IMG/VR virus record: IMGVR_UViG_3300033076_000932
Location: 1 to 40,091 of that record
Length of the DNA stretch: 40,091 bases
Reading direction: 5' to 3' (one strand)
Origin: a virus
Lineage: Duplodnaviria > Caudoviricetes
The translations under genes were made by a program, and so were the position numbers. Under the pieces are notes generated by a model, which saw only the letters and a program-made list of their open reading frames with translations, was not told the origin of the DNA and did not search any database. Positions 1 to 40,091 of the stretch are shown one piece after another (the stretch's first letter is position 1; each line of letters opens with the position of its first letter).

Positions 1-719
1 GCTTCTGATGGCGATTCCTTTGGATTCTGGGCGATTTCTTGAAGGGCTTGGATGTAGGAGAGGGTGGACTCGCCAAGGTCTGATAGGATGATGGCTGCAC
101 GCTCTGGTGAGTACTTGCCTACCTTGTCCAGCTCACGGGTGGCGAAGCGTCTAAACTCAAAGATGACCCCGTAGTATGGGAACTCTTGTTGGTGTGGCTC
201 TGGCCGCTCTGTGGCATTCTCCTGCCGGATAAGCCTGCGCAGGGCGGTGACGCTCATGCCGCCCCCCTCCTGTGCTTTCTTGAGGAAAGATATGGCACGG
301 GGTAGTTGGTCTTTTTTTCCATCATCTACCCCCCACATGGCTTCTCTGTAGTGCTCATAGGTAAGGGGGGTGGTGGTGCTTTTTTCGTCACCCTGTGCAG
401 CAGATACCCCCTCTCCTTTGTAAAAAAGGTACACACCAAGCAGCTCCCGCTTCTCTTTTGGATCTAGGTGATGGGCGGCAGTGTACTCACTGAGCCACTT
501 CTCATCAAAGAGCCCATCCTTGCGCTTGCGGGCGAGCATGGCGGCAAAGAGTGAGCCGAGAGCCCACTTGATATATCCTCGAGCGGCGAACAGGCGATGC
601 CCGGTCTCAATCAGGTCTTCATCTGTGGCGGTGGGTGAGAACACCAGCCCATGATCGGTGAAGCGTACCGATGGCTGGAGGTGGATGGTCTGAGAGATGA
701 GCGTGAGCTGGGTGGTCAT
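1..719 (-). CDS. Hypothetical DNA-binding protein, LmbU-like; runs off the left edge
   Basis: Not in the ORF track; translated by hand from ATG 719 (ATGA overlap with the upstream stop): MTTQLTLISQ...GHRLFAARGYIKWALGSLF...TYEHYREAM...MSVTALRRLIRQ; open to position 1. Confidence 0.6.
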   Translation of the reverse strand, partial: MTTQLTLISQTIHLQPSVRFTDHGLVFSPTATDEDLIETGHRLFAARGYIKWALGSLFAAMLARKRKDGLFDEKWLSEYTAAHHLDPKEKRELLGVYLFYKGEGVSAAQGDEKSTTTPLTYEHYREAMWGVDDGKKDQLPRAISFLKKAQEGGGMSVTALRRLIRQENATERPEPHQQEFPYYGVIFEFRRFATRELDKVGKYSPERAAIILSDLGESTLSYIQALQEIAQNPKESPSE

Positions 720-1216
720 TGTGGTATCTCCCTGCGTTGGTAGTTGCGGCGGTTCATCAGGCGGTGGGAAAGGCGTGCTTTCTCATTGGAGTCTGGGCGG
801 GGCAGGTTCAGCCGTTCTGCGTAGTTGGCGAGGTGGCGGGAGATGGCTTGCTTGCTCACCCCTTCCTTGCGGGCAAGCTCACGCAGGATGAGCCGGTGCC
901 CTGTGGCCAGTTCCAGCCCCACCAGCTTGCCTACAAGGTGGGCAGCAAGGCGTGGGCGGTCTGACTCTATGACAATGCAGGCAAATGCCCGCAAAGCCTC
1001 AAGGATGGCAGCTTTTGAGGTGTTCTGTGATGATGGGGCCAGCCCAGCATCCTCTGCAGCCTCCTTGATGGCTGAATCTGGGAAGCATTCCTTGAGTTCT
1101 GCAAAGGTGCGGCGCAGTTCCTCGCGCACCTTGTCTGCCGCCTCATCTATGTAGGGGGTGTGATCGGCAAAGTCCAATGCCGTGCCATGATGCTGGCTCT
1201 CGGTGTTGGGTGGCAT
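716..1216 (-). CDS. HTH DNA-binding protein (sigma region-4-like HTH); candidate late regulator
   Basis: LILRELARKEGVSKQAISRHL helix-turn-helix pattern. Confidence 0.65.
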   Translation of the reverse strand: MPPNTESQHHGTALDFADHTPYIDEAADKVREELRRTFAELKECFPDSAIKEAAEDAGLAPSSQNTSKAAILEALRAFACIVIESDRPRLAAHLVGKLVGLELATGHRLILRELARKEGVSKQAISRHLANYAERLNLPRPDSNEKARLSHRLMNRRNYQRREIPQ

Positions 1217-1221
1217 GGTCG

Positions 1222-1251
1222 AGCATGAGGCACAGGCACCCGCTGTGTCAA
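1222..1251 (-). promoter_or_regulatory. Putative sigma70-type promoter for the HTH gene
   Basis: TTGACA (1251-1246), 18-nt spacer, CATGCT (1227-1222), 5 nt before ATG 1216. Confidence 0.4.
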
Positions 1252-1266
1252 TTTGGGCTCCTGCTA

Positions 1267-1560
1267 CTAGGTGGGCTGCTGTACTGCCGTCACCCTGCCG
1301 TTCTTGAACTCAATATAGCCAGCCTCACCGCCCGACGTGAGCTTGGCCAACTGTGCCCTGCCGGTGTAGCCACCGGGGATGAGCAGTTGTGCATTGGCTG
1401 CGCTGTAGCCAAATGCGTTGCCGCCCACGCCACCAGTGTCTGGGATGATGCCAATGGTGGAGGCGGTGAGCAGGTTGAGACGGTGAACAGCCTCCCGTGC
1501 CCAGTCTGGCACCATTGGCGAGTTGGGCGGAATGGTGATGGGTGAGAGAGGGGAAGCCAT
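1267..1560 (-). CDS. Small tail-tip-associated protein (hypothetical)
   Basis: Coupled to the upstream tail gene; C-terminal GYIEFKNGRVT beta motif seen in phage tail proteins. Confidence 0.55.
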   Translation of the reverse strand: MASPLSPITIPPNSPMVPDWAREAVHRLNLLTASTIGIIPDTGGVGGNAFGYSAANAQLLIPGGYTGRAQLAKLTSGGEAGYIEFKNGRVTAVQQPT

Positions 1561-3083
1561 TAGGTGATGCCGTCTAGGCGTGCCTGCAGGTACTCAGTCA
1601 TCAGGAGCGGCCCATTGATGATCTTGAGTTCTGTAGCCTGCACGTTGAACCAGGTGGAGGCGGAAGCCCACGCTGCAAGGTAGTTCTCCAGCGTGTATGG
1701 TCCCTGCCGGGGAATGTCGGTTTGGGCAGAGATGCCGGGAGAGACGCCAACCACGTAATAGTTGCGGATGTACTGCGCCACCAGGTTGATGGTCTGGCCA
1801 AGGTCTGTGGCATTACGGGTGCGCCTGCGCAGGTAGTCCGTGGTGGTGATGAATCCGTTGGCGTAGGAAGTGATCAGGGACTCATCAAGCGTGGTATTGT
1901 CCCCGGTGATATCGTTCCCGCTCACTGCGGTCACCACAAACTTGATTTGCCGCACAGACGGCAATGCTCGCTTGTAGATCACCACGTCACCAATGGAGCA
2001 GCCGTGCCCCGGTGCGGTGAGGGTGTTGCTGGCTGCATACGCCCCGTCATAGCCTGTGATTGCAACCTCTGCCCCGTAGTAGCCGACAAGCGGGCCAAAC
2101 TTTGTAGAGAGGTTCTGGTTGTAGTCGCGGAGCATCCACACTCCGTAGTCGCCAACCAGCTCCCAGACGTTGAGGGAGAGGAAATTGATGCCGCTGATCC
2201 ACTCGCAGGTTGGGAAGTTTGGGGTGTTGAACAGATACCCGGCTGGCACCGTTTGGGTTTTGGGGATGCGTGAATAGAGGCGGTTCCACTTGGCAACGCC
2301 CAGCATCAGCTCTGATTCACTGGGATCGCTCTCCTCAACCAAGAAGCTGATTGGGTCATCTGCATCCACTGGCGGTGAGCTGATGGTGCGGGTGGCTGCA
2401 GTGGTGGCGATAGCGGGCCAAGCTACGGATGGCGCAGAGGCGATTGCCGTGGCAAGGTAGCAATATACCCCGCTGCCTGCTGTGCCCGCATAGCTGAAGG
2501 TGGAGCCATCGCTGGTCAAATCCACATAGCAGGTTGAGTTGGCAATGGTGGCGGTGCCGGTGACGGTACACCAGAACCAGCCCTTGGCCAACCGCTTGAT
2601 GGTTCCCGTGCCGCTCATGACTGAGCCTGCCGAGAGGTTGAACACCGCAATGGCAAGGTTGCCGTCTGTACCATTATTGATGCGGAGGCGGGCGTAGCTG
2701 CGCTCTGCCGCTTTGAGGATGACACCGAAGGAAAGTGCACCTGAACCAACAACCAACGCTTGGGAGGCGTTGTGGGCTGCGTTGGTGGCGTCTTCAACCA
2801 GCTTGGTTGCCGTGGAGGTGCCTTCTGGATCGGTAGAGGCGGCGGTCGCGGTTGCTGCTGCCTTTGTCCAGTCCGCTTGGGAAAAGTCGCTGCCCTGCTT
2901 GAGCAGGTTGGTGTAGCTGGTGCGGGTCTCAAGGATGGGATCAAAGTTGGGGGAGAGGCAGGAGTACTGGCGGCGGGTCTGGTTGCTGTAGAAGTCACCA
3001 GCATCCTGCCACGGGAACATCAGTTTTTTGGCCCCATCTTGCACGGGGCTGGTCCAGGTTCCGTCTGAGTATGCGCTGCTCAT
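1560..3083 (-). CDS. Distal tail / tail-tip protein with an inserted beta-sandwich (spike/carbohydrate-binding-like) domain
   Basis: Directly downstream of the tape measure; TNLLKQGSDFSQADW...GWFWC segment typical of phage fibre/spike domains. Confidence 0.65.
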   Translation of the reverse strand: MSSAYSDGTWTSPVQDGAKKLMFPWQDAGDFYSNQTRRQYSCLSPNFDPILETRTSYTNLLKQGSDFSQADWTKAAATATAASTDPEGTSTATKLVEDATNAAHNASQALVVGSGALSFGVILKAAERSYARLRINNGTDGNLAIAVFNLSAGSVMSGTGTIKRLAKGWFWCTVTGTATIANSTCYVDLTSDGSTFSYAGTAGSGVYCYLATAIASAPSVAWPAIATTAATRTISSPPVDADDPISFLVEESDPSESELMLGVAKWNRLYSRIPKTQTVPAGYLFNTPNFPTCEWISGINFLSLNVWELVGDYGVWMLRDYNQNLSTKFGPLVGYYGAEVAITGYDGAYAASNTLTAPGHGCSIGDVVIYKRALPSVRQIKFVVTAVSGNDITGDNTTLDESLITSYANGFITTTDYLRRRTRNATDLGQTINLVAQYIRNYYVVGVSPGISAQTDIPRQGPYTLENYLAAWASASTWFNVQATELKIINGPLLMTEYLQARLDGIT

Positions 3084-3098
3084 GCTATGTGGTGTGAA

Positions 3099-4898
3099 TC
3101 AACGGCCAAAAAAGTTCTGCAGCATCATGCGGATCTGCTCCATGTCTTTCTGCATCGCTAGGTTCTTGGTGTCGTTGCCAAGGGCCAACTGGATGAACCG
3201 TTCAAAGGAGCGGGGATCTCCAGTGTATTGGGAGAATGCAGCCTCTGCCCCTTGGGTCTGGAGGGTGCGCACCGACTCCTGCCGCCGCTGCAGTTCCTTG
3301 GATATGTTGTCAATGGTGGCACCGAGCACCGCAATCTCTGACTGGAATGCCATCTGCGTGCCGCCAAGGGGATCGCGGGGTGCGCCAGCCAACTGGAACT
3401 CAAGATCGGTTTTCTCTGCCTTCTTGCGCCGCAGCATCTCCTCCAGCACCCGGTTGGATTCGTTGCCCCACTGGGAGCTGGTGCCGATTCCGCTCATGGT
3501 GCGGGAGACTTTGGTGATGGAGCGCAGCCACTCCTCTGATTTGTCAATGGCTGGCTGAATCGCTGCGGGCACCTTCTGCAGTTCCACAATCTGCTGCTTG
3601 ATGGCATCCAGTTGCTTGAACTTGAGCGTGAGCTGCTCTTTTTCTGCGGGCGTGATCTTCCCGGTCATCTGCTTCTCCACCAGATCGTCTATCTCAACCT
3701 GCAGCTTCTTCTCCTTGGTCATCAGCTCAAGCACCTTGAGGCGCACCCTCTCTGCCTCTGTGAGTTCGTTCACATTCTTGCTCTTGAGCTTCACCAGTTC
3801 CACCTCCAGCTCATGGGAAAGGCGCACCCGGTCACGCAACTTGGCTTGCTCCTTGTCATACTCAAGGATGAGCGCATTGGCCTTTGCCACGTTCTCAAGC
3901 TGCTCCTTGCTGTTCTCTGAGTACTGCCCCGCCTCCTTGATGTAGAGCGAAGCCATGCGCAGGAGTGCGTTGAGCTTTCCCTGCTTATCCCCCTTCATCT
4001 CCAACCGCTCAACCTCCCGCTTAAACTCACCCTCATTGAAGCTGGCAAAGTCCTTGGCGGTGCCAGCGGTGCCCTTCATGGTGTCCTCCAGCTTCACCAC
4101 GGCACCCTCGAGCTTCTGCACAGAATCTACTGTGGGCACCACTGCGGTATCAATGCCCTCAAAGCTGTTGACCACCCAAGCGGCTGCGGCACCTAGCCCC
4201 TCGGTGATGTTCATGCCAAGCTCAAGCGCAGCAGAGCCCCATGTGATCATCTTGCCTTTGACCTGCGTGATGCGGTCACCAAGCGAGTCCAACCGCTTGA
4301 TCGTCTCATCCTCAATGACGTTGCCAGCAGAGCGTGCCGCCGCCTCCATTGCGCCAAATCCGTTGGTGCCCAGCTCCTGCAGCAGCCCCATCATCTTGGC
4401 GGACCGTGCGCCCACAATATCAATGACTGCGGCATAGGCTCCCGCCTTGTCCTGGTTCTTCACATAGGCGGCGGAAATCTTCTCCAGCGCAGCCTCCAGC
4501 GGGATGCCAACGAGATCTTTTTGGGTGAGCCCTAGCTTGGCAAAAGATTTTGCGGTCTGCTCATTGCCTGCCGCCAGCTCATCCACCTTGTTGCGGGTGT
4601 TTGATAGCAGCTTGGCCACATCCTGCACTTCTATGCCAGCCAGCGCAGCCTGTGATTGGAATGCCTGCAGGGCGGTGGTGGAGACGCCCAGCGCATCCGA
4701 CATATCATTGATCCGCCCAGCATTGTCCAAGACGTTCTTGAAAAAGCCAATGACGGCAGCGGTGCCAATGCCGATGCCGATTTTGTTCATGGCAGACTGG
4801 AAGGAGCCAACCACAGTCTCTGCCCTTGAGACTGCGTTCTCCAGTCCCTTGGTGTCCCCGCCGAAGTAGGCAATGATAGATGAGCCGAAGTCTGCCAT
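3099..4898 (-). CDS. Tail tape measure protein
   Basis: ~600 aa, Ala/Gly-rich helical N-half (INDMSDALGVSTTALQAF), coiled-coil C-half, follows the tail chaperone; start set at MADFGSS. Confidence 0.85.
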   Translation of the reverse strand: MADFGSSIIAYFGGDTKGLENAVSRAETVVGSFQSAMNKIGIGIGTAAVIGFFKNVLDNAGRINDMSDALGVSTTALQAFQSQAALAGIEVQDVAKLLSNTRNKVDELAAGNEQTAKSFAKLGLTQKDLVGIPLEAALEKISAAYVKNQDKAGAYAAVIDIVGARSAKMMGLLQELGTNGFGAMEAAARSAGNVIEDETIKRLDSLGDRITQVKGKMITWGSAALELGMNITEGLGAAAAWVVNSFEGIDTAVVPTVDSVQKLEGAVVKLEDTMKGTAGTAKDFASFNEGEFKREVERLEMKGDKQGKLNALLRMASLYIKEAGQYSENSKEQLENVAKANALILEYDKEQAKLRDRVRLSHELEVELVKLKSKNVNELTEAERVRLKVLELMTKEKKLQVEIDDLVEKQMTGKITPAEKEQLTLKFKQLDAIKQQIVELQKVPAAIQPAIDKSEEWLRSITKVSRTMSGIGTSSQWGNESNRVLEEMLRRKKAEKTDLEFQLAGAPRDPLGGTQMAFQSEIAVLGATIDNISKELQRRQESVRTLQTQGAEAAFSQYTGDPRSFERFIQLALGNDTKNLAMQKDMEQIRMMLQNFFGR

Positions 4899-4912
4899 GA
4901 GATTGGGTTGGT

Positions 4913-5506
4913 TCAGTTCTGCTGTGTTGCCATGCGCCGCTTGAGCCATTCACCCACCAGCTTGTCGCTGCGGTTGAACTGCACCGCCTTGGGGTTGAGA
5001 CGTGCCTCAATGGCTCGGCAGTACTGGAAGACGCGGCGCAGGGGCATTTCTAGGATCGCCTCATCGCTCCACCCATATTGGCTGGCCAGCAGATCAACGA
5101 GGGAGGCAATGGGTGCGAAATAGGATTTGCCGCCACCGCCACCACCAGACGCGGGCCAGTCCTGCAGCACCGCCTCCAAGTACTCACGGATCTCATCGGT
5201 GGCTTGGTTGAAGTCCAGCTTGTGCAGCGCACGCTTTAGCCACGCATCTCTGGCGGCGGTTCCAGGCGCATACTCTGGCGATAGGAACCACAGAAACATG
5301 GCAACATCCTCCCTGCGGGCAAGCCCACCCACTACGAAGCGGTTGCCGCAGCCTACCAGCAGGGTGTGGTGGCGGGCGTTGAGGTGGCGGATCTGAATGC
5401 CGCAAATGGGCAGCGGGAAGGGCAGGAATGCCAGCTCCCGGTTGGATGCCTCCCGGTTTACCGCCTCACGGTAGCCGGGGATCTCGTCATAGTGTAGCAG
5501 GCTCAT
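4913..5506 (-). CDS. Tail assembly chaperone-like protein
   Basis: Between tail tube and TMP; C-terminal YGWSDEAILEMPL motif typical of chaperone C-domains. Confidence 0.7.
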   Translation of the reverse strand: MSLLHYDEIPGYREAVNREASNRELAFLPFPLPICGIQIRHLNARHHTLLVGCGNRFVVGGLARREDVAMFLWFLSPEYAPGTAARDAWLKRALHKLDFNQATDEIREYLEAVLQDWPASGGGGGGKSYFAPIASLVDLLASQYGWSDEAILEMPLRRVFQYCRAIEARLNPKAVQFNRSDKLVGEWLKRRMATQQN

Positions 5507-5539
5507 TTTGGGTGGAGCCCGCCACCGCCTAAACCGCTA

Positions 5540-5899
5540 TCAGTTGTAGCGGCGGCGGAAGTTCACATTGCACTTCTTGGCGTCAAGCTGGGTGTAGGTC
5601 TCACCAACCTCAGTGATGACCACCCCAACTGTGGCAGCAGTGGCACCGCCATTGCGGGTGAGCGTGAAGGTGGCACCCACGGCAGGCACTACGGTGAGGG
5701 TGGTGGCAAACTGCAGCACACCGGAACCGTTGGCGAAGCCAGCAACAACCACTTGGCCAGACGGGTCACCATCTTCATCGCGCCGCTCAATGATCGTGGA
5801 TGGCTCGGTGAAATTAATGTTCTCTGCAACGTATGCCGTTGCGCCAATCGTCACAACCTGACTGCCAAAGGGAACGCTGCCGTCGTTGTATGCCGCCAT
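5540..5899 (-). CDS. Putative major tail tube protein (small)
   Basis: 119 aa, beta-rich and T/G/V-rich; canonical position. Confidence 0.6.
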   Translation of the reverse strand: MAAYNDGSVPFGSQVVTIGATAYVAENINFTEPSTIIERRDEDGDPSGQVVVAGFANGSGVLQFATTLTVVPAVGATFTLTRNGGATAATVGVVITEVGETYTQLDAKKCNVNFRRRYN

Positions 5900-5921
5900 A
5901 GTGCTTTTGCACTGGCGTCAA
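5897..5921 (-). promoter_or_regulatory. TTGACG-N16-ATG motif variant (tail tube)
   Basis: TTGACG ccagtgcaaaagcact ATG. Confidence 0.5.
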
Positions 5922-5930
5922 GTTGGGCGA

Positions 5931-6425
5931 TCAGGTGGCGGCAGCTACTGCGGCAGGATTCAAGAAAACAACCAGCTCAAGCACCGTGGAAAGCGTTTCG
6001 GTTTTCTCTGCGTTGTCGATTGTGCGGGAGCCATCAATCTGGCGCAGGGTGTCACCGACAACCATGAGGTAGTTGCGGGTGGCAAAGGCAGCTTTAAGCC
6101 CAGTCCAGTTGCTCAAGGCTGCGCGGATGGTCCCACGCTTGGTGCCTGGAGATTGGCTTTGCTCTGGCTGGTACACCAGATCCAGCCGCACCCGCAGGGC
6201 AAACTGGTCATAGATGGCGGTGCCAGCGTAGGTGCCGGTAGCGGGGGTGTGCTGATGCGGCCCCCAGCGCACCACCTCAGTCTGCACCTCCACCCGTGGG
6301 GTGGTCAGGGCGGCGGCGGTGTCGGTGGTGATTGCCCCAAGGCTGTACGGGGTGGCGGCAAGGAAGGTTTTGAGCGAAAGCTCAACCTCAGTCTCCACGT
6401 CTAGGATCGTCGCCAGCGTCGCCAT
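5931..6425 (-). CDS. Putative tail terminator / tail completion protein
   Basis: Position and size; start set at MATLAT by the upstream TTGACG-N13 motif. Confidence 0.55.
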   Translation of the reverse strand: MATLATILDVETEVELSLKTFLAATPYSLGAITTDTAAALTTPRVEVQTEVVRWGPHQHTPATGTYAGTAIYDQFALRVRLDLVYQPEQSQSPGTKRGTIRAALSNWTGLKAAFATRNYLMVVGDTLRQIDGSRTIDNAEKTETLSTVLELVVFLNPAAVAAAT

Positions 6426-6444
6426 GCTTGGCGGCAAGCGTCAA
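6423..6444 (-). promoter_or_regulatory. TTGACG-N13-ATG late-gene motif (tail terminator)
   Basis: TTGACG cttgccgccaagc ATG. Confidence 0.65.
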
Positions 6445-7064
6445 GATACCAGCAGGCCGGGGTATTTCTTGGCCACAGAAGCCATGCTATCAAACACCCC
6501 ACGCTTCACGTTGGCGCGGAAGAAGCCAATGCGGCCAGCTAGAGCCGAAAAGAAAGCCTGTTTGCCCTCTGCCCAGCGCAGGATTGGGGAGTGGTTCTCA
6601 ATGATTAGCCCATACTCCCCCTGCCTGCTGATGCGCTCCACGTTAACGTTCTCGGCATTCACATGCTTGGGTGTCTTGGCTTCCTTCACGAAACCGGGCA
6701 CTTGAATATCAAAGCCCATGCGAAGCCCCAGCGCATAAAATGACTGCTTGGCCAAGCCCCGTGCCGCCAGCTTGCGCTTCAGGGATGCCTTCATCTTGGC
6801 GTTGATGGATGACCAAACCCCATTGGGGTAGCGGTTGGCCAGCTTGTACTTCTTGCCATCCATTGTTGTCCACTCCTTGTCACCCATGCTGCGCCTGATT
6901 GAACTGGCGGTGGCGGTGTCTGTTTTCTGCACCGCTTTCTCAAGAATCTTGGCAACCTCGTAGTCAATAATCTGCTGCATGGTGGCGGCATTACCAACCC
7001 GCAGGCGCATCTCACGCATGGCTGCGTTAAAGTCGCCTATTTTGACCTGCAGCTTGGCATCCAC
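6441..7064 (-). CDS. Putative neck / tail completion protein (HK97 gp10-like position)
   Basis: Basic 207-aa protein between head closure and terminator genes. Confidence 0.5.
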   Translation of the reverse strand: MDAKLQVKIGDFNAAMREMRLRVGNAATMQQIIDYEVAKILEKAVQKTDTATASSIRRSMGDKEWTTMDGKKYKLANRYPNGVWSSINAKMKASLKRKLAARGLAKQSFYALGLRMGFDIQVPGFVKEAKTPKHVNAENVNVERISRQGEYGLIIENHSPILRWAEGKQAFFSALAGRIGFFRANVKRGVFDSMASVAKKYPGLLVS

Positions 7065-7067
7065 GGC

Positions 7068-7406
7068 TCAAGCCCGGTTGTCATCCTTGAGCACCACCTC
7101 ATATGACACCAAATCTGGGGCCAGAGAGATGCTGACAATCTCGTAGGAAGTCCAAGCGGATGCAGATGGGTACTTGAGCGAGATGAAGCCCTGCGGCTTG
7201 AAAGAGGCGGTGACGGTGAAGGCAGCGGTGGAGAACACCACCCGCACCGCTCTGGTGTCGAGGTTGCCGCACAGCAGCAGGGTCTCCTCACTGGTCAACT
7301 CAGTAGCGGCACAAGTGAACTCAGTGCTGCCAAATTTGGCGGTGATGGGTAGATCCGCAATCATCCCAGCCAAGTCAGTCGCCAGCACTGTGGTATCAAT
7401 CGCCAT
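7068..7406 (-). CDS. Putative head-tail joining / head closure protein
   Basis: 112 aa, beta-rich, first gene of the neck/tail block. Confidence 0.55.
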   Translation of the reverse strand: MAIDTTVLATDLAGMIADLPITAKFGSTEFTCAATELTSEETLLLCGNLDTRAVRVVFSTAAFTVTASFKPQGFISLKYPSASAWTSYEIVSISLAPDLVSYEVVLKDDNRA

Positions 7407-7425
7407 GCCCCGCTTGGGGCGTCAA
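7404..7425 (-). promoter_or_regulatory. TTGACG-N13-ATG late-gene motif (head closure)
   Basis: TTGACG ccccaagcggggc ATG. Confidence 0.65.
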
Positions 7426-7429
7426 AGGC

Positions 7430-8107
7430 TCATGCCTGCTCCAGCCCAGCGTATGCCAGCGGCACCCTTGAGCCCACAGCTATCCTGCGCGGGGTGCCGG
7501 AAGCAAATGGGTCATGCCAATCCATCTGCACCTTGGGCATGTAGGCATATCCAAAGGTCTTCTTGAGCCCAGCAATCATGGTCTGCCGGGTGGGTCTGCC
7601 AGAGCGGCGAGAGATGGAGGTGCTGGGGTTGTCGTAGTCGTAACGCTCAACCCAGTCTGTGTCTCCTGCGCTCTCAAGGTAGTCAAAGACCACCACTGGG
7701 GCGATGCGTGCCAGACCACGCAGCACCTGGAACTCGGTGAGCGAATCATTAAGGTGGTAATATACGCCCCACAGATACACCAGATCCGCTGTGAAGTTGA
7801 ACTCTGGCCGCTCAAGGCAATCCTCTAGGTTGCCCAAGATGAAGGTGAGGCGCGGATCACCGGCAAACCTCCGCTTGATGATCTCAAGGTTTGCCTCACG
7901 CCCATCATTCACGATGACGCGAGCGGCCCCTTGATTCAGCAACCACTCAGTCTGGTCACCAATGCCAGCTCCGCACTCAAAGATGGTTTGCCCAGCGATG
8001 GGGATGCCGGTGCGCAGGAGCAGATCCCAGCGCAGATTGTTTAGGTGCGTGTAGCGATCAGAGTGAAAGCAATCCCACACTGCCTGCTCGGTGCTGTTCA
8101 GTTCCAT
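7430..8107 (-). CDS. Class I SAM-dependent methyltransferase
   Basis: Motif I IFECGAGIG, acidic motif II (VNDGR), DLVYLWGVYYHL; start set at MELNSTEQ. Confidence 0.85.
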   Translation of the reverse strand: MELNSTEQAVWDCFHSDRYTHLNNLRWDLLLRTGIPIAGQTIFECGAGIGDQTEWLLNQGAARVIVNDGREANLEIIKRRFAGDPRLTFILGNLEDCLERPEFNFTADLVYLWGVYYHLNDSLTEFQVLRGLARIAPVVVFDYLESAGDTDWVERYDYDNPSTSISRRSGRPTRQTMIAGLKKTFGYAYMPKVQMDWHDPFASGTPRRIAVGSRVPLAYAGLEQA

Positions 8108-8757
8108 GTTGGTCTGTTGATGAATGCCGCCACCGCTTCCTGCTTGAACGTCACCGAGCCTGGAGGCAGGCCAGCCCCGCCATGTGGGAAGGTGGGGGCG
8201 TAGGTGTAGCGCATGACATGGGCGGAAGGCCAAGGAAAGCGGGCGGATGTGCCCCAGCGGGTGGCGTGGTCTGTGTCCACTTGCCGATTGTTATCCTCCA
8301 CCACAAACATCAGCGGCAACCGCCTGCCTTCGGCAAACCTGATCGCCTCATAGGTGTGGCCGTTATCCTCTGCGCCGTCGCCAAGAAAGCACCACACAAA
8401 CGCATCCTCACCGCTCTCCTTGATGGCAAGGGCCACACCGGCAGCGATGGCGCAGGTTCCAGCCAAGATGCTGCTGGTGTAGAATCGCCGCTCACGGTCA
8501 AAGATGAACATGGAATCTCCCCGGCAGATTGCCTCCTCCACCTCTGCGGCTGGGATGCCCTTGAGCAGCGCATGGTAGTGGCTGCGGTGGCTGGAGAATA
8601 CCCAATCCTGCGGGCGGATCTCGGCAAACAGGTCAAGAAGCTGCTGCTCGTTGCCGCCGCTGAGATGCACAAGGAATGGCAGCTCCCCTGCGGCAAAGCG
8701 TTCTTTGATGCGCTGCTCAAACGCGATGAGGCTGGCGGCGGTGTGGTTGTGATTCAT
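8098..8757 (-). CDS. ThDP-dependent enzyme, E1-alpha-like subunit (short)
   Basis: HLSGGNE, SSHRSHYHAL, ThDP motif GDGAEDNG...VVEDNN. Confidence 0.9.
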   Translation of the reverse strand: MNHNHTAASLIAFEQRIKERFAAGELPFLVHLSGGNEQQLLDLFAEIRPQDWVFSSHRSHYHALLKGIPAAEVEEAICRGDSMFIFDRERRFYTSSILAGTCAIAAGVALAIKESGEDAFVWCFLGDGAEDNGHTYEAIRFAEGRRLPLMFVVEDNNRQVDTDHATRWGTSARFPWPSAHVMRYTYAPTFPHGGAGLPPGSVTFKQEAVAAFINRPTWN

Positions 8758-9278
8758 AGCAGATCCTTGAACTCAACAATGAGGGATGAGGTGCCGCGCA
8801 GTTGGGCATCCCGTGCCGCTCTATACACTCCAACCACTGATGCTGGTGCCAGTATCTGCAGCACCGGGAACGTCACCAACCGCTGGAAGGCTCGAGTGAA
8901 GTCTTGGGTGTGGGTGTGCCCGGTGAACAGTGGCTTGGTGCGGTTGCCGACTACTGCCCGCAGGATCACCGCTGGCTTGTACTGCCCGCGAGATATTTTC
9001 TCGGCGGCGGCCAGATGGTTCACAATGCAATCAGCGGCGTTGAGGATGAAATCAAACCGCTCAAAGTACACCAGCGGCAGGAGCCCAGCCAGCGATTGGC
9101 CAACCGCCACACCTGTCATCAGGTTTTCAGCCACGGGTGTCTCTGTGATCTGCTGTGGCGTGGCTGCAGCCAGCGTGCCACCGGCTCTGCCGTGGGTGAG
9201 ACCATAGCCCACAAAGCGTGAGCGTGGATCTGCAGCCAACTCAGTCATGGCGGCGGTGAGTTCTTTTTTGTAGCTCAT
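8754..9278 (-). CDS. ThDP-dependent enzyme, E1-beta/transketolase pyrimidine-binding domain only
   Basis: ETPVAENLMTGVAVGQSLAG...RFDF...HTHTQD; 174 aa, lacking the usual C-terminal domain. Confidence 0.85.
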   Translation of the reverse strand: MSYKKELTAAMTELAADPRSRFVGYGLTHGRAGGTLAAATPQQITETPVAENLMTGVAVGQSLAGLLPLVYFERFDFILNAADCIVNHLAAAEKISRGQYKPAVILRAVVGNRTKPLFTGHTHTQDFTRAFQRLVTFPVLQILAPASVVGVYRAARDAQLRGTSSLIVEFKDLL

Positions 9279-10267
9279 GGCATCTCAATCAAAATGCGCC
9301 CAGCTTCACCCGCCCGCACCAGGTCAATGGCTTGGTTGATCTGCTCCAGCTTGAAGCGGTGGGTGATTAACCCGTGGCAGGAGAGACTGTCTGCCGCTTT
9401 GAGATAGCGTGGAATGTCAACATCTGGGCGGAAGCCACCACCCTGCGTGGCGCGGATGCTCTTGCCGTCGCCATCAAACATATGGCGGGCACTCTTGATG
9501 CACACCGGGCGATGCGGCGGGGGTTGCCCGATCATCACATAGCGGCCAGAGGGTGCGAGGTGCCCAAGCGCATCCTCCATTGTCTCTGGGTTGCCTGCGG
9601 TGTCCAAGATGAGATCGAACTTCCCGGTGATGCGCTCAGTGGTGAGGTTCACAAACTCGCCACCCTGTATTTCCACCCGCCTCCGCTTGCTCTCATGCAC
9701 GTCACAGGCGCAGACACGGGAAGGGGTGGAAAGCTCAAGGGCTGCAAGGAGTGAGTAGCCCAGCCCACCCACGCCAATCACCAGCACCTCTTCACCAAGC
9801 TGCAGCCGCTCTTGCTCCAGCGTAGCCAATGCGGTGGAGAGTGAGCACCCAAGCAGGCAGCAAAGGTCATTGTCTGTGCCAGCGGGGACTGGCGTGAGCC
9901 GGTTCTCTGAGCAGATGCTTTGCTCTGCAAAGGTGGTGACTAGGCCGGATGTGATGGTGCTGCCTTTGTATTCGTACTTCGGGAATGGCGAATTGATGCC
10001 ACCAGCCTGCCGCCAGTGCATCACAACCTTGTCGCCCACTTTGATCCTGCTCACACCAGGGCCAATCTTTTCAACGATTCCCACACCCTCATGCCCCAGC
10101 AGATGCGGGAGCGGCCCGCCCTTCTCCCCCTTGATCTCCTGCAGTTGCGCACCGCAGATGCCGCTGGCCAGCACCTTCACCTGTACCTGCCCAACATCCA
10201 GCGAAGTCAGGCCAACGTCTGCCACCACCAGCGGGGCATTCAGTTCCTCGAGCACCGCCGCCCTCAC
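9275..10267 (-). CDS. Zinc-dependent medium-chain alcohol dehydrogenase
   Basis: GICGAQ, GHEGVG catalytic-Zn motifs; GVGGLG Rossmann motif. Confidence 0.92.
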   Translation of the reverse strand: MRAAVLEELNAPLVVADVGLTSLDVGQVQVKVLASGICGAQLQEIKGEKGGPLPHLLGHEGVGIVEKIGPGVSRIKVGDKVVMHWRQAGGINSPFPKYEYKGSTITSGLVTTFAEQSICSENRLTPVPAGTDNDLCCLLGCSLSTALATLEQERLQLGEEVLVIGVGGLGYSLLAALELSTPSRVCACDVHESKRRRVEIQGGEFVNLTTERITGKFDLILDTAGNPETMEDALGHLAPSGRYVMIGQPPPHRPVCIKSARHMFDGDGKSIRATQGGGFRPDVDIPRYLKAADSLSCHGLITHRFKLEQINQAIDLVRAGEAGRILIEMP

Positions 10268-10503
10268 TTGCCACCTCCTGCTGCGGCACGCTTCTGCTTT
10301 GGCATTGGCACAACCGCACCCTCACCAATCACCGCAGGGGCATTGTGCAGCACTACCGCCTGTGCCACGTCACCGCAGGCAGTCCAGTAGTTGGCGTTGA
10401 ACGGACCACCCGCAGGCACATACCCGTGGGAAATGTGGATCGCCACCAGCGACTCCAGATCCGTGAAGTTCTGGGCGGTGAGAATTTTATATGGCTTGCT
10501 CAT
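10264..10503 (-). CDS. Small DUF1737-like protein
   Basis: YKILTAQNFTDLESLVAIHISHGYVPAGGP...AQAVV; GGAGG SD before ATG 10503. Confidence 0.5.
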   Translation of the reverse strand: MSKPYKILTAQNFTDLESLVAIHISHGYVPAGGPFNANYWTACGDVAQAVVLHNAPAVIGEGAVVPMPKQKRAAAGGGK

Positions 10504-10606
10504 GTGTAGATCCTCCGAAGTGGCTTCCAGTTCACCGAGAGCTTGAGATGCTTCTGCCATGCGTGGGCAGAAATGTGCTTTGGTTTGCTGCGCTTGTTGC
10601 TCTTGC

Positions 10607-11413
10607 TCATAGGATGCCCCGTAGTTGCAGAATCTTTCGCGCCTGCACAAAGTTGGCAGCGTGCGCGGTGTTGGGTGCCAGCTCCACCTTCTCACTGCCA
10701 AGCAGGATCAGGCGGAACTCCACGCTGGCAGAGTTGAACACGTTGAAGGTGGGCCAGCAGGGGCCGGTTGCCACCATGATGATATAGCGGCAGAAGCGGG
10801 AGAGCGCACCAATCTGTGTGACAGTCATGGCACGATCAATCGTGCAGGGCACCTTGAGCCGGGTGCGGGCGGTGGTCACCACCCGGTGCTTCTGTGCTAG
10901 GTCATGCACCAGGTGCTCCATCTGCATCACGTCATAGGCCGGGAGCTGCCCGCTCTTTGGCGGTGAGTTGATCACCAGACAATCAAACGCTGGGAACTCA
11001 AACCGCCGCAGCGCAGGGTAGTCAAAGAGCAGATCCGCTGTGTTGTGGATTGGGCACTCCAAGCGCATCTGCTGCGCTAGGTGGTGGAAAAACTTCACAT
11101 AGAATGCCCCGTAGTTGAGCGCATCATCATGGTGCTCCCAGTACCCGCCCGCATTCTTCCAGGCATCAATGGAGCGCAGTAGTGGGCGTGGCTGCATATC
11201 CCAATACAGCCGATCCCCGTCGCTCACCGTCTCAAGGTCACAGACTGAGAGGTTGGGCAGGTCACTCACCACCTCTGCCAGTTGGTGGATGTACTCAAAG
11301 TGGGCGTAGTGGATGAAGCGATCCTCAACGTGAGCCTGCGCCAGCTTCCGCAGGAACTGCAGATGCTGCAGGTTGTCACCGAGCCGCAGGGCGCAATGGG
11401 TGCGGTGGATCAT
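10607..11413 (-). CDS. Glycosyltransferase, GT9 (heptosyltransferase)-like GT-B fold
   Basis: N-terminal RLGDNL and C-terminal IGALSRFCRYIIMVATGPCW match GT9 hallmark regions. Confidence 0.65.
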   Translation of the reverse strand: MIHRTHCALRLGDNLQHLQFLRKLAQAHVEDRFIHYAHFEYIHQLAEVVSDLPNLSVCDLETVSDGDRLYWDMQPRPLLRSIDAWKNAGGYWEHHDDALNYGAFYVKFFHHLAQQMRLECPIHNTADLLFDYPALRRFEFPAFDCLVINSPPKSGQLPAYDVMQMEHLVHDLAQKHRVVTTARTRLKVPCTIDRAMTVTQIGALSRFCRYIIMVATGPCWPTFNVFNSASVEFRLILLGSEKVELAPNTAHAANFVQARKILQLRGIL

Positions 11414-11673
11414 AGCTCACCCCTGCAAACCATCTCCCTGATTTCTTCCCAAGACTTGGGCTTCAAGCATTGTCCTTTTTCAAGTGCTGCGATCTTTTTG
11501 TGTGCCCGCTCAAGTTCTTCCATGAGCGTGGTGATGTTTCTGGCATCCCTCGCAAGGCTCTCCTTCATCGCAATGTTATCCTTGATAATCGAAGACAGGT
11601 GCAGCACCAGGCCCTCCACGTTCTTTGGGGTTATCTTCTTTGGAATGCCGTGAGTGTATTTCTTATGCTTCAT
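11410..11673 (-). CDS. Hypothetical coiled-coil protein
   Basis: 87 aa, 4-nt overlaps with both neighbours. Confidence 0.6.
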   Translation of the reverse strand: MKHKKYTHGIPKKITPKNVEGLVLHLSSIIKDNIAMKESLARDARNITTLMEELERAHKKIAALEKGQCLKPKSWEEIREMVCRGEL

Positions 11674-11978
11674 GGGAGTGATTTGCCTGTATATTCTTTT
11701 CTTTTTGCTTCGATGAACTTGACCAACCCACGAAGCTCTTTGATCGCACGATCCATTTCTTCTAGTTCGTATCCGCCATCAACAACGGCACGCTTCATTT
11801 TTTTGATCAGTTTTTCTCCGGTAAGCGTGTTGCCAATTTCGTCGCGCTCATCATTTGCAAGAGCAATTTCCCATCCGCCTCTGATAAAAGAGCAGTGGAA
11901 GACAGGAACAAACGGACCAGCATTTTCGTCACAAAGATCGCGGATTCTATCAAGACGCTCTTGCTTTGTGTATTTCAT
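11670..11978 (-). CDS. Hypothetical protein
   Basis: 102 aa, 4-nt overlaps with both neighbours; AT-richer than flanks. Confidence 0.6.
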   Translation of the reverse strand: MKYTKQERLDRIRDLCDENAGPFVPVFHCSFIRGGWEIALANDERDEIGNTLTGEKLIKKMKRAVVDGGYELEEMDRAIKELRGLVKFIEAKRKEYTGKSLP

Positions 11979-13801
11979 GGGATCGCGTGCTTGGGATTTC
12001 TGCGGTTATAGATGGCCTTCCCCTCCACATAGCGGCGGTGCTCGTTCTGCCGCTTGTGCGTCTCATCCCACTGCTCCAGCGGCAGGTTCTTGAACACCGG
12101 GTGATCGTGGGAGAACACGATATGCGGTGCCTGCACCACCACCTCATCATCATAGGCCCGCACCGTGAACTCATTATCAGAAAAGACCCCGAAATACTCG
12201 GATGAGAACATTTCAAACCCCTGCGCCTCATAACGGGCACGGGTCAGGATTGCCATGCACAGAAGTGCATCTGTGCGGTGGTTGTCTCGCACCGCCAGCA
12301 CCAGCGGGGTTGAGCCAACGGTGCCAGTCTCTGCGCTGGCCAGCGGTTCCAGTGATTCCCAGATCAGCGCATCCCAGTCATGGCATGGTATCCAATCATC
12401 CGACAACTGCACCAGCACCTCACCGGCAGACACTGCCGCAGCCGCATTCCATGCCTTCACGCAGCCGTTGGGCTCCTTCACCACCACATGCCGGTGGTGC
12501 TGCAGCAGCTCCAGGCTCTCCTCGTCATCCTCATCAATGGCAAAGATGTGCTCCACCCCCAGCGGGCAGAATGCCGCCCGCATCCACAGTGACCTGCACT
12601 CAAGGGCTTTCTTGGCCCGCCCACGGGTGGCGTGGATGAGGGAGATGCGGTTGCCGTTGGCCTTGAATATCTGCTGCTCAGTGGTGCGTGCCAGTTCCTC
12701 CTGCCCTGCGGCCCGCAGCGATAGCACCCGCAGATTGGCCCCTTCCCACCCATGATACTTGTCTGAGGTGGGGTAGCCGGTGGCTCGAGCCTTCGGGATC
12801 GCCTGCATGAACCCGGTGGCAACTGTGGCTCGCCCGCCACGCCCAGCCCGCAGTTCATAGCTGGCAAGGTCTCCCCATGCCAAGCGGTTCTTGGGATTGA
12901 TGCGGATGGCAGACCAGCAAAGATCAATCGCGTGCTCCACATCCTTGGTGGCGGCAATCTGCGCTTGGTTGCAGAACAGGTCATACCGCTGCTCTGGCAG
13001 GCAATCAGTCTGATGGGCCAGCTCTGCCCACTTGGTTGCCTGCTCCGCATCCTCTGCCTTCTTCCCCTGCTGCCACCGATAGAATGCCTCCCGGTGCAGC
13101 TCAAAGGCATAGGCGTGGATGTAGCGGATCTGGTGCTTCATGATCCGCTCATTGCGCAGCGGGTCACGCTCCTTCTCCCGCAGCGGGGCGTGCTCAAAGA
13201 TCACCCGGTTCTCAATCAGAGCCTTCCAGTCCTTTCCCTGCGGGTGCTTGAGATGCACCCTGCACTGCTCATGCACCGGCTGCACCCACTGGGAGATGCC
13301 GGTGCGGAACAGCCGCTCCCGCACATTGCTCTCATTCTGCCCGCGCAGGTCATAGGTGAAGAAAAACTGGTCATGCGAGTCTGCATCCGCGCACAGGCGC
13401 AGCAGCTCCGCGCCACCCACTCCCTCCACTGCCGGGGCAAGCACATCGTCTATATCTGCCCAGAACTGCCAAGGGCAGGTTGCCATTGCCCATGCTTGAT
13501 TGCGGGCGGCAGCAAAGTCATCCACATGGGGCCAGGTTGCCGGGGTGTGCTCCTCCACCTCACACCCAACTTCCGGTGGCATTGCGGCCAAATTCCAAGC
13601 GTTCTTATATTCACCGCATAGAAACGTCTTGCCGTGCTTCCTGCACCAATCCTTGGCCAAGGAAAGGGTCTTGTCATGGCGGTTGTTGCCGACTGCCCGC
13701 ACCAGGCACAGCTCATCAAACGCATCCTTGAATGAGTTAAGGAACCGCTCAATGCTCGGCTCCTCGTTTCCCGTAATACAGCAGAGTGATATCTTGCTCA
13801 A
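11975..13801 (-). CDS. Multidomain glycosyltransferase: GT2 + TPR + second GT-A domain
   Basis: KISLCCITGNEE, DDFAAARN, WADIDD (DxD), VHE; TPR-like helices; second domain ISLIHATRGR...AWNAAA...LSDDW...SDNEF. TTG 13801 preferred over 13873, which lies in the terminator. Confidence 0.85.
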   Translation of the reverse strand: MSKISLCCITGNEEPSIERFLNSFKDAFDELCLVRAVGNNRHDKTLSLAKDWCRKHGKTFLCGEYKNAWNLAAMPPEVGCEVEEHTPATWPHVDDFAAARNQAWAMATCPWQFWADIDDVLAPAVEGVGGAELLRLCADADSHDQFFFTYDLRGQNESNVRERLFRTGISQWVQPVHEQCRVHLKHPQGKDWKALIENRVIFEHAPLREKERDPLRNERIMKHQIRYIHAYAFELHREAFYRWQQGKKAEDAEQATKWAELAHQTDCLPEQRYDLFCNQAQIAATKDVEHAIDLCWSAIRINPKNRLAWGDLASYELRAGRGGRATVATGFMQAIPKARATGYPTSDKYHGWEGANLRVLSLRAAGQEELARTTEQQIFKANGNRISLIHATRGRAKKALECRSLWMRAAFCPLGVEHIFAIDEDDEESLELLQHHRHVVVKEPNGCVKAWNAAAAVSAGEVLVQLSDDWIPCHDWDALIWESLEPLASAETGTVGSTPLVLAVRDNHRTDALLCMAILTRARYEAQGFEMFSSEYFGVFSDNEFTVRAYDDEVVVQAPHIVFSHDHPVFKNLPLEQWDETHKRQNEHRRYVEGKAIYNRRNPKHAIP

Positions 13802-13865
13802 TATGGTGTCCCCCGTGGGCTCTGTTATATCATGGGATCGCTGATCCTCAAAATCTGGCTTCTGG

Positions 13866-13903
13866 AAACACAAAGCCCACCCAGCTTGTGGCTAGGTGGG
13901 CTT
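13866..13903 (-). terminator. Intrinsic terminator after the major capsid gene
   Basis: Stem AAGCCCACCTAGC / GCTGGGTGGGCTT with a 5-nt loop, followed by TGTGTTT. Confidence 0.75.
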
Positions 13904-13943
13904 CGATGAATAACCCCGCTCGCTTTATTTACACCCCAGAAGA

Positions 13944-14918
13944 TTAAGCGTAAGAGGTGACCAGAAGCTGTGCAGCCGTCGCCAGCACAATCTTCTCATC
14001 GGTGTACTGGCGGGCACGGATGATCGTGCTGCGGATGTTCTCATCCCGGTAGCTTTCCACCGTGAAAATGTCCGCATCCTGCTGCCAGAACAACGTATGA
14101 CCAACCGAGCCCGAGAAGAAGTCGTTGGCCGAAGCCGCCGCCTTCACCGTGCCGATCCAGATGTACGAATTGCTCCAGATGTTGGAGAGGCTGGAGGCGG
14201 AAGCGTTCTCGTTGGTGGTGTCATAGGTGGCACGACCAACCAGCACTTCCTTCACGCCAAGAGCCTGCGCCATCGCCGTCTCATCCAGCACAAGCTGGGA
14301 GTCGGTGGAGATGGTGCCACGGATGCGGTTCTGCAGGCGGGTGGAAGCCCGAGCCCGCAGGAACACCGGCAGCGACATGACCACCGTGAGATCCATCGTG
14401 TTTTCACCACGGCTCTGGATTTCCTGCTTCGCAAGGTCGATATCCAGACCGATATCAAACGTGGCGAGGTTGGCGGCGGTGTAAGCCGTCGCAGCAGTGG
14501 AGAGATTGAACGTAGCCGGGGCGAACACCGCCGCAGCCACCCGCTTCTCATGCGCCAACTGAACCTGGCGATACTTGCGGCGGGTCTCAAACGACTCCAG
14601 CGAGAAGAACCGCGAAACATCGGAGGCATTGTCATCCGGCACGATAGCCTCGGCACCGTACTCAATGCAGGTAAAGGTGTCGCTGGTGTAGCTCGCACTG
14701 TCGCGGGCGTAGTTCGCACCGGGACCGCGCCGCTTCACATTGCCCTCACGCAGCAAGCTGCCGCTGTTCTTGGTGATGACGGGATACTGCCCAGCCTTGG
14801 CCGGAACAGGGAGAGGCGGCAGAACCTTCGGGCCAATGAACAGCTCCGAAGTATTGAATGCTTCCTCGACAACGCCGCGCAGATCCGCGCGAAGAATGGC
14901 TCCACCTTGTGCGTACAT
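13944..14918 (-). CDS. Major capsid protein (lambda gpE-like family)
   Basis: 324 aa; FIGPKVLPPLPV...GQYP, HEKRVAA, LGVKEVLVGRA; follows protease and decoration genes and precedes a terminator. Confidence 0.85.
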   Translation of the reverse strand: MYAQGGAILRADLRGVVEEAFNTSELFIGPKVLPPLPVPAKAGQYPVITKNSGSLLREGNVKRRGPGANYARDSASYTSDTFTCIEYGAEAIVPDDNASDVSRFFSLESFETRRKYRQVQLAHEKRVAAAVFAPATFNLSTAATAYTAANLATFDIGLDIDLAKQEIQSRGENTMDLTVVMSLPVFLRARASTRLQNRIRGTISTDSQLVLDETAMAQALGVKEVLVGRATYDTTNENASASSLSNIWSNSYIWIGTVKAAASANDFFSGSVGHTLFWQQDADIFTVESYRDENIRSTIIRARQYTDEKIVLATAAQLLVTSYA

Positions 14919-14962
14919 GGTATTTAGTGATTAATGGTTTTGGTTACGACTCGGTGGAGTTG

Positions 14963-15349
14963 TTAGCTGGTGCCCTGGTAGCGCATCGCCACCTCGTAGA
15001 GCTGGCCGTTGGTGGAGGCATTCTCGAGGAGCACACCAATCTTCACGCCAGTATCGCCAGCGCGTCCGTTGGTCACCGAGACATAGCCCCCGGTCACAAC
15101 CACCATCACATCACCCGCAGTGAGCGGAGCACCCGTGATGGCAATCTGGGCGGTGCCAGCACCCCACAGGCGAACCTTCGGGTTCTCGTAGGAGTTGCTG
15201 GTGCAGTCATCCTGCAGCACACCGATGGTGGTGCTGGAATCGCAAAGGGCGGCGGTCAGCTTGCCGTTGGGCGAGCACGCCACAACGGTGCCCCGGCTCA
15301 TCGCTGCGTTCACCTGGAACGAGCGGGAGAAGTCATTTTGAGCAGACAT
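14963..15349 (-). CDS. Capsid decoration / cement protein
   Basis: 128 aa Gly-rich beta protein (IGVLQDD, LTAGD, IGVLLENA) between scaffold and capsid. Confidence 0.75.
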   Translation of the reverse strand: MSAQNDFSRSFQVNAAMSRGTVVACSPNGKLTAALCDSSTTIGVLQDDCTSNSYENPKVRLWGAGTAQIAITGAPLTAGDVMVVVTGGYVSVTNGRAGDTGVKIGVLLENASTNGQLYEVAMRYQGTS

Positions 15350-15373
15350 GGTAGGAAAAGATTTGGTTGAGGT

Positions 15374-16345
15374 TTAGGCGACGTACTTGATCGCCTTGCC
15401 GCTCTTGCGGAACTCGGCATAGCCTGCCGGGTTCTTGGCGATGGCGGCGGAAAGGGCGCGGCTCTGGCTCTTGCTGGCCTTAAACTGCGACTCCACTTCG
15501 GCAATGAACGCATCCACCGCATTGGGGGCGGCGGGAGCAGGCGTGCCGGCACCGGCACCGCCGAGATCGGCGGGAACCGGAGTGCGGCCAGTGTGGCGGG
15601 CAAACTCCTGCGCCACCGCCTTGGCGGTCAGCTCGAGGTTGGTCTTGGAATCGCCAATCTTGGTGGCGAGTTCCGTCTTCGCCGTTTCCAAGGCAGCGGA
15701 GAGTTCCGCCACCTGCTTGGTCACCGCCGCCAGCTTCTCAGCTTCGGCAGTCACCTTGATCCCCTTTTCCAGCTCGGCAACGCGGGCGGCAAATTCCGCC
15801 AGTGCCGTGGTAACTTCGGCTTTCACAGCCGCTGCGATTTGTTCAGGCGTCATGCTACCACCGGCACCAGCGTCAACGGCTGCAAACAACCCATCTGGAT
15901 TGGCTGCAGGCTCGCTCACCAAGTCGCAGCTATAAATCTCAGAGCACCTGGCACAGCGCATCCCACCCACCTCCTCGGTGGGGCCGGAGAATGCCACCGA
16001 GAGCCCAAAGGTGTCAGGGATCTTCTGGGCCAGCTCCAGCACATACTCCCGCTGCGTGCTCGACTGCAGCAGATTCAGATCCCCCTTCAGCTTGTTCCCC
16101 TCAATGCGCAGGGCGGTGATATAGCCCACGATATCCCCCGCATCCCCTTGGTGGGTCATCTTCACCTTGAGCCCGCCAGAGTATTCCTCCGCACAGGCTT
16201 TGAGCTGCTGCAGGGTGAGCTTGTCGCACATCACCCCATGCCCCTTGGCTGGCCCCTCGGTGCAGAGGCTCACCCCGCGAATCACCCCAGCCGCACAGTC
16301 TATCTGGCCAAGCTCAAACTTGAGTGGGAAGGCATACTTGCTCAT
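15374..16345 (-). CDS. Prohead protease fused to a scaffold-like C-terminus
   Basis: GVSLCTEGPAKGHG, H in MTHQ, FGLSVAF, CDLVSEPAANPDGLF; Ala/Lys/Glu coiled-coil C-half. Confidence 0.8.
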   Translation of the reverse strand: MSKYAFPLKFELGQIDCAAGVIRGVSLCTEGPAKGHGVMCDKLTLQQLKACAEEYSGGLKVKMTHQGDAGDIVGYITALRIEGNKLKGDLNLLQSSTQREYVLELAQKIPDTFGLSVAFSGPTEEVGGMRCARCSEIYSCDLVSEPAANPDGLFAAVDAGAGGSMTPEQIAAAVKAEVTTALAEFAARVAELEKGIKVTAEAEKLAAVTKQVAELSAALETAKTELATKIGDSKTNLELTAKAVAQEFARHTGRTPVPADLGGAGAGTPAPAAPNAVDAFIAEVESQFKASKSQSRALSAAIAKNPAGYAEFRKSGKAIKYVA

Positions 16346-16364
16346 GCCCACCCGGCAGCGTCAA
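16343..16364 (-). promoter_or_regulatory. TTGACG-N13-ATG late-gene motif (protease)
   Basis: TTGACG ctgccgggtgggc ATG. Confidence 0.65.
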
Positions 16365-16368
16365 AGAA

Positions 16369-16599
16369 TCAGTAGCTGCGCAGCTTCCTAGTCTTGGCCA
16401 GCCACACCTCACGGTTTTCCCTGGTGCCGTACTGGTGCTGGTTGGCATCCACATACTCCTTGCGGCACTCCCGCCACAGCCTCTCCCCAACCTTCTGCTC
16501 TTGGGTTTTGCTGCCGGTTATATCCCACACCCTTGGCACACTGATCTGCTTGGGCTTGCTGCTGCTGCCGCCATTGCTTGTTTGCTGTATTGTATTCAT
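16369..16599 (-). CDS. Hypothetical small protein
   Basis: 76-aa ORF co-oriented with the late genes. Confidence 0.4.
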   Translation of the reverse strand: MNTIQQTSNGGSSSKPKQISVPRVWDITGSKTQEQKVGERLWRECRKEYVDANQHQYGTRENREVWLAKTRKLRSY

Positions 16600-17245
16600 T
16601 GGCTGATTGAAAGTGGGAGGAGAGTGGACGCAATGAGTCCCAGCTTATAGGACTCACTGCTTTCATCGGCTGAAAATGGTATGGAGCCGTGGAGCATTTG
16701 CACTGCACTCGACCAGCGGCGATCCCTCCTAGTCTTGGCTTTTTCTCGCAGCCTGCAGTGGAGTGGGGTGGAAGTCCCCCGAATGGTTATGCCTACGTTC
16801 CTTGCATGTCTTGAAGGTTACCCTCGGCAACCGCTCCTTCAGCCATCTATCCGCTCCAGCATTTCTGGGGAAGCGGTGGCTTACGCGCACAGGTTCTTCT
16901 ATTCATTGAACCTGGAAGATGGCTTGTTGCCACCGCCTCTCTGTTCGACCGTAAACCGCGACAAAAGAAGAAGGCCAGCGGGGGTCACGCACCCAACTGG
17001 CCTTCTGGCTCGTAAGCCTCACTGAAAGTCTGTTGCGGGCGTGACTCCGCTCAAGCATCCCCGGTATGCCGTCAACCGCCGCTTTTGGCAAATCTGGCTT
17101 TTGCCCTATGGGGCCAGAGGAGTTGACCCCTGCAGATAGGGCAAGACTGGGGTGGGAGAGGGTGGGGTGCTGCACCACCAGATCCCCCCACTGCAGCGAT
17201 ACGGGTGGCGGCATAGCGGGAAACCAAGCGAACCGCCGCCCGCTT
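16600..17245 (-). ncRNA. Candidate large structured RNA / late-operon leader
   Basis: No convincing ORF; many inverted repeats, e.g. 16634-16640/16650-16656, 16812-16817/16836-16841, 16890-16896/16908-16914, 16969-16978/16997-17006, 17101-17109/17136-17144. Confidence 0.4.
16962..17006 (-). terminator. Terminator/attenuator-like hairpin
   Basis: 10-bp stem AGAAGGCCAG/CTGGCCTTCT followed by TCTTTTG on the minus strand. Confidence 0.5.
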
Positions 17246-18487
17246 TTATTTGGGCATGATGGCAAAGTAGGCATCCCCAGCCGCCTTGGTTGCCCGCCCA
17301 CGGTATGCGCTCATCAGGTTCTGCACGCTGGTCTTGGTCATTAGGTAGGCAGTGAGCTTGGCATCCTTGTGCGCGGCCAAGTGGTAGGTGGCGAAGCTAT
17401 GCCGAAGCACATTCCGCATCTGCTCCATTGCCGCCGCCTCCTCTGCAGTCCACTCCTCCTGCCCCTCCTGCTGCTTGGGCTTGAGCCCCGCCGCCTCAAA
17501 CGCCTCCCGCTTGAGTTCCGCATACTGCCGCCGCGAAACATCCCAGCAGGCTGGGGAAGCGTGGCGCATCCATGCCCAGAGGTTGTCTGGCCAGCCGTCC
17601 ACATAGTGCCGCTGCCCGCTCTTGTGCAGGTGCCCCGGCATCACAATCCCCTCATCATCCCACAGAATGTCATCCCTGCGCAGCCTAGCTGCAGAGGTGT
17701 AGCGCAGCCCACCAAATGCCTCAAGGGCCAGCCTGCCCACCGCCAGCCCACCAGCATTGGCTGCAAACAGGGCTTCCGCCTGCTCCACGGTGAGGATGTT
17801 GATCTCCCGGTGGACCGGCTCCCCGTCTTCCCCCACGTCGCTGGCATCCGGCAGCGAGAGCGCATCCGCTGGGTTGTGGGCCAGCTTCCTGCGGAGCCGC
17901 AGCCACTCCAGCCAATGCCGCAGCGTCTTCAAGTGGTGCCGCTTGGTCTTGGCACTCATTGCCTCCCCCGTGTCTGGGTCACGCAGGTTTGCGATCCACT
18001 TGTCCAGATCCTCACTCTGCAGGCTTGCCACCAACCGCCCGCCAAATGCCGCCAGGATGCGCTTCCCGTGGAGCCTGCGGTGGCTGTGGGTGTCGTCTGA
18101 CAGTTTCCGCTTTTCTTGGTCTGCGGAAAAGTCTGCCCATGCTGTTTCCACCGTGAGGCTCCCCGCAGTGCCCCGCCAATCCAGCCACTCCCTCGCCACC
18201 ACCAGCGGGTGAACATCACCCACCAGTTCCCGAAACTCGGTCCAGGTTGCAACGGTGCGGGCATCCACCAACTGTGCCGCCTCCCCAAACTTCTGCCGCT
18301 GTTTAAGCCACGCTGCGGCCCATTCCGCCCGCTCACTCTCACTGGCAAACGATTTGGCTTTAAGCCCAAGGGAACCCCGCCACCGGGCAAGGTAGGGGAG
18401 AGTCTTGGCTGGGCGGGTCTCGTACCACATGCCACCGGGCGGCTCCTGCAGAAACGGCTGGGCTGGCTTTGCCTTCTTGGTGATCAT
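17246..18487 (-). CDS. int: Tyrosine recombinase / phage integrase
   Basis: FGGLR, HKSG, VLRHSFATYHL and a C-terminal catalytic Tyr (SAYRG); SAM-like central domain; adjacent to attP. Confidence 0.92.
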   Translation of the reverse strand: MITKKAKPAQPFLQEPPGGMWYETRPAKTLPYLARWRGSLGLKAKSFASESERAEWAAAWLKQRQKFGEAAQLVDARTVATWTEFRELVGDVHPLVVAREWLDWRGTAGSLTVETAWADFSADQEKRKLSDDTHSHRRLHGKRILAAFGGRLVASLQSEDLDKWIANLRDPDTGEAMSAKTKRHHLKTLRHWLEWLRLRRKLAHNPADALSLPDASDVGEDGEPVHREINILTVEQAEALFAANAGGLAVGRLALEAFGGLRYTSAARLRRDDILWDDEGIVMPGHLHKSGQRHYVDGWPDNLWAWMRHASPACWDVSRRQYAELKREAFEAAGLKPKQQEGQEEWTAEEAAAMEQMRNVLRHSFATYHLAAHKDAKLTAYLMTKTSVQNLMSAYRGRATKAAGDAYFAIMPK

Positions 18488-18661
18488 GGGGTGATCCTTT
18501 CTGGTGATCTCAGGGTGATCAACTCGGTGCAATTATTGCAACACCCTGCTGCATTTTGTTGCATCTCCCACCTATGGGCGGGGCTGTTACCTCTGAAGAT
18601 GGTCGGGGCGGTGAGTCCCTGCCTGTGCCCCGTGGGTGGGGCTGGTGATCGGCGGGTGATC
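18479..18661 (+). repeat. Six direct GGTGATC repeats flanking the attP core; likely integrase arm-type sites
   Basis: Copies at 18479, 18490, 18503, 18514 (left) and 18644, 18655 (right); three pairs each with 11-nt spacing. Confidence 0.7.
18600..18615 (-). other. attP core identical in form to the 3'-terminal 16 nt of a tRNA-Pro
   Basis: Minus strand CTCAC-CGCCCCG-A-CCA = T-stem 3' strand + acceptor 3' strand (pairs with the 5' CGGGGCG of tRNA-Pro) + discriminator + CCA. Confidence 0.75.
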
Positions 18662-18832
18662 TCATTCCATGAATCTCCCCACGATAAACCCGAAGAAGCC
18701 CAGCCCACCAATCACCATCCAGACCTGTGCGGCTCCCATCCGGTTATCTGCCACGGCAAACATGGACACCACCACGCCCAGCACCATTGCCAGTGCGGAA
18801 GCTACCTTGATTTTGCGGGCGGTGAGTTTCAT
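18662..18832 (-). CDS. Small two-TM membrane protein (56 aa)
   Basis: Below the ORF-track cutoff; MKLTARKIKVASALAMVLGVVVSMFAVADNRMGAAQVWMVIGGLGFFGFIVGRFME. Confidence 0.6.
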   Translation of the reverse strand: MKLTARKIKVASALAMVLGVVVSMFAVADNRMGAAQVWMVIGGLGFFGFIVGRFME

Positions 18833-19006
18833 TGGGTGGTGGTGGCAATCACAAAAACCACCCTAGTTTTGGGGTGAATTTTTTCCGCATCTTTTCAATG
18901 GGCTTTGCATAGCATCCTGACTCCAGGCACGTCCGAGAGTATTCCGGTGCCGCAACCATAACGTGGGACAGTGTGTGTCCCACCCAATCTGTTAGGATTA
19001 CAACCA

Positions 19007-19231
19007 ATGGAAAAGATCACGCTTTCCGTCTCTCGTTCAGAGTTTGCCAGGATCGCTCTTGCAGCCCGCGCCATTGGCATCTCGGTGCAATCGCTTGCCG
19101 TCTCTGCACTCATCACTCGCTTTTCTCGCCGCCAATTTTCCCGCTGCGCTCAAGGTCTGCGATGTGCTCCACCAGTACCTTGCCAGCAAAACGGGAAACC
19201 GAGCGATCATCGTTCTCAGCGGCACGCTTGA
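19007..19231 (+). CDS. Possible RHH-like protein, antisense-overlapping the repressor 3' end
   Basis: MEKITLSVSRSEFARIALAARAIGISVQSLAVSALI fits a beta-alpha-alpha RHH pattern. Confidence 0.35.
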   Translation: MEKITLSVSRSEFARIALAARAIGISVQSLAVSALITRFSRRQFSRCAQGLRCAPPVPCQQNGKPSDHRSQRHA

Positions 19232-19304
19232 TTTTTGCAGCCAGTTCAGGAGTGACGTTGATGGTGATGCGCTCCCACGTTTTTCTGCCCGTTTTGATTT
19301 TCAT
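19113..19304 (-). CDS. Ribbon-helix-helix (Arc/Mnt/CopG-like) regulator; probable repressor
   Basis: RITINVTPELAAKIKRAAENDDRSVSRFAGKVL. Confidence 0.8.
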   Translation of the reverse strand: MKIKTGRKTWERITINVTPELAAKIKRAAENDDRSVSRFAGKVLVEHIADLERSGKIGGEKSE

Positions 19305-19345
19305 GTTTGGCTGGGTGTGCTGCAAAGTGCAGCAAAATGCAGAAA

Positions 19346-19366
19346 AGTCAAAAAAGAGTATTGACT
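19346..19366. promoter_or_regulatory. Back-to-back -35 elements of divergent promoters
   Basis: AGTCAA-N9-TTGACT (TTGACT on each strand) in the AT-rich divergent gap. Confidence 0.55.
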
Positions 19367-19371
19367 ACGGA

Positions 19372-19388
19372 TGCATAACAATTATGCA
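19372..19388. promoter_or_regulatory. Operator 1 (palindrome)
   Basis: TGCATAA-CAA-TTATGCA overlapping the rightward promoter spacer/-10. Confidence 0.7.
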
Positions 19389-19469
19389 CTTTAACCGTGA
19401 AGGCTGAGTTGAAAGACCAAGCCCACAAACAAGCGGTGCCAAAACCCCAGCTTTTATTTTCAATCCGAG

Positions 19470-19486
19470 TGCATAACCGTTATGCG
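19470..19486. promoter_or_regulatory. Operator 2 (palindrome)
   Basis: TGCATAA-CCG-TTATGCG overlapping the ATG at 19482. Confidence 0.7.
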
Positions 19487-19649
19487 AATCACCATTAGCA
19501 TCCCGAAAAAAATCAAAGCGAAGCTCAAGGCAGCGGCAGATGCCGAGCGCAGGAGCGTCTCAAACTTTGCCAGCCGCATTCTTGATGCGAGCCTGTCAAC
19601 CACTGCGGACACCAGCGGAAAGCTGAAGACCAGCAAGGGGGCAGCATGA
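19482..19649 (+). CDS. Ribbon-helix-helix regulator, Cro-equivalent position (55 aa)
   Basis: Below the ORF-track cutoff; MRITISIPKKIKAKLKAAADAERRSVSNFASRILDA; stop overlaps the next ATG. Confidence 0.8.
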   Translation: MRITISIPKKIKAKLKAAADAERRSVSNFASRILDASLSTTADTSGKLKTSKGAA

Positions 19650-19996
19650 GAATCGATGGCATACCCTTTGAGCTTACCCGGTGGGACGGTAGCCGAGAGC
19701 CGTTCAACTGCTTCTACGTTTTTGTGCTCAAGGATCAGGTGGTGTATGTCGGCTCAACGGGAAACCTTGCGCTGCGGGAACTGGACTGCAGGCGGTCTGA
19801 AATAAAACGGGATGCCGTTTACTACGTTAGAACCGGAACCCGTGGTGAGGCATATGACTGTGAGGCGTGGTTGATCAATACGCTGAAGCCCCGCTGCAAC
19901 ACGATGTTTCACGGGAGGAAGGCACCACCGATTCCATACCCGCCATTCTTTCTATACGGCAACTCAATCACATTCACTGAAAGAGGTGCAGCGTGA
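19646..19996 (+). CDS. GIY-YIG nuclease family protein
   Basis: CFYVF...VVYVGSTGNLALR...CEAWLI...PRCN. Confidence 0.75.
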   Translation: MRIDGIPFELTRWDGSREPFNCFYVFVLKDQVVYVGSTGNLALRELDCRRSEIKRDAVYYVRTGTRGEAYDCEAWLINTLKPRCNTMFHGRKAPPIPYPPFFLYGNSITFTERGAA

Positions 19997-20211
19997 GCAG
20001 CACCGGCACCTCCCGCCCCCTCACCACGGCAGAGGAACTTGCTGCCCTGCGTGCTGAGATAGCTCCCAAGCTGGAGCGCATTGAACAGGTGATGAATCTG
20101 CTGCTGGTGAAGCGGCCCACGCTCAAGGAGCAGGCCAAGCAGGCTGGGGTGAGCCCCAGCACCTTGTGCCGCCGCAGGCAGCGGCTGGCGATGGGGAGGA
20201 GCTTTCTATGA
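19993..20211 (+). CDS. Small HTH protein (possible excisionase)
   Basis: TLKEQAKQAGVSPSTLCRR. Confidence 0.6.
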   Translation: MSSTGTSRPLTTAEELAALRAEIAPKLERIEQVMNLLLVKRPTLKEQAKQAGVSPSTLCRRRQRLAMGRSFL

Positions 20212-20381
20212 ACACCGAGACCAAGATTGCGCTCACCCTGATCGTTAGCTTTGGCGCAGGTCTGCTGCTGGTAGCAGTGGGGCTGGGGTTCTCTCCGAAG
20301 CTCACCAGCTTCTTCCTTGGGCTCATCCTGTGCTTCGCTTCGGTGAAGCTGATGAGCAGCACCAGCGGAGGTGGGCGATGA
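20208..20381 (+). CDS. Small two-TM membrane protein
   Basis: Two hydrophobic stretches; ATGA overlaps with both neighbours. Confidence 0.6.
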   Translation: MNTETKIALTLIVSFGAGLLLVAVGLGFSPKLTSFFLGLILCFASVKLMSSTSGGGR

Positions 20382-20605
20382 ACGCACCCAACCGCAGGCG
20401 CGGCAAGTACGGCAGCACAGTGGTGGAGCCAGCCGACTACTTGGCAGCGATTGAGCAACCCAACCTGCCGGTGCCCGCAGTGGTTGGCCCGCGCATTGGC
20501 GAGGGGTTCAGCCTACTGGCGGCAAAGCGGCACGCAGATGAGCAGGCCGAGAAGATCCCAGAAGCCCGCTTTGTGCGGAAGTGGCGGGAGAACTTTCACG
20601 ACTAA
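20378..20605 (+). CDS. Hypothetical protein
   Basis: GGAGG SD and ATGA overlap. Confidence 0.55.
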   Translation: MNAPNRRRGKYGSTVVEPADYLAAIEQPNLPVPAVVGPRIGEGFSLLAAKRHADEQAEKIPEARFVRKWRENFHD

Positions 20606-20654
20606 AGCCCAGCCTTGGGCGCAGTCACAAACGAAACCAACAAGGACAAAGAAC

Positions 20655-21068
20655 ATGAAAATCGGTGAAGCATTCCCGAGCAGCTTCCTCAAAGTGGATG
20701 ACCTGCAGGGGCGAGATGTAACGGTGACCATCGCCAGCGTTGAGCTGGAGACCATCGGCAAGGATGACAAGGAGCAGAAGCTGGTGCTGGGCTTGCTCGG
20801 CAAGACCAAGAAGCTGGTCTGCAACAAGACCAATGCCAAGACCATCGCTGGGCTGCACGGAGAGGAAACGGATGAGTGGGTGGGCAAGCAGATCATCCTC
20901 TCCCCACGGGAAGTGGAGTTCCAGGGCAAGATGGTGATGGCAATCCGCGTCTCCCTCAAGCGGCCCGGTGCAGCTCCGGTGCAGGCCAGCAGCAGCAAGA
21001 AGGCACCCGTGCAGCAGCAGGAAGTTCCGCCCGCTGATGCGGCAGATGCGGAGGATGTTCCCTTCTGA
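20655..21068 (+). CDS. Putative single-stranded DNA-binding protein
   Basis: FPSSFLKVDDL...NKTNAKTI...DEWVGKQI core and an acidic tail ending EDVPF. Confidence 0.7.
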   Translation: MKIGEAFPSSFLKVDDLQGRDVTVTIASVELETIGKDDKEQKLVLGLLGKTKKLVCNKTNAKTIAGLHGEETDEWVGKQIILSPREVEFQGKMVMAIRVSLKRPGAAPVQASSSKKAPVQQQEVPPADAADAEDVPF

Positions 21069-21252
21069 TCTGAATCTGCGGTGGGGCAATGAGGAGGCGG
21101 GTGCTGATCCCATCCGCCAGTGACCTGATCCCCATCGCACCAACTAGCTGGGTGTGGTTCCCGCAAAGCGACGCTGCGCGGAAAGGACCACCAAGAAGGA
21201 ACTGTAGGACTTCCCAGCTATTTCTCTCCCCCAACTTTTACACACCACTTTC

Positions 21253-22056
21253 ATGTCATCTGAATTTCTCACCGTTGCTGGCCTAGATGCCGCAACCATA
21301 TCCGCCACCGAGCAGGCCAGAGCCCGCCGGGATGAGCTGCTGCGAGTAGCCAAGGGCACCGCCACCGTCACCAATGCCGAGCAGGCCAAGGCATCCGCCG
21401 CCCTGCTGGTCATGCTCAAGGACTTCACCCACGAGATTGAGGGGAGCCGCAAGGAGGTGAAGGCTCCCGTGATTGATCTGGGCAAGCGCATTGATGCCCT
21501 CGCACAAGACCTGACTTTCGCAGTGGATGCGGAGGCGGTGCGCATCAGCAAGACGCTGGGCGCATGGCAAGCCGAGCAGAACCGGCTCATTGAGGAGCAG
21601 AAGCGGATTGCGTGGCAGAAGGAGCAGGAGATCCGCCGGGAGATGGAGGAGAAGGCGCGGGCGGCAGAAGAAGCCCTGCGCAAGCAGCAGGCGGAACTGG
21701 AAGCGAAGGCTGCGCGGGCACGCACGCAGGAAGGGCGGGAGCGGGCAGAGCTGGAGATGCAGCAGGCAGAGCGGCGGGCCAATGAGGAGGCGCAGCGGCG
21801 CACCGATGAAGCGGCAGCAGCTCTGGTCAAGGCGCAGTCCACCATCACCATTGCGGCCAAGCCCGAAGGCATCGCCACCCGCACTGAGATCCAGTTTGAG
21901 GTGGAGGATATCGTGGCTCTGTACGAGGCGGCACCGTACCTGGTCAAACTCGAGCCCAACACGAAGGCAATCAAGGCGGCACTCAAACAGCTCCGCAGCG
22001 ATCAGCGGCTCCCCGGTATCCGCCACTGGAAGCAGGCGGTGAGCATTGTGCGGTAA
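21253..22056 (+). CDS. Coiled-coil protein (Gam/Gp157-like early protein)
   Basis: IEGSRKEVKAPVIDLGKRID, long E/Q/R/A coil, C-terminal KAIKAALK...LPGIR. Confidence 0.6.
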   Translation: MSSEFLTVAGLDAATISATEQARARRDELLRVAKGTATVTNAEQAKASAALLVMLKDFTHEIEGSRKEVKAPVIDLGKRIDALAQDLTFAVDAEAVRISKTLGAWQAEQNRLIEEQKRIAWQKEQEIRREMEEKARAAEEALRKQQAELEAKAARARTQEGRERAELEMQQAERRANEEAQRRTDEAAAALVKAQSTITIAAKPEGIATRTEIQFEVEDIVALYEAAPYLVKLEPNTKAIKAALKQLRSDQRLPGIRHWKQAVSIVR

Positions 22057-22074
22057 CCACCAGCACCAACTACT

Positions 22075-22668
22075 ATGGAAACCAAATCGCTGGAGATACG
22101 GGTGGGCAAAGTGAAGCGCACCCGCAAGAGCATTGAGATATCGTGGAAGCAAGGGGTGGCTTCCTTCGGGCTGGCAGAGCGTGACAATCCGCTGCCCAGC
22201 TTCACTGAGGCACTGGATGCGCTGGCCCCACTGGTGGCTACCATCTGCCATCTGCCCACCGAGTATGTGCAGGGCGGGTGCCGGGTCATCGGTTTCACCA
22301 TTGATGAGCAGGCTGGGGCCGATGCCGTGAGCATTCTGGTGAAGAAGCAACTGCTGGATGCAGCCAAGGAGTTTGCCTTCAAGACCCCCGCCCGCCTGCT
22401 GGAGCACCCAGCCGAGCCGGGGACATATAGCCCACCGCTCTCTGTGGCAGATGCCGCTGTGGTGTATGCCGCCATTGATGAGGCCAAGCGGTACATCAGG
22501 GGCGAGCGTGCGCAGGGGCTCATCAGCTTTGGTGATGAGGATGACGGTGACGAATTTGGCGAGGAGTCCACCGCTGGGGATAGCGAGGGAACTGTTGAGA
22601 TGGAGCTCTCCCCCAGCGGTGTCATTCGCCGCAAGGGTAGCAAGCGCAGCGCAGGAGGTGGGTCATGA
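22075..22668 (+). CDS. Hypothetical protein
   Basis: 197 aa; YIRGERAQ motif, acidic C-terminal region. Confidence 0.7.
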   Translation: METKSLEIRVGKVKRTRKSIEISWKQGVASFGLAERDNPLPSFTEALDALAPLVATICHLPTEYVQGGCRVIGFTIDEQAGADAVSILVKKQLLDAAKEFAFKTPARLLEHPAEPGTYSPPLSVADAAVVYAAIDEAKRYIRGERAQGLISFGDEDDGDEFGEESTAGDSEGTVEMELSPSGVIRRKGSKRSAGGGS

Positions 22669-22802
22669 GCGTTGCTGCCGTCACTCTATCGTTCACCACC
22701 GCCGCCGTGCTGGCTTTGGCCTGCGTGCTGGTTGGCGTGGCACTGGGCATCTTTGTGATGGGTTGGCCACATGAGGGAGGGTGGGATCGCCATGACTTCT
22801 GA
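22665..22802 (+). CDS. Small single-TM protein (45 aa)
   Basis: Hand-translated MSVAAVTLSFTTAAVLALACVLVGVALGIFVMGW...; GGAGG SD and ATGA overlap. Confidence 0.5.
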   Translation: MSVAAVTLSFTTAAVLALACVLVGVALGIFVMGWPHEGGWDRHDF

Positions 22803-23223
22803 TCTCCTATCCCTGCGCCTCTACCAAGAGGTTGACCGGCTCTGGTGCGAGCAAGGGCCAGCCTGCATCTGTGCGGAGGCGTTGCTGCCGGTGTTTGCCA
22901 AGGTGCTGGAGGATGGGTTGCCCAAGCAATCTATTGCCCCGGCTGGTGCCGCCGTGTGCGATTCTAGCCCATTTGGCAACCGGAGAAAGGTTCCACCGCA
23001 GCCAGAGTGGGTGGAGGCTTATTCTGCCAGCATTGGGTATCCGCTGGATGGTGCCGCCTGGTGCGATTGCTACGCAGCCAAGGGCTGGAGCGTGGGCAAG
23101 AAGAAGATGGTGGACTGGCAGGCGGCGGTGCGGAACTGGAAGACCAACGACTACGCGCCAGACCGCATGAAGAAGCTGGGCGGCAAGTCTGCTGGCACGG
23201 GCAAGGACTACAGCAAGTTCTAG
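22792..23223 (+). CDS. Putative replication initiator-associated protein (conserved phage C-terminal domain)
   Basis: WCDCYAAKGWSVGKKKMVDWQAAVRNW; directly upstream of the DnaC-like gene. Confidence 0.65.
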   Translation: MTSDLLSLRLYQEVDRLWCEQGPACICAEALLPVFAKVLEDGLPKQSIAPAGAAVCDSSPFGNRRKVPPQPEWVEAYSASIGYPLDGAAWCDCYAAKGWSVGKKKMVDWQAAVRNWKTNDYAPDRMKKLGGKSAGTGKDYSKF

Positions 23224-23225
23224 CC

Positions 23226-24047
23226 ATGAAGGACTCAGCCGCATCCACTGCCGTGCTGCAGCTTGCAGACATTGGGCTTGCCCCGCTGCTGGGCGGGATT
23301 GCCCTTGGTGACTTCGCCCAGATGCGGCACCAACCGCAGTGTGAGGCGATGCAGTTGGTGGAGCATGAGTGCAGCCAAGGGTGCGGCACCAAGCTGCTCA
23401 CCGCTGCATTCTTTGCCCCGCTTACCTGCTGCGAGCCCTGCAAGGCAAAGGCACTGGAGGAGGATCGCATTGCCAAAGCTCGGCTGTACTGGGAAGCCAC
23501 TTGCCCTCCTAGCTTCCGCGACACTGACACCAACCACCCAAGCTGGCCCAAGGCGCAATATGCCGCCACCCGCAACTGGAAGGGCGAGGAGAGCCTGCTG
23601 CTATATGGGCCAACTGGAGTGGGCAAGACCCGGTTGGCAATGTGGCTCATCAAGCGGTGCCTGCTGCAGAACAACTCCCACGTTGGCGTGATCTGGCCCT
23701 ATGAGTTGAAGGCGGTGAGGCATGAGCGGGAGATCATCAACTGGGTCAAGAAGTGGGGACGCTATGATGTGTTGCTGCTGGATGACCCGCTGCAGGGGGC
23801 GGCAGATTCCCGCATCACTGATGCCCTCAAGGATCTTATTGCCTACCGGCAAGATTGGAAGCGCCCCTGCATCTTCACCTCCCAAATTGGAGGGGATGAC
23901 TATGAGCAGCAGGCGGCAAAGTTTGGGAAGGAGACCAACGCAGACAAAGAGGTAATTGCTGCGCTGATGCGCCGCATCCGCGAAACCTGCAAGGTCATCA
24001 GCTTCACAGAGGCGAAACCTACAACCGCAGAGGAGGAGGCATTTTGA
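23226..24047 (+). CDS. DnaC/IstB-like AAA+ ATPase (helicase loader)
   Basis: CxxxC/CxxC Zn motifs, Walker A GPTGVGKT, Walker B LLLDD, FTSQ, RRIRE. Confidence 0.85.
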   Translation: MKDSAASTAVLQLADIGLAPLLGGIALGDFAQMRHQPQCEAMQLVEHECSQGCGTKLLTAAFFAPLTCCEPCKAKALEEDRIAKARLYWEATCPPSFRDTDTNHPSWPKAQYAATRNWKGEESLLLYGPTGVGKTRLAMWLIKRCLLQNNSHVGVIWPYELKAVRHEREIINWVKKWGRYDVLLLDDPLQGAADSRITDALKDLIAYRQDWKRPCIFTSQIGGDDYEQQAAKFGKETNADKEVIAALMRRIRETCKVISFTEAKPTTAEEEAF

Positions 24048-24048
24048 T

Positions 24049-24252
24049 ATGAATGATGTGCAATGGCTGGTGGTGCTGCTGGTGTCGTGCCTTGGGTGCC
24101 TTGCCCTTGGCTACATCACCGGCAACCACGACGGCAAGAAGTGGGGGCGAGATGCGCAGTGGGTGGATGACTTCATAGCTGCCTGCCAGCGTGAGGCGGC
24201 AAAGCGGGATCGGCTGGGAAGGTTCAAGAGCAAGACCACAACCCATGAATGA
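24049..24252 (+). CDS. Small membrane-anchored protein
   Basis: N-terminal TM; RDRLGRF tail. Confidence 0.6.
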   Translation: MNDVQWLVVLLVSCLGCLALGYITGNHDGKKWGRDAQWVDDFIAACQREAAKRDRLGRFKSKTTTHE

Positions 24253-24538
24253 ATCAGGCCCACATCCCTGCCCCAGCGGTGAGCGCATGATCTACCTGGT
24301 GCCAAGCGACCGCAAGAAGGCGGTGAAATACCGGGTGGATCTGCTGGCCAATGCTGGGTTTGGTGAGTGCTCCTGCACCGACTGGGCAACGCGCAGGAAT
24401 GCCGGGATCAAGAGCGGCGGGGAGATGGGCACCACCGCCACTGCCTGCAAGCATGTGCTCAAGGCTCGCCGCTTCTTTCTCAATGGGCTCCTGCAGCACA
24501 TGGCGCGGGGCGAGACTGAATTTGGAGATGGGCGATGA
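24245..24538 (+). CDS. SWIM zinc-finger protein
   Basis: YRVDL...CSCTDW...CKH. Confidence 0.75.
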   Translation: MNESGPHPCPSGERMIYLVPSDRKKAVKYRVDLLANAGFGECSCTDWATRRNAGIKSGGEMGTTATACKHVLKARRFFLNGLLQHMARGETEFGDGR

Positions 24539-24758
24539 ACTCACAGACCAACACCCGGCTGGCCCCCGCCGCTTCCTTGGCCGCATCTGCAGCTTTGACC
24601 ACAACGGCAGGCGGTTGGTGGGGGTGGTGGAAACTAGTGAATACATTGGCCGCACCGCTCGGGGGGCGATCCCAGACTACCGCTTGACCATACGGGGCAA
24701 GAGCGGGGCTGCGCTCATCATATCTTTGGTAGAGGCAAAAACATCTTTTCAACAATGA
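24528..24758 (+). CDS. Hypothetical protein
   Basis: GGAG SD, overlaps neighbours. Confidence 0.55.
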   Translation: MGDELTDQHPAGPRRFLGRICSFDHNGRRLVGVVETSEYIGRTARGAIPDYRLTIRGKSGAALIISLVEAKTSFQQ

Positions 24759-25081
24759 ACCACACAGCACTTGATGCAGTTGATTGCATGGGACCATCCA
24801 TCTCCTCCTTGCTCCGCATGGTTGAGCTGGGATGTGAGCGACTAATGGCGCACGGTGGCGGCTCCCTCCCACGGGATGGATCGCCCAACCTGCCCATAAA
24901 TGTGAAGCAGGAGATATGCGAGGAGTATCTGCGCAGGAGGAACCCCAACGACAAGACGCGGGCGGTGATGGAGGGGATCGCGGAGGAATACGGCATCCAC
25001 TACGCAACGGTGGTGAAGATCACCCGGCATTTGCGGGTGCAGCAACCCCAGCAGCAGGCCAACGCAGCCTCCACCCCATGA
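24755..25081 (+). CDS. Hypothetical protein with a C-terminal HTH
   Basis: MEGIAEEYGIHYATVVKI. Confidence 0.6.
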   Translation: MNHTALDAVDCMGPSISSLLRMVELGCERLMAHGGGSLPRDGSPNLPINVKQEICEEYLRRRNPNDKTRAVMEGIAEEYGIHYATVVKITRHLRVQQPQQQANAASTP

Positions 25082-25476
25082 CCCGTGAAGAACTGCAAAA
25101 GCGATTCCCCAACTGCACAGAACAGTTCCTGCGGCTCAACGCCAGCGATGCCGTCCGCACAGTTGGTGTACCCGTTCCGGCTGGTCATCCCCGGCAGACT
25201 GCCAAGCTGGAACGTGGTGCTGGGCATGGGGCACTGGCAGCGGGACAAGTTCAAAAAGCAGATGCAGCAAAGTTTTTTGTCCGCGTTACGAGTTACCGCA
25301 GGCGATTGCTCGACGAAGACAACATCTGCGAAAAGTTCGCTGTGGACTGCTGCCGCTACGCTGGAGTGCTACCTGGAGACAATCCGGCTCAAGCGAGAAT
25401 CATCACGACTCAAGAAAAGGCAGGAAGCCAAGAGGAAGAAAGAACGGAGATCATCATAGAAAGGATTGCGCCATGA
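25078..25476 (+). CDS. RusA-like Holliday junction resolvase, catalytic-half frame
   Basis: RRRLLDEDN...KFAVD...GVLPGDN matches RusA DxDN...K...D...DD; ATGA overlaps on both sides. Confidence 0.7.
   Translation: MTREELQKRFPNCTEQFLRLNASDAVRTVGVPVPAGHPRQTAKLERGAGHGALAAGQVQKADAAKFFVRVTSYRRRLLDEDNICEKFAVDCCRYAGVLPGDNPAQARIITTQEKAGSQEEERTEIIIERIAP
25148..25459 (+). CDS. Overlapping ORF carrying the RusA-like N-terminal motif
   Basis: LVIPGRLPSWN...HWQRDKFKK in a different frame, nested in the resolvase ORF. Confidence 0.5.
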   Translation: MPSAQLVYPFRLVIPGRLPSWNVVLGMGHWQRDKFKKQMQQSFLSALRVTAGDCSTKTTSAKSSLWTAAATLECYLETIRLKRESSRLKKRQEAKRKKERRSS

Positions 25477-25898
25477 GCTTTGCACAAATGCACAACGACT
25501 ATCTAGACCCAGACAAGCACTTGCCACAGACAGAGGAGTGCGGGGATGAGTGGGATACTGCGGTGGATGCGCTGCAGAAGAAGCTCAAGAAGGTGGAAAT
25601 GGAGCGGGACAAGTGGAAGCAGCAATACCAGACCGTTACCGATGAACGTGCGGCATCGTTTCTCCGCATCGGGCGGGCACTTGGCGGCATGTCATTGACC
25701 GAGTACCAGCCCGAAGTTGACCTTGAGATTGAGGCAGCAGCAAGGGCTGCGCGTGAGGATGTTGCACTACTCGACTGGGCAGACGCAAACAACCCGGATG
25801 TCTATTGGGAAAAGACACCAACATTTCGTGAGCGATTGAGGCAGACCCGCGATTACACATTGGCACGATCAGCATCAGAAAAGAGCGACACACCATGA
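25473..25898 (+). CDS. Hypothetical protein
   Basis: 141 aa, ATGA-coupled. Confidence 0.65.
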   Translation: MSFAQMHNDYLDPDKHLPQTEECGDEWDTAVDALQKKLKKVEMERDKWKQQYQTVTDERAASFLRIGRALGGMSLTEYQPEVDLEIEAAARAAREDVALLDWADANNPDVYWEKTPTFRERLRQTRDYTLARSASEKSDTP

Positions 25899-26452
25899 AC
25901 ACCACCGACCACGTTAGCGACCTAACCGATCCGTGCCGAGACGCACGGAATAGCGACATCACCGCCCTCCGCGCCCGCTGCGAGCAAGCCGAATTGGACT
26001 GCAAGCGGCATCACGAAATGGCGACCCATAACATCAAGCGTGCCGAGCAAGCCGAGCGCGAGCGGGACGAGCAGGCAAAAGAGCTAAAAGCAGTTCAGGA
26101 CGCTTTACTCGCACGCGATGAGGATTACCCGGTGGATGCCACCACGGCGGAAATCGTACAGCGTATTCTGCGCGAGCGCGACGAGGCGCGAAACGGCCTG
26201 CACGTTCTACGTCTGCACAACGACCAACTCCGCGCCGACCTCGCCATCGCCACCCAATCCCGTGACAACTGGGAGTGCGCGACCAAGGCAAATGACGCGG
26301 TTGTTGCCAAGCTGAAAGCCGAACTCGCCGCCGCACGGGAGGACTCGGCGCGGTTGGATTGGTTGCTACAAGACGACGTGATTCGGTTTGGCCACAAGTA
26401 TGCCGACCGCGAGGACATCGACGCGGCCCGCGCGGGAGGGGCGCAGCAATGA
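25895..26452 (+). CDS. Hypothetical coiled-coil protein
   Basis: AEQAERERDE repeats; DSARLDWL...REDIDAAR tail common in phage accessory ORFs. Confidence 0.7.
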   Translation: MNTTDHVSDLTDPCRDARNSDITALRARCEQAELDCKRHHEMATHNIKRAEQAERERDEQAKELKAVQDALLARDEDYPVDATTAEIVQRILRERDEARNGLHVLRLHNDQLRADLAIATQSRDNWECATKANDAVVAKLKAELAAAREDSARLDWLLQDDVIRFGHKYADREDIDAARAGGAQQ

Positions 26453-26643
26453 ACACGCCTAAGTGGATTAAGATAGACCGCTGCCGTTTGCCAAAAACGG
26501 GCATCATCATCGCCGGTTCGTATAGAAACGGAGAGTGGAGTATGTGCAGCGTTAGCAACGAAGGATTTCCGCGCTGGTGCGATTCTGACCGCACCCATTA
26601 TTGCCGACTACCGAATCCGCCGAAGCAGAAAGGCCAACCATGA
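26449..26643 (+). CDS. Hypothetical protein (DUF551-like)
   Basis: WIKIDRCRLP...THYCRLPNPP. Confidence 0.55.
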   Translation: MNTPKWIKIDRCRLPKTGIIIAGSYRNGEWSMCSVSNEGFPRWCDSDRTHYCRLPNPPKQKGQP

Positions 26644-26816
26644 AACCAACGATTCCGAGCGGGTGGCGCAGACTTGCTACTGGCGACAAGGTAAAGCGGG
26701 GAGACAAAATGCTGATCGCTAAGTGCTGGATACAGATGGACAGCGATCACGATTGGCCGATTCAGCCGGACGAAACGATAATCCGCCGCGTGGCGGGTAA
26801 GGGGAAACGCAAATGA
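26640..26816 (+). CDS. Hypothetical protein
   Basis: IPSGWRRLATGDKVKRGD; ATGA-coupled. Confidence 0.55.
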   Translation: MKPTIPSGWRRLATGDKVKRGDKMLIAKCWIQMDSDHDWPIQPDETIIRRVAGKGKRK

Positions 26817-27091
26817 AAACACCCGAGGAAATCTGGGACAGCGGCAGCGCAAGCGAAGCCTTCAACGCTGCGCTGCGGGAGGCACGCCGCTGGCGCACAG
26901 TGGCGGAAGGGCTGGCGAGTGAACTGAATGTGTGCCGGAACGCGCTTTACTTTGAGAACGAGCACGCCCGCACCATACGTGGACCGGCAGAAACACCGGG
27001 AGACTTAGAGCTTCCATTTGACTACGCGATTGAACCAGCCGACGAAGCACTCGCCGCGTTTGAGCTGGCGAAAAAGGAGATGGGCACCTAG
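26813..27091 (+). CDS. Hypothetical protein
   Basis: Last plus-strand gene; its stop shares CTAG with the convergent gene. Confidence 0.6.
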   Translation: MKTPEEIWDSGSASEAFNAALREARRWRTVAEGLASELNVCRNALYFENEHARTIRGPAETPGDLELPFDYAIEPADEALAAFELAKKEMGT

Positions 27092-27342
27092 CCCTTCCCA
27101 GCCTTCTCCTTCGGCTGGATCTTGCGATAGGCAGTCACCCGCACAATCCGCTTGGTGAGCTTATCCCACACTGGGAACACATTGCTCTCCACCACCCGTG
27201 CCTTGATGGCTGGGGCCAGGTGCAGCCTCACACTGTCTTCGCTGCAGCCAATCTGCTCCGCAACCTTGGCGCGGGAGTCCCAGCCTTCGGGCAGGACATA
27301 GGTGGCAGCGTTCTGTGATTCAACGAGGGTTTTCCAGTTCAT
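27088..27342 (-). CDS. Small winged-HTH-like protein
   Basis: WDSRAKVAEQIGCSEDSVRLHL. Confidence 0.6.
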   Translation of the reverse strand: MNWKTLVESQNAATYVLPEGWDSRAKVAEQIGCSEDSVRLHLAPAIKARVVESNVFPVWDKLTKRIVRVTAYRKIQPKEKAGKG

Positions 27343-28313
27343 ATCTTGAGGAGTGATCCAAGGTGCGTCTCCCCATCAATCACGGGGATGTTGAGATGGA
27401 GAAACCCGCCATCCGGTGCCACCAGTTGCACGGCATAGCCATGTGTCCAGTTGGTGGGGGCGGTGTGCTGCCACAGCGGCTGCAGCTCACAAAGGCATCC
27501 AGGGTTCCAACTCCCCACAATGCCGGTGCCCACCCTGCGCATCAGCTCTGACTGCGCCCGGTGGGTGTGGCCAAAGACACAATTGCCGCCAATGCGATCC
27601 TGCGTTGCCGCCACTGCGTTCTTGGCGGTGGAGATGCCGTGGAAGAAGAAACATTTTCCCCGCTTGATCACCCCCGGCACCGGCAGCTTGTCATAGAACA
27701 CCCCTTGCCGATAGTAGGAGATGCCACGCTCACGCAGGCGCAGCCGGAACTCTGGCGAGTAAAGCTGCCGCAGTCCATCCGCATCCCTTGAGTGGCGCAG
27801 GGTCTGGGTCACGCACCAGGTCTCCACCCGCCGCTCATGGTTGCCCTCAAGATATTCCACCTTGGCCCTTGGAGCCGCAGCCTGCAGCGCATCAAGGAAG
27901 GCATTGGCGTGCTCTATGTCCTGCTCATAGCTGTACGCAGTCTCTGCCACATAGCCCATGACGTGGTTCTGCGCGAGGAAGCCACCGCAATCAACGTGAT
28001 CGCCCAAGAGGATGATCTCATGCGGGTCTAGAGTCTTCACATCCGCCAGCAGGGCAGACACTGCGGCACCATCTGCCTTGGCACCGTGGGTGTCTGGCAC
28101 AATCACCCGCACCACATCACCGGCACAGCGTGCCTTGGCCCCCTTGGTCTTGGGCAGTCGCACCGTGCGTGCTGCAAGGGTGCGGGCCAAGGTTGCCTTG
28201 GTCTCACGCAACTCCTGCTCCAGCTTCAACCGCTCCAGTGCGTGGGCTTTCTCAACCTCCTCACGCGATAGTGCCGCCCAGTCCACCCCTGCGCCGACTG
28301 CTTTGGATGACAT
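27339..28313 (-). CDS. Calcineurin-like metallophosphoesterase
   Basis: PDTH, GDHVD, GNHE, FHG, GHTH motifs. Confidence 0.9.
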   Translation of the reverse strand: MSSKAVGAGVDWAALSREEVEKAHALERLKLEQELRETKATLARTLAARTVRLPKTKGAKARCAGDVVRVIVPDTHGAKADGAAVSALLADVKTLDPHEIILLGDHVDCGGFLAQNHVMGYVAETAYSYEQDIEHANAFLDALQAAAPRAKVEYLEGNHERRVETWCVTQTLRHSRDADGLRQLYSPEFRLRLRERGISYYRQGVFYDKLPVPGVIKRGKCFFFHGISTAKNAVAATQDRIGGNCVFGHTHRAQSELMRRVGTGIVGSWNPGCLCELQPLWQHTAPTNWTHGYAVQLVAPDGGFLHLNIPVIDGETHLGSLLKI

Positions 28314-28332
28314 ACCACAAAGCCAGCGTCAC
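28311..28332 (-). promoter_or_regulatory. GTGACG-N13-ATG late-gene motif (phosphoesterase)
   Basis: GTGACG ctggctttgtggt ATG. Confidence 0.6.
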
Positions 28333-28345
28333 CTCATGCAGCGGT

Positions 28346-28675
28346 TTATCTGGTCAACCACTGCACCACCAGCGAAGCCACCACGCCAAGCACAGATCCG
28401 GCACCGCTTGCCATTGCGATCACCGTCTTCACTGAGCTGCTGGCCTGCGCCATGCCCAGCTTCACATCCTGCAGTGCAGAATCATGCTTCTCCACGATGG
28501 TCTTCAGATCCTTCATGGCTTCCGCAAGGGCTAGGCAGCTCCCTGGTGCTGGGCACAGGCTCTTGGTCACCAGCAGGGAAAGGTTGTCTACCTTTAGCCC
28601 TAGTGCATCCACCTTGCGCTCCAGTTCTGGCAGACGATATGCCACAACCTTTGGATCTATTACATCGTCACTCAT
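28346..28675 (-). CDS. Coiled-coil protein with a C-terminal TM (lysis-cassette/holin-associated)
   Basis: Coiled coil followed by AGSVLGVVASLVVQWL. Confidence 0.6.
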   Translation of the reverse strand: MSDDVIDPKVVAYRLPELERKVDALGLKVDNLSLLVTKSLCPAPGSCLALAEAMKDLKTIVEKHDSALQDVKLGMAQASSSVKTVIAMASGAGSVLGVVASLVVQWLTR

Positions 28676-29106
28676 GGTGTTCTTTTCGGTTCAAGCCCAG
28701 CTTTGCGCCAAGCGTTCATTTGCAGAAAGTCCACCATCCCCTGCTTGGAGATGAGCCAGCGATCAGTGCCGATGGGGGCAATTCCATGATCGGGCTGCAG
28801 CGGCGGGGCGAAGTCGCCACCATATACCGCAATCAACGCATTGTGCCGCTGCCGGAAGTGGTCTGTGACCACAAAGCCAGAGGCGGTGCTCATCACAATC
28901 CCACTATTCTGCTGCCCACCATCAAAGCTGGCCTGCGTGGAGTGAACCACATCCGGTGTGACGGTGGTGCCGCAGCCCACAAACAGCAGGGCGGTGGCAA
29001 GGATAAGCACCACAAGGAAGATGATGCAGGCGACGTTGCGCCGATCCTCCTCTGTGCGCCGCTCCCAGCTATTCTGCAGCCTGTTTTCTGATCTCCTCGA
29101 GGTCAT
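28672..29106 (-). CDS. Putative lipoprotein (possible o-spanin-like); start uncertain
   Basis: RRN + hydrophobic stretch + FVGC lipobox-like motif. Confidence 0.55.
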   Translation of the reverse strand: MTSRRSENRLQNSWERRTEEDRRNVACIIFLVVLILATALLFVGCGTTVTPDVVHSTQASFDGGQQNSGIVMSTASGFVVTDHFRQRHNALIAVYGGDFAPPLQPDHGIAPIGTDRWLISKQGMVDFLQMNAWRKAGLEPKRTP

Positions 29107-29266
29107 TGGTGGCAACCGCACTGGTGGCAGCATTGCGGATCTCGGCATCGGCCTTGGCGCGGGCATTGGCCTGCATCTGGGGAGAGTTTGCACGGTCATC
29201 CGCCTTCTCCTTCAAGCGGAACAGGGCAGCGGCACCAGAGATGAGGTCTTTGATGAGCTGCCACAT
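29069..29266 (-). CDS. Small amphipathic/coiled-coil protein (possible i-spanin-like)
   Basis: MWQLIKDLISGAAALF followed by an Ala-rich coil; preceded by GTGACG-N13. Confidence 0.5.
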   Translation of the reverse strand: MWQLIKDLISGAAALFRLKEKADDRANSPQMQANARAKADAEIRNAATSAVATNDLEEIRKQAAE

Positions 29267-29285
29267 ACTACTTGGCTGGCGTCAC
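29264..29285 (-). promoter_or_regulatory. GTGACG-N13-ATG late-gene motif
   Basis: GTGACG ccagccaagtagt ATG. Confidence 0.55.
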
Positions 29286-29708
29286 TGCCACCGCCCTGTT
29301 GATGCCATTGGCCACAGCCTGCACAAACAGCTTCACGTCTGGCCGCACTGTGCTGGATACCTGCTCGGCATATCTGCGGCTGTAGGTATCCCACGCAGCC
29401 ATGACCAGCCCGGTAATCACCCGTGCATCCTCTGGGCTCACGCTGGTCTTGGCCAAGATCGCAGCCACATCCTCCTCCCTCACGGTGGTGCCGCCAAAGG
29501 TGGTGGATATGACCACCGCCATGCTGCGGGCCAGCGGCAAGTAGCTCGAGTTCTTGGCCAGCACCGGCACCAACCCCACGGCAATCACATCCTCCACCGC
29601 ATTGGCCAGCAATAGCTGCCGATCACTGGGCTGGGTAGGTGCAGACACGCACCCACCCAACAAAAGCCCGCAAATCGCAAGGAATAGGCTGCAGCGTGGC
29701 ATATTCAT
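29268..29708 (-). CDS. Putative lipoprotein
   Basis: MNMPRCSLFLAICGLLLGGC lipobox-like signal. Confidence 0.6.
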   Translation of the reverse strand: MNMPRCSLFLAICGLLLGGCVSAPTQPSDRQLLLANAVEDVIAVGLVPVLAKNSSYLPLARSMAVVISTTFGGTTVREEDVAAILAKTSVSPEDARVITGLVMAAWDTYSRRYAEQVSSTVRPDVKLFVQAVANGINRAVAVTPAK

Positions 29709-29983
29709 GGCTTGGTTGTCTGTGTTTCTGTGGATGTATCCGGCAGCAGTCCCTTGCCATCCTTCAGCCTGGATGCCGCTTGGTTGAAGAATGCCATGAG
29801 CGTGTTTGTCCACCCAGCAATGATGGCGATCACGATCAGAAACTTGGTCTGCCCATCACTTGTGGCCCAGTCTGTGCCAGCCAGCGCAGTCATAATGGAT
29901 GCGCAGAGCGAGTTGAACGAGAACAGCAGAACCCACCCAACGGTGAGCCGGTGTATGGCAAAGCTGCGCAGTGCTTCTTTCAT
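29705..29983 (-). CDS. Putative holin (two TM segments)
   Basis: 92 aa, two hydrophobic helices, hydrophilic C-tail. Confidence 0.6.
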   Translation of the reverse strand: MKEALRSFAIHRLTVGWVLLFSFNSLCASIMTALAGTDWATSDGQTKFLIVIAIIAGWTNTLMAFFNQAASRLKDGKGLLPDTSTETQTTKP

Positions 29984-30492
29984 GTGATGACGTTAAACCG
30001 CGATGCGATTTCGTTATCGTTCAGCGTGAGCAGTTCCCCGGTCTGCGGCTCGATGAACACGATGCCTTGGTCTGTGCCGACTGCCGCGATAGCGTGACCG
30101 CTGGCCCACTCAACAGGTGCGCCGAAGTAGGTTGGCCGGTACAGCCGGAACCAGTACGCCGCAACTGCTGCGCTCTGTGCCTTTGGGGTGCTGCCCCGCT
30201 CAAACTGCGCCAAGTACCAGCGCAGATTGAGGAAATCCCTGAACAGATGCGCGTGATTGTCGCAGTCCTGCCGCGCCAAATCAGACTTCACGCCGAGCCG
30301 ATCCATCTCAGCGCGGAACCAGCGATAGTGCTCTGGCAGCGCAGACGCCCACACCTCGGCATAAGTGTCGTCAGCCATCGGCCAGAGCGAGCCAAGCTGC
30401 GCGGCGAAGTCGCTGGCAGCATAGACACGCCCGGTCCAGAGCGATTGGGCCGGGGCGGGTTTCCGGCTGAAGAGCGAGGAAAGCCAACTCAT
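29980..30492 (-). CDS. Papain/transglutaminase-like cysteine hydrolase (MOA agglutinin C-terminal-like)
   Basis: ADDTY...QDCDNHA...GHAI...VFIEPQTG gives a Cys-His-Glu triad pattern; start MSWLSS by ATGA overlap. Confidence 0.6.
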   Translation of the reverse strand: MSWLSSLFSRKPAPAQSLWTGRVYAASDFAAQLGSLWPMADDTYAEVWASALPEHYRWFRAEMDRLGVKSDLARQDCDNHAHLFRDFLNLRWYLAQFERGSTPKAQSAAVAAYWFRLYRPTYFGAPVEWASGHAIAAVGTDQGIVFIEPQTGELLTLNDNEIASRFNVIT

Positions 30493-31073
30493 GGAATCAC
30501 GATGGTCTTCCCAAACTGCTCGACTTCGTAGTGAACGTCGAAGTCGAGCAGGACGATGGTTGAGGCGTCGGTGTTGCCGGAATCGACGCGGGTCAGCTTC
30601 CACATCACCACGCAACTTTCGGTGTAGTTGGCGAGGTCGATGGTCCCGACGTTGAAGATGCCGTGCTTCTGCACGCTGTTGGGATTCGTTACCGTCACCA
30701 CCGGCAGCGACGTGTAAGCGCCATAGTTGCCCGCCGAAAAGTTGCCGTTGATGTTGGCGACCGTGTAGTCCAGCCGCCATTTGCTCACGTTGGTATTCCC
30801 GGTGGGGAACATCAAGTGAATGTGCGGCGATATGGTCGTGCCCGCCTTCCACGCATGGGGAAGCTGGAAGTTACCGGCGATTACCTTGTCGCTGCCTGCG
30901 GCAAATTCCAGCATCCCGGTCGTCTGGCTGCGTGTCGGGTCGCTTGCCGCACCGGGCGGATTGATGCCCGAGGACGGGAAGCGCAAGTCATCCTGCACCG
31001 ATGGGTTGATGTAGTTTCCGGCCAATAGCAGGCCGAGAACTACCGCAACGATGGCGAGTGAGAGTCGTTTCAT
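30489..31073 (-). CDS. Beta-sandwich protein with an N-terminal signal peptide (fibre/spike-associated-like)
   Basis: MKRLSLAIVAVVLGLLLAG; QLPHAWKAGTTISPHIH...DFDVHYE. Confidence 0.65.
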   Translation of the reverse strand: MKRLSLAIVAVVLGLLLAGNYINPSVQDDLRFPSSGINPPGAASDPTRSQTTGMLEFAAGSDKVIAGNFQLPHAWKAGTTISPHIHLMFPTGNTNVSKWRLDYTVANINGNFSAGNYGAYTSLPVVTVTNPNSVQKHGIFNVGTIDLANYTESCVVMWKLTRVDSGNTDASTIVLLDFDVHYEVEQFGKTIVIP

Positions 31074-31074
31074 G

Positions 31075-33414
31075 TTACGGAGTCCACTGGCCTTTGTTTA
31101 CCCACGAACCGGACTCGCGCCGTTCGACTACGAGGTTGTTCCCGCTACGGATGAAGCGCCAACTGCCGTCGGTGGCGCTGTCGCCAAGGTAAAACGCAGT
31201 CGTCGAGGAAGTGGTAACATTCCCCGTCGCCGTCACCGCCCCCGCACTCAGCGTGACGGTGTTGCCGCCGGTGCCGAAGATCGCGTTATCATTGCCGATG
31301 AAAACTTGCCGCGCTCCCGCTCGAACAATCTCAACGTCCTGCCCGGTAGTCGTGCCGAACTGCGCATTGCCCACCGTGTCAGGCGAGGAGAAGAAAGCGG
31401 TGCGGCCTTGACCATCGACAGCAACAACACGCGACGGGAACTGCCCGACAGTTGTGTTCGTTACGGTGAGATCGTTGTTACCGGAAACTGCGCGGGTTTG
31501 GTTGATCGTCCCGCTGGCGGTGAGGTTGCCGGTGAAAGTCGGATTCCCGTTCACATCGAAACGGAACCGAGAAACCGATGGCGCGTCCGAGTTCGTCGTG
31601 CTCTGCATCAGTTCCCAAGCGCCTTCGCTTGTCTCGTTGATCGCGAAACCCCACGAGCGGGAGTTTGCCGCAGTGCGCGTGGTCTTATGGGTGAAAGTCG
31701 TGCCACCCGGCGATGCGGTTGTCAGCGTAAGCCCTTGCCCGTTCTTCGGCGTCACCGTCAACCCGCCCGCACTGTCGCCCGCAATCGTCGCCTGACTGCC
31801 CGCCGTCGTGCCAAGGCTGATCAGGTTGCCGTTCGGCACGCTCCACGTCACGCCGGAAGCGGGCAGGGTGATCGTGCCGCTGGTGCCGACCTGCGCGGGA
31901 ACAGTCAGGCCAGAGCCCACGCTGTAGTCGGGGGAGAGGAGGAGGCCGAGACGAGTAACTGAAATGCCAGTGAGCGCAAAATCTGTGCTCTCCGCTGGAC
32001 TGTTCCAGAAGTAAAGCGGAAGCGCGCCGGACGCCGTCGCGGTCAGGATTGCGGCGTTTGCGCCCGCTGTAACCGTGTGAATGTTTGACTTGTTTCCGCT
32101 CAAAAGCGGACTGTCGAAAGATAGCTTAGGCGCGGTCCCGCTGTTGAGCGTAGCGGAAAAACTAACCAAGAAGCGCTGGCCGACTGCCGCCGTGAATGTC
32201 GTAGGTGCGGCAAGCGCAAATGCCCCCCCCGTGTTTCCGCCTGCATAGGTTGCGGCAAGTGCGGCGCCGCTTGCACTTGTCAGCGTGTCGTAATCATATT
32301 GCGCATCGCCGCTGTTTGTCCACGCGCCAGTAAGCAAAGTCGTATTGCTCGCGCTGTTGTAATCCGCCCCCGCCGCCGCGCCCGTCTCGGCCAAGGACGT
32401 AATTTCCGCTGCGGACAGGGCGCGGTTGAATACTTGCGACCGGCTAATAGTTCCGGTGAAAACAAAAGCATCATAGGAAATGTACGCACCGATAAGCGTT
32501 ATGTTTCCGTATGTAAGCGTATCTGCCGTCGTTCCCGCTGCTACTCCGTCGATGTAGTAAGTTCCGGTATCTGCGTTAGAATCGCAGACGTAAGCAACAT
32601 GGTGGGTTTTCCCAGCAGTTAAAACGCCAGTAGATGCCGTGTTTCCGACTTGGTTTGCGGTTGCGGAGACCAAGTGCCCGGTGCTGTCGATAAACAGAGA
32701 AAACGCGCCGGTCGTGCCTGAAAAAACCCCCTTTGAACTACCAAACGAGGATGCGTTTACAAATGCCGAAACAGTAAACGATCCGGTTGCTGGCGTAGAT
32801 GTACAAGTCGCTCCAGCTTCGCCCGAAAAGCAAAGACCCGGCGCGGGGGCGCGGGCGGCGAGGGAGGAGGAGAGTTGAGGGCCGGAGGTGCCGAGGGTGA
32901 CGGTGCCGTTGATTGAGTCGGCGGTTAGGTCTTCAACCTGCATGTCGCCTGCGTCTCCGGTGGGCGTGCCCTTGAGGGAGACGGGACCAGCAACGTATTT
33001 GATGCCGGGGGCGTCTGAGTTCCAATAGGTGTCCGATGAGGATGCCACGTCGACACCGTTGATCTTCAAGCCTGCTGCATTGATGACACCAGAGGAAGGA
33101 GCCCCGCCAGTTGGGGAGCCAACCACAACCGGACCTTGAAGCGAGATTGCACCCGTGGCTGCAGGGGTGAGCGTGATGTTGGCAGAGCCGGTGTACGGCA
33201 GCACCAGGGCAGACGACGACACCGGCACATAAGTGGAGTTGAACGTTAGGGTGTAGCCATAACCTGCGGTCACATTGCGCTGCACGTTGTCATCATTGCT
33301 GCTGTTGCGCTGCATGATGAGCAGATCATTGGCTGCATCTGCAGCCCACCCACTCACCGCCAAAAAGACGGCGAACACCAGAAACAGAAGGTTTTCTTTA
33401 GCGTTGGTTTTCAT
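31075..33414 (-). CDS. Large T/G/S-rich fibre/adhesin-like protein with a LamG (ConA-like) domain and signal peptide
   Basis: FTVSAFVN...KTHHVAYV...YYIDGV...VFNRALSAAEI LamG pattern; C-terminal DGSWRFIRSGNNLVVERRESGSW; hydrophobic N-terminus ending GWA-AD. Confidence 0.75.
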   Translation of the reverse strand: MKTNAKENLLFLVFAVFLAVSGWAADAANDLLIMQRNSSNDDNVQRNVTAGYGYTLTFNSTYVPVSSSALVLPYTGSANITLTPAATGAISLQGPVVVGSPTGGAPSSGVINAAGLKINGVDVASSSDTYWNSDAPGIKYVAGPVSLKGTPTGDAGDMQVEDLTADSINGTVTLGTSGPQLSSSLAARAPAPGLCFSGEAGATCTSTPATGSFTVSAFVNASSFGSSKGVFSGTTGAFSLFIDSTGHLVSATANQVGNTASTGVLTAGKTHHVAYVCDSNADTGTYYIDGVAAGTTADTLTYGNITLIGAYISYDAFVFTGTISRSQVFNRALSAAEITSLAETGAAAGADYNSASNTTLLTGAWTNSGDAQYDYDTLTSASGAALAATYAGGNTGGAFALAAPTTFTAAVGQRFLVSFSATLNSGTAPKLSFDSPLLSGNKSNIHTVTAGANAAILTATASGALPLYFWNSPAESTDFALTGISVTRLGLLLSPDYSVGSGLTVPAQVGTSGTITLPASGVTWSVPNGNLISLGTTAGSQATIAGDSAGGLTVTPKNGQGLTLTTASPGGTTFTHKTTRTAANSRSWGFAINETSEGAWELMQSTTNSDAPSVSRFRFDVNGNPTFTGNLTASGTINQTRAVSGNNDLTVTNTTVGQFPSRVVAVDGQGRTAFFSSPDTVGNAQFGTTTGQDVEIVRAGARQVFIGNDNAIFGTGGNTVTLSAGAVTATGNVTTSSTTAFYLGDSATDGSWRFIRSGNNLVVERRESGSWVNKGQWTP

Positions 33415-33417
33415 TGA

Positions 33418-34227
33418 TCAGAAAGAGGAGGTTGCGATGCGCCGCCAGACATTGGTTGAGGTGCAGATATATAGATATCCGCCGCCATAGGCGAAGGTGC
33501 CAGTGACACCGTTGGAGGTGGCTGTAGCCGGGGCGGTGTTGATGCTGACGCCCACCGCATCAAGCCCCTTGGGGCCGGGAGAGCCGCAGGCGGCAATCAC
33601 CGCATAGCGTGGGTTGCTCCCCTTCTGCTCCTGCTGCGTGGGAAGGATGCCAACGGAATCACGCAGGGTGAGGTAGGTGGAGCCTCTGAAGGTGAAGGTG
33701 TCGCCACGCTTGAGCAGCAGATCCTTGCTCCAGTTCCCCTTGAATGAATTGGCGAAGCTGCTGCCGGTGTCTTCAGCAGGCTTGGCCGCAAACTCCAGCC
33801 GGGTCTTCTCGGTGGCGGCATTCACCACATCTGCAAACTGCTTTTCAGCCAGAGCAAACCGCTGCGAAACATCCTCCCGAGTTGCCTTCAACTCCACCCG
33901 CAGGCCAGCCACCGCCTCATTGGCGGCGGCAAAGTGCGAGGTGATTTCCTCGAGCTTGCCCGCAAACTCCTGCTTTACCCGTGCCAGCGTGGTCTGGATA
34001 AGCCCCAGCAATTCCTTCTCACTGGCGGCAGTGAGCTGCTTGGTGTTATCCAGCAAAGCATCCTTGGTGGTGGCAGACTGCTTTTCAAACCAGGTGAGGA
34101 ACTGCGCATAGCTCTCCTTCTTCCACTCCTCAACGATGGCAGGGAAAGCCTGCGCCAGCCGATTGTGGTCATCCTGCAGCTCAATGAATCCCTCAACTAG
34201 ACGGTGCAGCTTTTCTTCATCGCTCAT
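33418..34227 (-). CDS. Portal-adjacent coiled-coil protein with small beta domains
   Basis: Coiled coil, FKGNW...GDTFTFRGSTY, GSPGPKG, YLYICTSTNVWRR. Confidence 0.65.
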   Translation of the reverse strand: MSDEEKLHRLVEGFIELQDDHNRLAQAFPAIVEEWKKESYAQFLTWFEKQSATTKDALLDNTKQLTAASEKELLGLIQTTLARVKQEFAGKLEEITSHFAAANEAVAGLRVELKATREDVSQRFALAEKQFADVVNAATEKTRLEFAAKPAEDTGSSFANSFKGNWSKDLLLKRGDTFTFRGSTYLTLRDSVGILPTQQEQKGSNPRYAVIAACGSPGPKGLDAVGVSINTAPATATSNGVTGTFAYGGGYLYICTSTNVWRRIATSSF

Positions 34228-34239
34228 GGTAAAATTGGT

Positions 34240-36117
34240 TTAATTGCTGGACTTGAAAAACTGCCGAGCCCAAGCCACGGCACTACCTGCCTTGGCCTTG
34301 GCCTCCCTGCGTGCAGGAACAGACTCAGATGCTTCCTTGAGCCGCAGGATGCGGTTGCGCTCTGCCGCAAAAAACTCCCCGGCAGTCTTGTTGCTCACGC
34401 CTCCACGCGATGACTTGGGCAGCAACTGCGCAGCATCCACCGCTGGGTTGCTCTGGATCACAATGGGCTTCTGCTGGGAGACGCTCTTGAGGTCTGAGAT
34501 CAGGCGGCGGAACTCGCCCATCATCTCAGGATCAACCGCTGGCTTGCCGTCGCTCGAGCCTTTGCCTGCGTCCTTGGTGTCCTTCTTATCCTCGCCACCG
34601 CCATCTCCAGCCTCCGGTTGCTCTGGCGTCTTGAACAGGAAGCCATTGCTGGTGTGCGCCTCCAGCATGGTGAGCACAACATCATCATCAAAGTCACACT
34701 CCTCTGCCAGTTGCTTGGCAGTCTTGAGCGTGCGCTTCACTTCCTCGCGAATGATCGCCTCCTGCTCCTGCGCATCCTCGCCATCCTCCGCAAAGATTGA
34801 ATCCTTGGAGCGCAGGCCAGCATTCCGCTCTGCCACCCGTGCCGCAGAGTCTCTGCCTGCATCAATCGACACAGCCGGGGCAAACTGCCACTTCCCCTTG
34901 TTCCACTTGGGGGTGTACGGAATCACACCATCAGCAATGCCCTTGAGCAGTGCGGTGTTCTTGGCTGGGTTGAGCAGTCGCTTGGTGATGTTGGCCTGGT
35001 GCCACTCAATGGTGCGGTGAGCCTGCTGCAGATCCGCCCTGACTGCTGGCCCGGTGCCCAGCATGGAGTAGATGAAGCTGTAGGGCAGATTGAGTGCGAT
35101 ACCTTGCAGGCGGATCAGCATGTCCACATAGGTCTGGAACGTGCCGCTGGGCCGATCAGACTTCATGAACTCAAACTCCGCATCGCTGGGAGCCCACTGA
35201 ATCATGCCGTACTTGAGCTGCTGCTCTTTGATCGCCACTCCATTGGCGTCTGTTTCGGTGCTGGTGATGAGCGCAGACGGGTCAGAAAGCGGCTGGCCAG
35301 AGGGTGTATAGCCAATGGCAGCGTGGTAATTCTCAAACTTTGTCCCCTGCAGGCACGCCTCCAGCACCTCTTTCAAGTCCCTTGCCTCATTCACGATGGG
35401 AGCAAACGGGGTGATCCCACGGTACTGGTCTATCCTGCGCGGATCAAAGACCAGCATCATATCCGCAGCGGGCACCGGCTGGCAGTCCACATAGGCATTG
35501 GCCTTGGTGCGCCTGTAAACATCATAGGTGATGGGCTTGCCCGTGAGCAGATCCACGGTGATCCCCTGGAACTTGTTTTCCGCTGTGCTCACCAGCACAT
35601 TGCCGCCAATGCGGTCACCCTCAATCCCCTGCAGCTTCAGCCCATCCTCACCCCAGTGCCATTTTTCGCCAATGTCGCCATCACGCAGTTGGCTCTTGAA
35701 GGCGATGCACACCAACTGCTGAAAGTCATGCCGCCCGGTGATATCACAGGTGTCAAACCAGTTGGCCAAATAGTCCTCATACTGCTGATCGATCACCTCA
35801 TTGCCGGTTCGGGCCTGATACCGCAGCTTCCCAAAAGCATACAGTGCCAGCTTGTCTATGATGGACTGGAACAGCCCAAAGTTCTGCTCCAGATCACGCA
35901 CATTGCGGATCAACTGCAGCCGGTCTGGGAATGCGGTGTAGTCTTCTGGCCCCTGGATCTGGGTGGCAGACTTGCGCAAACGGGTGGAACGTGCCGCCTC
36001 ATAGCTGAACTCACGCCGCGCACGCAGCCTTTCCGCCCCCCACTTCGGGAAGATTTGAGCAATCGCAAGGTCAAGACTGGTTGGAGCCGACATTGCGGCG
36101 AAGTCATGTGCTCTCAT
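34240..36117 (-). CDS. Phage portal protein, lambda family, with a C-terminal extension
   Basis: RDLEQN, DGD, IEGDRI, RIDQYRGITPFAP, SDRPSGTF, IDAGRD. Confidence 0.9.
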   Translation of the reverse strand: MRAHDFAAMSAPTSLDLAIAQIFPKWGAERLRARREFSYEAARSTRLRKSATQIQGPEDYTAFPDRLQLIRNVRDLEQNFGLFQSIIDKLALYAFGKLRYQARTGNEVIDQQYEDYLANWFDTCDITGRHDFQQLVCIAFKSQLRDGDIGEKWHWGEDGLKLQGIEGDRIGGNVLVSTAENKFQGITVDLLTGKPITYDVYRRTKANAYVDCQPVPAADMMLVFDPRRIDQYRGITPFAPIVNEARDLKEVLEACLQGTKFENYHAAIGYTPSGQPLSDPSALITSTETDANGVAIKEQQLKYGMIQWAPSDAEFEFMKSDRPSGTFQTYVDMLIRLQGIALNLPYSFIYSMLGTGPAVRADLQQAHRTIEWHQANITKRLLNPAKNTALLKGIADGVIPYTPKWNKGKWQFAPAVSIDAGRDSAARVAERNAGLRSKDSIFAEDGEDAQEQEAIIREEVKRTLKTAKQLAEECDFDDDVVLTMLEAHTSNGFLFKTPEQPEAGDGGGEDKKDTKDAGKGSSDGKPAVDPEMMGEFRRLISDLKSVSQQKPIVIQSNPAVDAAQLLPKSSRGGVSNKTAGEFFAAERNRILRLKEASESVPARREAKAKAGSAVAWARQFFKSSN

Positions 36118-36132
36118 CGGTTGGGCAGTCGG

Positions 36133-36381
36133 TTAGTCTGAGAAGCGGGCATAGGTCTGCGTGGTGCTGGTGCCAGCATTGCGGGCCAGCGCAGCGTTGA
36201 TCTCGGCAAGGATCTGCTTCACCTCTGCCAGATTGGCCCGGTTGAACTGCCGCCCCGCTATGGTGTAGCTCTGCCCGGTGGTGGCTATGGCATTGAGGCA
36301 GGCCAGCCAGTTGGTCTGCAGGGTGGTGAGTTGGGCGGTGCTCAACCCATAAAATGCACCAGTGATGCCCGTGGAAGCCAT
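36133..36381 (-). CDS. Head completion protein (lambda gpW-like)
   Basis: GQSYTIAGRQFNRANLAEV; between TerL and portal. Confidence 0.75.
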   Translation of the reverse strand: MASTGITGAFYGLSTAQLTTLQTNWLACLNAIATTGQSYTIAGRQFNRANLAEVKQILAEINAALARNAGTSTTQTYARFSD

Positions 36382-36400
36382 GCCCCGCCACAAGCGTCAA
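36379..36400 (-). promoter_or_regulatory. TTGACG-N13-ATG late-gene motif (gpW-like gene)
   Basis: TTGACG cttgtggcggggc ATG. Confidence 0.65.
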
Positions 36401-36434
36401 CGGTTTTGGCCGCTCCAAAATTGACGACGCGATT

Positions 36435-38276
36435 TCAGCCAGACCCAACCGGCTCCACCACTGGCTTGGTGTCCTCTGCCTTCTTCGGCATGGAGAGCAG
36501 CTTCATCAATAGCGCAAAAGCCACGCCCATCTTGCCTGTATCAAAGGCATGGTTGGCCTTGGTGGCGTGAATCTTCTCCCATGTAAGCCTGCCCGCCTTC
36601 AGGATCTTGTGCTCCCCCTTCATCTGCTCGAGGTATGCGGGCACCACATCATCTGCGTGTTCATAGCCCACGCCTCTGCCTGCCGCCAGATTAGCCAGAA
36701 TGTCTGCGCAATAGTCCTCTGAGAAGTAGATATAGTTGACAACTCGCCCGCTCACCTGGCTCCCCTGCCACGGTGAATATGGCAGATGCACCTTGAGCGG
36801 CCCCTTGCTGCGGTCTGGGTTGGGCAACTGATGCACCCAGCTCCCTTGGTTGCTGCCGAAGCAGGCGATCCAGCCATATTCTGCGCTTTCCTTGAACACC
36901 TCATGCTTCTCAAAGGCGGCATCCTGCCAGACGCACTTATCCCTCACCCCGTACTGCGCCTGCAGTTCCCTCATGCTCTCCTTGGTGTCCACCCGCCCAT
37001 AGTAGAGCTGCCTTGAGCTGCCATCCCCACGCCATGCCCTGATCTCCACCCATCTGTGGGGTGAATCGCCACGCATACCCTGCTGCCGGTCTGCCATCAT
37101 GGTGCGCCACCTCTCTCCCTCCCATTGCTGGCCTGCCGAGTAGTCCCCGGTGGAGTAGCCGCTGGCAGTTCCTTCAATGGTCACGGTCAGGTGAGTGTCT
37201 TCCCACGGGATAGACTCATCCTGCATCTTCACATCCTTCATTCCGCTTGTGTCGCCATAGCTCATCTGCTCCATCGCTGCCAGCTTGCGGGTCACCAAGT
37301 CGGCAAAACTATTGTTGAGCAACCCCGGCACCGAGAATGACCGCACATCCGCAGAGGCGTCTGGGTTCTGCGGCAGGTACTTTCCATCACGATTCCACTC
37401 AGCAATGGTCTCCGGTGAATCCTTCCACTCATGCCCGGTATGGCCGCAGACATAGCGGCAGGTTTCAATGGCTCTGGCTCTGCTCCATGTGCCATCACTG
37501 CGCTTGGCATCATCCGCCCAGACCAGTCCAAACCTCGAGCCATCCGCCCGCTTGCCTGATGCCACCAGCGGGTAGTGGTGCCCATCCACCGGGGAGCGGT
37601 AGCCCCATACCGCCTGGTGCCCCTCGCGCCAGTTGCGATCCTCAACATCGCCAGCATTCCCAGCCTGCGAGATATCCACCACCTTCTCACACTGGGTGCG
37701 GGCATAGTCGCGGGTGCGTGCCACCGCCTGATTGTACACTCCCTGCCACACCGGCAACCACAGCTCATCATTGAACTGCCAGCGGATGCCCTTACCCTGC
37801 AGGTTGGCTGGACTCACACCCTGCGCCACAAAGAAGAATGGGCCAAAGTAGATCTCAGTATTGGTGCGGTCAAAGCGTCCCTTTGGCAGCAGATCCTTGA
37901 ACGGCTGGCAGCTCATCCACAGCGGCCACAGCTTCTCCCGCATCCTCTGCTCCGCAAACTCCTGCTTCGGGAAGTTTGCCATGAGCGGACCTGGGTCATT
38001 ACACAGCACCCACGGGATGGAGATATCCACGATCAGCGATTTTCCGAAGCGGGGAGGGGCGCGGAACCGCACCCGCCTCACCATTGGGTTCTGTATCGCA
38101 TCAAACACCTCAATGAGCGGGCGGTTGATACTCACATCAAACCTGCCGGGGATGCCGTAGCTGGCGGGCAGCACCATGTGCTCATGCGCCCACTCATAGA
38201 TGGGGCGGCGGTCAGGCTTGCGCCAGCCAAGAGCCCAGCCCGGTTGGAAGTCTGCTAGTCTGAGTCCCTTTGCCAT
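36435..38276 (-). CDS. terL: Terminase large subunit (lambda GpA family)
   Basis: Walker A PPRFGKS, Walker B FNDE, YVCGHTG, nuclease MAD and NHAFD; GAGGAGG SD. Confidence 0.9.
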   Translation of the reverse strand: MAKGLRLADFQPGWALGWRKPDRRPIYEWAHEHMVLPASYGIPGRFDVSINRPLIEVFDAIQNPMVRRVRFRAPPRFGKSLIVDISIPWVLCNDPGPLMANFPKQEFAEQRMREKLWPLWMSCQPFKDLLPKGRFDRTNTEIYFGPFFFVAQGVSPANLQGKGIRWQFNDELWLPVWQGVYNQAVARTRDYARTQCEKVVDISQAGNAGDVEDRNWREGHQAVWGYRSPVDGHHYPLVASGKRADGSRFGLVWADDAKRSDGTWSRARAIETCRYVCGHTGHEWKDSPETIAEWNRDGKYLPQNPDASADVRSFSVPGLLNNSFADLVTRKLAAMEQMSYGDTSGMKDVKMQDESIPWEDTHLTVTIEGTASGYSTGDYSAGQQWEGERWRTMMADRQQGMRGDSPHRWVEIRAWRGDGSSRQLYYGRVDTKESMRELQAQYGVRDKCVWQDAAFEKHEVFKESAEYGWIACFGSNQGSWVHQLPNPDRSKGPLKVHLPYSPWQGSQVSGRVVNYIYFSEDYCADILANLAAGRGVGYEHADDVVPAYLEQMKGEHKILKAGRLTWEKIHATKANHAFDTGKMGVAFALLMKLLSMPKKAEDTKPVVEPVGSG

Positions 38277-38734
38277 GATTCCTCCTCTGCCTTGAATACA
38301 TCGCAAAGCTCATCTGCCAGAGCCCTACCGATGGAGGATATCTCGGCTGCAGTGCGGCCAACCACCTTCCCTGGATACTCCCGCTCAAGGGCTGCGTACA
38401 GCCTGCCGCGTTGCAGCGTTGATACCCGCAGCAGCATCTTGCCAACGTCTGACCGGCTCACCGTCTTCTTCTCCTCGTTGGCAATCTTGATATCAAGCAG
38501 GCGGATCTCCTTTGCCGTCTTGGTGTCCTTGTTTACAAACAGCTTTTCCTTGGTGCGCTGGTTGTGCTCACGGTAGTACCGGAAAAGCCCTTGAATGGTT
38601 GGGGTGAGCTGGTACTGCGACTCAACCGGATTTGGAAAATACCCTTCTTTAGCAAGCTGCCGGTGCCGCCTGTCGGTCAAACCGGACAGGGCGCACAGCT
38701 TTTCTGCGGTGATGGTTGCCGCTTTCTCAGCCAT
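38255..38734 (-). CDS. terS: Terminase small subunit (Nu1-like)
   Basis: wHTH ITAEKLCALSGLTDRRHRQLAKEG followed by a coiled coil; upstream of TerL. Confidence 0.8.
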   Translation of the reverse strand: MAEKAATITAEKLCALSGLTDRRHRQLAKEGYFPNPVESQYQLTPTIQGLFRYYREHNQRTKEKLFVNKDTKTAKEIRLLDIKIANEEKKTVSRSDVGKMLLRVSTLQRGRLYAALEREYPGKVVGRTAAEISSIGRALADELCDVFKAEEESWQRDSD

Positions 38735-40013
38735 GAATCTTCTTAGGCGTGCCGCCGGTTGCGTCTGCCCAGCGTTGAATTGCAACGGCGACGTAGCCGG
38801 GATTCAGTTCGATGGCGCGGCATTTGCGCCCCGTGCGCTCGCAGGCGATGATTGTGGTGCCGCTTCCGCTGAATGGTTCGTAAACTAGATCGCCGGGCTT
38901 GGAGTTGTTGCGGATTGGCCGCTCCATGCACTCGACCGGCTTCTGGGTACTGTGCCCAGTCTCGCTCTTGTGAGGCTTGTCGATTTCCCAGAGCGTGGTC
39001 TGTGTTCTGTCGTCTGTGAATCTTGCTGACTTACCATCCCTTACCGCATACCAGCACGGCTCATGCTTAACATGGTAATCGCCACGTCCTATCGGAAACT
39101 GATTTTTAGCCCATATAATCTGCATTCTAATCACAAACCCCGAGTCTTGGAGCGCCTTGGCGTGAACAAGACTCGTGGCACCCGGCGGGTGCCACTGGTA
39201 TATCACATCACCAGGAAATAGCGCCCACGCATCACTCCAGTCTGCCCTATTGTCGTTCATCACCTTTCCTATGGCGCGAGCGCCATAGGGTTTGCCGTTG
39301 GCTCGGTCTGCTTCGTTCCTCCAGCTTGCATCGTACTCCACGCCATACGGTGGGTCGGTGACCATTAAGTGCGGCTTGTCCTCGCCGAGCAACCGCCCAA
39401 CGACTTCCGCCGAAGTGCTATCTCCGCACACAATTCGGTGCGCGCCAAGCTCCCAGACCTGACCAAGCTCAACGCCCCACTTCGCCCGCAGTTCTTCCGC
39501 CTTGTCGATCTGCGGCTCTGCATCCACGTCTAAATCCACCATGAACTGGCTCATCAGGTCTGCCAGCGGCTCCTCGGCAAAGCCTGTGATCTCCATGTCT
39601 ATCTCTCCGGTGTCCAGTTCCTGCAGCAAATCCTTGAGATCGGGCAGGCTCATCTCTGCCAGTTCTGCGATGCGGTTATCTGCCACAAGGTCTGCCAGCT
39701 CATCTGCTGCGCTTTTGTAGTCCTGCACATCCACCGGCACCACTGAGAGCCCAGCCAGCTTGGCTGCGGCCAGCCTGCCGTGCCCCTTCACCACCAACCC
39801 GCTGCGCTTGCTCACCACCACAGGCGCGCGCCAGCCAGCGTGGCAGATGATCTTGGCCAGCAGTCGCAGTTGCTCTGGCGGGTGCTTGTTGGGGTTGCGC
39901 GGGTTTGGCCGCAGCTCGCCAATCGGCACCAGCTTGGTGTGCGCACAGTGGATCTGTGGCTCCTTTTCGGCCCGTACAACCACCGGGGCAACCGCCTGCT
40001 TTTTCTTTTTCAT
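38727..40013 (-). CDS. ParB-like N-terminal domain + beta-class N6-adenine/N4-cytosine DNA methyltransferase
   Basis: PNPRNPNKH, GHGRL, ADNR; TDPPY, HSTQKP, EPFSGSGTT. Confidence 0.92.
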   Translation of the reverse strand: MKKKKQAVAPVVVRAEKEPQIHCAHTKLVPIGELRPNPRNPNKHPPEQLRLLAKIICHAGWRAPVVVSKRSGLVVKGHGRLAAAKLAGLSVVPVDVQDYKSAADELADLVADNRIAELAEMSLPDLKDLLQELDTGEIDMEITGFAEEPLADLMSQFMVDLDVDAEPQIDKAEELRAKWGVELGQVWELGAHRIVCGDSTSAEVVGRLLGEDKPHLMVTDPPYGVEYDASWRNEADRANGKPYGARAIGKVMNDNRADWSDAWALFPGDVIYQWHPPGATSLVHAKALQDSGFVIRMQIIWAKNQFPIGRGDYHVKHEPCWYAVRDGKSARFTDDRTQTTLWEIDKPHKSETGHSTQKPVECMERPIRNNSKPGDLVYEPFSGSGTTIIACERTGRKCRAIELNPGYVAVAIQRWADATGGTPKKIHG

Positions 40014-40091
40014 GTGTTGGTGCTGCTAGTTAGTAACTGAAACCGGATTCAACGGATTTACCCACAAGGCTTTTTGCAGGCTCGGCGCACT

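Follow-up and report, generated by a model that had tools for sequence, protein, structure and literature searches.

Virion glycosylation has been proven for few tailed phages, in which it alters antibody recognition (PMC12363180). For mycobacteriophages (Che8 gp110, Corndog gp38, Myrna), which carry their own glycosyltransferases (GTs), the reported acceptors are capsid and tail-tube proteins (Freeman 2023; PMC12363180), and the available text of that report mentions no ThDP/redox module for making sugar. The Listeria flagellin GT GmaR and the glycocin GTs SunS and ThuS combine an N-terminal GT-A domain with downstream TPRs and act on protein or peptide acceptors. Sugar branching by E1-type enzymes and split transketolases also has precedent (PMC12247030). 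The alphaKADH2 enzymes (AviB1/B2, Pau11/12, KbDH-alpha/beta) and the split transketolases of miharamycin and amipurimycin are E1-type alpha and beta proteins encoded among sugar genes, next to a redox partner. For miharamycin, the order oxidoreductase then transketolase is described as proposed and the transketolase step itself as unproven; in the available part of the same review, none of the characterised split transketolases is listed as ketone-accepting, and viruses are suggested as a possible source of such enzymes (PMC12247030).

Here, we analyzed a 40,091-nt stretch of DNA (the window) from an uncultured phage, 67% complete according to CheckV. Like the mycobacteriophages, the window phage is tailed and has its own GTs; it differs in its likely Gram-negative host, and it carries a predicted ThDP/redox sugar module. 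Consistent with the original prediction, nine cassette ORFs were found between the capsid and neck genes, all on the minus strand and overlapping by 4-10 nt at every junction. From 5' to 3' on that strand, they are the GT, orf102, orf87, a GT9-like gene, orf116, a Zn-dependent dehydrogenase (Zn-ADH), an E1-beta-like gene, an E1-alpha-like gene and a methyltransferase. The predicted domains (GT2, TPR and second GT-A, GT9 fold, ADH, E1_dh, Transket_pyr, methyltransferase) were all recovered. The description of all nine ORFs as a glycan cassette stands for the six enzymes; the other three are unconserved passengers with no homologues in 297 loci. These are orf102 (11670..11978, minus strand; no family; GC 0.44, GC3 0.40), orf87 (11410..11673, minus strand; no convincing family; GC 0.48) and orf116 (10264..10614, minus strand, start uncertain; a weak DUF1737 match, E 6.6e-4, below cut-off), and the GC of the first two is lower than the approximately 0.59 used for comparison. 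Upstream lies the major capsid protein gene (13944..14918, minus strand; phrog_1005, E 1e-31), whose product has 17% S+T and a conserved T-A-Y-T-x-x-N stretch near 144-150. The cassette is followed downstream by an ORF of 112 aa without a family match, assigned to the neck by position only; tail genes and the tape measure protein (phrog_9483) come next.

The GT gene (11975..13801, minus strand, TTG start) encodes a double glycosyltransferase of 608 aa. It consists of a GT-A domain (~1-215, D116-x-D118-D119), TPRs (~228-381) and a second GT-A domain (~383-608, D468-D469 invariant), the last of which stands where GmaR has its antirepressor domain. D116, D118 and D119 are invariant across 64 sequences. 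With the family profile, the best non-repeat solved relative was GmaR (22ao, E 7e-15), followed by SunS (E 2e-8) and ThuS (E 2.5e-6); consensus TPRs were also matched. The predicted structure (pLDDT 95.7) has helical repeats at 228-381, and SunS and ThuS came first in the Foldseek check (SunS: VIA Z 16.5, rmsd 3.1, 184 aligned), with ~15-21% identity to GmaR, SunS and ThuS in structural alignments. The score against the SunS equivalog TIGR04195 was 13.4 bits, below the curated cut-off of 350, and tblastn at 1e-5 gave no match among 50,697 cultured-phage records, although a remote kinship to the Che8/Corndog GTs is conceivable. From its domains and modelled fold, the protein is predicted to attach sugars to Ser/Thr of a protein acceptor, and it is likely a priming plus extending enzyme.

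The TPRs and the GmaR/SunS kinship point to protein acceptors and argue against hypermodification of the phage DNA with a complex glycan by the cassette enzymes. In favour of such a DNA target, phage GT-A and GT-B enzymes are reported to transfer a range of sugars to 5hmC (bioRxiv 10.1101/2023.12.21.572611), and the window is incomplete. However, the same source describes DNA-glycosylation pathways as clustering with 5mYOX or ThyS genes, and a thymidylate-synthase-family (ThyS) gene was found in 0/39 records (0/16 near-complete ones) by a search that worked in 10/14 controls. TET/JBP dioxygenases were likewise found in 0/39 records, in a search that gave no signal in any control genome. The complete relative G313 (33 kb, terminal repeats), which carries the cassette, has no 5mYOX/ThyS-type hypermodification family among its 36 ORFs scanned. 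A DNA target is thus highly improbable.

GT lineages were clustered at 85% identity, which gave 83 with the window included. The capsid gene is in view in 72 of them, and in 65 of the 72 it precedes the GT on the same strand at a distance of no more than 1 kb, so that the GT of this phage family is linked to virion genes. To call the cassette inserted thus says too little, since the synteny survey shows a GT after the capsid gene to be the rule in this family. The capsid-linked lineages belong to two capsid families (40 phrog_283-type, 25 phrog_1005-type). In phrog_1005-type lineages, the motif TT[GT]AC-N13-16-ATG precedes the GT in 18/31 and the head protease in 15/24, and none of the capsid (0/26), portal (0/12) or GT9 (0/10) genes; only 1/41 phrog_283-type GTs has it. 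In the five lineages with an inverted GT, the motif has moved along with it and stands back-to-back with another copy, which is directed at the gene preceding portal.

The window's own GT is without the exact motif. A TTGACG-N11-GCATG motif, likely a late promoter, closes the cassette at the start of the neck gene (7404..7425, minus strand), and further copies are at 16343-16364 (protease), 6423-6444 and 36379-36400. After the capsid gene we found a terminator-like hairpin with a U-rich tail (13872..13904, minus strand; z -3.17 for 13850-13945), which was not called by the consensus scan; GC-rich hairpins, mostly with T runs, follow the capsid gene in the 36 loci listed, a tally made without shuffle control. 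A possible, weak promoter before the GT (TTGAGG-16-TATAAC, 13824..13851, minus strand) was seen by eye and failed the consensus scan. Because hairpin and neck-gene motif bound the cassette, its position alone is no proof of co-transcription with the capsid gene. The argument that a late-operon position favours a virion target is thus weaker for the window than originally put, given these borders and the GT's lack of the exact motif.

Together with these borders, the integrase encoded in the window (3.4 kb from the cassette, beyond three head genes) makes separate, even lysogenic, expression possible. The cassette could then serve to block superinfection by altering LPS core, flagellin or pilin on the host, with expression driven by a promoter of its own either during lysogeny or soon after infection. 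The flagellin-GT ancestry of the GT, the GT9 fold resembling LPS heptosyltransferases, the candidate promoter and an integrase in the window and in 6/16 near-complete relatives are in line with this, and a host-surface reading is described as preferred for the GT islands of SAR11 myophages (PMC7029224). However, the GT is tightly linked to two capsid families, and in relatives it shares with head genes a motif that is kept after inversion. Family searches of the nine ORFs found no flippase or polymerase, and the cassette proteins have no clear membrane segment (highest 19-residue hydropathy 1.91). G313 carries the cassette with no integrase detected by three checks, an absence that is soft because the integrase search missed the window's own integrase. 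We consider modification of the host surface quite unlikely. Gtr-type serotype conversion cassettes consist of a membrane flippase and a membrane GT near an integrase; this type was considered and rejected, as no such families occur in the nine ORFs and three head genes separate them from the integrase.

The glycan target of the cassette is probably the virion, most likely the capsid, with the major capsid protein as the first candidate acceptor. Virion glycosylation combined with phage-made sugar tailoring, as originally predicted, still appears to be the best reading, judged by the GmaR/SunS kinship, the two capsid families, the motif common to head genes in relatives, the missing ThyS genes and G313 without integrase.

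The GT9-like gene (10607..11413, minus strand) encodes a GT-B protein of 268 aa with a heptosyltransferase (GT9) fold. Its AF2 model (pLDDT 97.4) matched WaaC, TibC and WaaF in Foldseek, again a proposed check. VIA Z was 14.0 for WaaC (rmsd 4.7, 243 aligned), 13.4 for WaaF and 13.2 for TibC, so that WaaC/WaaF and the protein heptosyltransferase TibC are tied within ~1 Z unit; for other GT-B folds it drops to 9.2. The protein differs from all three in being shorter, with 7-14% identity, and in lacking the Pfam GT9 match (PF01075; 0 families at E 0.01). A profile of 86 sequences found no GT in the PDB by sequence, and no match was obtained among 50,697 cultured-phage records. The donor may be ADP-heptose, as suggested by context only, namely the heptose-pathway neighbours of the ThDP pair. 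Most proteins with a GT9 fold are enzymes of the LPS core, which counts against the virion reading.

E1-type ThDP enzymes are defined by GDG-x24-27-NN in alpha and a catalytic Glu in beta. The E1-alpha-like protein (219 aa, PP domain; 8098..8757, minus strand; E1_dh; phrog_34187 positions 5-194) has the motif GDG(126)-x27-NN(156). The E1-beta-like protein (174 aa, Pyr domain only; 8754..9278, minus strand; Transket_pyr; phrog_34187 positions 237-402) belongs to a family in which E51 and H123 are invariant. A search restricted to 95-305 aa gave 451 clusters, and most of the 120 listed are 171-181 aa. The C-terminal domain of the ~325-aa E1-beta is absent family-wide, and the protein aligns only to residues ~5-170 of solved E1-beta chains. 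Judged by its sequences, the 174-aa protein is a conserved family and not a broken gene, and it provides a concrete candidate for a ketone-accepting split transketolase.

The GT9-like gene lies within 2.5 kb of the E1-beta-like gene in 27/32 lineages, indicating that it is a fixed partner of the ThDP pair. The new part of our finding is this accessory module of a GT9-fold protein, a minimal two-subunit ThDP enzyme and one redox partner. It is optional, being present in 7/51 GT lineages with enough downstream DNA (22/73 were left out as too short downstream). For 15/32 ThDP lineages, the DNA retrieved contains no GT2-TPR gene; some adjoin terminase or sit in large islands. In the cyanophages P-TIM68 and S-SM2, the two halves are fused (phrog_34187, 405 aa) and lie amid annotated heptose-pathway genes, next to an ADH (47-49% identity to the window protein; 44-55% for the fused pair). 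These are large T4-like phages with their own heptose-pathway genes, in which the pair's function is unannotated, whereas the window phage is small; their islands gave no match to the window GT9-like or GT2-TPR protein. In the bacterial genome G694, the pair is in an island with flagellin, GT2, GT41-TPR, GHMP kinase, NTP transferase and SIS genes; next to it are genes for a DegT-type enzyme and for an NAD epimerase, and neither an ADH nor a radical SAM of the family described below is near. The alphaKADH2 enzymes and split transketolases, likened here by description, share the gene context; the window pair differs from alphaKADH2 in being viral, in the lost beta C-terminal domain and in its Zn-ADH or radical-SAM partner.

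These contexts bear on an alternative in which the ThDP pair and ADH have nothing to do with the GTs and serve as auxiliary metabolic genes, either converting pyruvate via acetaldehyde to ethanol or representing part of a PDH. The database name 'pyruvate/2-oxoglutarate/acetoin dehydrogenase E1' agrees with this, as do class I alcohol dehydrogenases as the best PDB matches of the ADH. However, the scores lie far below the E1 cut-offs, the beta C-terminal domain is missing throughout the family, the GT9-like gene is a near-constant neighbour, and the pair is always found in sugar-gene contexts. An auxiliary metabolic role is very doubtful.

The Zn-ADH (9275..10267, minus strand) is a medium-chain dehydrogenase of the ADH family (phrog_2640) with conserved C38/H59/C141 and D189, and without the four-Cys structural-Zn lobe. 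By an established rule, conserved D189 points to NAD. Across 103 loci, a count inflated by near-copies, the redox partner is an ADH in 21, a member of one radical-SAM family in 79, both in 0 and neither in 3. Over the 32 lineages, the two strictly exclude each other as occupants of one slot; one ADH lineage also carries an unrelated radical-SAM gene. The best tree has 3 changes, of which well-supported branches force only 1, so that the pattern rests on few events and the swap may be a single one. The best solved relative of the radical-SAM family is the sugar-acting BlsE (E 1e-10). Since the family reaches no family cut-off and the description of BlsE is that of a decarboxylase (PMC3715490), it can be equated with the ADH only tentatively. 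On plasmids, the best match to the radical SAM (34.5%) belongs to a pseB/pseC cluster and is found two genes away from a split transketolase. As an analogy, the pattern resembles NeoE/BtrN of 2-deoxystreptamine synthesis, where one step is described as being catalysed alternatively by an NAD-dependent dehydrogenase or by a radical-SAM enzyme (PMC13707489).

The genes, folds, catalytic motifs, linkage and either-or pattern are directly established, and from them we infer the rest of the pathway. The N-terminal GT-A domain would prime Ser/Thr of a structural protein docked by the TPRs, and the C-terminal GT-A domain would lengthen the glycan. The NAD-type Zn-ADH, or elsewhere the radical SAM, would oxidise a hydroxyl to a ketone on a host nucleotide-heptose-type sugar or a residue already installed. 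At this ketone, the minimal E1 alpha/beta pair would attach two carbons that are carried by ThDP and derive from pyruvate or a ketose; the GT9-fold enzyme would transfer the C-branched sugar, and the methyltransferase would cap a hydroxyl. With a GT predicted to act on proteins and a conserved enzyme set that likely makes an unusual branched sugar, the phage probably decorates its virions with a glycan of its own making. We slightly favour oxidation before branching in the accessory module, and virion glycosylation and this chemistry hold together with a chance just short of even.

With the virion target kept, the pair could instead acetylate a host-made NDP-4-keto sugar before the ADH reduces the branch, or make a chain-extended ketose reduced by the ADH, and the sugar would be another one in the radical-SAM lineages. 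For paulomycose, branching before reduction is described as documented, and for yersiniose as proposed (PMC4753412); G694, with its ThDP pair lacking either redox enzyme, and a possibly single swap are compatible with it. However, the strict either-or pattern in one slot, D189 (as a sign of NAD) and the absence of a nucleotidyltransferase or 4,6-dehydratase among the cassette ORFs of the window speak against this order, and we regard it as unlikely.

Returning to oxidation before branching on a virion glycan, we tentatively propose that hundreds of small uncultured tailed phages use a minimal ThDP enzyme (PP + Pyr only) and an interchangeable NAD/radical-SAM oxidase to make a C-branched heptose-derived sugar, shown on capsids as a variable, O-antigen-like coat. 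If true, virion glycosylation, including self-made rare sugars, would be widespread in aquatic and soil phages, with tailoring genes exchanged between lineages like O-antigen genes, and one could test which forces (grazers, proteases, host receptors) select for coats in phages that live outside animals. It would also mean that a phage of 33-45 kb builds the carbon skeleton of a sugar for use on its own virion, and that ThDP carboligases accepting ketones include a new, minimal class, shared with bacterial flagellin-glycosylation islands. Being small and apparently soluble, the cassette lends itself to reconstruction in E. coli together with the capsid gene.

The last gene of the cassette (7430..8107, minus strand) encodes a class I SAM methyltransferase of 225 aa, likely acting in sugar O-methylation. 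It has no homologues in the 297 loci, and the slot is variable in relatives, where FkbM or Methyltransf_23/24 proteins occupy the same position or are fused to the GT.

The linear record (40,091 bp; CheckV completeness 67%) encodes terminase, portal, major head protein, tape measure, tail proteins and an integrase, and thus represents a temperate tailed phage. The integrase and an opposite-strand replication/recombination block (16400-27300) split the structural genes, separating those on the portal side from the head protease. A fusion protein that joins a ParB-like domain to a DNA methyltransferase (38727-40013) is encoded ahead of the small terminase. The ORF at 29980-30852, whose real start is probably downstream of the listed one, has a weak match to a papain-fold deamidase, below the cut-off (E 0.003).

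The nine cassette ORFs run on the minus strand from 13801 to 7430 and overlap at each junction, in agreement with the co-oriented arrangement first noticed. Six of them encode enzymes. The other three, orf102, orf87 and orf116, lack any homologue in the 297 loci fetched and were rejected as parts of the system. The window's methyltransferase likewise has 0 homologues in these 297 loci; in relatives, its slot is filled by FkbM and other methyltransferase families. Contigs of one relative (two runs, one study) covered 29/30 bins, with an uninformative gap at 11496-11776, and showed no indel in the start region of the first cassette gene.

This first gene encodes a 608-aa GT2-TPR-GT-A protein (hereafter GT; 11975-13801, minus strand). 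We surveyed 260 GT loci representing 101 lineages, 83 of which contain the N-terminal domain and 72 of those a visible capsid gene. The capsid gene was found within 1 kb upstream of GT, on the same strand, in 65/72 lineages. Among the seven exceptions, L078 is adjacent but was mis-scored (over-long ORF), one capsid gene lies at 1.4 kb, and five are inverted GTs flanked by tail and portal genes. The capsid genes beside GT belong to two families, phrog_1005 and phrog_283/267; their profiles were built from these GT loci and then named by PHROG. The phrog_283-type relatives include 36 near-identical loci of the L176 group, and the L176/G313 group has a radical-SAM enzyme. The cassette is a real, conserved system.

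We consider it fairly likely that the virion is the target of glycosylation, as already known in mycobacteriophages (PMC12363180). The serious rival is that the cassette modifies the host surface, the reading preferred for SAR11 myophage islands (PMC7029224), and an integrase is present in 6/16 near-complete relatives. Against it, the cassette is tied to capsid genes and lacks membrane components, and its GT shares a start motif with head-protease genes in relatives. In addition, the complete phage genome G313 carries the cassette, with no integrase detected by profile search (which overlooked the window's own integrase), by tblastn with two integrases, or by a PHROG scan of 36/49 listed ORFs. 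As for the acceptor, Ser/Thr content was rejected as a marker because the fraction is high (0.16-0.25) in most virion proteins. A 779-aa LamG-domain protein (31075-33414), located between the portal and lysis-like genes, has 25% S+T and 14 N-x-S/T sequons and is a second candidate acceptor.

The start motif, TT[GT]AC-N13-16-ATG, was found in phrog_1005-type lineages ahead of GT in 18/31 and of the head protease in 15/24, compared with 0/26 for the capsid, 0/12 for the portal, 1/6 for the terminase and none for internal genes of the tailoring module. In phrog_283-type lineages, it precedes GT in 1/41. This cross-lineage comparison is the real test of the motif, not the count in the window, where loose matches are not enriched (8 vs 2-14 in 10 shuffles). 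Strict TTGAC copies number 4 against 0.04 expected, a significance overstated since the pattern was derived from those same sites. They lie on the minus strand at structural-region gene starts (36379-36400, 16343-16364, 7404-7425 and 6423-6444), and one marks the start of the neck gene directly past the cassette. Inverted GTs retain the motif back-to-back with a second copy, the behaviour expected of a promoter. Such back-to-back copies occur at divergent genes in the related loci L003, L010, L032, L084 and L145. The motif is conserved and stands just 14-16 nt upstream of the structural-gene ATG, nearer than a typical sigma-70 -35 box could be. It is possibly an unusual late promoter of leaderless mRNAs. 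The motif common to GT and protease supports late co-regulation in many relatives, but the window's own GT lacks it, and co-regulation is assumed there. A hairpin 3' of the capsid gene is present in the window and in the 36 loci inspected. Scanning the window for sigma-70 promoters and terminators revealed no excess over shuffles (2 vs 3.8 and 7 vs 7.6, respectively).

GT as a single-sequence query returned no matches in viral contigs, and these appeared once an alignment replaced it. We identified 813 homologous clusters (7,996 candidates scored) and estimated ~1,000 matching stretches in IMG/VR; 50,697 annotated phage records contained no match. Stand-alone relatives of the C-terminal domain come mainly from Verrucomicrobiota genomes, suggesting this phylum as the putative host; full-length relatives were also found in bins of other phyla. 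A 64-sequence profile matches GmaR (E 7e-15), SunS, ThuS and TPR proteins. The GmaR GT domain transfers GlcNAc onto flagellin, and its TPRs were proposed to recognize the substrate (PMC9638930). The structural model (pLDDT 95.7) has the order GT-A, helical repeats, GT-A. ThuS/SunS align best with the N-terminal part. For the C-terminal part, the top matches are GT-A enzymes that extend glycans, WrtF and RmlT among them, on a par with numerous others. Because acidic motifs are invariant in each GT-A domain, both are probably active. In many GT relatives, the protein extends to 720-800 aa through a Methyltransf_24 domain fused at the C-terminus (for example L052:6269-8494), and a gene for a 197-aa GT2 comes next.

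That these enzymes hypermodify phage DNA is highly improbable. Genes for DNA glycosylation are found clustered with those for 5mYOX or ThyS (bioRxiv 10.1101/2023.12.21.572611), and ThyS was found in 0/39 records with a working control. A TET/JBP search also gave 0/39, with no control genome detected. G313 has a partial QueD-like match (L298:899-1336; phrog_2389, E 2e-9) and no further deazaguanine genes among its scanned ORFs.

The tailoring module combines a GT9-like protein, an E1-alpha/E1-beta-like ThDP pair and a redox partner. The 174-aa E1-beta-like family comprises 451 clusters with invariant E51 and H123, and the E1-alpha-like half retains the ThDP motif; cyanophages P-TIM68 and S-SM2 encode the two halves as one fused protein. 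Broken PDH genes were rejected as an explanation, as the short length is conserved across the whole E1-beta-like family. In 103 loci with the E1-beta-like gene (32 lineages at 88%), the redox partner was Zn-ADH in 21, one radical-SAM/SPASM family in 79, both in 0 and neither in 3. By lineage, these were 17 Zn-ADH, 14 radical SAM and one incomplete locus; in L290, the ADH is accompanied by a radical SAM of unrelated type. When 30 lineages were placed on a tree (L110 and L112 excluded as incomplete), the pattern called for three partner changes, of which well-supported branches require just one. A GT9-like gene lies within 2.5 kb of the ThDP pair in 27/32 lineages, GT2-TPR is present in 17/32, and a capsid gene lies within 6 kb upstream in 19/32 by profile search; L254 and L290 have one as well, of the HK97 type. 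In other phage groups (L016-L026, L275, L281 and L296), the ThDP pair and radical SAM stand beside terminase or portal, mostly with a GT9-like gene and with no GT2-TPR in the fetched DNA.

The module is accessory, occurring in 7/51 GT lineages gathered without it as query; in most of the others, its place is taken by methyltransferases, a small GT2 or a different GT9-like protein. Comparing profiles of the two GT9-like families gave a non-significant result (probability 0.7%). All gene-content counts rest on profile searches, as greedy gene choice in a BLAST of 1,706 ORFs (104 representative loci) missed real genes. The mini-E1-beta was found in 0/301 sampled genomes from the phylum of G002 and 1/401 from that of G342. 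A 735-kb uncultured phage encodes a minimal E1-alpha (LR756501.1 / LR756503.1, 322632-323210; 50% identity). Literature coverage, without most subscription journals, yielded no description of the GT family or ThDP module.

In the proposed chemistry, the redox partner would oxidize a heptose-type nucleotide sugar, the ThDP pair would attach a two-carbon branch, and the GT9-fold enzyme would transfer the product. We lean slightly towards this scheme because of enzyme precedents, ADH residues, the BlsE relationship and neighbouring sugar or heptose genes. The Zn-ADH retains three catalytic-Zn ligands and an acidic residue indicating NAD; such a conserved residue marks NAD use in dehydrogenases. 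BlsE is the best solved relative of the module radical SAM. E1-type ThDP enzymes place acetyl branches on keto sugars (PMC12247030; PMC4753412), and split transketolases were proposed, unproven, to act once an oxidoreductase has formed the ketone (PMC12247030). A single oxidation is known to be handled by either an NAD dehydrogenase (NeoE) or a radical-SAM enzyme (BtrN) (PMC13707489), resembling the Zn-ADH/radical-SAM alternation here. All three annotated plasmid matches of the module radical SAM have sugar or methyltransferase genes nearby; the best of them adjoins a split transketolase and pseB/pseC. The GT9-like model was about equally similar to WaaC, WaaF and TibC, the last a protein heptosyltransferase, and the ThDP pairs of P-TIM68 and S-SM2 neighbour annotated heptose-pathway genes. 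The window encodes no nucleotide-sugar synthesis genes, so the donor must be host-derived.

In the bacterial genome G694, the ThDP pair neighbours flagellin, GT2, two GT41-TPR proteins, a GHMP kinase, an NTP transferase, a SIS isomerase, a DegT-type enzyme and an epimerase. By this gene content, the pair can also operate with partners other than those of the phage module. Branching may instead come first, followed by reduction; the oxidation-first order, with its precedents, is still the one we favour. The G694 flagellin-glycosylation island (L313:3493-19811; G694:C1:636000-655900) also contains heptose-pathway-like genes and a B12 radical SAM.
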